Shown piece after piece: positions 1-64,000 of a DNA stretch of 64,000 nucleotides (position 1 is the first letter of the stretch; every line of letters starts with the position of its first letter). The stretch lies in contig JAVZJD010000002.1 of NCBI GenBank assembly GCA_038870975.1, positions 576,001 to 640,000 of the forward strand, given 5' to 3'. A program made the translations under genes and the position numbers. Below the pieces are notes generated by a model that was given only the letters and a program-made list of their open reading frames with translations, did no database searches and was not told where the DNA came from. The stretch is from Candidatus Bathyarchaeia archaeon. Its GTDB lineage: Archaea > Thermoproteota > CALKCG01 > B24.

Positions 1-1227
1 TAACCCTTCTACACGCGCCATTATTTCTGCAAATCTTTTAAGCATCCTAAACCCTTCTTCGTCGGCAATTTGGACAGTTAAATCCTTCATAAGGTGGAGT
101 GGATTGAGACCCGATGAAAATCTAGCAGCACCGTGAGTAGGTAGAACGTGACTCACTCCAGTTGCATAGTCTCCGAGAGCAACTGGCGTTAGCGGACCTA
201 TGAAAATTGAACCCGCGTTTCTTATTTTCTCCAATGCCTCCTCCGTATTTTTAAGCATTATTTCAAGGTGTTCAGGAGCATACATGTTTATAAATTCAAT
301 AGCCTCCTCTAAGCTATCAGCTATGAATAATCCCCCTCTTTCAAAGCTCTCAAGAGTAAGTGAGTCAGCAGAAGTATCTAGGATTTTTGAAACCTCCAAA
401 GCAAGCTTTTCAGAAGTTGAAATGAGTATTGTTGAGGCATATGGATGCTCAGCTTGAGATAAAAGATCTGCTGCTATCAATGCTGGGTCTGCTGACTCAT
501 CTGCTAGTATTAGTATTTCACTTGGACCAGCAGGTAAGTCGATGCCGACATCTCCGTAAACTAAACGCTTAGCTACTTCAACATAAGGTCCTCCGGGTCC
601 AATTATTTTATCAACCTTAGGTATGGTTTCCGTTCCATATGCCATAGCCGCAATAGCTTGTGCACCGCCCACTCTGAATGCTTCGTCAACACCAGCGATT
701 TTCATAGCTGCAAGTACTATTGGTTTAATATTCTTAGGAGGAGTACAGACTATGACTCTACGAACCCCAACAGTCTTCGCGAGTGTAACAGTCATTAAGA
801 TAGTCGAGGGGTAGGGATTAGTACCGCCTGGTATATAGACGCCGATGCTATCGATGGGTTTCCACACCACGTATATTCGCAAGCCTTTTACAGGCTCTAT
901 AAGCCTGTTTTCAGGTAAAAGTCCTAGACATACTTTCTCCACGTTGGAGCGTATAAATTCCATGGCTTCCAATGTAGTGCCATCTAACATACTGTAGGCT
1001 ACATCCATTTCTTCACGTAGTATTCTTAAGTTTTTATGGTTCAATTCCACACCATCGTAGAGCTTAGTATATTCTATGATTGCGGCGTCCCCTTTCAATT
1101 TTACATTTTCAACTATTTCCATTACGGTCTTTCTAATGCTTCCTATTTCTGGTAACCCTCTTTTCTGAAGATACCTTATATCATCCTGCGATAGAACTTT
1201 CAATCTAATTGGTTTTAAACGTGTCAA
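1..1227 (-). CDS. hisD: Histidinol dehydrogenase (3' end runs off the window)
   Basis: Not in the ORF track. Manual translation from a TTG overlapping the hisB stop (TTGA) gives MTRLKPIRL..., with GDVGIDLPAGPSEI and GDYATGVSHVLPT motifs; lies in the his operon. Confidence 0.93.
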   Translation of the reverse strand, partial: MTRLKPIRLKVLSQDDIRYLQKRGLPEIGSIRKTVMEIVENVKLKGDAAIIEYTKLYDGVELNHKNLRILREEMDVAYSMLDGTTLEAMEFIRSNVEKVCLGLLPENRLIEPVKGLRIYVVWKPIDSIGVYIPGGTNPYPSTILMTVTLAKTVGVRRVIVCTPPKNIKPIVLAAMKIAGVDEAFRVGGAQAIAAMAYGTETIPKVDKIIGPGGPYVEVAKRLVYGDVGIDLPAGPSEILILADESADPALIAADLLSQAEHPYASTILISTSEKLALEVSKILDTSADSLTLESFERGGLFIADSLEEAIEFINMYAPEHLEIMLKNTEEALEKIRNAGSIFIGPLTPVALGDYATGVSHVLPTHGAARFSSGLNPLHLMKDLTVQIADEEGFRMLKRFAEIMARVEGL

Positions 1228-1814
1228 ATTAGAACCCCCTTTGTACTTTGAATGTTACTCCGATTTTCAGCTTCAACCTTACATGCTTCTCTTAAAGCTA
1301 GGGCTAAAGCCTTGAATAGTGCTTCGAAAACATGGTGGGCATCCTCTCCGTATATATGGGAGACATGTATTGTAAGTCTGCCCGATTGAGCCAAACTGCG
1401 TAGGAAATGCTTTAGAATATTGAAGTCTAGTCCTTCAGCGAATCCGACGAATTGACCTTCCACATGCAGATACGGTCTGCCTGAAATATCTAGGGAAACC
1501 TCTGCCAGAGCGTCATCCATAGGTATTATTGCGAAGCCAAATCTCCGTATGCCTTTTCTATCCCCTAGAGACTTATTCAAAGCTTCGCCTATTGTTAAAG
1601 CTACATCTTCTACGATGTGGTGAACATTAGGCATTTTCAATGCATTTGCAGATACCTTCAAATCCATCGAGCTGTGCTTCGACAATGTCTCAAGCATATG
1701 ATCGAAAAATGGATAGCCTGTCTTAATCTCTGAAGTGCCTGAACCGTCTAAATTAAGCTCAACTCTAACGTAGGTTTCTAGCGTTTTTCTTTCGCAGACG
1801 GCGATTCTATCCAT
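1224..1814 (-). CDS. hisB: Imidazoleglycerol-phosphate dehydratase
   Basis: FFDHML, HHIVED, PMDDAL and HHVFEALFKA metal-binding motifs. Confidence 0.96.
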   Translation of the reverse strand: MDRIAVCERKTLETYVRVELNLDGSGTSEIKTGYPFFDHMLETLSKHSSMDLKVSANALKMPNVHHIVEDVALTIGEALNKSLGDRKGIRRFGFAIIPMDDALAEVSLDISGRPYLHVEGQFVGFAEGLDFNILKHFLRSLAQSGRLTIHVSHIYGEDAHHVFEALFKALALALREACKVEAENRSNIQSTKGVLI

Positions 1815-2529
1815 TTTGAGCCACCTCCATAGCTTCTCTCAAACTAAAACGTTTCTCATATAAAGCTCTACCTAGTATGACACCATAAACACCGACCTTC
1901 TTTAGGGTCAAAATGTCTTGAATAGAGGATACTCCACCAGCGTAAAACATGGGTTTCTCGATTGTCTTTAGAATCTCCTTCAATGCTTCTAAATAGACAC
2001 CTGAAGCTAAACCCTCCCGGTGAACATCCGTGTAAAGTATGCCCCAGAACATACTGGAGTCTAGTATTTCGATTGCGTCATGTAGTTTGATGCCCGTGGT
2101 TTCAGTCCAACCTCTCTTAACTATCAAACCATGCTTGACATCTAGGGCTACTATGATTTTTTCAGGACCAACGGCTTCAACAATTTTCTTAAATAGTTTT
2201 AAGTCTTCAAATACCACCGTTCCAAGGATTATACGGTGGGCACCTGCATTAACAAAATACAGGGCATCTTCAACCGACCCTATCCCGCCACCAACTTGTA
2301 CTGGTACATCTACTTGTTTAAGTATTTCGAAAATCACAGACCTATTTACTCTTGAACGTTCCATTGCACCGTTTAAATCTACTACATGCAAGAGTTGGGC
2401 GCCTTCTTCAACCCAGTATTTAGCCATACTAACGGGGTCGAGGGGGAGACTCATACCTGTCCCAGGTTTCCCCTGGACTAGTTTTACGCATCTTCCATCT
2501 TTAATGTCTATGGATGGCACAACTTTCAT
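1807..2529 (-). CDS. hisA: ProFAR isomerase
   Basis: PSIDIKDGRCVKLVQG, HVVDLNGA, QVGGGI, TDVHREG, AGGVSS. Confidence 0.95.
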   Translation of the reverse strand: MKVVPSIDIKDGRCVKLVQGKPGTGMSLPLDPVSMAKYWVEEGAQLLHVVDLNGAMERSRVNRSVIFEILKQVDVPVQVGGGIGSVEDALYFVNAGAHRIILGTVVFEDLKLFKKIVEAVGPEKIIVALDVKHGLIVKRGWTETTGIKLHDAIEILDSSMFWGILYTDVHREGLASGVYLEALKEILKTIEKPMFYAGGVSSIQDILTLKKVGVYGVILGRALYEKRFSLREAMEVAQNG

Positions 2530-3386
2530 GGGATAACCCTCTCTATAGGCACCACTAGAAGGTCACGTGCGCCAGATTTCTTAGCAAGATTTATTATTTT
2601 GTAGACCTCATTTTCATCTATAACCGTGTAAACTTCCCACATTTTCTCTTCAGCTTTTACTTCTGCAACGGTAGGCCCCGCCATGGCTGGTAGAATTGAT
2701 AAGACCCTATTTAGAAACTTATCGGGTACATTCATCATGAGAAGCTTTTTACCTTTAGCCTTAAGAACACTTTCGAGTGCGAGTTTAATCTCCATTATTT
2801 TGTCGTTTTTCACCTTTAGGCTGTTTCTATTCGCTATCAAACGAGATGAAGATTCAAGTAATACGTCTATCGGCTTTAAACCATGGATTTTTAAGGTAGT
2901 CCCCGTACTTGAAACATCTACAATTGCGTCTGCTACATTTAAGTGGGGCATTATTTCAGCAGCGCCTGTAATCGGTATGATCTCTACTTCCAGATTGAGA
3001 TGGTAGAAAAATCTGGAAGCTATATTAACGTATTTCGTTGCAATTTTAAGCCCTTCTTTCAAATCTCTAACAGTTTCGATTCCAGAGCCTTCTCTCACGG
3101 CTAGAACGAGAGAAGCCCTTCCAAACTTTAAGTCCAGTAGTTCTTCAACATCTGCGTTTGCTTCGACGACGTAGTCGTAACCTGTTATCCCTAGATCTGC
3201 GGCTCCTAATTCGACAAGCCTAGGTATATCTGCAGCCCTGGCGAATATTACATCAAGCTCAGAATCGTTTGTTCTACCGTAGAGCTTTCCTTTATCTAGA
3301 ACTTTTATGCCAGCCTCAGCCAAAATATCTAACGCTGGCTTGTGGAGTCTACCCTTATTCGGTAAAGCGAGTAAGACACCAGCCAT
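2526..3386 (-). CDS. hisG: ATP phosphoribosyltransferase (long form)
   Basis: ALPNKGRL, ADLGITG, IATKY, DAIVDVSSTGTTL; C-terminal regulatory domain present. Confidence 0.96.
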   Translation of the reverse strand: MAGVLLALPNKGRLHKPALDILAEAGIKVLDKGKLYGRTNDSELDVIFARAADIPRLVELGAADLGITGYDYVVEANADVEELLDLKFGRASLVLAVREGSGIETVRDLKEGLKIATKYVNIASRFFYHLNLEVEIIPITGAAEIMPHLNVADAIVDVSSTGTTLKIHGLKPIDVLLESSSRLIANRNSLKVKNDKIMEIKLALESVLKAKGKKLLMMNVPDKFLNRVLSILPAMAGPTVAEVKAEEKMWEVYTVIDENEVYKIINLAKKSGARDLLVVPIERVIP

Positions 3387-3389
3387 ATG

Positions 3390-4460
3390 TTAATCACCTT
3401 TGGAGCTTAAAATCGCTTCTAAAGCCTTAATGAACATGGTATTTTCATAGTCTGTTCCAACAGTGACTCTAATAAAGTCTCCTTTAAAACCATCTAGAAC
3501 ACCTATCGCTCTGATGGAGATGCCACGTTTTAGAAGTCTAGCCGAAACTTGTTTTGAAGAGAGACCTGAGTCTGATACATCTATGAGGATAAAATTCGCC
3601 TCTGAAGGATATGGCTTAATACAATTAAACCGTTTTAACGATTCATACAACGAGTTTTTAGCTTTCTTAATAGCTTCAACTTTAGCATCTACTATGTGCC
3701 AGTTTTCGAGAATCTTTAGAGCAGCCTCTTGAGCTATTAAAGAGATGTTGTAGGGTGGTTTGACTTTTAAAAGGTTTTCTACTACATGCCTTGGGGCAAG
3801 ACAATACCCTATCCTTAATCCGGCTAATCCACACGCCTTTGAGAAAGTTCTGAGTATTACTAAGTTTTCATAGTCTTTCAGCAATCTTACGGCCGTCTTG
3901 GCTGAGAATTCATAGTAGGCTTCATCTACAACCGTTAAAACACCTACCTTAAGTACTTCTTCAATCTGCTCTACAGATGGACCTAAACCAGTTGGGTTAT
4001 TTGGGTTTGGTAAAAAGAAGACTTCAATATTTCTAGAGGATAATGTCTGAATGACGGTAGCTAAGTTGAACGTAAAATCTGGATTTAAGGGGATTTTCAC
4101 TATGGAACCGCCAGCTATAGTTGCAAATCTCTCATACATTGGAAAGGTCGGGTGTAGAACAGCTACTTCAGCACCTTCGTAGACATAAGCTTTAACTATG
4201 AGGTCTATTATTTCATCCGAACCCGCCCCGATAACAACGTTATCGCTATTTAAACCGTTTCGTTCAGCTATTGCCTCTCTAAGCTTCTTAGGCTCTGGCG
4301 GATAGCGATTCACAAATCTTAAAACATTATTTATAGCCTCTAAGACCTCTTGAGGTGGAGGATATGGATTCTCATTGGCATCCAGTTTAACTATGTCTTT
4401 CATAAAGGGTTTTTCCTCATAAAGTGTCTCCGGGAGTTTCTTACGCTTTTTCACACGCAT
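3390..4460 (-). CDS. hisC: Histidinol-phosphate aminotransferase
   Basis: KLDANENP, GSDEII, NPNNPTG, VDEAYYEF, RTFSKACGLAGLRIGY. Start placed at ATG 4460 (or GTG 4454) next to GGAGGA rather than at 4505. Confidence 0.95.
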   Translation of the reverse strand: MRVKKRKKLPETLYEEKPFMKDIVKLDANENPYPPPQEVLEAINNVLRFVNRYPPEPKKLREAIAERNGLNSDNVVIGAGSDEIIDLIVKAYVYEGAEVAVLHPTFPMYERFATIAGGSIVKIPLNPDFTFNLATVIQTLSSRNIEVFFLPNPNNPTGLGPSVEQIEEVLKVGVLTVVDEAYYEFSAKTAVRLLKDYENLVILRTFSKACGLAGLRIGYCLAPRHVVENLLKVKPPYNISLIAQEAALKILENWHIVDAKVEAIKKAKNSLYESLKRFNCIKPYPSEANFILIDVSDSGLSSKQVSARLLKRGISIRAIGVLDGFKGDFIRVTVGTDYENTMFIKALEAILSSKGD

Positions 4461-4466
4461 TCCTCC

Positions 4467-4515
4467 TGTGGGAAAAGTGTGGGATAAAAAATTAGTATGA
4501 CCCACAATTTATAAG
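4467..4515. promoter_or_regulatory. Divergent promoter with shared TATA box and TGTGGG/CCCACA repeats (putative operator)
   Basis: TTTATAAG at 4508-4515 reads as a TATA box on both strands; TGTGGG at 4467 and 4478, inverted CCCACA at 4501. Confidence 0.55.
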
Positions 4516-4544
4516 TTTTACTCTTCTAATGATATTTAGAGACT

Positions 4545-4952
4545 ATGCGTATAGCAAGTATTCAGAAGATTGATGCGAAAGGTAGGATTTCAATACCCGT
4601 GAAGGTCAGAGAGGCTTTAGGTTTAAAGGACGGCATGAGGGTTCTCCTGATCGCAGACGTAGAAGAGAGAAAAATCGCTATAAATCCATTTGCAGACCCC
4701 GAGGCTAAACTCGTAGAATTTAGAATAAGTCTTAACGATGTACCTGGGGCTTTAGCTAAAGCCGCTTCTATTCTCGCGAACAACGGTATAGACCTCCTAT
4801 TCTCAGAGTCTAGAACATTAAGACGTGGGGAGAGTGCCGAGTGGATCGCGATAGCAGATTACTCTAAATGTTTTAAACCCCTCGATAAGCTTGGAGAGGA
4901 GCTTATAAGTGAGAAGTGTGTAAAAGCTGTGGAATACAAGCCTTTAGATTAG
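4545..4952 (+). CDS. AbrB/MazE/SpoVT DNA-binding domain fused to an ACT domain
   Basis: N-terminal KIDAKGRISIPVKVREALGLKDG (swapped hairpin); C-terminal LNDVPGALAKAASILANNGIDL (ACT). Confidence 0.88.
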   Translation: MRIASIQKIDAKGRISIPVKVREALGLKDGMRVLLIADVEERKIAINPFADPEAKLVEFRISLNDVPGALAKAASILANNGIDLLFSESRTLRRGESAEWIAIADYSKCFKPLDKLGEELISEKCVKAVEYKPLD

Positions 4953-4962
4953 GTGGTCTAGA

Positions 4963-5964
4963 ATGGTTAGGGTTCTACAGTATGGCGTTGGGTCGATAGG
5001 TTTAAGATTAACGAGGGCTTTGCAGTCAAAGCCTTGGATTGAAATAGTGGGGGCTGTGGATTCAGATGAAGCGAAAATAGGTAAAGATCTAGGTATAGTT
5101 GCTGGTCTTAGTAGGAGGCTTGATGTTAATGTCTATGGCAGTTTAACGGAGGCTTTAAAAAAAGTGGAGGCAGATATAGTCCTTCATGCTACAAGCTCTT
5201 GGCTGGATTTGGTTGAACCTCAGATATTGGAAATAGTTGAGAATGGGTTGAGTGTAATATCTACTTGCGAAGAATTAGCGTATCCATGGAGGAGGAATCC
5301 TGAGCCCGCTAAGCGTATAGATGATGCGGCTAGGAGAAACGGAGTCGTAGTACTTGGAACTGGGGTCAACCCAGGCTTCGTCTTAGATACTCTCGTTTTA
5401 ACCTTGACAACAATATGCATCAGCATCGATAGGATAGAGGCTTGGAGGATTGTTGATGCATCTAAAAGACGGCTTCCCCTCCAGAAGAAGATAGGATCTG
5501 GTATGAGTGTAGAGGAGTTCAGAGATGCCGCTCAAAAGGGTCGAATAGGACATATAGGCCTTAGAGAATCCTTTGATATGATTGCCGACAATTTAGGATG
5601 GAATTTTGACAGAGTTGAAGAGACTCTGAAACCTGTTGTAACATCTACGCCTATTGAAACGGAGATTTTCAAAATTAAACCGGGACAAGTTATAGGCGTC
5701 TCTCAAAGTCTAAGTGGGTTTATCAGAGGCGTTGAAAAGCTTAGACTTAATCTCCAAATGTACCTTCGAGCGGAAAACCCTAGAGATGCCGTCAAAATCG
5801 ACGGAGTACCAAACCTAGAATTTGAAGTTAAAAACGGCATACCTGGTGATGATGCTACTGTTGCAATCATAATGAATATGATTCCTAAGGTTTTAGATGC
5901 CGAACCCGGTCTAAAAACGATGAAAGATTTGAAGTTACCGTTTGCATGGCTTAAAGAACTTTAA
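4963..5964 (+). CDS. 2,4-diaminopentanoate dehydrogenase-like / DapB-like NAD(P)-dependent amine dehydrogenase
   Basis: YGVGSIG Rossmann motif, STCEELAYP, GTGVNPGF, GIPGDDAT. Confidence 0.8.
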   Translation: MVRVLQYGVGSIGLRLTRALQSKPWIEIVGAVDSDEAKIGKDLGIVAGLSRRLDVNVYGSLTEALKKVEADIVLHATSSWLDLVEPQILEIVENGLSVISTCEELAYPWRRNPEPAKRIDDAARRNGVVVLGTGVNPGFVLDTLVLTLTTICISIDRIEAWRIVDASKRRLPLQKKIGSGMSVEEFRDAAQKGRIGHIGLRESFDMIADNLGWNFDRVEETLKPVVTSTPIETEIFKIKPGQVIGVSQSLSGFIRGVEKLRLNLQMYLRAENPRDAVKIDGVPNLEFEVKNGIPGDDATVAIIMNMIPKVLDAEPGLKTMKDLKLPFAWLKEL

Positions 5965-6016
5965 GCCCATTATCAAATGAAGTTGTGTGGAATTGTACAT
6001 TTTTCCGTAAGGGAAA

Positions 6017-6025
6017 TTTTTTTTT
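6017..6025 (+). terminator. Oligo-T terminator
   Basis: T9 run about 50 nt after the stop of 4963..5964, between convergent genes. Confidence 0.5.
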
Positions 6026-6039
6026 CCAGATAAGGATGT

Positions 6040-7137
6040 CTAAAGTATTTTAAAAGTACGTTGAATCGACCTGATAATTTTCCTTCTAAACGTGTAAACT
6101 AAAAACAATATAACCACTATAACTGTGACTAACGGCAACGCGTAACGCGAAAGCCAGTATTTAAACTCTCGCATTTCATAAAACGCCAGTCTTCTATCCT
6201 TCAATTCCATATCCATAAAATCTAAAATCCTAGCAACTACAAGTTCTAGTGGCAAATCATGTCCAGAATCATACCAGTAAACGGTTTTTGGTTCTCCAGC
6301 ATGCTTGTAGAGTTGTTCACCTGCTTCAGCTGGAACTATACGATCATACTTGCCTAAGTGGAAGACTACAGGTCTAGGTGAAAAGCTACCTATGAAATTT
6401 ATAGGGTCTATTGGGTTAAGCGTCTCTTGGAGTTCTTCATAAGATATGTTGTTGAGTTGAAGGTATTCCCTTATAGGCTGTATGGCCGGGTGTTGACTCT
6501 CCCTTATCATTAGACTCATATTTCCACCAGCTACTAAGAGCGCTGCTGCTTTAATTCTAGGCTCTACTCCTATGAATATAGCGCCTAGTATACCACCCAT
6601 ACTACCGCCAACGTAACCAATTCTGCTGGAATCTATTTCAGGACGGGTTTCAACATAATCAATAGTTCTCCTCAGGTCTATAACAGTCTGTAAAATGCCT
6701 CTAACAGAATCCTCTATATCTATAGAGTATAACGCTTTACCTTCCTCTTTACGTTCACCATGATATTCTGCATCTATGGCGATTAAAGCATATCCTTCTG
6801 ATGCCGCTAGGTTTGTTAACGGTAATATGTCTTCTTTTTTACCTCCATATCCATGAAGGAATACTATACATGGAACCTTCTCTTCGACCTTCGGCAGGAT
6901 TAATAGAGCTGGAACTCTTTCCCCATTTACAGAGTCAAAATATACTTTGTAGATTAGGTATTTGTCTCCTTCAGTTAGAAGAACCTCTACAGCGTTTAAA
7001 GGCATATCTTTATCGTAGGAGTATAAACTTGAATAGTTATCTGGACATAGAGCTCCTGGGATTGAATAGAGAAGTAAGAGGTAAAATATTACGATTGACG
7101 ATGCCTCTAAAATTCGACTATTCAAAGCCCTACACAT
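6040..7137 (-). CDS. Membrane-anchored alpha/beta hydrolase (acetyl-xylan-esterase-like)
   Basis: FLHGYGG, GGSMGG nucleophile elbow, DRIVP, GHD; N-terminal signal and C-terminal TM helix. Confidence 0.85.
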   Translation of the reverse strand: MCRALNSRILEASSIVIFYLLLLYSIPGALCPDNYSSLYSYDKDMPLNAVEVLLTEGDKYLIYKVYFDSVNGERVPALLILPKVEEKVPCIVFLHGYGGKKEDILPLTNLAASEGYALIAIDAEYHGERKEEGKALYSIDIEDSVRGILQTVIDLRRTIDYVETRPEIDSSRIGYVGGSMGGILGAIFIGVEPRIKAAALLVAGGNMSLMIRESQHPAIQPIREYLQLNNISYEELQETLNPIDPINFIGSFSPRPVVFHLGKYDRIVPAEAGEQLYKHAGEPKTVYWYDSGHDLPLELVVARILDFMDMELKDRRLAFYEMREFKYWLSRYALPLVTVIVVILFLVYTFRRKIIRSIQRTFKIL

Positions 7138-7202
7138 AGCAAGACAAATTTAACTGTTGCAAACAAGGAAAAAAGTATATCTCAGGGACCGATGTAGGTA
7201 GA

Positions 7203-7616
7203 TTAACTTCTGCCTTTAGATTTTTTAAGGAGTAAACCCGCTGCGATAAACGCCAAGCCTATGACATCGCTAATTCCCGTCGGTTCTGGGAAGAGAAGGA
7301 GAGCTAAACCTATTACTTCAAGGTCTCTAGGACCTCTAACGTTTAAAGCACCTTTCTTCGCAAGAACCTCTAAGTTTTTAGCTAGGATTACCACCCTCTG
7401 AGCACGTGTTAAATTTGGTTTCTCTAATGCATCTAGGACCGCTTCTTTAAGTTCGTCAATCCGAAGCTCTGGATATCTTCGGCAGATCTCTTCGAAGCTG
7501 GATATGTTTCTTTGGAGTTTATCTAAGGTCTTGAGTTTATTATCAATCTCTTGAAGCCTGTTAAGGCTTTTTGAGAGATTCTCAAAGCTTTTAACAATAT
7601 CATCAAACTCGCTCAT
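7203..7616 (-). CDS. Hypothetical protein with a C-terminal hydrophobic hairpin (PEPTGISD)
   Basis: 137-aa ORF overlapping the stop of the upstream aminotransferase. Confidence 0.7.
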   Translation of the reverse strand: MSEFDDIVKSFENLSKSLNRLQEIDNKLKTLDKLQRNISSFEEICRRYPELRIDELKEAVLDALEKPNLTRAQRVVILAKNLEVLAKKGALNVRGPRDLEVIGLALLLFPEPTGISDVIGLAFIAAGLLLKKSKGRS

Positions 7617-8935
7617 CAGGCTCCCTCAACTATTTTCTCGACTGCTTCGATCAGCCTTTTGATGTCTTCATCTGTGTGCGCGTAAGATATCGCACCAGCG
7701 TGACCGGGTAGGAAGAACACACCATGAGTCATAAGAGCAATGTAGAAGTTCCTTTGGATTTCCAAGTCTGTCTTTAAGCGGTCTCTAGGAGACTTTATAT
7801 CGCTTCCTTCCTTCAGAAAGTGTGTCAATAGCAGGCTTCCAATACCTGTTGTTTTAACGTTTAAACCGTTCAAGCCATTAAGGATTTTATCTATGCTCCT
7901 CCTGGCTTCCTCACCAAGCCTGTTAATTTTACCATAAACTTGGTCGGCGTTCTTCTCCAAGAACTCTATAGTAGCTAATCCTGCTATTGATGACATAGGA
8001 TTGCAGGAGAACGTTCCACCACCTATCCAACATTTTTCCCATTTACGCCCAGAGGTTAAATCAGCCAGTTTAAGTATCTCTGAAAGCCCAGCTACAGCTC
8101 CTATTGGAAATCCTCCCCCTATGATCTTGCCCAATGTTGTTAAATCCGGTTTAACTCTGTAGAACCCCTGGGCACTTGAAATGCCTAATCTGAAACCAGT
8201 TATCACTTCGTCAAATATCAGAACAGCATTATACTTATCGCATGTTTCTCTCAGAAATAAGAGGTAGTCTCTATCCAGAGGGATGCAACCACTTCCAATC
8301 AAGGGTTCGATGATTATACACGCTAAATCGTCTTTACATTCTTTGAGAAGAGAATCGGTTTTTCCAATATCGTTAACTGGTATTGTTCTCGTGAATTGTT
8401 GCTCTTCCACCAAAATACCCAATGAGTCGGGTTTATCATATGGCATGCTCACACCTTTATGAAGAGTTGTGTTTCCGCCATGCCATCCCCCCTCGGCTTT
8501 AGCAACTATTCTTTTGCCTGTATATGCTCTAGCAAGCCTCACCGCATACATAGTTGCTTCAGTTCCAGAACAGCCCAAGCGGACCATATCAGCTGAAGGT
8601 AGGTTTCTCTGGATGGCTTCAGCAAGCTCTAAAGCGTAAGGATTGACCGTTCCAAAGTGGAGGCCATTCTCAACCTGCTCTTTGATACGCTTTACAACAG
8701 GTTCAGGAGAATGCCCAAGTATTAGAGCCATATGTCCCATCCAATAGTCTGCGTAGATATTGCCATCAACATCCCATATTTTTGAGCCTCTCGCTTTAAT
8801 TGCGTAGAATGGATATGGTGGAAAGAATCTTATATTGTGAGAAACGCCTCCAGGCATGACCTTTAAAGCCCTCTGGTAAAGTTCCCTAGACTTTACTGTA
8901 ATGGCTTTGTACTTTTCGACATATTCCTCCCACAT
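7616..8935 (-). CDS. Class-III PLP aminotransferase, glutamate-1-semialdehyde aminomutase-like
   Basis: MPGGVS, WDVDGNIYAD, SGTEATM, FDEVITGFR, DLTTLGKIIGGGFP (PLP lysine). Confidence 0.88.
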   Translation of the reverse strand: MWEEYVEKYKAITVKSRELYQRALKVMPGGVSHNIRFFPPYPFYAIKARGSKIWDVDGNIYADYWMGHMALILGHSPEPVVKRIKEQVENGLHFGTVNPYALELAEAIQRNLPSADMVRLGCSGTEATMYAVRLARAYTGKRIVAKAEGGWHGGNTTLHKGVSMPYDKPDSLGILVEEQQFTRTIPVNDIGKTDSLLKECKDDLACIIIEPLIGSGCIPLDRDYLLFLRETCDKYNAVLIFDEVITGFRLGISSAQGFYRVKPDLTTLGKIIGGGFPIGAVAGLSEILKLADLTSGRKWEKCWIGGGTFSCNPMSSIAGLATIEFLEKNADQVYGKINRLGEEARRSIDKILNGLNGLNVKTTGIGSLLLTHFLKEGSDIKSPRDRLKTDLEIQRNFYIALMTHGVFFLPGHAGAISYAHTDEDIKRLIEAVEKIVEGA

Positions 8936-8983
8936 AGTCTAACCTCCGTTGATCAGATAGATTTTATAAAAACCCTCCTACTC

Positions 8984-9568
8984 TTAAGACTTCCTGATAT
9001 TGAATCCTACAATACCCGTGGCAACATCATTGGAAAACTCAGAGACCTTAAGCTTTCTCAATAGAAAACTGTGGACTTTAGGTGACGGGTCGCCATAAAC
9101 TGGATCTTCAATAAAGTCGTCTAACTCGCTTATAAATGAGGGGAATCTCTTGAGATAGACTAATTTGACTTGAGACCTCTCAGACGGTTTTCTTGGCAGT
9201 AGGTCAGGGTATACGACGAAGCCTTTGAATACTTCTATAAATTTACCTCTATAACTTGGCTTGATATCTCCATAAAACATTTCACCGACCACTAGATTAC
9301 CGTATAAGAGTTTAACAGGAGGCTTATGCGGCATAGGGAATATGGAGCTCCTGAAGACTAAGGCCATTGAATACTCTCTATTTAAAGCTTCTCTCAAACC
9401 TTCATTGTAGCGTTTAAAGCCTAAGAAGTCTACGTTTTCTTCCTCGCTCTCCAGAGTAATTATGATTTCCTTATCTGTTTGAGTTAAAATCTCAGATGCC
9501 AAGAAACCGTTTAAGCTGTGGATTATACTTAAGACTTTGTTGACGATTTGATGAGCTCTTTCGCTCAT
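8984..9568 (-). CDS. Hypothetical protein
   Basis: 194-aa ORF heading a 3-gene minus-strand run. Confidence 0.7.
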   Translation of the reverse strand: MSERAHQIVNKVLSIIHSLNGFLASEILTQTDKEIIITLESEEENVDFLGFKRYNEGLREALNREYSMALVFRSSIFPMPHKPPVKLLYGNLVVGEMFYGDIKPSYRGKFIEVFKGFVVYPDLLPRKPSERSQVKLVYLKRFPSFISELDDFIEDPVYGDPSPKVHSFLLRKLKVSEFSNDVATGIVGFNIRKS

Positions 9569-9652
9569 TTGCTCGTATAGTAACTAGGAAGAATTGTATG
9601 ATTAAAAATCTTTAGATAGCCTCATCCCTAGAAGAGAGTCGTAAAATTACGA

Positions 9653-9720
9653 CGGTCAGTTTCGGGGGACCCATCAAAGCCACTGTTTAAAGGCTCAGAG
9701 ATCACCTCTATCATCATCCC
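9653..9720 (-). ncRNA. Box C/D 2'-O-methylation guide sRNA
   Basis: Minus strand reads GGG-ATGATGA(C)-TAGAGGTGATCT-CTGA(D')-GCC..GGC stem-TTTGATGG(C')-GTCCCCCGAAA-CTGA(D)-CC; canonical spacing with 11-12-nt guides, intergenic. Confidence 0.85.
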
Positions 9721-9825
9721 AATAAGAGTCTCAGAAGATTTTCCAAAATAAACGTTGCTAAAGATCTATTTGGAAAATATCCACAGTGAAAAGAAAGCTT
9801 TATATGAAAATGTTAACAGTTATCC

Positions 9826-12708
9826 ATGCTGGTGACTTTTATTGCTTCAACCTCGAAATCCATCGAGGAGAAATGGAGGAAAATATGGGAGAGAGAACGT
9901 GTATACGAAGCCGACTTAGACCTTTCTAAGCCCAAGTTCTTTTTGACAGTAGCCTATCCGTATCCTAATAGTCCTCAACACGTAGGTCATGGTCGGACGT
10001 ACACGATAACAGACATCTATGCACGATATAAGAGGATGAGGGGGTTTAAAGTACTATTCCCTATGGGTTTTCACTACACTGGCACACCCATCCTTGCTAT
10101 GGCTAAGAGACTTGCATCAGGAGATGAAGAACTCAGAGAACTCTTCATCAATATCTATAAAGTTCCAAAGGAAATGCTAAAGGAGCTTGAAGACCCGTTT
10201 AAAATGGCGAGGTTTTTCCACGAGGAAATTAAGACTGGTATGAAAGAAATGGGTTTTTCAATAGATTGGAGAAGAGAATTCACAACCGTAGACCCGGGCT
10301 ACAGTAGGTTTATACAGTGGCAGTTTAGAAAGCTTAAAGAGAAGGGGTATATTAAGATCGGTACACACCCCGTTGGTTGGTGTCCAAGCTGCGGAAACCC
10401 AGTTGGACAACACGATACAAAAGGCGATGTTGAACCTGAAGTCGTTGAATTCATAGCTATAAAATTTAAAATGGGAGACTTTTTCATACCTACAGCTACA
10501 CTTAGGCCTGAAACGGTTTTCGGAGTTACAAATATATGGGTGAATCCTGAGGCAGATTATGTTAAAGCTGTTGTCGACGGGGAGAAGTGGATAGTAGGCT
10601 TAAAAGCTTTGGAGAGACTTAAACATCAAAATCTCCGAATAGAGCCTTTAGAAATTTTCAAGGGGCGGGATATTATCGGAAGAAGTGTATTAAATCCCGT
10701 TAACGATAAATCTATACCAATTTTAGAGGCAAAATTCGTAGACCCAAGCCATGGAACTGGCGTAGTCATGTCTGTACCGAGCCATGCTCCGTACGACTAC
10801 ATGGCGCTTAAAGAGATTAGAGAGAGAATTGGTTGTTCGATTGAGCCTATAACTATTATCGGTTTCGAGGGGTCTGGAAGCATTCCAGCGGCTGACGTTT
10901 GTAGTAAAATGGGTATTAGAAGTCAAGTTGATCCGAAGCTTGATGAGGCGACTAGAGAGCTCTATAGACGTGAATTAATGTTTGGAGTTATGCTCGATAA
11001 TACTGGTAAATATTCAGGTATGAGGGTCTCAGAGGCTAGAGAGCTTATTAAGAAAGAGCTTATTGAGCAGGGCTACGCCAAGATAATTTATGAACTTTCA
11101 GACGTGGTCTACTGTAGATGCGGTGAACGATGTGCTGTTAAGATTTTGGAGAATCAATGGTTCATAGACTACGGAAACCGCCGTTGGAAGGAAGAGGTGT
11201 ATGAGTGTTTGAACTCTATGCGTATAATTCCGGAGGAGCTTAGAGTTGAGTTTAGGAACGTCGTAGAGTGGCTTAAAGAGAGAGCATGCGCTAGACAGAG
11301 AGGATTGGGGACAAAGCTTCCATGGGATGAGAACTGGGTGATAGAATCTCTATCCGATAGCACAATATACATGGCTTACTACATCGTGGCCAAGTACATA
11401 AACATGGGTTTGCTTGAGCCTACTAAGCTAAATGACGACTTCTTCGACTACGTGTTTCTAGGAATAGGTGACCCAAAAAACGTAGCTTCTTCATTGGGTG
11501 TGGAAACAAAGCTCGTTGAGGAAATAAGGAGAGAATTCGTCTATTACTATCCTCTAGATAGTAGACACTCTGGTAGAGACCTTGTTCCAAACCACTTGAC
11601 GTTTTTTGTATTCAACCATGTAGCCATATTTCCAAGGGAGCTTTGGCCGAGGCAAATAGTTACAAACGGTAGCGTTTTAATGGAAGGACGTAAAATGTCT
11701 AAAAGCTTAGGCAATATAGTACCTCTCAGAGAAGCGATTAAAGAATACGGTGCGGACGCATTAAGGATAGCTGTAGTTTCTACAGCTGGACTACTTCAAG
11801 ATGCGAATTTCAGCCCATCTCTAGCTAAATCTGTGGCAGATTTTCTCGAAGCGCTCCTTAGACAGTATAGAGCCGTAGCAAGTATGCCTATTGTAGAATC
11901 TAAAGCCGATAGAGTCGACAGATGGCTGATAAGTAGATTGCAGAGGACGATTAAAGATGTAACCGAAGCTTTTGAAGAACTTGACGTAAGAAGGGCTGTT
12001 CAAATTGTACTCTACCAGATGGATGGCGAGTTGAATTGGTTCCTTAGAAGGAAGGGGTGTTTAAACCTTGAAGATGCTTCTAAATATTCAAGTACTCTGC
12101 GAAAGTTTATGGAGGTTAGAGCCAAGTTGCTAGCTCCTCTAGCACCCTATACAGCTGAGGAAGCTTGGAGTTTGATTGGAGGATATGGGTTAATCTGTAA
12201 AGCCGAGTGGCCCCAACCGGATTTAAGCACGATCGATGAAGAGGCTGAAAAGAGTGAAGAGTTTATTAAAGAATTGATCGAAGATACTAATAGGATACTT
12301 AGAGTGCTTCCCGGGAGACCATCAAGGATAGTGTATTATGTCGCAGCTGATTGGAAGTGGAGTGTCTATGAAGATGTCTTAAACATGGAAGAGCCCGATG
12401 TTAAAACGATCCTAGTTAAGCTTGAAAACACAGGTGTTAAAGTAGATAAAGCGACGGTTGCTAAGTTTATTAGGAGTACGATAGATATGCTACCTAAGAT
12501 GAATAGAGAGTTTGCAAAAACTTGGGTTGGATTTAAACAACAACATGAATACCTTCTCTTAAAGGAGGTTAAAGAATTCTTGGAAAGAGAGTTTAAATGC
12601 GAGGTCTTGGTCTACTATGAAGACTCTTCTGAAATTTACGACCCTAAGAAAAGAGCGACATTAGCTAGACCGTGTAAACCAGCGATATACGTAGAAATAG
12701 AGGCTTAG
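9826..12708 (+). CDS. leuS: Leucine--tRNA ligase (archaeal type)
   Basis: YPYPNSPQHVGH (HIGH), ATLRPETVFG editing domain, KMSKS. Confidence 0.97.
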   Translation: MLVTFIASTSKSIEEKWRKIWERERVYEADLDLSKPKFFLTVAYPYPNSPQHVGHGRTYTITDIYARYKRMRGFKVLFPMGFHYTGTPILAMAKRLASGDEELRELFINIYKVPKEMLKELEDPFKMARFFHEEIKTGMKEMGFSIDWRREFTTVDPGYSRFIQWQFRKLKEKGYIKIGTHPVGWCPSCGNPVGQHDTKGDVEPEVVEFIAIKFKMGDFFIPTATLRPETVFGVTNIWVNPEADYVKAVVDGEKWIVGLKALERLKHQNLRIEPLEIFKGRDIIGRSVLNPVNDKSIPILEAKFVDPSHGTGVVMSVPSHAPYDYMALKEIRERIGCSIEPITIIGFEGSGSIPAADVCSKMGIRSQVDPKLDEATRELYRRELMFGVMLDNTGKYSGMRVSEARELIKKELIEQGYAKIIYELSDVVYCRCGERCAVKILENQWFIDYGNRRWKEEVYECLNSMRIIPEELRVEFRNVVEWLKERACARQRGLGTKLPWDENWVIESLSDSTIYMAYYIVAKYINMGLLEPTKLNDDFFDYVFLGIGDPKNVASSLGVETKLVEEIRREFVYYYPLDSRHSGRDLVPNHLTFFVFNHVAIFPRELWPRQIVTNGSVLMEGRKMSKSLGNIVPLREAIKEYGADALRIAVVSTAGLLQDANFSPSLAKSVADFLEALLRQYRAVASMPIVESKADRVDRWLISRLQRTIKDVTEAFEELDVRRAVQIVLYQMDGELNWFLRRKGCLNLEDASKYSSTLRKFMEVRAKLLAPLAPYTAEEAWSLIGGYGLICKAEWPQPDLSTIDEEAEKSEEFIKELIEDTNRILRVLPGRPSRIVYYVAADWKWSVYEDVLNMEEPDVKTILVKLENTGVKVDKATVAKFIRSTIDMLPKMNREFAKTWVGFKQQHEYLLLKEVKEFLEREFKCEVLVYYEDSSEIYDPKKRATLARPCKPAIYVEIEA

Positions 12709-12709
12709 A

Positions 12710-13396
12710 CTAGCCTTTAGCCAAATTTTCATATGCCTGTTTGAGGAGGTTAATGATGTAGGGTACTCTATCTTGACTCGATATTCTTACTCGGCGATCC
12801 ATTGGGGTGTCGAAGCTTTTTGGTATAGGTTTACTTAAATTCTCAGGGTCATTTATCGGTCCACCTGAGCGGAATCTAATCTCGATTTCACGTTTAAGTG
12901 GTAAAACTCTTAAATTTACAAAGTAGTGCTTCATTTTTCTACTCCTATATCCTATAAACGTTTTATTGATTTTCTCCTCGATATCTGAATCTAATCTCAG
13001 TATTTCACTTCTTAGTTTTAAAACGATTTCCTTCAAATCTTCGCTTAAACGTCTGAGATGGTAATCTATGGTTAGAGATGGCCTAGGTTGCTCCGGTATT
13101 TCTTCAGACTTAGTTACAGCCTCAACTTCAGCTTCAATTTCTCCAGTAGGAAGTCCGATTTCAGTAGGTTTGATTTTAACTTCCCACCAGAATTCATCTA
13201 TTTGAGCTGGAGTTTCTCTAGCTAAATTAGATCTCACTTCTTCAATATGCTTCATAAACTTGAGGTATAGTTCCTCTTCTTTAGACGGATCATCCCATGT
13301 ACAAATTTCACATATTGGAGCCTTTTTTCTTACACAGCCTAAGAGGTATGGGCAGAATATTAGGTCTTTCTCGACTTCGCGTCTACTACAGGGCAT
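12710..13396 (-). CDS. Cys-rich N-terminus plus DUF5655-like C-terminal domain
   Basis: C-terminal ...LRSEILRLDSDIEEKINKTFIGYR...LLKQAYE resembles DUF5655; N-terminal CP-x4-C...CxxC. Confidence 0.6.
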   Translation of the reverse strand: MPCSRREVEKDLIFCPYLLGCVRKKAPICEICTWDDPSKEEELYLKFMKHIEEVRSNLARETPAQIDEFWWEVKIKPTEIGLPTGEIEAEVEAVTKSEEIPEQPRPSLTIDYHLRRLSEDLKEIVLKLRSEILRLDSDIEEKINKTFIGYRSRKMKHYFVNLRVLPLKREIEIRFRSGGPINDPENLSKPIPKSFDTPMDRRVRISSQDRVPYIINLLKQAYENLAKG

Positions 13397-13466
13397 GAGA
13401 TTTTAAAGATAGAGCTATCAGATATATAGTTTTTCCTTGAAGCCTAGCTCACACATGTAGCTAACG

Positions 13467-13676
13467 CTACTGCTTCTTTCTATACCTCAGGATTACCCCG
13501 TACAATCCATGGAAGCCTATAAGCAAACCTGCAAATGAAGCTGAAAAGGCTAAGAAGGATAGGGGAAAAGATGGCTCTAAAACGCCAATCACCATTAAGA
13601 GTGATATGAGGAAGCTTGTAACTAGGAGAAAAGCACCAACAGTAATTTCAACATACTCTTTCTCAAGCATGACCAT
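13467..13676 (-). CDS. Small two-TM membrane protein at the end of the ABC operon
   Basis: Hydrophobic 69-aa ORF overlapping the ATPase stop. Confidence 0.7.
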   Translation of the reverse strand: MVMLEKEYVEITVGAFLLVTSFLISLLMVIGVLEPSFPLSFLAFSASFAGLLIGFHGLYGVILRYRKKQ

Positions 13677-14646
13677 AGAGCCAACACTTCACATGGTGGT
13701 TAACATCGACTTCGATCATTGGGGGCTCTTTGATATCGCATACACCTTTTATCATGTTTTCACACCTAGGGTGGAAGCGGCAACCGGTTGGAGGATTTAA
13801 TAGATTCGGCGGCTCACCAGCTGGAACCTTCTTAATCACGAAACGATTAGATGGGTCTGGGTCTGGTATAACGTTTAACAATGCTTTAGTATACGGATGC
13901 ATTGGATTAGCTAGTATCTTCTTTGTTTCCGCGTTTTCAACAATATGACCAGCGTACATTATAAGTATTTTCTCTGAGAAGTATCGCGTAGTAGAGAGGT
14001 CGTGTGTAATATACATAATGCCTAGTTCGTAGTCTTTCTGAAGATTCTGTAGCAGTTTAAGAATTTCTATTCTAACTGATGCATCTAGCATTGAAACAGG
14101 TTCGTCAGCAACTATTAGTTTAGGCTCTAAAATTATAGACCTTGCAATCACAAGTCTCTGCTGTTGTCCACCGCTTAACATATGCGGATATTTGCCGATG
14201 AAGTCTTCGACTGGAGTTAGCTTAACCTGTTCAAGAGCCTTATATACTCTTTCATCACGTTCTCTTCGATCTTTAACTCCGTGTATTATTAGAGGCTCCT
14301 CTAGAATCTTTTTAACAGTCATGAACGATGGGAGCGCTCCAAATGGATCTTGTTGAACAAGACCTGTTTCTCTTCTATACCATTTTAACTCTTTCCAACT
14401 CAGATGCGTTATATCCTTGCCATTAAATACAATTCGACCATTAGTGGGTTCATATAGTCTAAGTATTGTCTTACCTAATGTGGTTTTGCCGCAACCACTC
14501 TCACCAACTATTGAAATAGCTTCACCCTTGCTAAGAGTTAAGCTTACTCCATCTACTGCCTTTATGTATCCTCTTCTTCCGAAGAGGCCTCGTCTTACTT
14601 CAAAGTATTTTCTCAACCCTTCAACTTCCAATATCGGTGTATGCAC
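13663..14646 (-). CDS. oppF: Oligopeptide/dipeptide ABC transporter ATPase
   Basis: GESGCGKT, LSGGQQQR, ADEPVS, C-terminal CRFHPRC. Start moved to GTG 14646. Confidence 0.92.
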   Translation of the reverse strand: MHTPILEVEGLRKYFEVRRGLFGRRGYIKAVDGVSLTLSKGEAISIVGESGCGKTTLGKTILRLYEPTNGRIVFNGKDITHLSWKELKWYRRETGLVQQDPFGALPSFMTVKKILEEPLIIHGVKDRRERDERVYKALEQVKLTPVEDFIGKYPHMLSGGQQQRLVIARSIILEPKLIVADEPVSMLDASVRIEILKLLQNLQKDYELGIMYITHDLSTTRYFSEKILIMYAGHIVENAETKKILANPMHPYTKALLNVIPDPDPSNRFVIKKVPAGEPPNLLNPPTGCRFHPRCENMIKGVCDIKEPPMIEVDVNHHVKCWLYGHA

Positions 14647-14648
14647 GG

Positions 14649-15611
14649 TTATCCCCCTACATAAAGCCAACATTTTACGTAGAAGTTTTCATCTATGTAC
14701 ACTAACGGAGGGTCTTTAACGCATTTTTCGAATTTATATGGACATCTCTCTGCAAACCTGCACCCCTTAGGCAGGTTTAAAAGACTCGGAGGCGCTCCAG
14801 GTATGAAGTCCAACTTCTTGTCTGTCCTGAGCGTAGGAACACTCTCCATCAATTTCTGAGAATACGGATGTTTTGGATTATGATAGAAGGCGTTTGCATC
14901 GTTAAATTCAACGATTTGCCCGGCGTACATTACGGCGATTTTATCGGCTAATTCGCTTGATAGGCTAACATCGTGTGTTATGAATATCATGCTTAGCTTT
15001 AGATCTCTCTTGATGCTCTTTAGCAGATTCATAATGTTGGCTTGAGTCAGCACATCTAGTGAAGATGTCGGTTCGTCAAGAATCATAAGCTCAGGATTAG
15101 TCAGCAGGGACATCGCTATTATAATTCTCTGTTTCATACCGCCGCTTAATTCAAATGGATAGTGGTGAATGAAGTTTTCACTTATACCTACTATTCTCAG
15201 CGTTTTTGCAGCTTTCTCAAGTGCTTCATGTTTAGCTATCTTTTGATGTAGGATTAGTGGTTCAATCATTTGATCCCCGATTTTAATAACAGGGTTTAAT
15301 GAGTTTAATGCGGCTTGTGGGACATACGTGATTTTAACCCATCGAATTTCCTTCGTAAAAGATTCTTCATCTAACTCTACTAGGTTTAAATTGTTAAATA
15401 AAATAGACCCTTTATACGTGGAAGTATTTCTGGGAAGCAGTCTTATTATCGATTTTGCTAGAGAGCTTTTTCCACAGCCAGACTCTCCAATAATAGCGAC
15501 GGTTTCTCCTCTAAGTAGTGAGAATGACACGTCATCAACGGCTCTAACTTCTCCCTTCAACGTCCTATAATACATGATTAGATTTTTCACTATGAGAAGC
15601 CTTCTATCCAT
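14649..15611 (-). CDS. oppD: Oligopeptide/dipeptide ABC transporter ATPase
   Basis: GESGCGKS, LSGGMKQR, LDEPT, GCRFAERC. Confidence 0.92.
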   Translation of the reverse strand: MDRRLLIVKNLIMYYRTLKGEVRAVDDVSFSLLRGETVAIIGESGCGKSSLAKSIIRLLPRNTSTYKGSILFNNLNLVELDEESFTKEIRWVKITYVPQAALNSLNPVIKIGDQMIEPLILHQKIAKHEALEKAAKTLRIVGISENFIHHYPFELSGGMKQRIIIAMSLLTNPELMILDEPTSSLDVLTQANIMNLLKSIKRDLKLSMIFITHDVSLSSELADKIAVMYAGQIVEFNDANAFYHNPKHPYSQKLMESVPTLRTDKKLDFIPGAPPSLLNLPKGCRFAERCPYKFEKCVKDPPLVYIDENFYVKCWLYVGG

Positions 15612-17021
15612 TTACATTTCCCTCAATTTTGGATTGAATATTTTATCTAGAGCAAAGCCGAGCATTGCAAAGCTTAAAGAGGTGATTGTTAACATTAGAG
15701 AAGGCTCTAAAACCCAATAATATAAACCCTTGTATAGAGCACCGTTAGAGTATGCGTCGTTTATTATCTTGCCCCACGTTGGAGCTAGTGGATCGCCCAA
15801 ACCAAGTATCGCTAACGCCGCCTCAAGGAAGACGAAGTCTGCTACCGAGAGTACTATAGATGGAATTACCGTTGGTAGAACTTTAGGGATTAAATAGTGT
15901 GTTAAAATTCTCAGGTTACTAGCACCATAGGCTCTAGAAGCCTCAATATAGGGGAATTCTTTAATCTGTAGGAACATCGCTCTATAGTTTTTAACACTAC
16001 CGCCGAATATGCTTAACATTATGACAACCAATAGGAGAATCCAAATGTTGAACTTGTAAAATGTAGATATCATTATTAAGATTGGTAAAAACGGTAGAAC
16101 CATGAAAACCTCAGTTATTCTCTGCAATAGAGAGTCGGCTTTTCCTCCAAACCATGCGCTAACGGCTCCGATAAACATCTGTATAAGTGCTATGGAAACG
16201 GATGCCACTACACCAAATGATAATGCAATGGGTGTACCCCAGAGTAGAGCTATGCTTAAGTCTCTTCTTAAATGATCTGTACCAGCCCAACCGTAAACTT
16301 TACCGTATACGACGAGCTTAGCATCTAAATTCACATCGGCTTCAAACACTACGCCATCGATCCAGAGCTTGTAATTTCCCTTCATCACTTTAACCGTACT
16401 TGGGTCGAGAATACTGCTGTCTTCTGATGCGAAGAGTAAAATAGTAATCGGAATATCGTATCCTATTGTTCCGTTTATTTTCCTTGAAACCATGTTTTTA
16501 AGCTCTTTAGCCAGTCTATCATCATTAGATATGTAGTACCTATCTTCACCTCTAGACACCATCAAAGACTTTAAAACTATGTCTTCACCATTCGGTTTAA
16601 CCCAGTGTATTGTTAACTGGGGTGCTGAAGTATTGAACTTAGAGTTAAAGAATAGGTTTAATTCGCTTGGGAAGTCGTCGTATTCGTAGTTGAATGAAAA
16701 CTCGATTTTAATCCTTGTGAACTTATTGGATACTGGAATTAAAGCCTTAGATACACCAGGTTGAGGCTGTCGAGTATCTAGTATTAACGTTTCAGGCATT
16801 TTCTTAGACGAGAATAAATTTACCCATGATGGCATGGCGTTACGTGGACTATCTAACCAATACTGTTCCCCAGCTCTCCAAAGTTTAGTGGCATTATCAT
16901 AAGGTATGGCAAATAAAGTATATATCGATATTCCCACTAGGATGAGTATTATTGTTAGTCCACCTAAGGCAGACTTATAAACGAATAGAGTCCTAAGAGA
17001 CTGTTTAATGTTTGACAACAT
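15612..17021 (-). CDS. oppC: Oligopeptide ABC permease
   Basis: GTDHLRRD, EASRAYGAS (EAA loop), LGLGDPLAPTWG. Confidence 0.9.
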   Translation of the reverse strand: MLSNIKQSLRTLFVYKSALGGLTIILILVGISIYTLFAIPYDNATKLWRAGEQYWLDSPRNAMPSWVNLFSSKKMPETLILDTRQPQPGVSKALIPVSNKFTRIKIEFSFNYEYDDFPSELNLFFNSKFNTSAPQLTIHWVKPNGEDIVLKSLMVSRGEDRYYISNDDRLAKELKNMVSRKINGTIGYDIPITILLFASEDSSILDPSTVKVMKGNYKLWIDGVVFEADVNLDAKLVVYGKVYGWAGTDHLRRDLSIALLWGTPIALSFGVVASVSIALIQMFIGAVSAWFGGKADSLLQRITEVFMVLPFLPILIMISTFYKFNIWILLLVVIMLSIFGGSVKNYRAMFLQIKEFPYIEASRAYGASNLRILTHYLIPKVLPTVIPSIVLSVADFVFLEAALAILGLGDPLAPTWGKIINDAYSNGALYKGLYYWVLEPSLMLTITSLSFAMLGFALDKIFNPKLREM

Positions 17022-18082
17022 TATATGCCTCCAGCCTTAATTCTTGGGTCTAAGATTGCGTATACAAATTCTAAAACGAAGACCGTTAAAGCCAGTAAGT
17101 ACGCATAGATTATTACGAGACCAACTAGTACAGGGCTGTCAAACATAACAGAGGCTTGGTAGAATAGACTACCTATTCCAGGCCAGTTAAATATAGTTTC
17201 TGTCATTATTGCACCCATCCACGAGCCTATTAGTGTTAGGGAGAAGTCCGTTATGATTGGCGGTAACGTAGGCCTAAGTATGTATCTTCTCTGGATTAAG
17301 GATTCAGGTAGGCCTTTAGCTTTTGCAAGCTCTACATAGTCTTCACTTGAAAACATAAGGAAGAAAGTACGTCTTACGTATACATTAATAGGGGCATAGG
17401 CTATCAACCAAGATGTGATGGGAAGAATCATGTGTTTTAAAACACTTAATGTATAATCGACTTTATTGGTCGGTGGTGGGACATCCACCATCCCGCCGTA
17501 AGGTAGCAATCTTAACAGTGATGCAAATAGCAATATTAAGAATATTCCGTAGAACCAGCCTGGCATGGACGATAGAGGTGCGAACAATACAGACAATTTG
17601 TCTAAAACGCTACCGTACCTTCTAGCTAGAAAGAGCCCTGTGAATAAACCTATGAAGAACAGGAGGAGCTGTGTTGTTGTAAACAGGAGTACAGTATTTG
17701 GCAACCTCTCCAATATTATAATACGGACACTTTTGGAACCGCTATCGCTACTTATGAAGAGTGCCCTACCAAGGCTTAACGATAAAGCGTCTCTTAAATA
17801 GGAAAAGCTCCTATATATGAATGGTTTGTCAAAACCTATCTTCTTCAATTCATTGTTGTAAATTGCATTTATCAATTCTCTTATTTGGGTTTCATTTAAA
17901 GCCTTATATGCTGGATTTTGACGTATACTTTGCGAAATTGAAAAATATAAATCACTTTTAATTATTTCATCTACGTATCCACCCATGTTTGCAATCAGAA
18001 TAGTCATATATGTAGCAATAATCACAGTTAGGAAGAGTATGATTCCACGTTTAACTATATACTTTCCGAGCTTTGGAATCAT
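17021..18082 (-). CDS. oppB: Oligopeptide ABC permease
   Basis: ERLPNTVLL, DYVELAKAKGL, ETIFNWPGIG, LDPRI. Confidence 0.92.
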   Translation of the reverse strand: MIPKLGKYIVKRGIILFLTVIIATYMTILIANMGGYVDEIIKSDLYFSISQSIRQNPAYKALNETQIRELINAIYNNELKKIGFDKPFIYRSFSYLRDALSLSLGRALFISSDSGSKSVRIIILERLPNTVLLFTTTQLLLFFIGLFTGLFLARRYGSVLDKLSVLFAPLSSMPGWFYGIFLILLFASLLRLLPYGGMVDVPPPTNKVDYTLSVLKHMILPITSWLIAYAPINVYVRRTFFLMFSSEDYVELAKAKGLPESLIQRRYILRPTLPPIITDFSLTLIGSWMGAIMTETIFNWPGIGSLFYQASVMFDSPVLVGLVIIYAYLLALTVFVLEFVYAILDPRIKAGGI

Positions 18083-18107
18083 TGCATCACTTACCAGAGA
18101 ATAGATA

Positions 18108-18131
18108 GAAATAAAAAGGGGAAATAAAAAG
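18108..18131 (-). terminator. U-rich intra-operon terminator after the substrate-binding gene
   Basis: Two CTTTTTATTTC copies on the minus strand just after the oppA stop. Confidence 0.5.
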
Positions 18132-18138
18132 ATATTGC

Positions 18139-20808
18139 TTACTTTTTCCTGACAAATGGAATAACTATCGCTATTATTGCGATTATAACTGCTAGTGCTG
18201 CGACACTGGTTAACGTATTTACACTACTGCTTAATGAGCTGACTTCAGAGCGCAACTCTTCAATTTCACTCGTTAAACTGGCTATTCTAGTTTCGTAGTC
18301 TGCTCTAACCTTAGCCAACTCATCCATTAAGAATTCCGTTACACTCATAACTGTTGCTACAGCGGTCGTAGATACTGGCATACCTACAAGCTTAGACACA
18401 ACGAGTACGTTAATACTTAACGTTCCAGCTGTTAACATAGATGTTTCTTCGGGTTTAAGCACGATTCTCCATCTGCCATCTTCAACTGGCTCAGCAACAC
18501 CTATCAAGGTTGCAGTTGGACTCTTAACGATGTATTTTACATAGTAGATGTCATCTATACGGTATGGCTGCCCTTCAAAAGTCACTGAAACATCTATTTC
18601 AGATGGTAATCCAGGCGTAATAGTAGGAACTGAAACTACTTTAACCTCAGGTATCATAGGCGCTGAGAACCTGAGCCACTTATCCGCAGTGTCTGTAAAT
18701 TCTCTGTAGGCCTTCAGTACGACTATTTTAGCCGTCGGGTCGACTTTATCCAAGTAGAATGGCCCTGCACCTACCAAGAAGTGGCCTTTAGCCTCATACC
18801 AAGCTTTCAAATTGTTATACCTTTCTAAAGCTTCCTCTTCAGAGACGTATTTAGCCATTACATTCTCATACGGTATGAATTTCGTATCTATAGCTACATC
18901 TAAGTATTTTCTTAAAATCGGTAGGGAAGGCCCAGCTATGAAGCTCATCCACTCGACTTTAAGTGCTTCAGCCTTATCGGCTGAAAACGCTAGCTCACTG
19001 TTTACTTCTGCTAAACATCCGATTGCGACAGTATGCCACGGGCCAGGGCCATATGCATAGTCTGGGTAGAATGCGCTTGCAGCACTTGCTGCTATCTGTT
19101 CAGCGTCCAAATACAAGGCATCCGAATAATACTCAATGACCAGTGGTTTTTCGCTTACTATTCTAAAGCCTTTAAAGTACTCTTTGAAGGCTTCAAACAC
19201 GGGCACGTATGATTCATCGTACAGGGGGCTTTCCGGCTTAGCTCTATCAAAGGTAAGTATGTAGCTGAATACGATGTCTGCTAGTGAGAATTTGCTTCCG
19301 TCGTGGAACGTCATGTTGAATATGCTATCGTCATAGTAGACTATGGTCTTCGTCTTTGCAGTTGTTCCTGGTGGTGCATAGATGATCTCCTGCTTCTCAG
19401 CATCCCAATCGTACCATGCATCCGTCGGTACAGTAATACTCTCAACGAATTCTAGGGAAACCCAGTCTAAAGTAACACCTATAGGTAATCCTTCTAAAGC
19501 ATAGACTTCTGCCTTTTTAACCCTCTGCGGCCAATAAAGCCCGGTAAATGGATCAGGTATAACGGCTGGATCTGACGTCGCACGGTAGTACATTGCGTCA
19601 TATATCCAGTTGCTTCCTCCAACTGGATTTACGGGATCAACCAGAATATCTGTAGACGCTATTTTAACAGTTCCACCTACTTGATCAACATATCTGATCG
19701 TATAGGGCCATAGTCTTGCACCTGAAAAGCCTGCCGCTAAGTCGTATGTTAGTGATACTTCTTTCCTAGCAGGCCATGGAGCCACTTGGCTTACCAACCA
19801 AACCCTCACGGAATCTTCCATCGAAAGCTCTAAGGCTTTCTTCATTAGCTCGTTTCTTTCTTCAATCGATGTAAAGTCTCTAGCCCAGAGCCTACCCGCT
19901 ACATAGTCGAATTCGGGGCTTGGCTTGTAGGCACTCCATAGTGGTCCCATGCCCCCTCTCGGCGTGTAGAAGAAGCCGAAGTTATCCGATTCATCCCTGG
20001 AAACGAGTGTTGTTATCCACCCACCTGTGTAAATGTGGAACCTGCCGTCTGCTGGATTGCCTCTAATCCATATTGGAGAGGCCTCTCTACTAGTCTTATA
20101 CTGTCTATCGACTGTGAACCCTAGCTTTTCAAGCTGTGAGGCTACGTAGTCACCTATGGCTCTTCTCTGATCCTCCACTCTGATTAGGAATATTATCGTT
20201 ACAGGCTCGCCTTTGTAGTACCATTTTCCGCCGACTAGTTCAGCGCCAAGCTTAATCATTTCTTCAGTGATAATCTCCCTTGCTTTATCAAGGTCGTAAC
20301 TGTATTTTGACTCAATTTCCATAATTGTATCTGCATACCTCGCATAGTCTGGAAAAGCAGGCGTTAAGCAAGTGTATCTAGGTACAGCCATACCAGCCAT
20401 TATTTCGTCAACTATATACTTTCTATCCACTAGATAGTTTACAGCTTCTCTAATTCGTGGAACGGCGAATGGGTTTAACTTACCAGTTGCTGGAAACTCT
20501 GGACCCACGGGATTGAACGTTAACTCAAAGTAGAGTCCGAAGGACGTAATATACCATAGGTCCGGTGAAGCTTTTATCGTTCTGAATAACCCTGGGTCTC
20601 TTACATCTCTGAAGTACACTTGCATCTCATTTTTCATCAGCATGTCGATTGCTTTCGCTTCATCTGTTTCTACGAAAAAGTCTACTTCATCAACCCACGG
20701 TCCTTTCGGCGGTGCTTGAGCAGCGGAGACTGAAATACTCGTTGAAAGTATGCTGGAGAAAAGCGAAGCTAAGAGGACGATTGCCAATAGGCTAGCTTTA
20801 ATTTTCAT
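18139..20808 (-). CDS. oppA: Family 5 ABC substrate-binding protein with C-terminal coiled coil and TM anchor
   Basis: Signal peptide, NPFAVPRIREAVNYLVDR, FHDGSKFS, GAGPFYL; first gene of the operon. Confidence 0.88.
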   Translation of the reverse strand: MKIKASLLAIVLLASLFSSILSTSISVSAAQAPPKGPWVDEVDFFVETDEAKAIDMLMKNEMQVYFRDVRDPGLFRTIKASPDLWYITSFGLYFELTFNPVGPEFPATGKLNPFAVPRIREAVNYLVDRKYIVDEIMAGMAVPRYTCLTPAFPDYARYADTIMEIESKYSYDLDKAREIITEEMIKLGAELVGGKWYYKGEPVTIIFLIRVEDQRRAIGDYVASQLEKLGFTVDRQYKTSREASPIWIRGNPADGRFHIYTGGWITTLVSRDESDNFGFFYTPRGGMGPLWSAYKPSPEFDYVAGRLWARDFTSIEERNELMKKALELSMEDSVRVWLVSQVAPWPARKEVSLTYDLAAGFSGARLWPYTIRYVDQVGGTVKIASTDILVDPVNPVGGSNWIYDAMYYRATSDPAVIPDPFTGLYWPQRVKKAEVYALEGLPIGVTLDWVSLEFVESITVPTDAWYDWDAEKQEIIYAPPGTTAKTKTIVYYDDSIFNMTFHDGSKFSLADIVFSYILTFDRAKPESPLYDESYVPVFEAFKEYFKGFRIVSEKPLVIEYYSDALYLDAEQIAASAASAFYPDYAYGPGPWHTVAIGCLAEVNSELAFSADKAEALKVEWMSFIAGPSLPILRKYLDVAIDTKFIPYENVMAKYVSEEEALERYNNLKAWYEAKGHFLVGAGPFYLDKVDPTAKIVVLKAYREFTDTADKWLRFSAPMIPEVKVVSVPTITPGLPSEIDVSVTFEGQPYRIDDIYYVKYIVKSPTATLIGVAEPVEDGRWRIVLKPEETSMLTAGTLSINVLVVSKLVGMPVSTTAVATVMSVTEFLMDELAKVRADYETRIASLTSEIEELRSEVSSLSSSVNTLTSVAALAVIIAIIAIVIPFVRKK

Positions 20809-20842
20809 AAGATTTCCCTCGGAAATTTCTAACACATGTACT

Positions 20843-20858
20843 GTTTATAAGCTTTTCC
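20843..20858 (-). promoter_or_regulatory. BRE/TATA promoter of the opp operon
   Basis: GGAAAAGC-TTATAAAC on the minus strand, about 35 nt before the ATG at 20808. Confidence 0.6.
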
Positions 20859-20956
20859 ATAAGTTATTCAAGGTGATTGAGAAGTTCTCAAGTTAAGTCT
20901 CACAAGGGGATGTACGAAGGGGAAGACCACCATGCGAGTCTTTTTCCTCTTCTTCC

Positions 20957-20966
20957 AAAAAAAAAA
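20957..20966 (-). terminator. Oligo-T terminator
   Basis: T10 on the minus strand, 15 nt after the stop of 20982..21827. Confidence 0.6.
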
Positions 20967-20981
20967 GAAGTGGTTCTTATT

Positions 20982-21827
20982 TTAACCCTTTTCCTCAGTT
21001 TTGCTAGGGGTTTGCTTACGCATGAAAACCGTTCTAAAGGCTCTTATGATGGCTATGGAAACTAATGTCGAAGCCACAGTTATAGTGGCCCTTTCAGCTA
21101 TGGTTATCGGTAGAACGGCCATAAATAAATAGCCTAGCGATAGTTCTTCTGGAACTGGCAACCCTAGGAAAGCTAAGTAGTCGGCTGGCTTAGGGATGCC
21201 TGTCTTCGTCCAGATGATGCCTAAAGCCACGAGAGCGTCTTTAAGTGCTTTAAGAGGTACTAGTATGCCTAAGGCACTTATGTAGGCTAAGTTTCCATAC
21301 ATGCTATCGGTCATTGTTGCTATAAAAGATGTAACCGCAGAGCCCCAGATGAGACGGCCTCCTTTAGCCTCTATAAGACCTTTAAGCCTCTTACCCAATG
21401 TTAAACTGAGGATTAAAGCGACGATATGGAATACTGGGTATAGTGGCGCTTCGAAGCCGACTGGACTAACATACCAACCGATTATAAGTACAAGCAATAC
21501 GGCGGATCCGTAGAGCCAACCTAATTCAATTTTACTCGTTAAAAAGCCAGCTACAAGAGATGCTAGAGCACCTGCGGGTATCAGCAGAAGCCCAAATACA
21601 GTCGTCGAGGGGATCATCCAAGCTATTAGATTTCCTAGAAGGGATGTTATGAAGCCAAGCTTAGGACCGAGTATAATGCCTATAGTGGCATAAAGTATTG
21701 TGGTAAGCTCTATGGTTGTTGGAGCACCTATAGCTGGAAAACCTGGAAGCCTTGAAACGGCGACTATTAGAGCAGCCATTGTTGAAATTGTCGCCACCTT
21801 TAATGTTCTAGTTTTAAGTAGACTCAT
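20982..21827 (-). CDS. ECF transporter substrate-specific (S) component
   Basis: Multi-TM protein with AALIVA and GIILGPKLG motifs typical of S components. Confidence 0.7.
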   Translation of the reverse strand: MSLLKTRTLKVATISTMAALIVAVSRLPGFPAIGAPTTIELTTILYATIGIILGPKLGFITSLLGNLIAWMIPSTTVFGLLLIPAGALASLVAGFLTSKIELGWLYGSAVLLVLIIGWYVSPVGFEAPLYPVFHIVALILSLTLGKRLKGLIEAKGGRLIWGSAVTSFIATMTDSMYGNLAYISALGILVPLKALKDALVALGIIWTKTGIPKPADYLAFLGLPVPEELSLGYLFMAVLPITIAERATITVASTLVSIAIIRAFRTVFMRKQTPSKTEEKG

Positions 21828-21872
21828 ACTCTGTGTAGTTATCTACACAGAAATTTAAATTTTTACATAGCA

Positions 21873-22655
21873 TTATGTCTTCGGAGGCATTCTGTAAAAA
21901 TCCAGTTTAGCATCGTGGTAGTTTCTTATTACGACTTTAGCAGCCTCCTCTATCATGGGTTCACCGTCCTTGTAAAGCCATCCACGTTTACGTGCAATAA
22001 GCTCTAATATCTTATATGGGTCCTTCTCAGAGAAGCCGTAGGTCTTCTCAATAGCCTTAGGATTTTGATCGATTATACGTTTAAGGAGTTCAACGGCAGG
22101 TTTAATGGGGTTTGAAAAGCCATCTATAGGCGTTCCCCGTATAAGCGTTTCAAGCCAGTCTTCACCAGAAGGCACTATACCAGGGGTATCTATGATTTTA
22201 ATGTCTTCATCCACCTTGTAGAGTTGAAAAGCCTTAGTATAGCCTGTGGTTCCAGGGTAGGGGCTTGTAGAAGCCGAAGCTTTTCCCTTTAAAGCGTTTA
22301 TAACAGTTGATTTGCCAGTTTTCGGCAGTCCGACGATTAGAACGGTCGTAGGTTTTCTAGAGGAGACACTTCTTATGGCATTCTTTAAACGGTTTACACC
22401 TCTACGATGTTTAGCGATAAAAGGAACGGTTTTAAAACCCAAGTTCTCAAAAAACTTAACCCATTCCAAGACTACTCTTCTAGGAGCTAGATCAGCCTTA
22501 TTAAGTACAATTATGATGGGTTTGCCAGCCCTCCCAGCCATGTTTTCTATTCTAATACTACGGGTTTCAAGAGGAACCCTAGCATCTAAAACCTCAAGTA
22601 TGACATCGGCTTTATTTACAAGCTTAGCTAATATACTCCATGATGCAAGTTTCAA
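21873..22655 (-). CDS. Circularly permuted ribosome-biogenesis GTPase (YlqF/RbgA family)
   Basis: EVLDARVP, NKAD (G4) preceding GLPKTGKS (G1), DTPG (G3). Confidence 0.92.
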   Translation of the reverse strand: MKLASWSILAKLVNKADVILEVLDARVPLETRSIRIENMAGRAGKPIIIVLNKADLAPRRVVLEWVKFFENLGFKTVPFIAKHRRGVNRLKNAIRSVSSRKPTTVLIVGLPKTGKSTVINALKGKASASTSPYPGTTGYTKAFQLYKVDEDIKIIDTPGIVPSGEDWLETLIRGTPIDGFSNPIKPAVELLKRIIDQNPKAIEKTYGFSEKDPYKILELIARKRGWLYKDGEPMIEEAAKVVIRNYHDAKLDFYRMPPKT

Positions 22656-22847
22656 CGAGAAACACCAGTTTCAACAAATAAACCTTAAGCTCCGTACTGA
22701 CCTACTTAAAAACTTACAGATAACTCTTTAAATGTTTAGCAGTATTATTCTCCGGTCAACAACGGTAAATGTTTTAACGCAATCCGACTTAATGGAGTGA
22801 AACGATATAAAACACATAGTGAAGATTAGCTATTTAGAAGACTATAG

Positions 22848-23969
22848 ATGATGAACCGAGGGTTCTCAATCATTATATTAAGCGCTTTAACAATGTTCTC
22901 AATAATAGTTTTGGTGATTGCAATGAGAGACCCTTTAACTCTACATCCAGAATTATGGGCAGTTGAGAGGCCTTTATTAAAGGCATTAAAACTACCTAGG
23001 CTGGTAATGGCTTTCTACCACGCTTGGTATGGTAATACTACTGGTCCTTCGGGGAAGTGGTTCCACTGGGATCATCCAATATGGGATACTGCTACGGGTG
23101 AGGTGATAGGTCGTCACGACCCTGAAAAGTTCATAGCGCCCAATATTAGAGATATTGGAGCTGCTCATTATCCTCTTACTGGCCCATACGATTGCTCAGA
23201 CCCAGAGCTGATAAAGTACCAGTTGGATTTAGCGGAAGAAGCTGGAATCGATGTATTCGTCATAGACTGGTTTGGACCTCCAGATGGACCAGTAGACAAC
23301 TACACTAAGACGTTGATGGATTATGTGGAAGAGCATGGGAGAAGCATACGTTTCAGTATACTTTACGATGGATATCACTACGCTAAGTATCCCCTTTCAG
23401 ATTCTCTGAATGAGCTGAGATACCTTCTAAAGACTTATGGGGAGCGCTCATCCTTCCTGAGGGTGGGAAATTACTCCTTGATCTTCATATACGCCAGCAG
23501 GTTCTACACGTCTAGACAGTGGGATTACGTAATCCGCACCTTAAGATACGAAGGCTTTCAGGCAATCTTCTTAGCTGATGCATTCGAGGAAGACTATGCT
23601 AAAGTCTTCGATGGTCTATACACATACAGCCCTTTAGATATCCTTCTAAGAGGTGGAAATCTAACAGAAGTCTATACTAATGCTAAGCTACTGGCTTCTA
23701 AGTACGATGGGTTTTTCGCTGGAACAGCTCTTCCAGGTTACGATGATACGAGAATACGTAAGCCTGGAATCTTCTTGGATAGGCAAGACGGGAAAGTGTA
23801 TAATGAGACTTGGCGGGCTATTATAAATAGTGGTTCAGACTGGGCTCTAATATGCTCTTGGAATGAATGGCACGAGGGGACTGAAATAGAGCCGAGCATT
23901 GAATATGGAACTCAATACTTAAAACTCACGAAAAACTTCTCGGATGAGTTTAAAGGTAAAGATAGATGA
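22848..23969 (+). CDS. Secreted GH99/GH71-like glycoside hydrolase (endo-alpha-mannosidase-like)
   Basis: AFYHAWY, YPLTGPYD, PGYDD, SWNEWHEGTEIEP catalytic motif; N-terminal TM/signal. Confidence 0.85.
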   Translation: MMNRGFSIIILSALTMFSIIVLVIAMRDPLTLHPELWAVERPLLKALKLPRLVMAFYHAWYGNTTGPSGKWFHWDHPIWDTATGEVIGRHDPEKFIAPNIRDIGAAHYPLTGPYDCSDPELIKYQLDLAEEAGIDVFVIDWFGPPDGPVDNYTKTLMDYVEEHGRSIRFSILYDGYHYAKYPLSDSLNELRYLLKTYGERSSFLRVGNYSLIFIYASRFYTSRQWDYVIRTLRYEGFQAIFLADAFEEDYAKVFDGLYTYSPLDILLRGGNLTEVYTNAKLLASKYDGFFAGTALPGYDDTRIRKPGIFLDRQDGKVYNETWRAIINSGSDWALICSWNEWHEGTEIEPSIEYGTQYLKLTKNFSDEFKGKDR

Positions 23970-24421
23970 AGACGAACATACCCTCTAAATAATTCTGAAG
24001 CTAGGCTGATAGATCAATGTTTGCCAGTAAGTCAAGCGAAACGTTTATTGAAAAGCTGATACACCAAGTGTCTAGTCTATTATTTTGCGGGGGAATGAGT
24101 TGAAAGCCCCCGGCGGGCTTATATCTTCAAGTGTAAAAGCACTTAACATCGTATGTACACTACTTCGTATGTCGCTTCGATGGGCTGCGGGGGCGTTCAG
24201 AAGGTGTTTAAGGGACGGGTCTTAGATGATATGCTTTCTAAAATTCTACGTTAGCTCTCCATATATCACCCCTTAGGAGGTTATAAGTCCATGGAGTGGT
24301 CAACGATTCTCTCCTCAACGCACTAGAGATGAAAGGTGAGACCTGGATCAGGTTGAACTCTAAGCCGTTGAGCTATCCATGAGGTGGCTTCCATAAATAC
24401 GGATCCATTGGTTGGGTTTAG

Positions 24422-25615
24422 TCAGACTCTCGTTAACTGATGCCCACCACGTAGATATGATCCAGATTTGTCGGTCTTGGTCCAGCGGGGCTTAAGCCGT
24501 AGGACTATGGATATTAGGACTGCTATGGCTATGAGCGAGTTAAGGAGTAAGTATGGAAGACTTAAGATTAAAGCCTTGGTTTTAAGATGTAGCGGGAGAT
24601 AGCTGAAGATCGATGCCGTGAGCGCTAGCTGGATTATGGCGGATGCCAAAACCACAGCCAGTATCGGCTGTCCGAAGATTAGGACTAATACGAGTACTGG
24701 CAAGAAGAGGGCTATACTTAGAGGTGAGAGAAGACTTAGGACCACATCCAGCTTATTCATAGGTTTAAGTCCTTTCAAGTCTTTAAACCTCCGTTTAAGG
24801 ACTTCAACCGTCCCCCTATACCATCTAAACCTCTGCTTGATGAACGTGCTGAGCTTAGAGGGGGCTTCAACGCCGACTTTAACCGGAGCTAGACTGACTT
24901 TGCCGCCTCTACACATTAAGCGTACCGCTAAGTCGTTATCCTCAGCTATAGAATCCTCATCCCAACCTCCCAACGCCCTTATCCAAGAGCTTCTCACGAG
25001 GGAGGAGAAGCCTGGGGCTTGGGTGAAAAGACCTAGACGGCTCTTAGCATAGGTTAACTTCTCCCAGAGCGAGCATTCGAGGGCGAAGAGCTGGGGTAGC
25101 ACCCCCTCTTTTAGGTTTAGTGGGTAGGGCACCGCTGTTACGGCTACGGCATCTTCATGGAGGATGAATTTAACCATGGTTTTTAAAGAATCTTTGCCTA
25201 CGATGGAGTCTGCGTCTAAGAGGAGGACCAACTCTCCTTTAAGGAAGGGTAGTGCGTAGTTTAAGGCTGAGGGCTTACCCTTTGGACTTGAGAACTTCAT
25301 CAGCTTGACCGTGTCTTTAAAGTTCATACAGGCTTCTAAAGTTTCATCGTCATCCACGACGGCTAAAATTTCAAGCTTATCCCTGGGATAATCTAAGTCT
25401 AAGAGCTTGCTGAGCGTATAGGGGAGTACCTTGGCCTCGTTCTTAGCCGCTATGAGGATGGAAACTGAGGGGTAGTTGAAGCCAGACTTCTCTACGCCTT
25501 GGACTTTAAACTTTGACCCGAGCAGTATCAGAAGACAAGCGTAGGATGAAAAGATGAAAATTAAACCAACTAGTAAGGCTAAAATCGCCTGTAGTGTTAA
25601 AAGCAAACCCGTCAA
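24422..25615 (-). CDS. Processive GT2 glycosyltransferase (cellulose synthase/PgaC-like)
   Basis: AAKNE, DADS (DxD), AEDNDL, QRFRW (QxxRW), flanking TMs. Confidence 0.9.
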   Translation of the reverse strand: MTGLLLTLQAILALLVGLIFIFSSYACLLILLGSKFKVQGVEKSGFNYPSVSILIAAKNEAKVLPYTLSKLLDLDYPRDKLEILAVVDDDETLEACMNFKDTVKLMKFSSPKGKPSALNYALPFLKGELVLLLDADSIVGKDSLKTMVKFILHEDAVAVTAVPYPLNLKEGVLPQLFALECSLWEKLTYAKSRLGLFTQAPGFSSLVRSSWIRALGGWDEDSIAEDNDLAVRLMCRGGKVSLAPVKVGVEAPSKLSTFIKQRFRWYRGTVEVLKRRFKDLKGLKPMNKLDVVLSLLSPLSIALFLPVLVLVLIFGQPILAVVLASAIIQLALTASIFSYLPLHLKTKALILSLPYLLLNSLIAIAVLISIVLRLKPRWTKTDKSGSYLRGGHQLTRV

Positions 25616-27051
25616 GTGTGCTCAGCCTCTTGCTGAAAGAGGGCAGATTGAAGGCTTTCGGCTATGGTTTTTCCAAGGATGTCTTTCAAAGCCTTAAGTC
25701 CTCCAGCTAAATTACAAATTAAGAGGCTTAGCGACGCTGCCGTTAGGACGTGGGCGTTTAGAGTTATTGTTACAGAGTAGCCTATGATCGTTATGTTTAA
25801 GCCGTTTATGATGTAGACCGTGAGCATGGTTAAACCTAAGCCTGAGGCGACGCCTAAAACGGACGCTTTAAGGAGCGTAGAGACCATTAAACTTAAGGTC
25901 TTCCTCTTAGACGATCCTAAGGCCCTTAAAAGGGCCACGTCTAACTTACAATTGGATACCACGGTGTAAGTTACGTAGTAAGATAAGGTTAGTGTGAAGA
26001 TGGATGTTAATGCGGATAACATCTTTAAAGTATCTTCAGTAAGACCCAGCTCGCTTTCGAAGAGTCTTTTGACGAGCTCTTCGGCTCTTCCAGCCGATAG
26101 TTCAGACATTTTAAAAAGCATTTTAGTATCAGCAGTCCGTAAACTGAGCTGCTCAGGGCTGGCTTCAGCGAATTCAGGGTTTAGCTTAACGTCGATTTTC
26201 AAGCTACCTGACACTGTGACTCTATAGTCTCCTTGAACCCTCCTACCTCCAAGGTAAAACTCAACGTCGTAAGACCCCGGTGGAAGCCTTAAATACGCTA
26301 TACCCCATTTATCGGTTAATGCTTTGACGGATACCATATCTTTAACCCGAATTTCAACGTGTTCAGCTTTAGTTCCGTTGGGAAACGTTACTTCAAACTT
26401 CACTACTTCACCCTCGGCTATGACGCCTTTAAATCCTTCTGGAGATAATAGACTTAAATTCGTACTAACCCTAACTATTGTCAGCTCTTCATTTTTAAGT
26501 CCTCTGAGCCACCTAGCCACATCCGTGAGTACTATGATTTCATCGTCTATGTAGCTGTCTGTAGATATGACGCCTACCACGTCTAACGTAACCCATACAT
26601 CTCTCAGTACGCTCAGAACGGTTACTCTTTCCCCCAAGTGCAGGTTAAGCCTCTTCATGGCTCTAACTCCTAGAACCACCTTATGGAAATCGTATGGCTC
26701 TAGCATACGGCCCTCCACTACTTCAAACTCTTCAAAGCTGGAGAATAGGTTTGGATCAACGCCCCTAGCCATCAACATCCTACCGTTTATAACGCAGGGA
26801 GCTAAGACCTCAGGACTTAAACTCTCAACTCTTAAAACGTTCTTCAGAAAGTCCACAACCTCATAACGTATTACGCTTGTAATTGGGGTTCTAGCTTTCT
26901 TATCCCATACGATCAGCCCGCCTCCGCTTAAACCGTGTACTAAAGCGTCGTACGCTGATAGGAAGAGTTGAAACGTTAGAGTAAACGATGTGCAGGTTAT
27001 GGATGTAACGAGCACTATGAGTATGAGCCTCCTCCATGGAATTACTTTCAT
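25612..27051 (-). CDS. FtsX/MacB-like ABC permease
   Basis: Large extracellular loop, ALLRALGSS motif, three C-terminal TMs. Confidence 0.8.
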   Translation of the reverse strand: MKVIPWRRLILIVLVTSITCTSFTLTFQLFLSAYDALVHGLSGGGLIVWDKKARTPITSVIRYEVVDFLKNVLRVESLSPEVLAPCVINGRMLMARGVDPNLFSSFEEFEVVEGRMLEPYDFHKVVLGVRAMKRLNLHLGERVTVLSVLRDVWVTLDVVGVISTDSYIDDEIIVLTDVARWLRGLKNEELTIVRVSTNLSLLSPEGFKGVIAEGEVVKFEVTFPNGTKAEHVEIRVKDMVSVKALTDKWGIAYLRLPPGSYDVEFYLGGRRVQGDYRVTVSGSLKIDVKLNPEFAEASPEQLSLRTADTKMLFKMSELSAGRAEELVKRLFESELGLTEDTLKMLSALTSIFTLTLSYYVTYTVVSNCKLDVALLRALGSSKRKTLSLMVSTLLKASVLGVASGLGLTMLTVYIINGLNITIIGYSVTITLNAHVLTAASLSLLICNLAGGLKALKDILGKTIAESLQSALFQQEAEHT

Positions 27052-27055
27052 GAGT

Positions 27056-28171
27056 TCACCTTACGTATAGGGCTATGGGTCTTTTCAGGATCTTAGCAAT
27101 CGCTACTAATCCTCCGAACGTGGTAGATGCGATGACGTAAGCAGACGTTTTAAGTATCAGTTCGACTGTATAAAGCGGCCTCACGCCAACCTCTAATAGG
27201 CCTGCGATTTTCAAAAACATACAGGCCACGTAAACACCTGAAACTCCTAAAGCTAAGCCTAAAGTCAAACCGAGAATGCAGATTAAAAGTAGCTCGTAAA
27301 CTATAAGCTTTACGACTGACTTCTTAGATAACCCTAAAGCCCTTAAAAGAGTACACTCCCACTTAGACTCCTCTATAAGCCTCAACCCCAGTACGTACGC
27401 CGTTGTGAGGATTAGCACGCAGATGATAACCCTCCAAACGTCTATTAGCCTATATGTCTGCTCAGCTAAGTCGTTTAAGGCGGGTCGTAAACCAGAGCCG
27501 TATAAGACTTTAAGTCCTTTAACCTCAAAATTTTCAAAGCCTACGTAGTCGTAGGGTTTTTTGACGAGGATTCTTATGAGGCTTATCTTACCCTTCAACT
27601 CTGGCCACAACATCCATGCTTTTTCCAAACCCATTAAAACCTCTCCGTCTAGAGGCGTTTGCGTTTTAAAAACCCCCTTCACGGAGAATCTAAGGGGTTC
27701 ATTTTCAGAGGTAAACCATACAGTGCACCCTTGGGATAAGTTGAGTGCATCGGCTAGCACACGGCCCATGTACACTACGTAGTCATCATTAAGCCCCTTG
27801 ACCTCAATACCCGCCATCTTTGAAAAGACTTCGGGTTCTACGCACCTAATTCGAGTCTCCACGCTTTTATTACCTAATGTGACTATGCTATTTATTAGAA
27901 GCTCCGGTGAAATTATTGCGACATCTGCGTTTAAAGGAACGCCCTCTAAAGTACTGTAGTCCATGAGTTCTCCGCTCGATGTAATGAGTATGAAGTTTGA
28001 ACGTAAGTTCAGTCCAATGTATTCAACGGTCTTGACGACTTTATCCACGTAAGCGTTTGCTATAGCTCCAACGGCCGTGAGCTCCGCTACGAGGATTGTT
28101 ATGATCAGTAGTGCCAGTACTACATGGCCGTTTTTACTCAATATTGCTTTGAAGGCCAGTGGAACTAGCAA
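27056..28171 (-). CDS. FtsX/MacB-like ABC permease
   Basis: LLRALGLS motif and MacB topology. Confidence 0.8.
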   Translation of the reverse strand: MLVPLAFKAILSKNGHVVLALLIITILVAELTAVGAIANAYVDKVVKTVEYIGLNLRSNFILITSSGELMDYSTLEGVPLNADVAIISPELLINSIVTLGNKSVETRIRCVEPEVFSKMAGIEVKGLNDDYVVYMGRVLADALNLSQGCTVWFTSENEPLRFSVKGVFKTQTPLDGEVLMGLEKAWMLWPELKGKISLIRILVKKPYDYVGFENFEVKGLKVLYGSGLRPALNDLAEQTYRLIDVWRVIICVLILTTAYVLGLRLIEESKWECTLLRALGLSKKSVVKLIVYELLLICILGLTLGLALGVSGVYVACMFLKIAGLLEVGVRPLYTVELILKTSAYVIASTTFGGLVAIAKILKRPIALYVR

Positions 28172-28214
28172 GCTAAATCCTTATTACTACTGGATAAGCT
28201 ATAATCCATTTGGG

Positions 28215-28892
28215 ATGGGGACTGCCGTCGAAGTTAAGGACGTTTGGAAGAAATACTATAACTCGTATGTATTGAAGGGCGTTGACTTAACGGTTGAAGT
28301 TGGAGAGTTTATTTCCATTAGAGGTAGGTCTGGAGTAGGTAAGTCTACGCTTCTACGTTTAATCGGTCTTCTAGATAAGCCAGATAGGGGATGCGTGAGG
28401 TTGTTTGGGGTGGATACTTCTAGGTTGAGCGATGAAGAAGAGTCGAACCTTAGGCTTAGAAGCATAGGCTTTATTTTTCAATCGTACAACTTAATACCGT
28501 GGCTTACTGTGGTTGAGAACGTCAAGCTCCCCATGGCATTGGCCGGGGTTAGGGAAGGTGAAATGGAGGATAGAGCGCGTAAGCTTCTAAACGTATTCGG
28601 TTTGGAAAAACTCGCCGATAGGTATCCAGGCGAGGTTAGTGGAGGCGAGCAGCAGAGGGTGGCCGTGGTCAGGGCTTTGGCAAACAATCCCAAGCTCATA
28701 CTTGCAGATGAGCCGACCTCCAACCTAGACCCTGAGAATTCTAAGCTTGTGGTGGATATGCTTTTAAAGGCATGCGTAGAATTCAAGGCCTCCGTGGTTA
28801 TGGCGACCACGGACGTATACGAAGAGCTTCCAACAAATAGAGACTACGTTATAGTTGATGGTAAACTTAAGCACTTAAACCTAAAAGTCTGA
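28215..28892 (+). CDS. LolD/MacB-type ABC ATPase
   Basis: GRSGVGKS, GFIFQSYNL, VSGGEQQR, ADEPTSNLD. Start moved to ATG 28215 to avoid overlapping the divergent permease. Confidence 0.9.
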   Translation: MGTAVEVKDVWKKYYNSYVLKGVDLTVEVGEFISIRGRSGVGKSTLLRLIGLLDKPDRGCVRLFGVDTSRLSDEEESNLRLRSIGFIFQSYNLIPWLTVVENVKLPMALAGVREGEMEDRARKLLNVFGLEKLADRYPGEVSGGEQQRVAVVRALANNPKLILADEPTSNLDPENSKLVVDMLLKACVEFKASVVMATTDVYEELPTNRDYVIVDGKLKHLNLKV

Positions 28893-29763
28893 CTGCTAGA
28901 AAAACCAGTAGGACTATTAAAGCTACTATCACACCCCTTCTGTTGAGCTCGTATGGAAGTTTAGTACGATAGTCTTCCTCCTTGAGCGATCTAAGCATGG
29001 GATGCATCAGGAGGGATGCTAATGGAGTCAAGGGTAAAACCCAGTAAAACCTACGATCTGTAACGCCTAGGGCTACTATGAGTATTAAAGCCGTAGCCAT
29101 GATTATGTTCGCCAGCATAAGGGATGGTTTTTCGCCGAGGAGTGTAACTGTTACTTTATCAGCGCTCTTCAAATCCTTAGCATAATCTCTAACTTCTTGA
29201 ATGAGCTCAGCCACGGCTGAGAATAGCATCGCGATTATCGTTAAGATGAGTCCAGTTGAGTCTAGGTTTCTATAGGTCATGTATCCCATGGCCACGTAAA
29301 GACCTGGTCCAATGGAGTGGTATAATACGTCTAAGGGAGGCTTAGCCTTGGCTCTAATCCCATAGGAGTATGTGAAGGCTCCGAATATCACTACGAGCCC
29401 TATGGGTGTTAAATTCGCTGGTAGCAACATTAGGCTTAGCATAGACGCGGTCAGCAACACCGTAGCTACGATGGATGCAAATTTGACCGTTATTAGACCG
29501 AGGGATATGGGGTTCCTAGGGCTTTCTGAGTGGGAGTCTACGTATCTATCTGATATGTCGTTTACTACAAAGGCTAGAGCTGAGGATGAAGCTATGAAGA
29601 AGACAAGCCATACGGTTTTCAATTCGAGCTGTTCGAACGTAAATAGGCTTCCGAATAAACCAGCCAACGTAAACGCTGGACCGTACTCGTGGAATCTTAA
29701 TAACATTTGAAGTGCTTTAAGGCGATTTACGCCTCTACTTATGGTGTTCTCGACTGGCCCCAT
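28867..29763 (-). CDS. UbiA-family prenyltransferase
   Basis: NDISDRYVD and QEVRDYAKD Asp-rich motifs, YS motif, multiple TMs. Confidence 0.88.
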   Translation of the reverse strand: MGPVENTISRGVNRLKALQMLLRFHEYGPAFTLAGLFGSLFTFEQLELKTVWLVFFIASSSALAFVVNDISDRYVDSHSESPRNPISLGLITVKFASIVATVLLTASMLSLMLLPANLTPIGLVVIFGAFTYSYGIRAKAKPPLDVLYHSIGPGLYVAMGYMTYRNLDSTGLILTIIAMLFSAVAELIQEVRDYAKDLKSADKVTVTLLGEKPSLMLANIIMATALILIVALGVTDRRFYWVLPLTPLASLLMHPMLRSLKEEDYRTKLPYELNRRGVIVALIVLLVFLAVRLLGLSA

Positions 29764-31357
29764 AGACTATGTTCTCCCCATCATCGTAAACTCTACTCAG
29801 CGAATTTTCACCGTCTAGTTTAGATATGGTGACTGTTAAGGGTATTGCATAGGCTCCCCCCACGTACCCGTCTACATCCATATACCTATACACCAGTATG
29901 TTCTGCGAGCTCACGGCATTGGAGCCGTATATTAAGGTTAAACAGTCGTAAGGGTTGAAGCTTAAGTTGAGGTATCCGCTCAGTAGGTAGCCGTATTTGA
30001 TGTCCGAGGAAGTAGTAGACCCTTCTGCCATGAAGTATCTAAGCCATAATGCTACGTTTAAGTCTCTGACGTCGTATATGTGGTATGCACCTGAGTATTT
30101 ACCATGTGTAAATAAATAGCTGTACCAGTGGTTTAAGAAGCCTAGCGTGATTAGTATCCACACTATGGATATTGAGAGCTTATACTTGGATCCTCCGACA
30201 GCCTTTAAGAGCTGCTTCAAACCTATGGGGGCTAATATAAATAATGGTGGGTATAGGAAGCTCGGCACGCGGATGATGAATGTCAATGGGCTTTGGGAGG
30301 CGAAGAAGCCGTATAGGAGCAGGCCTAACAGGCTCATAATCCAGCATTTGAGAACTGTAAACTCTTTCGCAGGGGCTGCGTCTCTGATGTTGAACCAGCC
30401 CAATACAGCCATTACGGCTACAGCCATGTATGGTGTTGCCGTGAGAAGCATGTGTATGGGTAGTGTCGGAGCCTCCTCTAAAACTCTTACTCTAACGCCT
30501 ATAAGCGCTAAGGAGACGGCTAACGCCAACACCGTGCATAGGTATATCTTGTCAAAGGAGGACCTGTGCCTCAGAAATGTGAAAACAACAGGGGCCACTG
30601 AAATCGTCTCAAAGGACCAGAGTGCGAGCCAGTCGTTGAAGTCGAGCTTTACAGGTAGACCCTTTAAAGCGTGTAGTTGATAGTATAAGGCTGTTAAGAT
30701 CAGATACGTTATAATGGTTGCTGCAAGTTTACGGTCTAACTGTTTAAATGGTTGGAAGAGGCTCAGGGTTAACGTGAAGCTTAAGCTCGCTAAGAGCAGT
30801 ATGAGTGATGTAAAGTGGTGTGCTAAGAGAAGCGTCGTAAAGCTTAAAATAGATGCTAAGTAAAAGCTCCATCTGCCCTTAAGCAACCCAAGCATCAACA
30901 GCATTAAAGTTGTCAAGTAGAGGGTGTGTGCATAACCCTCCTTCGTAATACCTGATGATATTATAACGTGTGGAGCCATGGAGGCGAAGAGTATGGCTGA
31001 AGCGTAAGCCATCGGAGAACTATTAGAGAACTTCTTCGATAGCGCTAGGAAAATATTTACTCCTAAGGCTGATGCTAGGGGGACTGAGAGGGCTGAGGCT
31101 TGGAAAACTGGCAAACCCGTCAATGCACTTAAGACAACCGTGTAAACCATTACGGTGGGCCAGTACACGTTATAGTTGTCGAAGCCCTCTGAGGGGTTGA
31201 GGTCTATCGGCGTATGTTTAGCTAGGTTTTCTACATTGCGTATTAGGGGCCAAGAATCGGTGTGCGATGGAATACCTGTTGAGAGGTAGGGGTAGAGTCT
31301 TAGGGTTAAGGCTAAGGCGAATATTATGAGGGGTATCAGTATTCTACTCAAAGACAT
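29735..31357 (-). CDS. Polytopic membrane protein, putative GT-C-fold glycosyltransferase
   Basis: About 12 TMs, first-loop D (HTDSW), HH motif, C-terminal RVYDDG soluble tail; same architecture as 56872..58659. Confidence 0.6.
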   Translation of the reverse strand: MSLSRILIPLIIFALALTLRLYPYLSTGIPSHTDSWPLIRNVENLAKHTPIDLNPSEGFDNYNVYWPTVMVYTVVLSALTGLPVFQASALSVPLASALGVNIFLALSKKFSNSSPMAYASAILFASMAPHVIISSGITKEGYAHTLYLTTLMLLMLGLLKGRWSFYLASILSFTTLLLAHHFTSLILLLASLSFTLTLSLFQPFKQLDRKLAATIITYLILTALYYQLHALKGLPVKLDFNDWLALWSFETISVAPVVFTFLRHRSSFDKIYLCTVLALAVSLALIGVRVRVLEEAPTLPIHMLLTATPYMAVAVMAVLGWFNIRDAAPAKEFTVLKCWIMSLLGLLLYGFFASQSPLTFIIRVPSFLYPPLFILAPIGLKQLLKAVGGSKYKLSISIVWILITLGFLNHWYSYLFTHGKYSGAYHIYDVRDLNVALWLRYFMAEGSTTSSDIKYGYLLSGYLNLSFNPYDCLTLIYGSNAVSSQNILVYRYMDVDGYVGGAYAIPLTVTISKLDGENSLSRVYDDGENIVYGASREHHK

Positions 31358-31388
31358 ATTGTTTGATTAAGCCCTAATGCTGTTTTGG

Positions 31389-32600
31389 CTAAAATGCCCT
31401 GCTCAGCTCTTCCACTGCCTCCTCTAAATTCTCCCTCGTCAGGTTCACGTCACCCTCTGATAAAGCCCTACAGGCTTCCACGGCATAGCTCGACGATTTA
31501 GATAGATGGTTTATGGCGTTTAATAAATGGTCACTCATATTGATTGGACCTATGTAGTCGGAGGCGTTTTTAAGCCTCTTAAGGGCTAAATTGGAGTATT
31601 CCTCGGCTTTCTTAAAGTGCTCTTCAGCTTCCGCCATCAGGCTCAGCGACTTCTCGTATTGAAGCACCTCCAAGTATTGGAGGCTTGAGTTTAATTTATC
31701 CACCCCGATTAAGATCTCGCTTCCAGAGGTCGTCAGCTCACCCCCTACCACAGCCATTAGTTTAACCCCGCCCACGGCGGCCTTTATCTGCGGTAGCGTC
31801 CCCTCTGTGATGGGTATTTTTTCAACAACTTTTAATGCCTCTGAAAACTCTAATCCTCCAGTTTTAAAGTCGTCTAGAGCATCTCTTAGGTTGAACCCTC
31901 TCAGCTCATCTGTAGCATTTATAGATGAATCGAAGCCCATGAATATTCTCTTAAGGGCGTCTGCCAATCCCACCAGCTGTGATGGAAGTTTCTCTAAGAC
32001 CTGCTTCTGCTTTTTAGCTGAATTTACAACCTCCACGAGCTGACTGGGCAACTTCTCAGGTTCAATTGATTCTAGTTTTGAGAGGGCGATGCCAACGTAT
32101 CTTCCCCCCTCTATGAACCGCTCTTTAGACGTGTTAAGCTCGTCTAAAACCTTCCCTTTAAGCTCCCTGTATTTTTCCCTATCGCTGAAGTACTTGACCG
32201 AATCGTTTAACGCATCGTAGAGAGTACTTAACCCATCGGAGAGGCTAACGCCAGCCCTAGCGGTATAAAGTCCAACATCCATCAACCTGAGGGAGCCCTC
32301 CACCTGCGTAGCTAGGTTTGGGATTAAGCCTACGATGTATATGAGCCCATTCAACGCATCTATACTGCTTTTAGACTTCTCAAGGTAAAATTCAGCCAAT
32401 TGAAACTCCTCAGATGCATTTTTAAACTTAAAACTTTGAATGAGTGTAAACGCTTCTTGAAGGTGTTTAGACCCATCTTCAGCGTATTTGACCGCCTCAT
32501 TAACTTTTACGTATGCGTAATAGCTGAGTACTCCTATGACTGCTAAAACGACTAGTATGGATATTAGAATAAGTTTTCTTTTTAACATGCTAAACATCAT
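31389..32600 (-). CDS. Membrane-anchored helical/coiled-coil hypothetical protein
   Basis: N-terminal TM followed by a long amphipathic helical sequence. Confidence 0.75.
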   Translation of the reverse strand: MMFSMLKRKLILISILVVLAVIGVLSYYAYVKVNEAVKYAEDGSKHLQEAFTLIQSFKFKNASEEFQLAEFYLEKSKSSIDALNGLIYIVGLIPNLATQVEGSLRLMDVGLYTARAGVSLSDGLSTLYDALNDSVKYFSDREKYRELKGKVLDELNTSKERFIEGGRYVGIALSKLESIEPEKLPSQLVEVVNSAKKQKQVLEKLPSQLVGLADALKRIFMGFDSSINATDELRGFNLRDALDDFKTGGLEFSEALKVVEKIPITEGTLPQIKAAVGGVKLMAVVGGELTTSGSEILIGVDKLNSSLQYLEVLQYEKSLSLMAEAEEHFKKAEEYSNLALKRLKNASDYIGPINMSDHLLNAINHLSKSSSYAVEACRALSEGDVNLTRENLEEAVEELSRAF

Positions 32601-32680
32601 TAGAGGTAAACATGTATGAAAATGAATATAAGTCTATCCATTTACCCATGGAGATACTAAGTATAAACTTAGTCTAGTTC

Positions 32681-32907
32681 TGGGTTTTGAGTTAAGTAGA
32701 GATATATGGTGAATTGTTGCTTTTATCCCTACTTAGCTCTTCCCCCTCGGTTAATTCATAGAGGGCTTTCGGGGTGAACCCAACATCCCCACATCCGAAT
32801 GCCCAACCCATCCCCATAGGAAGCTATGCTTCCAGAGCGGAGGGAACACTAAAACCTATGGTCAAACTATATTTAAACCTATCTACTCTGAAACTGCTGA
32901 CATAGGC
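32681..32907 (-). mobile_element. Non-coding dispersed repeat, copy 1: TATA promoter plus tnpB 3'-end/omegaRNA-like segment (non-autonomous IS200/IS605- or IS607-derived)
   Basis: Homologous to 42295..42526 with identical blocks of 47, 37 and 23 nt; TTTAAATA at 32870-32877; several hairpins. Confidence 0.65.
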
Positions 32908-32946
32908 GATTTAAAAATTGTAAAAAGGGCTTAAGGTTTGAATGGG

Positions 32947-33059
32947 GGCCTTTATAGCTATCCATATACAGCGACATCTACGCTTATACTAATGGCCAGT
33001 CGCTTCCACTTCTCAAAGGCTGGATTATTTCGAAGCCCCCCGCTTTAAGCTCTCCAAGC
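32947..33059 (-). repeat. Diverged duplicate of 34272..34386 (DUF58 3' end plus downstream spacer)
   Basis: Alignable base by base, mismatches mostly transitions (aaaggctggatta.ttcgaagcc core). Confidence 0.85.
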
Positions 33060-33061
33060 AT

Positions 33062-33175
33062 CCCCTAGAAATGTTGTCAACCACCACGTCACTAATATCA
33101 TCTAAAGGTATCCCGACCAAGTGATTACCTATGAAGTCCGCACCTCCTGTTACAACGGTCTTTAAAAACTCGCCT
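33062..33175 (-). pseudogene. N-terminal remnant of an NAD-dependent epimerase/dehydratase
   Basis: Translates as KTVVTGGADFIGNHLV...VVVDNISRG, a decayed TGGAGFIG motif. Confidence 0.75.
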
Positions 33176-33232
33176 ATGTTTCGCTCAAACTCTTAATGTG
33201 CTCGAAGTGTAAAGCCACCATATTGCTCGCGT

Positions 33233-33637
33233 TCATATCCACTTGGTTTTCACCTCCTTAATCTGCTTAATATGCCTATCGTCGGTGAGGACAAAATCGG
33301 AAGATGTCCTAATAGCAGTAGCCGCGATGATCGCGTCTGCCATTGGCAGGTCTGCATACTTGCACCTCATTCGTGCGGCCTCGATGGCTGTAGATGAGTC
33401 AAGGTCCACTACTTTCAGCTTTGACTTCAAGATGGCATTTACCCTCATATCTGCTACATCTCGTCCGAAATTTTCCATCTCAAACTTGTAAAGCTCATGG
33501 ACAACTATCGTCGGGACAAATCCAATGCTTGCCTCTCTCTGAAGGCTTTCTAAAATCCTTCTCGTCTTGCTCTTCGTTTCTTCATCCTCAGCCAAAAAGT
33601 GCACAATAAAGAACCGTGTGTCTATGACCGCCTTCAT
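33233..33637 (-). CDS. vapC: PIN-domain toxin
   Basis: AVIDTRF, VVHEL, MADAIIAATA, LTDDRH acidic PIN residues. Confidence 0.92.
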   Translation of the reverse strand: MKAVIDTRFFIVHFLAEDEETKSKTRRILESLQREASIGFVPTIVVHELYKFEMENFGRDVADMRVNAILKSKLKVVDLDSSTAIEAARMRCKYADLPMADAIIAATAIRTSSDFVLTDDRHIKQIKEVKTKWI

Positions 33638-33638
33638 C

Positions 33639-33866
33639 TCAGTATCTATCTTCTGACCTCATTTTATCTATGAGCCCGAGGGCCTTTTCAACCTTAAATT
33701 TTCCAGCATCCACACCAGCTAGGTCTTCGATCCTCGGAACAACCTTAAAGATTATGCCAGATGGTGAATCCTCAACGACCATTTTCATGCCCTCCACTAT
33801 GCCATACTTTCTCCTCAACTCGATGGGAATGGTCACCTGACCCTTACGAGTCACTACAACTTCCAT
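33639..33866 (-). CDS. vapB: AbrB/MazE-type antitoxin
   Basis: VTRKGQVTIPIELRRKYGI; directly upstream of the PIN gene. Confidence 0.9.
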   Translation of the reverse strand: MEVVVTRKGQVTIPIELRRKYGIVEGMKMVVEDSPSGIIFKVVPRIEDLAGVDAGKFKVEKALGLIDKMRSEDRY

Positions 33867-34080
33867 ATTCCAACACTTACTCTAAGTACTACAAAATTCA
33901 TCGGTACTACTTAAAGCTTGCGGAGATGACCTTGATAACTGCGCCAATAGTTGACGTGTAAAGTAACTTCACTATAGCTCAAAGCACATGCCTTCAACGA
34001 CATATACGCGCACAGCTAAACAATTTTAAATCATTTTGGCATGTTTCAATGTCCATCTAGCCGTCCGCCTTATCGCTTCT

Positions 34081-34287
34081 TCAGTTTGTGTGGTTGAGTT
34101 TCTTGAGGATTAATTGCTTGATTTTTGGCTCTTTCCCTTTAATTATATACTCCATGGCTATGTATACTTCGGCTAGAAGACCCTCCATATTTAAGTCCTC
34201 GTACCTCTTAACGCTTCCGTCCGAGTACAGGACTTCTAGGTAAAACCTCTCTTCGACTTTTGGGCGATTTAGGCTTTTCATACCCAT
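34081..34287 (-). CDS. Small hypothetical protein
   Basis: 68-aa ORF with plausible composition, same strand as its neighbours. Confidence 0.55.
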   Translation of the reverse strand: MGMKSLNRPKVEERFYLEVLYSDGSVKRYEDLNMEGLLAEVYIAMEYIIKGKEPKIKQLILKKLNHTN

Positions 34288-34325
34288 CTATATGTAACAA
34301 CGCATGCATTTGTGCTGATGGCTAG

Positions 34326-35861
34326 TTACCTTCGCTTCTCTAAAGGCTGGATTACTTCGAAGCCTCTCGCCTTAAGTTCCCTAAGCCTGACGGCTAGTGC
34401 TTCGGCGTCGTGCGTCATATTGGAGACTACTATGAGCATGGCTGGTGGAGGTGTTCTACCAGATGCTTCTTTCAAAGCTCTACCTGCCGGGTGGCTTCTG
34501 GCCGCGTTGAGTAAAGCTACGTATTCAAGCTGTAGGAGGCTTAGTAGTCCAGTCGTGGACTCTGAGGATTTTAAAACATCTATGAGGCGGCTGAGCCTTT
34601 CGACCTGCGGGGGACCGAGGACCCTCAATACGTCTTTCGAAACGGTTACGGAGCCTGTTAGCTTTAGAAGCCTTTTCAAAGCTTCTTCAGGGTTTAAAGG
34701 CTGCGTGGTAGCTAGTACGTCCTTTCGACTGTAGACCGCTAGGGCCGTTGGTGTAGATTCTCTGGCTAAGGTGTAGGCTGAAGATATTAGGCTGTATAGG
34801 GTTTCATCTGCTTCTTCCCTACTTCTAACGGTCATGTTTCCAGCTAGTACGCTGGGTCTGCCGAAGCCTCCGCTGTACTCCTTGACGACTAGCCTCTGAA
34901 GCTTACACGTGTGCTTCCACTCTATGTTGCGTGGGCTATCCCCTGGAGCGTATAGACGGCATCCGTGGAATTCGACACCGCTTTTAGACGGCTTTAATCC
35001 CGGCTGGATTGTGGATATGTATCCCATGCTTCTTAGGGAGCCTTCCAAGTACTTCTTAGCTATCCACTCCGCGTATTTAGCCTTAGGTATGACGTGTAGC
35101 TCTAACGCCTCTAAGTCTTGGCACGTTGTCGTTAAACCCCAGGCGTCTACAGCTGTCAACTTGAGTTTAAGTGCTTCAGGGCATGCTAGTGAAGGTTTAA
35201 CCGATATCTTCAGTTCGACTGTTGTTCTAGGTGTGACTTTGAAGGTAGATGGCTTTACGCTTACCCACTCCTCCTCATGGAGTATTCGGACGTTTACGGG
35301 GGCTTTGAGTCTTGAGTTTAAGCGTATGGTGGCTTCAGCTCTCTCCCCGACTAACGTCCTCAGGGTTTGCCTATATGTTTCAAACGGCTCCCTAGGTATT
35401 CTACGTATAGAGAGCACCATCAATATGGATATGTACGTGAACGCTATAGTAGAGCCTATGGCAGATGATGGGTGGTTTAGGAGTGTCGATAAAGCGGTTA
35501 ATATGGCTGAACTGTACATCAGCGTTTTACCTCGCTTCGTCAGCCTCCTACCGTTGGATGCTTCAAGTTCTTCCGGGGGGTTTTCACTCAAGTCCTCAGC
35601 CAATGTCTGTAGGATTGGAATGGATGTTAAAACGTTCAGTTGGAGTGGTAGGGTTTCCTCGAAAACCATCGGTGTGAGCAGGATCGTGGCGAAGGTTATT
35701 GATGGCTTAAGCCTAGGTCTTGTAGAGGCGTATGCATTTAAAGCCGTAAGCAGTATGGCTAGTATGGAGTACGGTATTGGCGTTAAAACGGCTCCGACTA
35801 GAAGCACTACGTATGTGTAACCTGTGCAAGCATTGTGGAGGAGTCTGATTCTACTGTGCAA
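34326..35861 (-). CDS. DUF58 domain membrane protein
   Basis: GVEFHGCRLYAPGDSPRNIEWKHT...LVVKEY; follows MoxR. Confidence 0.88.
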   Translation of the reverse strand: MHSRIRLLHNACTGYTYVVLLVGAVLTPIPYSILAILLTALNAYASTRPRLKPSITFATILLTPMVFEETLPLQLNVLTSIPILQTLAEDLSENPPEELEASNGRRLTKRGKTLMYSSAILTALSTLLNHPSSAIGSTIAFTYISILMVLSIRRIPREPFETYRQTLRTLVGERAEATIRLNSRLKAPVNVRILHEEEWVSVKPSTFKVTPRTTVELKISVKPSLACPEALKLKLTAVDAWGLTTTCQDLEALELHVIPKAKYAEWIAKKYLEGSLRSMGYISTIQPGLKPSKSGVEFHGCRLYAPGDSPRNIEWKHTCKLQRLVVKEYSGGFGRPSVLAGNMTVRSREEADETLYSLISSAYTLARESTPTALAVYSRKDVLATTQPLNPEEALKRLLKLTGSVTVSKDVLRVLGPPQVERLSRLIDVLKSSESTTGLLSLLQLEYVALLNAARSHPAGRALKEASGRTPPPAMLIVVSNMTHDAEALAVRLRELKARGFEVIQPLEKRR

Positions 35862-36798
35862 TTTTGGGTACTGGCACCTCTTTTAAAGCCTCTTCTACAA
35901 GCCTTCTAGCGGTTATACCTTCGATTTCCGCCTCGGGTTTAACCTTTATCCTGTGTTCGAGCACCAATGGGGCTAGCCTCTTAACATCATCCGGTATTAC
36001 AAAATCTCTACCTTCGATTAGGGCTAGGCTTCTAGAGCCCTTGTATAGGGCTATCGTCGCCCTAGGGCTTGGACCTGAAACCACGTCTGGGCTTCCCCTA
36101 AGCTTAGCCACTAGGCTTGTGATGTAGTCTACGATCTTATCTGAAACGTATATTTTCCTAGCCAACATCTGAAGCCCTATCACATCCTCGGGCCTTGCAA
36201 CGGTTTCAACTTTAAACTCCTCAATGTAGTCTATCCTCTTGACTATTTCCATCTCTTCCTCCATGCTTGGATATCCGCTCCAAACCCTAAGCATAAACCT
36301 GTCGATCTGAACTTCTGTAAGCGGGTATGTACCCTCATAACCGTATGGTAGTTGGCTTGCCATGACCATGAAGGGCTTTGGAAGGTCGTAGGTTACGCCT
36401 TCTATGCTCACCTGACCCTCCTGCATGGCTTCGATTAGTGCTGCCTGAGTGCGTGGAGTAGACCTATTGAGCTCATCGGCTAAGACTACGTTTGCGAATA
36501 CCGGTCCTTTTATTAGCTTTGAGGAGCCGTCAGGTCTGTACATGTAGAAGCCCATCACGTCCGTGGGGAGCATATCTGCCGTGAACTGGATGCGTTTAAA
36601 CTCCCCACCTATGACCTTTGCGAAGCTCCTCGCTAAAAGCGTCTTACCAGTCCCAGGTAGTCCCTCTATCAGGACGTGTCCTCCGGATATCATTGCCACG
36701 AGCAAAGCTTCCTTCAAGTCGCTCTTACCTATGACCACCTTGTTCAGTTCTTCTCTAATCCTCTCTACGAGGTTTAGGTGACGTTTCAGCTCTTCCAC
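35851..36798 (-). CDS. moxR: MoxR-family AAA+ ATPase
   Basis: GHVLIEGLPGTGKT, RIQFTADMLP, LADELNR, EAMQE, DRFM. Confidence 0.95.
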   Translation of the reverse strand: MEELKRHLNLVERIREELNKVVIGKSDLKEALLVAMISGGHVLIEGLPGTGKTLLARSFAKVIGGEFKRIQFTADMLPTDVMGFYMYRPDGSSKLIKGPVFANVVLADELNRSTPRTQAALIEAMQEGQVSIEGVTYDLPKPFMVMASQLPYGYEGTYPLTEVQIDRFMLRVWSGYPSMEEEMEIVKRIDYIEEFKVETVARPEDVIGLQMLARKIYVSDKIVDYITSLVAKLRGSPDVVSGPSPRATIALYKGSRSLALIEGRDFVIPDDVKRLAPLVLEHRIKVKPEAEIEGITARRLVEEALKEVPVPKIAQ

Positions 36799-37676
36799 TT
36801 CTTAACCTCCTCAGCCCATATTGGCTTTAAACATACTATTAACGTTAACGCAAGTATTATGATGGCTCCTACGGGTGAAGATGCATATGAGTATATGGTT
36901 TGAAGCACCTCCTTGGCTTCATCTAGACGCGACATGGGTATGTGAGACTGGTCGATCAAGACTTCGACGACCCCGTGTAGTTCTAAGACTTTACGTATGA
37001 AGGGCATGTTATCGTCCATGTTGAGCATGGAGTTTATCGCTATGCTCGGGTCTGATACGGCTATCAGCCAACCACCTCCAAGCCTTACCCTGGCGGCTAC
37101 TGGAAACGGACCCTGAGGTTCACCGGGGTCCCATTCTGAGTCTCCGTCTAAGTCTAGGAAGCTGAAGCTTGAAGACCAGGCTAAGACTTCAGCTCCGCTG
37201 GATGCGTTTAAAGTTGAGCCGTGGTTTAACACTATGCTTTCCACAGCTTCGATCTTTTCAGAGAACTTTATGCATTTTGGAAGGGTTGGGCTTTTATAGT
37301 TGAACAATGGGTCTAGGAGGGGTTTACACGTAAACCTAATGCCTACGTTAAGTCCCTCTAGGACCGTGTTTCCACATCCGTAGTCGTCCATGACGATTAA
37401 AACGCCCCCCTTCCTAACGAAGCCTTCAATTGAGGCTAATTCAGAATCATCCAGAGGCGTGTAAGGTACTAGTATGAGGACTACGGATTTAGAGGCGCTT
37501 GTAAGACGTGTCATATCTGTTATCGTTTCAGCTCTGAGCACTTCTGCGAGGTTTGAGTATCCGTTCCAGAACGGGTTGTCACACCTGAAGTCTCCAGTTG
37601 ACGGGTAGAACCATATGAGCATCGCTGCGATCAGCAGGTTGGCTGAGAGTATTATAAGCCAGTTTTTAATCTTCAA
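36786..37676 (-). CDS. DUF4350 domain protein
   Basis: NPFWNGYS, GGVLIVMDD, VSDPSIAINSM; MoxR operon context. Confidence 0.8.
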   Translation of the reverse strand: MKIKNWLIILSANLLIAAMLIWFYPSTGDFRCDNPFWNGYSNLAEVLRAETITDMTRLTSASKSVVLILVPYTPLDDSELASIEGFVRKGGVLIVMDDYGCGNTVLEGLNVGIRFTCKPLLDPLFNYKSPTLPKCIKFSEKIEAVESIVLNHGSTLNASSGAEVLAWSSSFSFLDLDGDSEWDPGEPQGPFPVAARVRLGGGWLIAVSDPSIAINSMLNMDDNMPFIRKVLELHGVVEVLIDQSHIPMSRLDEAKEVLQTIYSYASSPVGAIIILALTLIVCLKPIWAEEVKKWKS

Positions 37677-39585
37677 CTAGACCACCTACGAGTTTATCTA
37701 ATAGTTTTTCAGCCCTCTCAATGTCTTCACCCCTAGGCTTTATTGGCGAGTACAGAGCGAGCTCAGCCATAACCGTGAGCTCTCTGAAGTATACGGTTAA
37801 GTCCTTCAACATCGGTTTAACGCGGTTTAAGAACTCCCTTAAGGTTTCACTTGGCTCCTGGTTGAGTTTTAAAGCCTTTGACACCGCGTCTAAAGCCTTC
37901 AAGTAGCAGTTTAAGACTGGAGCCCAACCCCCCTCTAGGACTAGGGTCGGTTTAACGGGTGTCGGCGTAACCTTAAGCTCGACTTCCCGAGCTTCGAAAG
38001 CCTCAGTAATTCTCTTATGGGTTTTCACGGACTTTAAGACTACAAGCACTATGGGTATTGAAGCTATTAAGGCCAAAAACGCATTAATGGGGTTCAATAT
38101 TAGAACGTTCATCGTGTACGTTGCGGCTTGATTCCAAGGGTCTTCAGGCTCCACTCTAACCGTGAGTGTATATACTCCTGAAAGCATGAGTGAAGCTGGT
38201 ATGCCTAAGCTGACGTTGAAAGACCCGTTATCCGACCTCGTGGCGTTTGACAGGTCTGCTAGGGTAGCCGTTACAATGATGCCTTTAACTACTTCAAGCT
38301 CTGATGAGGCTTCACCTTTGATCTGAACCTTCGACGGTATCACTATTACGCTCGGCGCTGAAACGATCAGCTTAAGCTTAGCTTTAACGACTTCTAGAGA
38401 ACCTACGTAGCGTCCTGGGGCGTAGACGCCCATCGGGCTAGATTCTACCGTAAGCCTGTATACGCCTATGTGAAGCCTAGGGTCTACTTGAACGTTTAGC
38501 TTGAAGTATCCGTTTGAGCTGGTCGATGTAAACTTGACCGTTTCGGCTAGGGAGGCTTTAACGGTTAATCCGTAGACGGGTTCACCAGTATCTGTTGAAG
38601 CGTAGCCCTCCACTTGGAAAGACTTACCTGGGTATACTTTAGACGGGTATCCCACCTTGAGCTCTACCCTGTAGAATAGTATTCTTATTGATATTTCCCT
38701 ACTTTCACACGGCCTGTATATTCGAGCATCTTCACCCTGGGGGCTGTACACCGCTTTAACCGTGAGGTTTGAAACGTATATGTAGGGTATTTTAAGCTCA
38801 GCCGTGAATGCTCCTGAGTCGTTTGTGAAAGCCGTTGACGCCATAGAGCCTCCAAGTAGGATTGAAACCATTCTACCCGGTAGGTAAGCACTGCCTGAGG
38901 TTAGAACCCCGTATACTTCTACTGCCTCGCCTACCCATGCCTTAGTCTGGCTCAGCCATATGTCTAACCGTGTCTCCTCAAGCTTTAATGCTTCAAAATC
39001 TGTGGCTTCCTCTCTGAGAGATTTTAAAAGCTCTAAATACTTCATCCATAGCGTTTTAAGCTTAACCATTAGATCCATGAGCTTATTGTAGGATTCTCTA
39101 ACTTTGCTTCCAGCTGGGCTTGCGAAAACCCCCACTCTACTCGCGAGCTCACTTAAGGCTTGTTCAAGCTCTATGAGCGTTATGTTGGCACTTCCAAGTG
39201 TTATACTCGCCTCTTCAAGCCTAGCCTTAGCCTCTGTAAGCCTGTAGGTGTTCAGCAGTGCTGATGCCTGCGTTAGTAAGGCCTCCGTCTGATTCAGCTT
39301 CTCAGCAAGCGTAGTCAGTAGGCTGTTGAACCTTTCGATCACGTATTTCACGTTGCTCGGCAGGTACGTCAAGCCCATAGTATTTATTAGGGTTAGAGCG
39401 CTGGCGTAGTCTCTGGAGGTCATGAGGGATAGTATATCTCCATAGTATGTTAAAAGCCACAGAGGGTTTAAGACCTCTTTGACTTTCGACGGGTCTTCGT
39501 GTGGAATGTACGTGGGCTGGGCTAGGCATTGAGCCGTTAGACAGAGCGTTAGAAGAGCTACTGTTAAAGCCTTAGCATATCCCAT
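37666..39585 (-). CDS. Secreted Ig-like repeat protein with C-terminal DUF4129
   Basis: Signal peptide, beta-rich repeats, TM, then PSETLREF...ELALYS. Confidence 0.78.
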   Translation of the reverse strand: MGYAKALTVALLTLCLTAQCLAQPTYIPHEDPSKVKEVLNPLWLLTYYGDILSLMTSRDYASALTLINTMGLTYLPSNVKYVIERFNSLLTTLAEKLNQTEALLTQASALLNTYRLTEAKARLEEASITLGSANITLIELEQALSELASRVGVFASPAGSKVRESYNKLMDLMVKLKTLWMKYLELLKSLREEATDFEALKLEETRLDIWLSQTKAWVGEAVEVYGVLTSGSAYLPGRMVSILLGGSMASTAFTNDSGAFTAELKIPYIYVSNLTVKAVYSPQGEDARIYRPCESREISIRILFYRVELKVGYPSKVYPGKSFQVEGYASTDTGEPVYGLTVKASLAETVKFTSTSSNGYFKLNVQVDPRLHIGVYRLTVESSPMGVYAPGRYVGSLEVVKAKLKLIVSAPSVIVIPSKVQIKGEASSELEVVKGIIVTATLADLSNATRSDNGSFNVSLGIPASLMLSGVYTLTVRVEPEDPWNQAATYTMNVLILNPINAFLALIASIPIVLVVLKSVKTHKRITEAFEAREVELKVTPTPVKPTLVLEGGWAPVLNCYLKALDAVSKALKLNQEPSETLREFLNRVKPMLKDLTVYFRELTVMAELALYSPIKPRGEDIERAEKLLDKLVGGLVED

Positions 39586-39857
39586 ATGTAGACACCGTAT
39601 AGGATCTCTATCACTCTAGCCGCCACTATCAGTGAGAAGACTGCTAGGAGGAAGTAGCCTATAACATTCATGTATAAGCCTACCTTGGGCTTGAAAGGCC
39701 CGTGTAGAGCTATTGAGACGAAGTACTCTAATGTGAACATGGAAACATATAGGTCGAGCCTATCCTCGCCTAGGGCTGAGAAGACGACGACGGTCGCTGC
39801 GAACATTATGCCCATCAGGAGTATAAGCCTAGCCTCAGGCTCCATATAAGACAGCAC
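39564..39857 (-). CDS. Small three-TM membrane protein
   Basis: Hydrophobic ORF overlapping the next gene's start. Confidence 0.7.
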   Translation of the reverse strand: MLSYMEPEARLILLMGIMFAATVVVFSALGEDRLDLYVSMFTLEYFVSIALHGPFKPKVGLYMNVIGYFLLAVFSLIVAARVIEILYGVYIWDMLRL

Positions 39858-39871
39858 AAGTGCGATTTGGT

Positions 39872-40101
39872 CTAGATTTCTTCCAACAGCTTTAGAAATT
39901 CTTCTTTTGTCAGCCCTATACTTTTAATGATTTGGAAAGTAGTCCTCTCCCCAGTTCTTCCCCTCTATGAACTGGGATGACAACTACTCTTCCATCATCG
40001 TGTTTTAGTATTACGTGACTACCTCGCTGTCTCACGGGCTTAAAGCCGATTTTAGCGAGAATTTTTATGAGCTTCTCAGGTGGGATTGGTCTTAGACTCA
40101 A
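39872..40101 (-). pseudogene. hicA: HicA toxin with a 1-nt frameshift near the 3' end
   Basis: RQRGSHVIL...VIPVH. Adding one A at ~39931 restores ...LLSKIIKSIGLTKEEFLKLLEEI* ending at 39872. Confidence 0.85.
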
Positions 40102-40345
40102 TTAATGGAACCTCTATGAATTGGATGCCAACTATTTCTCTTTTCGCCTCAACTGGAAGTCCCTTAACCTCTAGGTAAAGTTCTATTGCCTCTTTAATCC
40201 TCTCCATAAGTTCATCTAGTGTTTTCGCTTGAGTGTGACAACCGGGAAGCTCAGGAACATATGCCACATAGTAATTATCTTCATCCTTCTCGACTATAAC
40301 GCCAAACTTCAAGGCAACACCACTTATACTAATGTTTTGTGCCAT
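40076..40345 (-). CDS. hicB: HicB antitoxin (short form; true start probably TTG 40312)
   Basis: YVAYVPELPGCHTQAKTLDELMERIKEAIELYLE. Confidence 0.9.
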   Translation of the reverse strand: MAQNISISGVALKFGVIVEKDEDNYYVAYVPELPGCHTQAKTLDELMERIKEAIELYLEVKGLPVEAKREIVGIQFIEVPLIESKTNPT

Positions 40346-40399
40346 TTAAACCCTTTTCTTATCGGTTTAAAGAGATATTCATAAGCCTTATTCGAGCTT

Positions 40400-41155
40400 C
40401 TACTCAAGGACTCTAAGTCTTACGAGAAGCCTATTCTTGGCCTGCTCTTCGCTTTCTACTATTATCGGCTTGTCTAAGGCTTCAGCCACTAGTGAAGCCA
40501 CCGTCGAAGCTAAGGGGCTTCCCAAAACCTCTGATGCTAAGGTTCTACTATCGATCGTTAATTTTGGGTTTGAAAGCTCCACTATGACCCTACCACCATC
40601 TATGGAGGCTTTCACGGAGTCTACGACTCCTAAGACGTTGACTAGGATCGTTGATAGGGATGATTCTAAGGCGCCTGCCGTAGGTTCTGATTGTTCAGAA
40701 GGCTTCTCAAACATACCTGCGGCTATTGAGCCTGATGTCTCCATGAGCACACCTACGTCTTCCTGTTTCAAGCCGAACCTCACGATGAGCCTCTTGGGGA
40801 GTGGTCTATCTATCTTCGGGGGCTTTGGGTTTGAAATCAAAGGTATGAGCGCCATAGGTTCTCCATTCGTAAGCCTGGAGGGTAAGTACACTGCCTTGCT
40901 TCTAAGCCCGAGCTCCTCTATTAGGGCTGAGGTGTTTCTAATGCTAGATTCAAGCATTAGGCGGCTTGCTTCAGCTGGTATTTTTGGGGTGCCAGTAGAT
41001 AGGGCTAGTATGACGGAGCCGAGTATCATCATGGATATTCCTAGAGCTGAAAGGGGTGTAGAATTCAGCATGAGAAATGCTAGCGTGAACAGTAGAACAC
41101 CTGACGGTATGAGCATTAAACTGACTGCTCTATACGCACGCCTCTGGCTCATCAA
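40400..41155 (-). CDS. Conserved hypothetical membrane protein (two N-terminal TMs)
   Basis: 251-aa ORF in the same orientation as the operon. Confidence 0.75.
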   Translation of the reverse strand: MMSQRRAYRAVSLMLIPSGVLLFTLAFLMLNSTPLSALGISMMILGSVILALSTGTPKIPAEASRLMLESSIRNTSALIEELGLRSKAVYLPSRLTNGEPMALIPLISNPKPPKIDRPLPKRLIVRFGLKQEDVGVLMETSGSIAAGMFEKPSEQSEPTAGALESSLSTILVNVLGVVDSVKASIDGGRVIVELSNPKLTIDSRTLASEVLGSPLASTVASLVAEALDKPIIVESEEQAKNRLLVRLRVLE

Positions 41156-41164
41156 GAGGGCCTC

Positions 41165-41572
41165 TTAAAGCAGTAGCGATGCCCCTGTTAGTTTTACTCC
41201 TTCCTTCGGGTCTAATACTATCCCGTACTTATCCATGGTTCCAGAGCCTATTATTAATTCAGGTAGACTGATCCTCCTGCCTTCGACTTCAACCTCCTTG
41301 GCAAACTCATCTACGATGAGTACGGTTTCAGGTGGTAGTAGTTCAAAGTCGTCTATGATTAGAGTTATTTGAGCATACTTATCTGCTTCGACGAAATCTC
41401 TATTCACTAGGTAAAGTTTAACTGTTTTAGGAAGCTTAGACCAGTTGGAGCCGAAGTACTCCTCAAAGGATTTGCGTTGAACTATGGTATATCCTGAGCC
41501 AGTATCGAATAAAGCTACGCAATTAACTCTTCTATCCATAAATTTAACCCCTACAGTCTTAATAGCACGCAT
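41165..41572 (-). CDS. Clan AA (retropepsin-like) aspartic protease
   Basis: ALFDTGS and LIIGSGTM motifs. Start moved to ATG 41572. Confidence 0.82.
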   Translation of the reverse strand: MRAIKTVGVKFMDRRVNCVALFDTGSGYTIVQRKSFEEYFGSNWSKLPKTVKLYLVNRDFVEADKYAQITLIIDDFELLPPETVLIVDEFAKEVEVEGRRISLPELIIGSGTMDKYGIVLDPKEGVKLTGASLLL

Positions 41573-41688
41573 CCATAAACGCCTAAATAAGATAACAGAA
41601 ACAGCGCTCAATTAAATATTTTCATAGCTTCGCGATCTCTACGATTCTCATATGTATCGTCGTATCAATGTGCGTGGCATTTTGAACG

Positions 41689-42210
41689 TCATGTCGTTTT
41701 CTCAAGTTTTCTTATCATAGTTTGTTTAGTGAAGTTTAGTAGCCATTCGGTTAGTGGTAGGGCTGCTTTTACATCCTCCACCCTATACTTCGCCTCATGG
41801 AAGCCCCATATATGGATGTCGTATGCATCCTTCCATGCGAGCCTAATCCTATCCTCCTTGAGGGTCTTGGATAGGTCCGTTGAAGCCATCCCTAGAAGCC
41901 AAGTATCCCACTTACCCCTCCCCTCAACTTCTTCGACCTGCGGTATATTGAATGCCTCCGCCAATACCTTAATGCACTCTTCGACAACTTTATACAACTT
42001 TTCAGATGCTTGAACTGCATCGCCTTTCTCAAGGTATGCATTAGCTTCTTCAAAAAACCTCGATGCTAATTCTAGACGGGCCTCAGAAACTTCCTCTGGA
42101 TCCAGTTTAAGCTCCTGAGCTAAAACCTTTAGGATGAGGTCTCCGATGTCAATGCCTCTCCTCTTAGCTTCTTCAGCAGCCCTTCTTGGAAGATACACGA
42201 TCTCAACCAT
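41689..42210 (-). CDS. PaREP1-family protein
   Basis: KGDAVQASEKLYKVVEECIKVLA...HIWGFHE. Confidence 0.9.
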   Translation of the reverse strand: MVEIVYLPRRAAEEAKRRGIDIGDLILKVLAQELKLDPEEVSEARLELASRFFEEANAYLEKGDAVQASEKLYKVVEECIKVLAEAFNIPQVEEVEGRGKWDTWLLGMASTDLSKTLKEDRIRLAWKDAYDIHIWGFHEAKYRVEDVKAALPLTEWLLNFTKQTMIRKLEKTT

Positions 42211-42294
42211 AAGTAGCCACTAGTTTAATACTCTTTAAAGTCATATAACGTTTTCCGTTGTAGGATTCACAGCAACATTAAAGTTATAGTGGAA

Positions 42295-42526
42295 TGGGTT
42301 CTGAGTTAAGTAGAGGTTCATAGTGTTTCATCGCCTCTACTCAACCCTTCCCTCTCGGTTAGCTCATTGAGGGCTTTCGGGGTGAACCCAAATCCCCACA
42401 TCCGAAGGTCAACTCCCCGCCCCAACCCATCCCCATAGGAAGCTATGCTTCCAGAGCAGAGGGGACAGTGAAATCTATGGTCAAACTATATTTAAACCTA
42501 TCTACTCTGAAACTGCTGACAAAGGC
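42295..42526 (-). mobile_element. Non-coding dispersed repeat, copy 2: TATA promoter plus tnpB 3'-end/omegaRNA-like segment
   Basis: Homologous to 32681..32907. 42401-42318 translates MWGFGFTPKALNELTEREGLSRGDETL*, resembling archaeal TnpB C-terminal tails (recalled, not searched); TTTAAATA at 42489-42496. Confidence 0.68.
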
Positions 42527-42631
42527 TAACGTGAATAGTAGAATACCTGACGGTATGAGCGATGAACCTACTGCTCTATATGCCTGCCTCTGATCTTTCG
42601 ATCAGAAAGACCTTCTCTTGAAGATACTCAT
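42521..42631 (-). pseudogene. 5' fragment duplicating the start of gene 40400..41155
   Basis: MSIFKRRSF*SKDQRQAYRAVGSSLIPSGILLFTLAF versus SQRRAYRAVSLMLIPSGVLLFTLAF; DNA aligns to 41075..41146. Confidence 0.88.
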
Positions 42632-42698
42632 TTACCTTTTCCCCTTCAGTATGAGGGACTTAGCTTTCCGTACTCGATAAATTTGCGCACACGGTCAT

Positions 42699-43061
42699 TC
42701 AAAGTATCGCAAGTCCATAGGGTCTAGTGTATTCTATTTTACCTGTCGTCGGGTCGACTTTTATCCCGAGTCCTTCCATGGCCGTCACCCCGAGCATGGG
42801 CTCTGGGGCTTCCATTATTGCCACGGGTAAAATGCCATTCCTCTCCCCTATTTTTATGTAGGCGTAGGACAAGTAAGCCTCCACCCTCCTCTTGTCAGCC
42901 GTCAGTAGCTCGGTCTTCGCCACGGGCCTTATGGCTAGACTCTCCGTCAGCTTTGGAGGCAAGACTGTATAGTAGGCACCCGTATCGACTAAGAAATCCA
43001 CCTCTTCAACCCTCAGTTTCTCAGGTGCTCCAACGAAACCCCTCACTCTCACATAACCCAT
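42699..43061 (-). CDS. Clan AA aspartic protease
   Basis: FLVDTGAYYT, PMLGVTAMEGLG, VDPTTG. Confidence 0.88.
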   Translation of the reverse strand: MGYVRVRGFVGAPEKLRVEEVDFLVDTGAYYTVLPPKLTESLAIRPVAKTELLTADKRRVEAYLSYAYIKIGERNGILPVAIMEAPEPMLGVTAMEGLGIKVDPTTGKIEYTRPYGLAIL

Positions 43062-43124
43062 TTAATCACCAGCTACTCTTATTGGGACATACATTTAATA
43101 GCACCAAGTGATATCGGGGTACGA

Positions 43125-43745
43125 CTAATTAAGCGTTTTCATGTTGAGCTTGAAGTATCCGCACTTCCTGGCTAAGGCTATGATCGCCATGGCTTCCGTG
43201 AATATGGCTAGGCTTATCGTTACTGGCGTTAACCTTATGCCCCAGGGCGTGTAGTTTAAGGCCAAGCCTATGAGCGGTACTACGGCTAAGCTCAAACCTA
43301 TGGATAGTGCAAGCCTCTCAAGGGGCTCTAGGTCTTCGCCTCTGGGGTATAGTGCCTCTATGAGCATGGAGCCTGGTAGGTATAGGACGTATATGGAGCC
43401 TAATACGTACCTAATGTATATTAGGGGGGTATTTCCAATTAGGAAAATTGTGAAGACTGTTGCTAGGACTGTTGTAGATGTCGCCCAGAACCATAGACTT
43501 CTGAGGCTTAGAGCATAGCTTAAGACGTTTTTCGGCGGGTTTGGCTCTGAAAGGCTAAGTGCCTCCTTCTTCCATAAGACGTATAGGGTCTTAGCTGCTT
43601 CCTCAGGCCTTAACTCATGCTCTTTAACGAGCTGGTCTACGAGCTCGGAGACTGTGAGTTTATCTGAGCGCCTAGTGGCCTCCAGAATGAGTTTTTCAAG
43701 GTCAGTTGGGGATTTTTTGCCTCTCCGCTTGGTCATGTGAACCAC
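43125..43745 (-). CDS. DUF1616 domain membrane protein
   Basis: YLPGSMLIEALYP...LERLALSIGLSLAVVPLIGLALNYTPWGIRL. Confidence 0.85.
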   Translation of the reverse strand: MVHMTKRRGKKSPTDLEKLILEATRRSDKLTVSELVDQLVKEHELRPEEAAKTLYVLWKKEALSLSEPNPPKNVLSYALSLRSLWFWATSTTVLATVFTIFLIGNTPLIYIRYVLGSIYVLYLPGSMLIEALYPRGEDLEPLERLALSIGLSLAVVPLIGLALNYTPWGIRLTPVTISLAIFTEAMAIIALARKCGYFKLNMKTLN

Positions 43746-43752
43746 TCTACTA

Positions 43753-43848
43753 CTATTCCCTTATACCGGCGGCTTCACGGATAGCCTTTGGTAGGATTAG
43801 ATAACCCTTCTTCCCAACCTTCAACTTGAGGGTCGAACCAATTTCCAC
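43753..43848 (-). pseudogene. Truncated AbrB/MazE antitoxin
   Basis: Manual translation MEIGSTLKLKVGKKGYLILPKAIREAAGIRE* stops mid-domain; no toxin follows. Confidence 0.75.
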
Positions 43849-43971
43849 TTAAGGTTAAACCCGGTTCACTTGTATAAGCGTTTTTTACGGCTGAGAAGAT
43901 GAATTTTTCATTATTCAACCACAATGGTGAGTAGTGTGTAAAGTATAAAAAGTATTTCTTCAGTATTAGTT

Positions 43972-44925
43972 GTGTTTGAGATGTGTAGGGTTGGGTTTAC
44001 GGTAATTGCTCTACTCTTATTAACGGCTTTAGCCACGCCTATGGGTTTATGTGCGACTCCCGATGATGCTAGGATGCACGTCGCCGAGGCGTACGAGGCT
44101 GTTTTGGAGGCTTATGAGGCTGGTGGCAACGTCACTCTACTCATAGGTAGGCTTAACGAGGCTTTGAAGTTCATAGCCGAGGCAGAGTCTAGTGGAGACT
44201 TAAGCCCGCTCGATGAGGCAAACAGGCTAATCAAGTCCGTAATCGAAGACGCCCCTAAGGTTAGGGATGAAGGTTTAAAGTCTAGGAACAGCATGTACAT
44301 ATTATATGGTTCTACTTTGACGGTAGCGGTGGCTTTAGCCGTCCTCACATACTTCTACGGTCCCAGGCTCTTCTGGAGGGTCTGGGTTAAGCTTAGAGCC
44401 GACTACAGGGTCAGCCTAGGCTCCAGAGGGGATTCAAAATCGATGATCCTCAGCGGCGAAGTCTGGGCAGTCGTCATGGCTGTCATACTCGTAGGTTCCG
44501 TTTTCGCGTTTTCACAGTTCATTATGGCTGGTAGGGTTACAGAGCCCTTCAGTGAGCTTGGTGTGCTTGGACCTAAGATGAAGATAGGAGACTACCCCAA
44601 GACCGTTGTGGCTGGCGAAGTATTTAGGCTTTACATATACGTTGGAAACCATATGGGTAAGCCAATGTACTACGTGGTATTCATTAAACTCGGAAACGCC
44701 AGTACGCCTGTAGACCCCATGCCTACGGAGCCCTTCATGATGCTTGACTTGATACTTATGCACGGGGAGAATGCGACAATACCAATCGATATAACGTTAA
44801 CCAAACCAGGTGTTAACGAGAGGCTTGTATTCGAACTATGGATATACAATTCCACCGTGAAAACCTTCACTTACCACGGGAGGTGGTGTCAATTGTGGAT
44901 GAACGTAACAGCTCCACCGAGGTGA
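43972..44925 (+). CDS. DUF1616 domain protein (C-terminal part)
   Basis: EPFSELGVLGP..IGDYP, VGNHMG, LVFELW, QLWMNVT. Confidence 0.8.
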   Translation: MFEMCRVGFTVIALLLLTALATPMGLCATPDDARMHVAEAYEAVLEAYEAGGNVTLLIGRLNEALKFIAEAESSGDLSPLDEANRLIKSVIEDAPKVRDEGLKSRNSMYILYGSTLTVAVALAVLTYFYGPRLFWRVWVKLRADYRVSLGSRGDSKSMILSGEVWAVVMAVILVGSVFAFSQFIMAGRVTEPFSELGVLGPKMKIGDYPKTVVAGEVFRLYIYVGNHMGKPMYYVVFIKLGNASTPVDPMPTEPFMMLDLILMHGENATIPIDITLTKPGVNERLVFELWIYNSTVKTFTYHGRWCQLWMNVTAPPR

Positions 44926-44955
44926 AAAATGGCAAGACTTTACGTCTAAAATCCG

Positions 44956-45867
44956 TTAAATACTTTCAATTAGTTCTTTTAACCCTTCGTTGAGGTTTAC
45001 CCTGGGTTTGAAGTCTATGAGGTTTTCTGCTTTTGAGATGTCGGCGTAGCTGTTCTTTATATCTCCAGCCCTCGGCTTTCGATGTATTGGTTTGCGGTCG
45101 AGTTTTACGATTTTCACCACTAGCTCCGCCAAGTCTTTGATTTTCGTTGGAATGCCGGAGCCTATGTTGAACGTTTCGTTTACCACGTCTCTCTCCATCG
45201 TCTGTTTAATTGCCTCTGATACATCGTTCACATGTATGAAGTCTCTCGTCTGCTCACCGTCGCCATAGATTATCGGCGGGAGACCTTTAACGGCTCTTTC
45301 GATGAATCTGGTTACAACACCTGCGTAGGCTTTACTCTGCCCAAGTCCATAGACGTTGAATAGTCTTAGTATTACGTGTTTTAAACCGTACTTCGAGTAG
45401 AATCTAACGACCTCCTCACCCATTAGCTTGCTCAAACCGTATGGCGACGTTGGATTCGTTGGATGCGTTTCACTTATCGGAAGGCTTACTGGTTCACCGT
45501 AGACCGCCGCACTACTAAGATATATCATGAGTTTGACGCCGCTATCTAAACATGCTTTAGCGACATTAGCAGTCCCCTCCACATTGTTTCTAAAGTATAG
45601 TGCTGGTTTTCTCATCGACTCACATACGCTTACGTAGGCTGCTGCATGTACAACAACGTCTACTCCTCTCAGCGCTTTTCTAAGTGTTATAGCGTTTAAG
45701 ACGTCGCCTTTGACTATGGAGACCCCGCTTGCACGCAACCTGTTTATAGCAGACTCCGTAGACCTCTTCAGGCTGTCAAAGGCAGTGACTTCGAAGCCCC
45801 TACTTTTGAGGAGTATAGCTGTATTATGCCCTATGAAGCCTGCACCGCCTGCAATCAACACCTTCAT
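44956..45867 (-). CDS. UDP-glucose 4-epimerase-like NAD-dependent epimerase
   Basis: GGAGFIG, SSAAVYG, PYGLSK (YxxxK), GDGEQTRDF. Start at ATG 45867 overlapping the upstream stop. Confidence 0.92.
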   Translation of the reverse strand: MKVLIAGGAGFIGHNTAILLKSRGFEVTAFDSLKRSTESAINRLRASGVSIVKGDVLNAITLRKALRGVDVVVHAAAYVSVCESMRKPALYFRNNVEGTANVAKACLDSGVKLMIYLSSAAVYGEPVSLPISETHPTNPTSPYGLSKLMGEEVVRFYSKYGLKHVILRLFNVYGLGQSKAYAGVVTRFIERAVKGLPPIIYGDGEQTRDFIHVNDVSEAIKQTMERDVVNETFNIGSGIPTKIKDLAELVVKIVKLDRKPIHRKPRAGDIKNSYADISKAENLIDFKPRVNLNEGLKELIESI

Positions 45868-46610
45868 AACCGAGCCATGCACCCACACTGCCTCACCGAA
45901 TGCCGCTCCTTACTAATCCCCTTCACTTTGCTCATCAGCTGTTTCTTTATTAGTTGATGCGTCTCCTCTACGGTTTGTTTACTTGTATCTATATAGAGTA
46001 GCTTATTAGACGAAAGTCTTCTTGAAATCGATAGAAGTACGGTGCGTTGCATGTCGAGGTAATCATTTCTCTCGTAAAAGCTCCCCCTGCGCTTCCAGCG
46101 GCATTTTAACACGCTGTTTTCAGCATTTAAGAAGACTATCTGCGTAAAGCCTCCTAGATGCATCAGCTTCAGCGGGAAAGTGATGGCGAAAGACTGTGCT
46201 CCAAGAGTAAACCTAGCAATCTTACTTAAATATATGTAGTCGGAGATCGTGGCTGGGATATACTCTTCAACTAATACTACGTAGCCTAGCTTTAGGGGAA
46301 GGTATATACTGAGCAGGAACTTTATGGCAATACTAAACATGTCCAGCGCTAGCCACAGCTTTAAAAACCTTCTGAAGACATACGGTCTCTCCTCGATCAA
46401 AACCCTTATCGGATATGCATCCTTTCTTTTCCTGGCAAGCATCCTCGCTAATATGACTTCTAGGAAATAGGCGAAGATATGTCCCGTCTTTAGGGAAGAT
46501 GCTCTAACCTTAATCTTCCTACGATTAAGCTCCGAAGCTAGAAGCATCATCTGAGTTGACTTACCTGAACCGACGGTGCCTAGAAAGGCTATTACATGTG
46601 GCCTTGACAT
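45864..46610 (-). CDS. Thymidylate-kinase-like P-loop protein
   Basis: GTVGSGKST; EEY in place of DRY; paralogue of 63341..64000. Confidence 0.7.
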   Translation of the reverse strand: MSRPHVIAFLGTVGSGKSTQMMLLASELNRRKIKVRASSLKTGHIFAYFLEVILARMLARKRKDAYPIRVLIEERPYVFRRFLKLWLALDMFSIAIKFLLSIYLPLKLGYVVLVEEYIPATISDYIYLSKIARFTLGAQSFAITFPLKLMHLGGFTQIVFLNAENSVLKCRWKRRGSFYERNDYLDMQRTVLLSISRRLSSNKLLYIDTSKQTVEETHQLIKKQLMSKVKGISKERHSVRQCGCMARL

Positions 46611-46621
46611 GGTTAAGTCTG

Positions 46622-47647
46622 CTAACCATAAATGGGAAGTTTAGCGAATAACTTTTTCAGGACGAAGCCGAAACCCTTCAGTCTGTCGATATAAGCTTCA
46701 TAAGCAACTAGGACTTGCTGGGCACTTTGTGCGAGCTCAGCTAATTCCCCTTTTTCAAATATGAGGAGGTTATTTCCAGTAGAACATGCAACGAAGTTTT
46801 TTCCCTCTGCAAAAGACATGTTATAGTTGAACCGCCTATCGAATCCTTCCACATATGCCACATACCACGTTTTCAGGTTCCTGGAAACTATCACAGCCTG
46901 GGGTGTGCCAAGGGTCGCCATCCAAATATCGTTATCCAGACGCTTTAGGTCGCACATCTGCGCAAGTCTAACCTCTCTATCATGCCACTTAAGAAAAGTG
47001 AAGTCCCAGCGATTGTTCTCGGGGTTGTAAACGCCTATACCTCCCCTCGCGATTCCAGAATCCATACCGAACACTATCCTATCTTCTAATATTTCTATGG
47101 GTACGAACTGCCATGGGCCTCTATACAGAGGTCTCCAAGTATTACCAGAATCTTCGGAGTGAACAACTCTCGTTACACAACCATCTCCAAGTGTAACGAT
47201 CAGCCAGCTCCTATAGGGGTCGTACTTGATGAAGTGAAAATGTTTAGAGTGCTTATCGAAATCTGCATTTGTAATAAGCCTGTTCCAGTTCTTAAAATCC
47301 TCTGACGCAAATATTCCGGTGGGAGTCTCGCCGTACTCGTGTATAAAAAATCTATCTTGGGCGCAAGCCGCGTGCCAGAAGAAATTTTTAGGATTGACAG
47401 TTTTAAGCACCAACTCGCTTTCATAATCCTCTACTAGGTAAAGACCATCATTTACGGCGATGAGGAATCTGCCTTCCTTACCTCCTAATATAAAGCCCCT
47501 TGAGCCCTCGAACTTTGCCAACTTAGTTGACCTCCCTGAGCCGATGTCAATGAGACTCAAAATTAAAGCCCGGTATTCCCTGAGCAAAGCTATAAGCTTA
47601 TCATCAATAACGCTTACACTCAAAGCGCTTAGGCGAAACTCTTTCAT
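46622..47647 (-). CDS. Asp-box (BNR) beta-propeller-like protein
   Basis: SEDSGNTW, SEDFKNW and SRNLKTW repeats; KHFH motif. Confidence 0.6.
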   Translation of the reverse strand: MKEFRLSALSVSVIDDKLIALLREYRALILSLIDIGSGRSTKLAKFEGSRGFILGGKEGRFLIAVNDGLYLVEDYESELVLKTVNPKNFFWHAACAQDRFFIHEYGETPTGIFASEDFKNWNRLITNADFDKHSKHFHFIKYDPYRSWLIVTLGDGCVTRVVHSEDSGNTWRPLYRGPWQFVPIEILEDRIVFGMDSGIARGGIGVYNPENNRWDFTFLKWHDREVRLAQMCDLKRLDNDIWMATLGTPQAVIVSRNLKTWYVAYVEGFDRRFNYNMSFAEGKNFVACSTGNNLLIFEKGELAELAQSAQQVLVAYEAYIDRLKGFGFVLKKLFAKLPIYG

Positions 47648-47771
47648 AGTAGTATTATACTTAAATACTTAACTACTTATAATGATGAATACGTACTTCT
47701 TTTCATCATGCAAAGTATGCTTCCATGCTACTCTAATACTTAAGGATAGAAACTTTTATGCAATTGGAAAT

Positions 47772-48566
47772 TCATGTTTTCAATTTATACGAAATAATCC
47801 ATGAAGATAACTCTTTAGTTCTATTAATCAAATGCCTGACAAGATCTTCTTTACATGAAGGGTATGCAACAATTGAGTACGGCTTATTTGCCTCACCAAA
47901 TAGTGGATAGATTTTATAGTTGAAATCTTGCATGAAGGCTCGAACCTCTTCAAATTCTCCATTATAGTGGTTAACATCTATGGAGAAGATAGGGTTGAAC
48001 TCTCTAATACTTTTTTTACATCCTTTCAGGACTTTTAGCTCAGCGCCCTCAACATCTATTTTAATTAAATCTAGTCTAGGAATCTTCATTAGTTTAACTA
48101 ATGTATCCAATTTTACACATGGAACGCTTATCCTCTTCGCGCTCCTCCCTAAAACTATTGAATGCATTGACGGGTGCTCGGAGAGATGTAAAAATTCAAA
48201 ACCATCTTTATCACTCAATGCAAGCCTAAAAAGATGAGCGTTCTTCAATCCATTTAACAAAGCGACTCGACTAAGTATTTTAAAATTGCTTGGCTCAGGC
48301 TCAAAGCTGTAAACAAGACCACGCTGACCAACCATTTTACTTGATAAAGTAGTATACCACCCTCTATACGCCCCTACGTCGACTACGTGGAATCCCTCTT
48401 CTGGAAATAGAGCTGTACCAGAAAGAATTTCCTCACCCCTTTTAGCTAAAGGATTTAACAGGGAGGGTAGCTTCCAAGACTTTAAAAATATGCTTGAGAC
48501 GATGTGTATGTTCATGGCAATTAATAAGCTTAGAAGCTCATTTGGCATAAATTTATCCAAATTCAT
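47772..48566 (-). CDS. FkbM-family methyltransferase
   Basis: VDVGAYRG, SFEPEP, LIKIDVEGAE. Confidence 0.92.
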   Translation of the reverse strand: MNLDKFMPNELLSLLIAMNIHIVSSIFLKSWKLPSLLNPLAKRGEEILSGTALFPEEGFHVVDVGAYRGWYTTLSSKMVGQRGLVYSFEPEPSNFKILSRVALLNGLKNAHLFRLALSDKDGFEFLHLSEHPSMHSIVLGRSAKRISVPCVKLDTLVKLMKIPRLDLIKIDVEGAELKVLKGCKKSIREFNPIFSIDVNHYNGEFEEVRAFMQDFNYKIYPLFGEANKPYSIVAYPSCKEDLVRHLINRTKELSSWIISYKLKT

Positions 48567-48583
48567 AGGTTCTCACAAGCAGT

Positions 48584-49738
48584 TTATCGCGCCAACGACT
48601 CTATAATATGTTTCATGGCTAACCCGCATTTTCTTGCAGAGAAGAAGGAGCTGTAGGCTTCTTTGGCTCCCGAGGCAAGTTCTTGAAGTAAGGCGTCATC
48701 TTTGAGCAACCTTCTAACGATGCTAGGATACTCTGGATAGTTATCTGATATGAACACGTGATGTAAATGCTTCAACCTATTGTGTATCAAGCTAGCGGTA
48801 GTATTTGTTAGTATAGGTTTACCGTAGAAAAGCGCTTCAAGCAGTCTATTGCTTACAGACCTAAAGAAAACCGGGGTTACGACCAAGCTTGCATGTCCGT
48901 ATAATGTTTTAAGGATGTCATCAGAAAAGACCCAGCCGACAAAAATGAGATTTTTAGGCATTTGAAAAAAACCGAGCTTTCTCCTCGCTTCTATAGCTTT
49001 GCTACCAGCAATCACCACATTAACCTCTGGGCATTTTTTGGCAATCATGTAAAGTATTCGGAATAAAGGATACTCCTGTAATTTAAATAGGGATTTAGTT
49101 CTACTTATTGTAACAATACTAAAAACATAGCCTTGTTCTTCAATTATTTTCTCTATTTCAGGATTCTCATTTACTCTGCCATTATCATATAGTGCGGCAT
49201 AAGTAGGATAAACAACCTCTAGTTTCTTAAATAAAGGTAGCCTTCTCAAGAAGTTTGTAGTAGAATCGTCTAAAACTACTAAAGCTTGAGAACTCCAAAT
49301 CTGCATTAGGCTATGTAGTATGCTAGGGTAAAAGTTCAATAGCTCCAGATAGTTTTTACCGTAAACAATGTGATCAATAAGCTTATTCGCTCGAATACCC
49401 CATACTCGAAGAATTAAAGGAGTCTTTAACTTTTTAGCAATCTGATGTGCTAAATAGAATGGTGTTGAAGGAGTAGCGATCACCAAGTCAAAATTTCCTC
49501 TGCTTATATTTACTGGAATAAAGTTTTGTGGGCGTATTGCGGCATGAAAAAGAATTGGTGAATCTACTTCTAGATATTTTACTTTGGCTATACCTTCATT
49601 CGTATATACAGTTAAATCTTTTAAAAGTTCATATTTATTGCCAACATGCATGTAAGTTATGTCATAACCTAAGCTCTTCAATGAAGTTGCGCAACCCAAT
49701 TCATGACGAATTTCATTGCTTATTTGAAGGATCTTCAT
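48584..49738 (-). CDS. GT4-like glycosyltransferase
   Basis: FVGWV, NRLLEALFYGKPIL C-terminal GT-B signature. Confidence 0.8.
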   Translation of the reverse strand: MKILQISNEIRHELGCATSLKSLGYDITYMHVGNKYELLKDLTVYTNEGIAKVKYLEVDSPILFHAAIRPQNFIPVNISRGNFDLVIATPSTPFYLAHQIAKKLKTPLILRVWGIRANKLIDHIVYGKNYLELLNFYPSILHSLMQIWSSQALVVLDDSTTNFLRRLPLFKKLEVVYPTYAALYDNGRVNENPEIEKIIEEQGYVFSIVTISRTKSLFKLQEYPLFRILYMIAKKCPEVNVVIAGSKAIEARRKLGFFQMPKNLIFVGWVFSDDILKTLYGHASLVVTPVFFRSVSNRLLEALFYGKPILTNTTASLIHNRLKHLHHVFISDNYPEYPSIVRRLLKDDALLQELASGAKEAYSSFFSARKCGLAMKHIIESLAR

Positions 49739-49755
49739 AAGTTAAGATAGTATTT

Positions 49756-51024
49756 TTATGTGGGCTCCGATTTTTTGAGTTTTTTATCTATTTCTTCGTA
49801 TCCTCGATAGATTTGATAGGCGTTATGTATTATTGTTTCTCCCTCAGCCGACAAAGCGGCTAATAAAAGGGCAGCTCCAGCTCTTATATCCAGCGCCTCC
49901 ACTTCGCTACTAATAAGCTTCTCCACCCCATCGATAACCGCTGTATTATTAATAACTTCGATTTTAGCCCCCATTTTCTTCAATCCTCCTATGTGACTAA
50001 ATCTTTCTGAGAAAATCGAGTCTCTCACAAAGCTTCTGCCCTCTGCTAAGCATAGAACAGCTGATGTCTGTGGTTGAAAATCTGTAGGAAAGCCTGGGTA
50101 CACTCCAGTGGTAATCTCTATTGCTCTAGGCCTCTTAGACATTTTGACATGAACAGACCCTCCCTTAACTCTAATTTCAACACCCATGGCACGCAACTTT
50201 TCGATGAACGCACTTAAGTAATTTGGACAGGTCTCTTCAATTAAGACATCTCCTTTTGTGACCGCAGCTACGAGCATAAAGGTTCCAGTTTCTATTCTAT
50301 CTGGCATTATTGAATACTCTACACCATTTAATTCGTTAACTCCCTCTATTTTGACGGTGTTCGTACCAGCACCTTTTATTCTAGCACCCATGCTATTCAA
50401 GAAGTTTGCTAAATCAATTATCTCTGGTTCTTTAGCTACGTTCTGGATTATAGTAGTGCCCTTAGCTAGGGAGGCAGTGACCATAATATGTTCAGTTGCA
50501 CTCACACTAGGAAACTCAAGAGTCATTACATTACCTCGCAACTGTTTGGCTTCAGCCTCAATTATCTCATCTTCAATATTGATAATAATTTTAGCACCTA
50601 GCCTCTCAAGCCCTAATATATGAGAAACAATTTTACGCGTACCTATTTTACAGCCACCTGGAAGTGACATTTTTGCGTAACCGAACTTCAGTAGTAAAGG
50701 CCCTAACAAATTAATTGAGTATCTCACTGATTGAGTTAATGGTGTTAATAGTTCTGGTTTTTTTAGAATAGGAGTTAAATGAAGGACATTAACTTTAAAG
50801 GTTACTTTGCTACCTATATACTCTAGAAGTTCACACATCTTGTACACATCGAGAATCGCAGGTATGTTTTTCAATACAACATCACTATCAACTATTAAAG
50901 ATGCAGTTATAAGTGGTAAAGCAGAGTTCTTAGCACCACTTATCTTTACCTCCCCTTCTAATCTATATCCTCCTTCTATCACCAACTTTTTAGTTTCCAA
51001 ATTTATCATCTCTATGTAGTCCAT
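49756..51024 (-). CDS. murA: UDP-N-acetylglucosamine 1-carboxyvinyltransferase (MurA)
   Basis: SGAKNS (Lys22-equivalent), LPGGCKIGTR (Cys115/Arg120), PSVSATE, AKEPEI, PDRIETGT, YPGFPTD (Asp305), DIRAG, RGYE. One extra A in the A6 run near the 3' end gives ...KLKKIGAHIKILS* ending at 49742. Confidence 0.95.
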   Translation of the reverse strand: MDYIEMINLETKKLVIEGGYRLEGEVKISGAKNSALPLITASLIVDSDVVLKNIPAILDVYKMCELLEYIGSKVTFKVNVLHLTPILKKPELLTPLTQSVRYSINLLGPLLLKFGYAKMSLPGGCKIGTRKIVSHILGLERLGAKIIINIEDEIIEAEAKQLRGNVMTLEFPSVSATEHIMVTASLAKGTTIIQNVAKEPEIIDLANFLNSMGARIKGAGTNTVKIEGVNELNGVEYSIMPDRIETGTFMLVAAVTKGDVLIEETCPNYLSAFIEKLRAMGVEIRVKGGSVHVKMSKRPRAIEITTGVYPGFPTDFQPQTSAVLCLAEGRSFVRDSIFSERFSHIGGLKKMGAKIEVINNTAVIDGVEKLISSEVEALDIRAGAALLLAALSAEGETIIHNAYQIYRGYEEIDKKLKKSEPT

Positions 51025-51030
51025 TCTAGT

Positions 51031-52326
51031 TTAAACTACACTAAGGATGGGAAAAAGCCTTGCAAACTTAACATAGATATCTAAGAGTTTTCGGGATGAT
51101 TTTTTTGACATTATGTGATTTAGCGGATAGAAAAGTATGGCGCGAAGGTAGTCAAGCTGCGTTGGATCTGGCAGCTCATGATTAATACAAGGTATTCTTC
51201 TATAAAATAAATTAAGGATCGATGTGCGAGCCTTAGCACGACGTTTTGCGATGTATGTACGCTGAGATTGCAATATTTTATCAGCACTTATTTTCTCCAA
51301 CTTTATAACACCCTCCCTGAGAGCTTCGCGGAGGATTCTTTCCCCTCTTTTACTCCTAGCGATAACAAATGACGCGCCAAGTTTATCATACATTAGCTCA
51401 GGCAGCCAAGCATCGCCAAATGAAAGGTCAGCTAACTCACATAACTTATCAGCACATATCGAACAACGTTTAGTGAAAAAGAATTGACCGAATATTAATC
51501 CCCAGTAATATGGTGAATTAAAAGGGATAAAAACCTTAGTACCATTTTTAAGGAGTACCGATAGACCACCCGGCCACCCCTCACTACGGTAATGTATTCT
51601 CCTAACATCCTCCTTTTTTACATTTAATTTCTGAAGCAGAAATTCTGTTGCAGAAAAGGTCGGAGCATGACCACAAAACAGTCCAAGGTGTAGGATTATT
51701 CGCTCCCTCAAAACTTTATTAACAACCTCGGCTTTTCTAACCCCTTGGATATGACATGGCAACCCAACGATAGCAAATCTTTCATTACTTCTTGATTTCA
51801 AGACCTCTTTTAACACTACATTAACAGGTACAGGACAATACTTCGATTTAGAAGCCTCTATCACATCCTCCTTCGTTCTTGCTATAAAAGGCTCTGCTTC
51901 TAAAGGATCGTGATCACTCATCCTTGTTACAATAGCACCGTCTATAATTCCTTTATCTAAGATGAATGTTAATATTTGGGTTACCATGCCTCCTGACGAA
52001 GAATTGTACCTTATGTGATTATCTGTGGAGTATCCAATATACGAAACGATATAATTTCCTAGTAGTTTATTATCAGGTTCTTTTCCAAATATCTCCAAAT
52101 TCAAATCCTTGAAATCCACAGAATAGCTAGGGCAAACACGAAGGCATAATGTGCATCTGTTACACCTTTCACTGCATAGCCGTGGAATATAAGCTTCTTG
52201 TGTTTTAATGAGTTTTATTGCGGAGTTTGGACAAATTCCAACACAAGTTCCGCATCCGATACAAAACCCGGCACTTCGTACTATAGATATATTATTCTTA
52301 GTCGATGTATTTCTATTTTGAATCAA
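51031..52326 (-). CDS. FrhB/FdhB-family (F420 hydrogenase beta-like) Fe-S flavoprotein with N-terminal 2x[4Fe-4S]
   Basis: CIGCGTCVGICP, CNRCTLCLRVCP, SSSGGMVT, SKY, VGLPCHI, GLFCG, CSICAD, DLSFGDAW. Confidence 0.92.
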   Translation of the reverse strand: MIQNRNTSTKNNISIVRSAGFCIGCGTCVGICPNSAIKLIKTQEAYIPRLCSERCNRCTLCLRVCPSYSVDFKDLNLEIFGKEPDNKLLGNYIVSYIGYSTDNHIRYNSSSGGMVTQILTFILDKGIIDGAIVTRMSDHDPLEAEPFIARTKEDVIEASKSKYCPVPVNVVLKEVLKSRSNERFAIVGLPCHIQGVRKAEVVNKVLRERIILHLGLFCGHAPTFSATEFLLQKLNVKKEDVRRIHYRSEGWPGGLSVLLKNGTKVFIPFNSPYYWGLIFGQFFFTKRCSICADKLCELADLSFGDAWLPELMYDKLGASFVIARSKRGERILREALREGVIKLEKISADKILQSQRTYIAKRRAKARTSILNLFYRRIPCINHELPDPTQLDYLRAILFYPLNHIMSKKSSRKLLDIYVKFARLFPILSVV

Positions 52327-52347
52327 ATTCGAGCCCTCTTAATCATC

Positions 52348-53540
52348 TTAAGCTTCACAATTTCGAACACTGCGGGCTCTTATCGCATACTCGTAAATGA
52401 TTCTTTCCCATCTCATGGTTTCCTCCCACGTATACCGTTTTACGACTCCCTCAGGAGGTCGGGAAAGTTTTAGGCGCTCAGTTAAGGGGAGGGAGAGAAT
52501 CTTTAAAATTGCTTCGGCAAACGCTTTAGCATCTCCCATCTTCTTGACCAGAAGTGGTGCATCCTCACCATAAATCTCACGGAGAGGTGGCGAGTAATTA
52601 TATGCGACTATAGGTATTCCTACCGATATTGCCTCATCAACCGTGAGAGGGAGCGCTTGATGCTTGGGAATTACGAGGAGATTGGCTGAAGCCATCATTT
52701 TTATCTTCTCCACCTCACTTACAGGGCCCTTTACCAATACATTTCTCTCAAGTCTCTCTTTCGATTTTTAATTTAATCTCATGCTTCATATGGTTAGGTA
52801 TTTCTCCGCATGTCACTAATTTCGCATCAGGTTTTCTTGAAACCACATGCTTCCATATATCGAGGAGATATGAGATCCCTTTTCTCTCATCGTGTGTACC
52901 GACGAATACAGCGTCAAATTCCTTCTCTATTTGAATGTCTATGCAACGATCAATAAGCCCGTTAGGATTAAAGAAATAGTATCCCTTCTTTGACTTCGAT
53001 GTCTTGATAAAAACATCACGTGAATACTTAGTCACAAAGATTAGGAAGTCTCTTAAAAGAATCCGGAGAAAAACCATCGACAATACAGCACGTATACCGG
53101 CGCCCAATGCACTATTGTTTTTAAATTCAATAGAAAGGCCCTTAATACCATTTGTAGCGCCCCAAAATTAACGGGAGAAGAAGATGTATTGTAATTACAT
53201 AAGGGCTTTTGATGAGCAACAATATAATGTAAACTGTAGCAATAGAGAGCTACCTATATCAGGCGTATGTAATAAGTCTACTTTACGTATGCTTCGTGAT
53301 GTAACCCTACTCATACGTATAGATATTTTAAAACGAAGTCGAACACCATTCCTAGTAAAAGTAGAAAAGACGAGGGGTATCCTTAGCGTTCAACCATAAT
53401 CCTAGACTCATGGGGGATAATGGGGTTAAAATTTTATAATCATGCGCCAAAAAAAAAACCAGATGCTTCTTCATATATTACAGTTGGGTCATATAAGTGT
53501 CTTGAATATGCTGATCCAAACGGAACCAGCAAGACCATAG
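52348..53540 (-). pseudogene. Multiply frameshifted GT4 glycosyltransferase, paralogue of 54698..55975
   Basis: Fragments FVGTHDERKG...KPDAKLVTCG and PYVITIHL match the neighbour's FIGVHDERKG...KPNAKLVTCG and PCVVTIQL; frame breaks at ~52755 and several more upstream; 5' limit approximate. Confidence 0.8.
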
Positions 53541-53575
53541 ACGCATGAAAATTGTGAGTGCCGAAGTTACAGACT

Positions 53576-54694
53576 TTACCCTCTAAAATCTATGATCTCC
53601 TTGAACGGTATTCCAAGAAATCTTAAACCAATAACTCTAGTGTAGTGATAATCATCTATAATGATGGGTATGAGAGTTCCCTTCATCACGTAACCCAAGA
53701 GAGTAAAGTGGAAACTCGATCCCATGAAAGTCCCTGCTCTAACCTTTATTAATAGTTCTTCATAAGTTTGAGCTTTTATAATTTCTACATGTTCCATATC
53801 AAAGCCCTTATTTTTTATGAAATCTAAGAATTCATATGAATATTCCTCCTCTTGAAAAGCTATTATGATAATCTGAATGAACTTTGGTTTCAACTGAATA
53901 ATTTTATTCCATATTACTTTATAGTATTTTTCCTTCAGTTCCTTTTTCAGGGGAGGACGTATATGAATAGCTAGAACATCATCTGAAGCTGTTGCAATAT
54001 ACTGGTACCAGCAATGAAGTAATCTAAGTAATCCCCAATCTTTAGCTAAACGAACCCTTAAATGTTTGGGAGAGACATCTTTTACTACTATTAGACTCAT
54101 AGGCTCTCTTACATACGCCAAATCCATTTGCTTAAATAGTAGTCTTAGCCCCAATTTAAACTTCCTACTTATTACAGGACCTATAGAAGATGGCCCTAAC
54201 ACTACTTTAATCCTTTGAAGTTTGGCGGATATAGAAAGTACTAATAGTGGAATAAGAGTGCTTTTCCACCATGCCTCATTTAGATATCCACCTCCAGAAA
54301 ATACCAACATATCAGCCTTGCGAATTGCTATTGCCAAATTTATTAAAGGATTTTTTGATCTAACTAATATGGGTAAAGGCAATGCTGATATGCCAAGAAA
54401 ACCTATAAGGTTTAAGAGAAATTCTATGTTCCTCAACAATTTTCTTTTAAAGTGCTTAGGTCGACAGGAGTCTATGATATCTGGAAGAACTGAGACCTCA
54501 CATTTACTATGGAAACAGCCTAAGTTTTTCTTCAATTCCGGATATATGTACTTTTTAAAGTTTTCGTAGTCTGGTGCAATTATTGTTAGGCGACCAATCT
54601 TTGAGAAGAATTCTAGCGCAAACATATCTATTGCTTTATCGCCTATATTTATATACTCTGCATCTAGGCGCAAGATTATGTTATGTCTTGTCAT
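53576..54694 (-). CDS. Polysaccharide pyruvyl transferase family protein (WcaK/CsaB-like)
   Basis: NIGDKAI, FSGGGYL, PSSIGP, VREPMS, SSFH motifs. Confidence 0.85.
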   Translation of the reverse strand: MTRHNIILRLDAEYINIGDKAIDMFALEFFSKIGRLTIIAPDYENFKKYIYPELKKNLGCFHSKCEVSVLPDIIDSCRPKHFKRKLLRNIEFLLNLIGFLGISALPLPILVRSKNPLINLAIAIRKADMLVFSGGGYLNEAWWKSTLIPLLVLSISAKLQRIKVVLGPSSIGPVISRKFKLGLRLLFKQMDLAYVREPMSLIVVKDVSPKHLRVRLAKDWGLLRLLHCWYQYIATASDDVLAIHIRPPLKKELKEKYYKVIWNKIIQLKPKFIQIIIIAFQEEEYSYEFLDFIKNKGFDMEHVEIIKAQTYEELLIKVRAGTFMGSSFHFTLLGYVMKGTLIPIIIDDYHYTRVIGLRFLGIPFKEIIDFRG

Positions 54695-54697
54695 GAT

Positions 54698-55975
54698 TCA
54701 GCGCCTACAGCTTTTTAGGAAATCCTTTATGACCATAATATAAATGCTTCTCTCTTTTCTCAATACAGCGTTCCAAGTCAAGTTTTTAATATGCAACTGA
54801 GCGATCCTAGATAGAGCCTTAAGCATATCAGTATTCTCTAGTAATTCTATCACTTTTTTAGCAAACACCTCAGTATTAGCTTGAGGAATAGAAATTACTG
54901 CCTTAGATTTTTTAAAAAAAGAATCTTTAAATTCAGGAATATCATAGACTACAACAGGTAATCCCATAGCTAAAGCTTCTATAACCACTATGGGGAAAGC
55001 TTCATGTCTACTTGGAAGCACAAAGATTCTTGAACGGGCAAGAAGCTGAATCTTCTCATCCTCGCTTACAGAACCCATTAATAAAATGTTCTCGTGTAAG
55101 CTATAGTCTCTTATCCTGTCGAGTATTTTATCTTTCATGTGTTTTGGAATTACTCCACATGTTACTAATTTTGCATTAGGCTTAACTTGAATAACATGCT
55201 TCCACACCTTCATCAACTCTAAAATCCCTTTTCGTTCATCATGCACACCGATAAAAATACCATCATATATCTTTGTTCCTTCATATTTCTTCATAATCAT
55301 ATTTGAAACACCATTATAATTCACAAATGTAAGCTTCTTTGTCTTTACCAAGCTAAGAAATTTAGCTTTAGTCCATTCACTAACAGTTATCAGATAACAT
55401 CTTTTTAGAATACTTAGAAAGATAGAAGTGGTTAAAGTATTGAAAAGCGCTTTCAACAGCCTATACTTGCTCCTGAAATGCATGTAGAGCGACTTCATAT
55501 CAGAGCTCCCTGACTCTAACAACCATTTTGGAATCAGTTGTATCGTAACCACGCAAGGTCTACGCAAAATTACACTTACTAAATAGCCGTATAACACCCA
55601 AGAAGATAGTGCATCAGGTACAAGGATGATGTCTGGATAATGTTTACCATAGCGAATTTCAAGAGTTTTTTTTAAAAATTTAAAGGCGTTCACGATGAGA
55701 AGAAATATTCTTTCCTCGTTATATCCCCTACCATAGCCTTTAACTGAATATGCTTGATAGTGCGGCAGGCTATAACCAAGTGTTCTTTGCACGTAATCTC
55801 TTAACTGAGCCATAGGAGTGAATTCTATTGTTGCGTAGTCTATTCCGACCATCTTCCCCCTCATCAAAAGCTCAAAGATCCTTCTATAATTTCCAGCAAA
55901 AAAATCTGGCATAAAGTGAGGTAAGATCATTAAAACATTAATATCCTTTTTCGATCTATTAGCATTCCCATTCAT
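54698..55975 (-). CDS. GT4 glycosyltransferase
   Basis: RKG, LPSRHEAFPIVVIEALAMGLPVV. Confidence 0.92.
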   Translation of the reverse strand: MNGNANRSKKDINVLMILPHFMPDFFAGNYRRIFELLMRGKMVGIDYATIEFTPMAQLRDYVQRTLGYSLPHYQAYSVKGYGRGYNEERIFLLIVNAFKFLKKTLEIRYGKHYPDIILVPDALSSWVLYGYLVSVILRRPCVVTIQLIPKWLLESGSSDMKSLYMHFRSKYRLLKALFNTLTTSIFLSILKRCYLITVSEWTKAKFLSLVKTKKLTFVNYNGVSNMIMKKYEGTKIYDGIFIGVHDERKGILELMKVWKHVIQVKPNAKLVTCGVIPKHMKDKILDRIRDYSLHENILLMGSVSEDEKIQLLARSRIFVLPSRHEAFPIVVIEALAMGLPVVVYDIPEFKDSFFKKSKAVISIPQANTEVFAKKVIELLENTDMLKALSRIAQLHIKNLTWNAVLRKERSIYIMVIKDFLKSCRR

Positions 55976-55979
55976 TGAC

Positions 55980-56909
55980 TTACACTTTATGTTCTTTGCT
56001 GGTTATTGCTTCTCCGCGTATATAGGCATCACCTTCACAATAATACCGCCTCGTAAGGAATCCCTCTTTTTTTAAAAAGTTTTCTACCTCGTCAGCTTCA
56101 GTTGATGTATGGTAAGATGCTATAACAAATCTACGGCACTTGTCAAGAGATTTTCCGAAGCCCCTTAGAACATGAAGTTCAGCGCCTTCAACATCTATCT
56201 TAACTAGGTCGAACTATTCTATTCCCGAGATTTTTGCTAAATTATCAAAGGTTATTGCTTTTACCGTTAAGTACTTTCTCATCTTCTTTCTCTTTACAAT
56301 GCTCGGCGCCATTGAATACCCTGTTGTCTCTGAACTAACGTAAAGCCTAAATATGCCTTCATGGGAGAATAATGCCAGCTTTAATGGTATGACATTTTTA
56401 AGCCGATTAAGGCGAATGTTCATATTAAGAACTTTATAGTTGCTAGTGCAAGGTTCAATGGCTAATACTTGAGATGCTCGCCTTGCACAATGTAATGTGA
56501 AAGCGCCAATATGTGCTCCAACATCAACTGTTATGAAATTAGGCTTAATTGAATAATAATGATCGTAACTTTTTGCCTCGAATACATCATGTATAGCGAA
56601 ATAGTCGGTTATTCTAAAAAGTAAAGGGCCATCTTCTGACAAGTATAAGCCTAAAATTTTGTTCCCAACTTTTCTGTAGGCTTCCTCATTTAGTATATGC
56701 TTGAGTAACTTTCCCGTTACCATGAAGGGGAGGAAAAGAGCGAAACTAACAAATTTCACTCCACGGTAATATGTTACTAGAATCTGCTTTATGTCACACA
56801 TTAGCCTTCGTATTCTTGGTACTGCAACAAAAATGTTTATATCAAAGAACATACTAACAGCCAGAAATACTTTATGGATTGAAATAGATTCTGTATGTCT
56901 GAGCATCAA
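55980..56909 (-). pseudogene. FkbM methyltransferase interrupted by one in-frame TAG at 56214-56216
   Basis: VDVGAHIG, IEP; the same frame continues past the TAG as FDLVKIDVEGAELHVLRG...EHKV* to 55980. Confidence 0.88.
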
Positions 56910-58659
56910 AAACTCTATCGTAGTCGTAACATACTTTCTCTTTTATCGCTACTCTTCTTTCAGCAATAGCTTTCAGTCCCTGGGCCCATATATCGCCTGT
57001 AGAAGCTCCCACTTTCAGCTCGACAAATTCCAAGATGTAACTATGAGGCTTACCATAATGGTCTTCAAGCCGTCCGATATTCCCTAATTTTTCTAGCGGC
57101 AAAATCATTGTTAATAGCTCGGCCAGATCTGAAAGGATAACGCCTTCACCAAACGGATGAATACTAATAAACGCTTTTAAATGTATGTAGCTGGGGCTAG
57201 GGAAGTCTGCCTCATTATATGAAATACTTGGATCGTAGAATTGTCGTGGAAAATATGACTCCCACGGGGATAGAAAAGACACGAAAACTATGAAAATAGT
57301 TACAGCTACCGCTACCCATTTCAAAAGCCTTCGTTTAGACTCCAATGATAATGAGAAAAATAAGCAAAAAGAATAGGCTATTATTGGGAATAATAAAACT
57401 CGAAAGATGAAAACGTGGGACCAAGTGAGCAAACGCAACATCATATACGGAGAAAATGAAAAAATAAAAAGTAGCGGATATAGCTCACCTCTAGAAAGCC
57501 TTTTTCTCACAAGCTTATAAAGCATAAAGACGCTAACAGCCGGTAACGATAGGTCCAGCAAAAAAGCCCTTATACGAGGCAAATAAATCCACGGCACTGG
57601 CACAACAGCCTCCGGCATCACAGATACAGTCGAAAAAATGCTTTCAACTTTAGAACCATACTCGGGATAAATAAGATTTCTCAAAATAGTATTAAAAATG
57701 ACTGGAATTCCTTTCGTAACGGGCGAGGTAATAAACACCATAAAGTTGTACATAAAGAATGCAATGAAATGGAGAGTGGACAGCCTTAGCAGGGAGTTTA
57801 ACTTTACCCGTTCGATAAACATTTGTTTATGCATCAAGTATGCCACTAAAGTGAACGTAAACATGATTATGCTGCATTCTGCAGGTATTGAACTATGTAA
57901 AAGTGAAAGAAATAAGATTAAAAAGATAATCATGCAAACAAGTTTTACGGACGAATTAGTAGTGAGGTACTTATACAAAAAGTATAAAATAAGGTAGAAA
58001 AAGGCCAGTGCCAAGATTCTATGATAAAAGCAGATTCCAACATAAACCATGGCTGGTGCTGTGGCAAAAATAAGCATAGCCGCTGGAGCAACGAGATTTT
58101 TCATTTTTACATTGGGCATTAAATTCTCGACGAATAATACCACGCAAAGAAGCATAAAGATATTGACGAAAAATGGCAGGATGCAGCTTGCCTTTAAAGG
58201 GTCAACTCCTAAAATCAATGTGAAAAAAGCCGCCAAAGTTGAGAAAATTGGATAGTAAGCAGAGTTGCCTGGGCCAATCGTCAATTCTCTGTAAGTATTA
58301 CTAATGCTTATTTGTCCACTATCTAATATGGACCTTAAATTCGTAAATTCCATGTATGGGTCTCTGAATGGAAGTACGTTATACCTAGAGCCTAATACAT
58401 ATATGCTCCGCAAGATAAGCATTAAAGCTATTATGAAAAAGTAGGTTACAAACTTCCATCGTTCATCAAACATGACGGAAATGACCGAAGTAATACTCAA
58501 CAATAATGATGCAGTTATATAAAGCCATAGTGGCAGAGATTTGGTCGCCAATGCCCATGCTATAATGCAAAACGCAGTGACAAATACCAAAAAGCAAAAG
58601 GCAAGACAGGGAAATCCGAACGATCTCACACGTAGCAAAGTGATAGGGCTTCCTCCCAA
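56872..58659 (-). CDS. Polytopic membrane protein (DUF2206-like), putative GT-C transferase/polymerase
   Basis: About 13 TMs, PFRDPY and YYP loop motifs, C-terminal DRVFD; glycan-locus context. Confidence 0.62.
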   Translation of the reverse strand: MGGSPITLLRVRSFGFPCLAFCFLVFVTAFCIIAWALATKSLPLWLYITASLLLSITSVISVMFDERWKFVTYFFIIALMLILRSIYVLGSRYNVLPFRDPYMEFTNLRSILDSGQISISNTYRELTIGPGNSAYYPIFSTLAAFFTLILGVDPLKASCILPFFVNIFMLLCVVLFVENLMPNVKMKNLVAPAAMLIFATAPAMVYVGICFYHRILALAFFYLILYFLYKYLTTNSSVKLVCMIIFLILFLSLLHSSIPAECSIIMFTFTLVAYLMHKQMFIERVKLNSLLRLSTLHFIAFFMYNFMVFITSPVTKGIPVIFNTILRNLIYPEYGSKVESIFSTVSVMPEAVVPVPWIYLPRIRAFLLDLSLPAVSVFMLYKLVRKRLSRGELYPLLFIFSFSPYMMLRLLTWSHVFIFRVLLFPIIAYSFCLFFSLSLESKRRLLKWVAVAVTIFIVFVSFLSPWESYFPRQFYDPSISYNEADFPSPSYIHLKAFISIHPFGEGVILSDLAELLTMILPLEKLGNIGRLEDHYGKPHSYILEFVELKVGASTGDIWAQGLKAIAERRVAIKEKVCYDYDRVFDAQTYRIYFNP

Positions 58660-59780
58660 ACCTCATGCAGGCGTTTAAAGCCTTTGCTATATGCAAAATC
58701 TTCTTGAATAGTTTTTCTGGCGTTCTCCCCCATTATACTCCGCAGTCTATCGTCTCTAAGAAGAATATCCATTGCCTTATAGAGGCTTTCCACATTTTTC
58801 TCAGACACCACTAAACCATTGAACCCGTGCCTTACCAGTCCATCCTTCACAGACCCAACAGCATTCGTAACTATCACAGGCTTGCCAACGGACATGGCTT
58901 CACATACAGCTAGAGGCCATTCTTCAGGAATTTCTAAAGTAATGGATGGGTAAACAAAAATATCGCAAATCAAAAACAAAGCATTCTTATCCTCAGGCTC
59001 TACAAACCCGTAAAAGAGTACATTGGATATTCCAAGATCTCTACATAATTTTTCCAGATTGGCCCGCTCAGGGCCGTCTCCACATATCAGCAGAAAAACG
59101 TCTTTATGCTCGTTATGAATCCTTTTAAAGGCCCTGATCAAAAATTCAACTCCCTTCTTCTTTATTAGCCTTCCGAAAAAGAGGACTATGGCCTTACTCT
59201 CTAATCCCAGGCACCTACGTATTTCCTCAGTCCTCAAAATATCTTTTCTGCCAATATCAAGTTTAGGTACATAATCTGGAGGAAAACCTATCCTCATTTT
59301 CTCAACAGGGATTCCGACTTCTCTCCAAAAAATACTGGCTCCCCTTGTCAGATAGAGTAACGTGCTATGTTGGGCCACTAATCTGCTCAGCGGAAAATGA
59401 AGTTTTGCGAAGAAGGTACTCGGCCAGTACCAATGATTATCACCGACAACTACAGGTCTCCCCAAAGCCTTCGCAAAAATAAACGCCAGAAAAGCCCACC
59501 ACCCCATCAAGCCGCAAGAAACCATATGAAACCCCCTTCGAGCCAGCCGATGTATAATCCATGGGGAGTAAACGAACTCCCACAAGAAGATGGATTTTAG
59601 GCTCATCATCCCAAAAGTACCTAAAGAGTATCGGTAAATTATATATTCGCCATTTTTAACAAAAGAAGCATAAGCTTTACGGAATGAATTAGGCAACTTG
59701 TACCTCAAAGAATCTGCGAATAAAGTAGGGCCGCGAATCTGCATTATTATTTTTTTATCCATATTCATGACCCCTATCAT
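58626..59780 (-). CDS. GT4 glycosyltransferase
   Basis: FFGRLIKKKG, GDGPE, EEWPLAVCEAMSVGKPVI. Confidence 0.92.
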   Translation of the reverse strand: MIGVMNMDKKIIMQIRGPTLFADSLRYKLPNSFRKAYASFVKNGEYIIYRYSLGTFGMMSLKSIFLWEFVYSPWIIHRLARRGFHMVSCGLMGWWAFLAFIFAKALGRPVVVGDNHWYWPSTFFAKLHFPLSRLVAQHSTLLYLTRGASIFWREVGIPVEKMRIGFPPDYVPKLDIGRKDILRTEEIRRCLGLESKAIVLFFGRLIKKKGVEFLIRAFKRIHNEHKDVFLLICGDGPERANLEKLCRDLGISNVLFYGFVEPEDKNALFLICDIFVYPSITLEIPEEWPLAVCEAMSVGKPVIVTNAVGSVKDGLVRHGFNGLVVSEKNVESLYKAMDILLRDDRLRSIMGENARKTIQEDFAYSKGFKRLHEVWEEALSLCYV

Positions 59781-59952
59781 AGGAAAAGTCTAAGAGCTTA
59801 ACAAGCTACTCAGTAGACTTCTCATATCAAAACGGCCTGAGGATTTCCCTCCCATCTTCGATGCCCGCCTTCATTAGGCACATTTAAAAAAACAGTCAAC
59901 AGTACTTTCGATTAGGTCAATTGACAATTTGTAATCATCACAATAAAAAGCT

Positions 59953-60042
59953 TCACACTTTGCCCTCAATGTCTTCGGCTATTTCTGATATCCCGCTTAT
60001 GTTTGAAGCTATAACAACATTTTCCATAGCATTGATTTCATA
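59953..60042 (-). pseudogene. GT4 C-terminal remnant
   Basis: Translates AMENVVIASNISGISEIAE, similar to IIASNVGGIPEIAS of 61367..62563. Confidence 0.65.
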
Positions 60043-60187
60043 AGCGTGTAAGTGATGGTTTATGTATTAATGATGGCATACTCTCATGACGCTTCCCATC
60101 TATCTCATAATATACATACAGTTGGGATTACGTACATCCGTTTAAGTAGAACCTTTGTTACACTCAGATGGTCTTTAGACCTTAATA

Positions 60188-60931
60188 CTAACTTTTGATA
60201 ACAAGACCTAAACCTTTCTTCAATATTGTAAAATGTGCGTTAATTTCTGCTGCAAAATCGGTAAACGCATTATTGAGTCCAATATCATGAGAGAGCAGAA
60301 GTCCTCCAATTTTCAAGCTGGGGTAAACTGTTCGGTACTCGAACATCATGTTTTGATAGGTATGTTCACTATCATGGAAAAATATATCTATTTCACGACA
60401 TTCTCTAATGATTATAGGCAAAAGTTCTGAACTTTTGCCTATAAACAATTTCCAATCTACATTCCGTCTTAAATCTTCAGGAACCAGCCAGCCTGATTCT
60501 TTTCCCTCAGGAGTCCAAAATCTATCATCAATTATTTCACCTGATTCGGTTCGGTAAACACATCTGGGTAAATCTATGCTGTATAGAGCTCCTTCACCGT
60601 TTTCTGAGAGAGCTTTAAGTATGAATGTTGACGCTAAACCCGCACCCGCACCCGTTTCCACAACTACTTTTGGACGCAAAAGCTTACAAGCTACGTAAAG
60701 AACCATCGGATAACTTCCAAAGCTATATTTCTTGAGCATCTTTTCAACGTAGGTGGTAGAAGTTTCTTCTGGATTAAAATTGCGAAATTTTTCAGATAAT
60801 ATTTTCAAGGTATCGTTTACATGGAACTTAAGAGCATCCTCAAAGGAAGCATTCCTTAACATAAAATATCTATATAAGTAAGTGGGGTGTTTATACGCAA
60901 ATAAAAGTTTCCGAACTTTATCCATAAGCAT
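60188..60931 (-). CDS. Class I SAM methyltransferase (Methyltransf_24-like)
   Basis: VVETGAGAG, YSIDLP, IDIFFHDSEHTY, GGLLLSHD. Confidence 0.88.
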   Translation of the reverse strand: MLMDKVRKLLFAYKHPTYLYRYFMLRNASFEDALKFHVNDTLKILSEKFRNFNPEETSTTYVEKMLKKYSFGSYPMVLYVACKLLRPKVVVETGAGAGLASTFILKALSENGEGALYSIDLPRCVYRTESGEIIDDRFWTPEGKESGWLVPEDLRRNVDWKLFIGKSSELLPIIIRECREIDIFFHDSEHTYQNMMFEYRTVYPSLKIGGLLLSHDIGLNNAFTDFAAEINAHFTILKKGLGLVIKS

Positions 60932-61366
60932 TCATCATCACCTTTATGATGAGGCTATCCCCATATCTTAACCTTTTTATTCACCTTTATCTTTTAAGTT
61001 TATTACTTATAGCATTTGCTCTGCTTAAAACATCTTCAAATGTTATATTTCTATAGTATGGGGTTCCTTTCATTCCAGCATGCAGCGCCCCCACCTGCAA
61101 AGAGTTATTTAAATAAAGAACGCTATTTTTCAGATATAACACAGCTGAAGCCCCCCTATACCTTTATTGTTTTCCAAGCGAATGCCCGATGTGTACCTTA
61201 ATAAATTAAAGGTTAACACGAACGTTAAGATAGTATAAATAGAAATTAGTTCATAAAAAGTGGGCATATTTACGGGCAATCCATACATGAACTTTTGCTT
61301 TTACAGCTATTTTCATCATTTTAAGTCATTAAATCGCAATTAGAGTGCGCCAAGTTCATTTCTAAC

Positions 61367-62563
61367 TTAAGTTGAATCTAGTGCTTGATGTAGAATTTTA
61401 ATAAAATGTTTTAATATATCTTCATTATTCAGCCTCTTCAGTATGTATTCCCTGTTTTTTACACCAATCTCATTGATTTCTTCAAGGTCAAATGATAGGA
61501 AATGATTTAGAGCGCCTGCAATCGCTACGTAGCCCCCTGGTTCTACTAATTTCACTCCTGCTAAGCAACTACTTGCAATTTCAGGTATCCCACCTACATT
61601 AGAAGCAATAATCAACTTACCATAGAGCATAGACTCGACCAATACGTACGGGGATGGCTCTGGAATTAATGATGGAACCACAACGATCGACAGTTTTTTC
61701 ATAACACTTTCAGGGTTGATTCTCGGCATAAAGTTTACCAAAATTCCATTATCTAGCCTCACGGTTTTGTAGTCTCTCCACGTCATCGCCATATATGCTT
61801 CGACACCACCGTACCTGAAGGTTTTGAACGCTTCCATTAAAGTGTAGAAGCCTTTGACGAAGCTCCTCCCTCCAAAGTAGCCTATACCCTTCCTCTCAGA
61901 CTCGATTAGCGGAAGGTTCGGGATCGGGTTATATATCGCATAGCTCTTCTTTTTGAGGAGCGGAGTTCTCGAGAGCGCCAAGTCCATCTGAGCTCTGCTA
62001 ACGAAGATTATTGCATCTGCAAGCGTACTTAGCCGGTTATAGTGCCTGCCAAGGAGCTCGTTCATTAACGCGGAGACTGCCGTAAGGAGCACGCCTCGTC
62101 TTCTTTCGATAATCTCGTGGAGTAGGAACGATTTGAGCGACGAGGTTCCCACCCTATGGTTGACGAAATCGTACATTAGGGATGTAGGGCAGACTATTGA
62201 GTAGTTGTGCATATGGACTACTACGGGCTTTCCGTAGATTTTGGCGAGGGGTATCACACTGTACCATCCGCATGGAACGTAAACGATATCACTCTCCTTT
62301 ATCAGTCTTCTTATGAAGGAGCTAGCTAAGACCCCCGCGTTAGCTAAGGTGTCATACCTGCTTCCGAACGCTATCCTCATAGGGACTCTAAATATCTTCA
62401 TACCATTACTGAGGAACTCTACTGATGCTTCGCCCGGAAACTGTCTAGTCACAACGGTTACTTCAAACCCTTTCTCAACAAGCAACTTTGAATACAACCA
62501 CGTAGCTAGCTCAGCTCCTCCACCATGAGGGTAGAATAGTTCAGAAAATATGACTATTCTCAT
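61367..62563 (-). CDS. GT4 glycosyltransferase
   Basis: YPHGGGAE, VPSLIPEPSPYVLVESM, ASNVGGIPE. Confidence 0.92.
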   Translation of the reverse strand: MRIVIFSELFYPHGGGAELATWLYSKLLVEKGFEVTVVTRQFPGEASVEFLSNGMKIFRVPMRIAFGSRYDTLANAGVLASSFIRRLIKESDIVYVPCGWYSVIPLAKIYGKPVVVHMHNYSIVCPTSLMYDFVNHRVGTSSLKSFLLHEIIERRRGVLLTAVSALMNELLGRHYNRLSTLADAIIFVSRAQMDLALSRTPLLKKKSYAIYNPIPNLPLIESERKGIGYFGGRSFVKGFYTLMEAFKTFRYGGVEAYMAMTWRDYKTVRLDNGILVNFMPRINPESVMKKLSIVVVPSLIPEPSPYVLVESMLYGKLIIASNVGGIPEIASSCLAGVKLVEPGGYVAIAGALNHFLSFDLEEINEIGVKNREYILKRLNNEDILKHFIKILHQALDST

Positions 62564-63340
62564 CCTCTCTTCTGCATATAAATATAAAAGTTGGGGTGAT
62601 AATCTTCGAAATTATGTTCCAAAATCTACTCTTTAGTAGGAAAACCCAAAGCATATTTAGCTTCCTGCTCAGATAGTACTCACAAGAGCAATCGGTGAAC
62701 TTTAGATTAAACTTCGAAAGGATGCTTTTTAAGTACCAGTATGTAGGCAACCTGTATACATCATAATCCTTTTGCGATTTTCCTAACCTTAGTCACATAA
62801 TACTTTGCAATAATACTGGGCATCAAGGACACACCAAATAGGCCATAATGCCGTCGTGGATGATTTGATACGGCGAGAGCCTGTTAGGCGCTGAAAGGTA
62901 GAGAAGTCCTTGACCTTTCATCACTCTTGTAATCTCATCAATCAAATGTCTAGGCTCTGGAACATGCTCAATGAGGTCGTTGCAAATCACAACGTCGAAG
63001 ACTGATGATCTGAAGGGCAGATGTAGCCCGTCGGCGACTAGGAAGTTCACCTCTGTCCCTTCCTCCAGTGCCCTAACCTTCGATCTTTTAATCCTCGTGT
63101 AGTCGATGTCGACAGCGCATACCTCAGTCTTCCCCTTCGCGAAGGCTATTGATACCCCCCATCGCCACAACCGACATCCAGTACTCTTAGGCCATCTAAG
63201 GAGGTGAACTTCGATAGTATCTTCTTTACAGTTTCTCCCCTCTTAATGGCGTCTAATGCATATTGCTTCCATATTTTGTACATTCTATGCTCCGGTGGTG
63301 GGAGGCTTTCTTCCAGCAGTTCGATGTACTTTTTAGCCAA
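62541..63340 (-). pseudogene. Class I SAM methyltransferase split by three single-base indels
   Basis: VLDVGCGDG / FDVVICNDLIEHV / HYGLFGVSLMP / YDVYRLPTYWY are in different frames; breaks at G6 (63155-63160), ~62851 and A4 (62770-62773). Confidence 0.85.
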
Positions 63341-64000
63341 TTAAAAGTACCTGATTCCAGGCTCTAAGTAGCCTAGTACGATTTCATGGACAGCCTTAAT
63401 CGAAGTTGTAGTCGTATTTATCCGCGTTACAGCCAGCCCCTGCACTCTTAGTTGTTCCATGATGTTCTCATATGCGCGCCTATAGTATTCGATAAGGTGG
63501 ATCGTTAGAGGTTCGTCCCTTTTTCTCTGAAGTATAACATCTGTTTCAGCATCCAAGTAGAAAAGAATGGCATCTCTTGGCATCAGCTTGACCATCAGCT
63601 TAGCATATACTCCAGATATCAGCTTTGGATCCTTAAGGAAGTATGAAAGGGTCACTAAGGTGTCCAGCATGTACCTATCGCAAACAACCACATAGCCCAG
63701 CAACAACGGAAGGATTACGCGATAAAACACTGCTGGAAATAAACTTACTATTTCGAGGATTTTCCAAGGCGTCCTTATTCTGTACATTAATGCATCATTA
63801 AAGCCATAGTAGTTTATAATCTTTCCTTTAGGATCCCCACGGCTCAGGGTCTTTAAGAGTAGGTATGCAAGCGTGTGATGTTGCTTCACGCTCGCCCGCC
63901 AAACTCTAAAACCCATCAATCTCAAACGGGCTGTTATAAGATCCGCATGAGTGGTTTTACCAGTTCCATCCGAACCGAAAAAGTATATCAGCTTATACAT
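63341..64000 (-). CDS. Thymidylate-kinase-like P-loop protein (start at the window edge, may extend upstream)
   Basis: GSDGTGKTT, VVCDRY, FYLDA. Confidence 0.78.
   Translation of the reverse strand: MYKLIYFFGSDGTGKTTHADLITARLRLMGFRVWRASVKQHHTLAYLLLKTLSRGDPKGKIINYYGFNDALMYRIRTPWKILEIVSLFPAVFYRVILPLLLGYVVVCDRYMLDTLVTLSYFLKDPKLISGVYAKLMVKLMPRDAILFYLDAETDVILQRKRDEPLTIHLIEYYRRAYENIMEQLRVQGLAVTRINTTTTSIKAVHEIVLGYLEPGIRYF

Follow-up and report, generated by a model that had tools for sequence, protein, structure and literature searches.

A murA gene paired with a gene for an FrhB-like flavoprotein in an archaeal surface-glycan locus: a putative substitute for MurB

Results

Gene composition of the locus

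The window, i.e., the whole stretch of DNA analysed, comprises 64,000 nt of the genome of a hot-spring Candidatus Bathyarchaeia archaeon (1.85 Mb, two contigs, 92.9% complete). Coordinates below refer to the window, and L, P and G numbers are our labels for the sequences compared. The following features belong to the locus.

44956..45888, minus strand: NAD-dependent sugar-nucleotide epimerase/dehydratase at the edge of the locus (PF01370, 205 bits)
46622..47647, minus strand: conserved protein of 341 aa, no Pfam or NCBIfam match
47772..48566, minus strand: FkbM-family methyltransferase (PF05050, TIGR01444)
48584..49738, minus strand: GT4 glycosyltransferase directly downstream of MurA, 384 aa (Pfam)
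49756..51024, minus strand: MurA, UDP-N-acetylglucosamine 1-carboxyvinyltransferase, 422 aa, intact (TIGR01072, PDB alignment, conserved columns)
51031..52326, minus strand: FrhB-family Fe-S flavoprotein, 431 aa, TTG start (PF04422, PF04432, Fer4); proposed enolpyruvyl-ether reductase
52348..53167, minus strand: GT4 pseudogene (stop-to-stop ORFs; two frames, joining near 52750; degradation of the first ~166 codons, up to about 53575)
53576..54694, minus strand: polysaccharide pyruvyltransferase-family protein, 372 aa (PF04230, 48 bits, cut-off 25.3)
54698..55975, minus strand: GT4 glycosyltransferase, 425 aa (Pfam), a paralogue of the decayed GT4
56214..56909, minus strand: second FkbM-type methyltransferase (TIGR01444)
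56872..58659, minus strand: membrane protein of 595 aa, no known family (about 12 hydrophobic segments in a hydropathy scan)
58626..59780, minus strand: GT4 glycosyltransferase (NCBIfam GT4 models)

Judged by its sequence, the MurA is a genuine bacterial-type member of the family. It matches TIGR01072 (murA) over its full length with 497 bits (equivalog cut-off 392.7) and NF006873 with 506 bits, while the AroA model gives just 74 bits; in the PDB alignment it is about 50% identical to the solved MurA of Clostridioides difficile (6q03). An earlier sequence-only reading of this DNA reported a full-length MurA with equivalents of Lys22, Cys115, Arg120 and Asp305, and these are indeed present as K32, C125, R130 and D315; N23, R91, R331 and R397 of the E. 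coli enzyme likewise correspond to N33, R101, R341 and R381. Of the columns whose conservation is 90% or more across a set of 39 bacterial MurAs, all but four are retained; the exceptions, N179H, L380I and the last two of the columns listed, are conservative or C-terminal. Among 401 genomes sampled from the phylum, MurA is present in two.

The stop codon of the FrhB-like gene is separated from the ATG of murA by 6 nt on the same (-) strand, exactly as first read. In the FrhB-like protein a 2x[4Fe-4S] ferredoxin domain at the N-terminus precedes FrhB_FdhB_N and FrhB_FdhB_C, and the protein belongs to the FrhB/FdhB family (88 and 119 bits against PF04422 and PF04432, both above the cut-off). All 12 cluster cysteines are kept, eight in the ferredoxin domain and four, the invariant C191, C218, C288 and C291, in the core; the SGG flavin motif is also retained. 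The AF2 model (pLDDT 90.4) has its best fold matches in 8riu_B, Fsr, FrhB and HCAR (Foldseek E about 1e-19 to 1e-20 against FrhB). The protein is not an frhB equivalog, as it scores 115 bits against TIGR03289 with a cut-off of 331.5, and its gene is flanked by GT4, MurA and pyruvyltransferase genes rather than by those for the partners FrhA and FrhG. Pfam detects neither FAD_binding_4 nor MurB_C in it, and there is no MurB chain among its fold matches. It may be MurB-like in function, though it stands outside the MurB family.

The pyruvyltransferase was described earlier as lying 1.2 kb upstream on the same strand among GT4 and methyltransferase genes. This description is correct: 1,249 nt separate its end from the FrhB start, and the gap is filled by the GT4 pseudogene. 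The protein falls short of the CsaB equivalog TIGR03609 (51.5 against 213), is encoded by a single copy in the whole genome, and has relatives in L071 (62% identity) and L072 (34%). The GT4 pseudogene is 45-55% identical to the intact GT4 immediately preceding FrhB in L004 and L005. We considered an intron splitting this GT4 and rejected it: a simple frameshift lies between the two C-terminal pieces, and several frames are broken in the N-terminal third. Since the adjoining GT4 is a pseudogene, the locus has been remodelled.

The remaining genes are partly shared with other loci. The GT4 directly downstream of MurA is conserved beside the module in L004, L005, L071 and L072 (tblastn identities 46-71%), and the 341-aa protein is syntenic in L004, L005 and L071 (39-59%). 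The GT4 at 54698..55975 is 73% identical to that of L071 and 34% identical to the FrhB-proximal GT4 of L004 and L005. The 595-aa membrane protein, with a 37% identical counterpart in L004, is a candidate glycan polymerase or flippase. In L071 a 414-aa protein with no family match occupies the place of FrhB and MurA. The G+C content of the locus is 0.35-0.41, compared with about 0.39-0.48 for most other parts of the window. A scan for bacterial-type promoters and terminators gave nothing above chance; these are bacterial signals, not applicable to archaea.

Peptidoglycan genes and origin of the segment

The window was earlier read as containing no murB, Mur ligase, mraY or PBP gene, and this can be extended to the whole genome. 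No MurB_C, MurC-F or penicillin-binding-protein transpeptidase was found there; the sole Mur-ligase-family gene is FolC, and there is no true MraY, the only match having 49.9 bits against a cut-off of 192, with similar sub-threshold matches in archaeal control genomes. Because the genome is 92.9% complete, the absence of peptidoglycan genes is probable rather than proven. The segment is most probably archaeal and not bacterial: the window contains the archaeal-type families PaREP1 and DUF1616 as well as a housekeeping tRNA synthetase, and the genome shows no peptidoglycan gene set. The genes on the flanks show synteny with a contig that bears the label 'Sulfolobales archaeon'.

Recurrence of the MurA-FrhB pair

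Six MurA-FrhB loci were found, namely, the window, L004, L005, L061, L058 and L059, with L004 and L005 being near-duplicates from a single assembly. FrhB adjoins MurA in L004, L005, L058 and L059, and the two genes are 3.2 kb apart in L061. In the Asgard genomes G767 and G730 the order is GT4-MurA-FrhB-Wzx, reversed relative to the window; neither genome contains MurB_C, and neither MurA-FrhB locus contains a pyruvyltransferase. In the flanks of 109 ordinary bacterial MurA loci no FrhB-like gene was found (0/29 from species genomes and 0/80 metagenomic ones, the latter serving as a negative control only, as the scan with the MurA-clade alignment had chosen generic MurA motifs). We found no paper on the MurA-FrhB pair in the literature.

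In the maximum likelihood tree the MurA of the window clusters with those of L004, L005 and L061, every one of them linked to FrhB (support 95/91). The sister clade consists of P0124, P0123 and P0127 (joint support 100/99), and in all three a canonical MurB (FAD_binding_4 and MurB_C) directly follows MurA, in loci that also hold GT4 or GT2, DUF2206 and Phosphodiest genes. Thus, the same slot after MurA is taken by MurB in the sister clade and by the FrhB-like gene in the clade of the window. The Asgard MurAs of such pairs fall in a different part of the tree, and the AU test rejects a single clade of the six FrhB-linked MurAs, a group defined after the tree was seen (p = 0.007). On this phylogeny we presume that the pairing in Asgard genomes arose independently of that in the window.

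Several other MurA sequences were set aside. The 'Pacearchaeota' MurA (L034) is considered bacterial because its contig also carries MreB, DNA polymerase III delta' and RRF. The Promethearchaeota MurA (G401, L060) was not counted as an instance of the module; it groups with Saccharibacteria and has neither FrhB nor a glycan context. Of the G059 MurA just 147 residues are present, at the end of a contig.

The pyruvyltransferase as an alternative partner

It had been expected that MurA, FrhB and the pyruvyltransferase would recur together; this did not prove to be the case, and all three are found together in the window only. The other five MurA-FrhB loci have no pyruvyltransferase in the stretches read, and L072, L062 and L006, where readable, combine a pyruvyltransferase with a window-type FrhB without MurA. 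The order in L072 is GT4-PvT-FrhB-GT4, with the pyruvyltransferase overlapping FrhB; this FrhB is the closest to that of the window among those with readable neighbours (62% identity). A single FrhB clade (support 100) includes both the MurA-linked proteins of the window, L004 and L005 and the pyruvyltransferase-linked one of L072, and is nested among further pyruvyltransferase-linked FrhBs. Both alternative partners move a three-carbon unit from PEP. Since the pyruvyltransferase is missing from other MurA-FrhB loci and pairs with FrhB where MurA is missing, the window seems to combine two alternative PEP-transferase/reductase modules in a mosaic, rather than to encode a pathway that depends on three genes.

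Discussion

We believe, with a probability of about 0.6 and on sequence comparison, that the locus contains a horizontally acquired two-enzyme module, MurA plus an FrhB-like substitute for MurB, within an archaeal surface-glycan locus. The core of the original proposal, the replacement of MurB by FrhB, is favoured by the MurB found in the same slot of the sister clade and by the Asgard MurA-FrhB pairs in genomes without MurB; the three-gene form of the proposal finds no support.

In the suggested pathway, MurA, as its sequence indicates, would move the enolpyruvyl group of PEP onto the 3-OH of UDP-GlcNAc. Electrons would then pass through the two ferredoxin-type clusters and the core [4Fe-4S] cluster to the flavin of the FrhB-like protein, which would turn the enolpyruvyl group into a 1-carboxyethyl (lactyl) ether by reducing its double bond. 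The expected product is UDP-MurNAc or its stereoisomer, i.e., the reaction of MurB would be performed by an unrelated fold. Finally, a GT4 enzyme could put the sugar into a lipid-linked or S-layer glycan, and not into peptidoglycan. The reductase may serve both PEP transferases of the window. A ferredoxin-type electron donor fits better than F420H2. As CofD is encoded in the genome, the archaeon probably produces F420. Gene neighbourhood by itself cannot set the substrate, the stereochemistry or the electron donor.

Because MurB holds the place of FrhB in the closest relatives, this archaeon probably makes a muramic-acid-like sugar for its surface glycan with an unrelated reductase. Because the FrhB clade also partners pyruvyltransferase-family enzymes, we favour the view that the FrhB-like protein reduces enolpyruvyl ethers in general. 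A broader statement can be made tentatively, and we give it somewhat less than an even chance: some archaea (Bathyarchaeia and Asgard) would make MurNAc or its lactyl stereoisomer for their surface glycans through a non-homologous Fe-S flavoprotein replacing MurB, and the FrhB-like family of glycan loci, reducing enolpyruvyl ethers in general and joined with MurA in some cases and with a pyruvyltransferase-type enzyme in others, would provide a widespread, hitherto unassigned bacterial and archaeal route to lactyl-ether sugars.

The FrhB of the window could instead work with the upstream pyruvyltransferase only, as a pair producing a lactyl ether or a modified ketal on the assembled glycan; MurA would then be a separate passenger whose enolpyruvyl-UDP-GlcNAc is used unreduced or is reduced by another enzyme. 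The overlapping pyruvyltransferase of L072, the similar pairs in L062 and L006, and the intact pyruvyltransferase in the window all speak for such a pair. We nonetheless consider it unlikely, considering that FrhB is 6 nt from MurA, and the pyruvyltransferase is 1.2 kb off across a pseudogene; that FrhB accompanies MurA in five further loci showing no pyruvyltransferase where read; and that the genome yielded no alternative candidate for reducing the MurA product. It is also conceivable that the FrhB-like protein has nothing to do with the enolpyruvyl group and instead transfers electrons, linked to F420 or ferredoxin, for example to another glycan-modifying step, and that its adjacency to MurA reflects shared regulation only. 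Every relative of solved structure is part of a larger complex, in which it serves as an electron-transfer or F420-reducing subunit (PMC11493965), and the presence of CofD agrees with such a role. However, no conserved partner catalytic subunit lies next to the FrhB-like gene, its recurrent neighbours are solely two unrelated PEP-dependent transferases, and the sister clade has MurB in its slot. The PF04432 control search, moreover, also matches in Bacteroides thetaiotaomicron, an organism that is not known to contain F420. Taken together, these points make a purely electron-transferring role quite improbable.

It is very doubtful that the module is what is left of a horizontally transferred glycan cassette, now decaying and without function, or bacterial DNA misplaced by assembly or binning. 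Such an origin is suggested by the adjoining GT4 pseudogene, by the G+C content below that of most of the remaining window, and by the scarcity of the genes: MurA is as rare in the phylum as stated above, and the glycan-type FrhB is found in 0 of 16 other genomes of the same order. Against it, both ORFs are intact and keep all catalytic and cluster residues despite 55-65% identity to relatives; the assembly has two contigs, and the database entry for these genes gives a contig of 792 kb; PaREP1, DUF1616 and a tRNA synthetase occur in the window, and the flanking synteny is archaeal in label.

Muramic acid is widely taken as a strictly bacterial marker, e.g., when bacterial residues in soil are estimated; this use would be weakened if archaea could make it as well. 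The proposal, if true, would also mean that archaeal surface glycans contain a sugar not expected there, and would present a clean case of non-homologous replacement for a textbook antibiotic-target reaction. It would suggest a testable function for the large unannotated 'coenzyme F420 hydrogenase beta-like' family common in capsule, O-antigen and EPS loci, and two soluble proteins would be enough for a direct test of how lactyl-ether sugars are made enzymatically.

Comparison with known systems

As in the bacterial MurA/MurB pair, the MurA of the window is a full family member with the catalytic Cys, Lys, Arg and Asp, and the gene for a flavin reductase adjoins it. The differences are that this reductase is an FrhB-fold Fe-S flavoprotein and not of the FAD_binding_4/MurB_C fold, that its donor is probably of ferredoxin type rather than NADPH, and that the context is an archaeal GT4/Wzx-type glycan locus without MurC-F, MraY or PBP.

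Among FrhB-family modules we compared FrhB of the F420-reducing hydrogenase, the N-terminal half of Fsr, the F420-reducing CODH/Fwd subunits (8RIU, 8RJA) and plant HCAR. The protein of the window shares with them the domain order, in which the 2x[4Fe-4S] ferredoxin domain precedes an FrhB core containing a flavin and a single [4Fe-4S] cluster, and its predicted fold agrees with theirs (TM 0.7-0.8, normalised by target length); HCAR, with the same type of fold, is a small-molecule reductase. Unlike these modules, it stands alone in glycan loci with no hydrogenase, sulfite-reductase or CODH partner; a YRxxGWPG insert specific to its family and a helical extension at the C-terminus also set it apart.

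Enterobacterial capsule and O-antigen loci with pyruvyltransferase-flavoreductase pairs likewise combine a PEP-dependent transferase with a flavin reductase, and the FrhB clade of the window also pairs with PF04230 proteins. The Klebsiella K37 capsule carries a lactyl ether rather than a ketal. K22 and K37 have a pyruvyltransferase (wclZ) and a nitroreductase, and K66 has a pyruvyltransferase (wcqF) and a 'coenzyme F420 hydrogenase'; all three capsules are listed as non-pyruvylated (PMC4616057 and its supplement). According to a reference title in PMC3857182, K22 contains 4-O-[(S)-1-carboxyethyl]-GlcA. The transferase paired with FrhB in the window is, in contrast, MurA, which has the EPSP-synthase fold and acts on a nucleotide sugar, and not a GT-B-like pyruvyltransferase.

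The C-terminal domain of FbiB, which reduces dehydro-F420-0 in F420 biosynthesis (PMC6450877), differs in its nitroreductase-like fold and in its substrate, a deazaflavin phosphodiester and not a sugar ether. The likeness lies in the chemistry: here, too, a flavoenzyme that is no relative of MurB reduces a PEP-derived enolpyruvyl group to a lactyl one.

Results

The earlier proposal that a MurA and an FrhB-type gene stand together in an archaeal glycan locus is confirmed. The genes of this region lie on the minus strand throughout:

49756-51024, minus strand: MurA, 422 aa, passing the murA equivalog model
51031-52326, minus strand: FrhB-family gene, 431 aa
52348-53575, minus strand: GT4 pseudogene, frameshifted near 52750, its N-terminal third broken in several frames
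53576-54694: pyruvyltransferase, separated from the FrhB-like gene by a 1.2-kb gap

The MurA scores 497 bits on the curated murA equivalog model (cut-off 392.7), shares ~50% identity with Firmicute MurAs of known structure, and has the equivalents of Lys22, Asn23, Arg91, Cys115, Arg120, Asp305, Arg331 and Arg397. It retains all columns conserved at at least 90% in 39 bacterial MurAs except four, which are conservative or C-terminal (N179H, L380I and the last two listed columns). On these grounds the window is predicted to encode a competent MurA. The database copy (P0121) has 417 aa and is shorter than the ORF.

The FrhB-like gene stops 6 nt short of the MurA ATG. Only one in-frame start, a TTG with GAGGG before it, takes in the conserved ferredoxin domain; because the real start is this TTG, the database copy (P0001; 355 aa, 76 residues shorter) loses the 2x[4Fe-4S] domain entirely. 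Two CxxCxxCxxxC motifs are present, along with four further invariant cysteines in the core (C191, C218, C288, C291), an SGG motif and the YRxxGWPG segment specific to the family; the protein is judged from its sequence to be a cofactor-complete FrhB-type flavoprotein. Its AlphaFold model (pLDDT 90.4) matches FrhB-type modules and has no MurB chain among its structural matches; it resembles the F420-reducing subunits of ethanotroph CODH and Fwd (8RIU, 8RJA; PMC11493965), as well as the Fsr N-terminal half, FrhB itself and plant HCAR.

A careful ML tree of 47 MurAs places the window MurA with those of the near-duplicate contigs L004 and L005 (support 100/98) and then with that of L061 (95/91). 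FrhB lies directly upstream of MurA in L004 and L005; in L061 it is on the same strand, 3.2 kb upstream. The sister clade of these FrhB-linked MurAs (P0124, P0123 and P0127; joint support 100/99) has a canonical MurB (FAD_binding_4 plus MurB_C) within ~50 nt after MurA in all three members:

L067 3532-5755: MurA-MurB pair
L069 3713-5802: MurA-MurB pair
L070 193-2446: MurA-MurB pair

Thus, close MurA relatives carry either MurB or FrhB alongside; judged by gene content, this alternation is the classic signature of an enzyme replaced by an unrelated one. In L067 and L069, whose flanks can be read, the pair lies outside dcw clusters, in a glycan-type locus that has DUF2206 and GT4 or GT2 (L067 also has Phosphodiest); L070, only 2.7 kb long, contains little else than the pair. 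Among 14 control genomes DUF2206 was matched in Methanosarcina only, therefore the MurA-MurB contigs may be archaeal despite one "Thermotogota" label. If so, they would be a case of UDP-MurNAc made by the canonical route for a glycan other than peptidoglycan.

In the FrhB tree, the proteins of the window, L004, L005 and L072 form one clade with P0002 and P0004 (support 100), nested among FrhBs with a PF04230 pyruvyltransferase next to them (those of L062 and of L006, the latter belonging to a Methanoperedenaceae genome). Of the FrhBs whose neighbours could be read, that of L072 is the closest (62% identity); it stands in the order GT4-pyruvyltransferase-FrhB-GT4, with no room for MurA; L004 and L005 have GT4-FrhB-MurA-GT4, the downstream GT4 being of the same family. 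Therefore, one reductase clade occurs beside two unrelated transferases, which have in common that they use PEP and give a three-carbon product, carboxyvinyl or pyruvyl. This partner swap points to an enolpyruvyl group as the probable substrate of the reductase.

MurA occurs in 3 of 400 Asgard genomes. Two of them (G767, G730) have GT4-MurA-FrhB-Wzx, the order opposite to that of the window, and no MurB_C in the genome. Their FrhB is only 34% identical, and their MurAs occupy a separate region of the MurA tree; a single clade for all six FrhB-linked MurAs, a group named after tree inspection, was rejected by the AU test (p = 0.007). Two genes upstream of MurA, both loci encode a ~1,300-aa protein (L058 4337-8263, L059 9245-13153) that has no match in Pfam. 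In the control set of 80 metagenomic and 29 species-genome MurA loci, no FrhB-like gene was found in the flanks; MurB was present in three of the metagenomic ones.

The suggested three-gene module of MurA, FrhB and pyruvyltransferase is not supported: there is no pyruvyltransferase in the stretches read of L004, L005 and L061 or in G767 and G730. The 1.2-kb gap is not intergenic DNA, since the GT4 pseudogene fills it. The pseudogene has an intact orthologue (45-55% identity), the GT4 directly preceding FrhB in two related contigs, and its 34%-identical paralogue is the intact window GT4 (54698-55975). In L005 the orthologue of the latter is split (4746-5641). The opposite copy being broken, the paralogues have undergone reciprocal decay in two lineages.

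Contig L071, labelled "Sulfolobales archaeon", keeps the window flanking genes (59-73% identity). A 414-aa gene (10103-11347; no family match) stands there in place of the pseudogene, FrhB and MurA, beside a frameshifted pyruvyltransferase. Thus, the module behaves as an exchangeable cassette. Other genes around it in the window are:

43125-43745, minus strand, and 43972-44925, plus strand: ORFs that match DUF1616, the first its N-terminal and the second its C-terminal half
45864-46610 and 63341-64000, both minus strand: P-loop proteins with weak thymidylate-kinase-like matches, flanking the glycan locus
46622-47647, minus strand: soluble 341-aa protein without a family match
56872-58659, minus strand: 595-aa protein with ~12 hydrophobic segments, without a family match

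The DUF1616 pair, at the locus edge, may represent one archaeal membrane-protein gene that was rearranged or split. The 595-aa protein is a candidate polymerase or flippase and the 341-aa protein a candidate glycan-modifying enzyme of unknown type; the synteny of both with the module is kept in L004, L005 or L071. The P-loop protein at 45864-46610 is conserved in L004 and L071.

The window contains the archaeal-type families PaREP1 and DUF1616 and a class-I (leucyl-type) tRNA synthetase. A search of the host genome (1.85 Mb in only two contigs, 92.9% complete) for murB and Mur ligases found no MurB_C, and the single Mur-ligase-fold gene is FolC, beside purN. The same genome has no transpeptidase, only a sub-threshold, archaeal-type MraY match, and AroA encoded elsewhere. 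Two of 401 sampled genomes of the phylum have MurA (the second copy is a fragment), and none of five from the genus does; glycan-type FrhB is absent from 16 other genomes of the order. Together with a G+C of the glycan locus below most of the remaining window, this rarity implies that the module was acquired horizontally.

Discussion

We believe that replacement of MurB by the FrhB-like protein, as the sequence-only reading proposed, is the best-supported explanation, with a probability of roughly 0.6; it is favoured by the MurB in the sister-clade slot, the Asgard recurrence and the partner swap. Electron input of the ferredoxin type rather than from F420H2 is argued for by the conserved ferredoxin domain and by the occurrence of family members in Bacteroides (control search), which is not known to have F420. 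The host genome also encodes CofD and a second, unrelated FrhB paralogue, and either donor could be within its means.

In a 2021 survey, archaea yielded no more than a handful of MurA-like sequences, to which no role was assigned (PMC10117817). No paper was found that connects FrhB-like proteins with MurA or with lactyl ethers. Among Klebsiella types, K22 and K37 combine a pyruvyltransferase with a nitroreductase and K66 with a "coenzyme F420 hydrogenase"; they are among four types that have pyruvyltransferase genes and capsules listed as non-pyruvylated (PMC4616057 and its supplement). K22 contains 4-O-[(S)-1-carboxyethyl]-GlcA, according to a reference title (PMC3857182), and lactyl groups occur on E. 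coli O58, O69, O124, O146 and O150 (PMC7685785). In the proposed mechanism, C3 of the enolpyruvyl ether would receive a hydride from the flavin of the FrhB-like protein, just as it does from the FAD in MurB.
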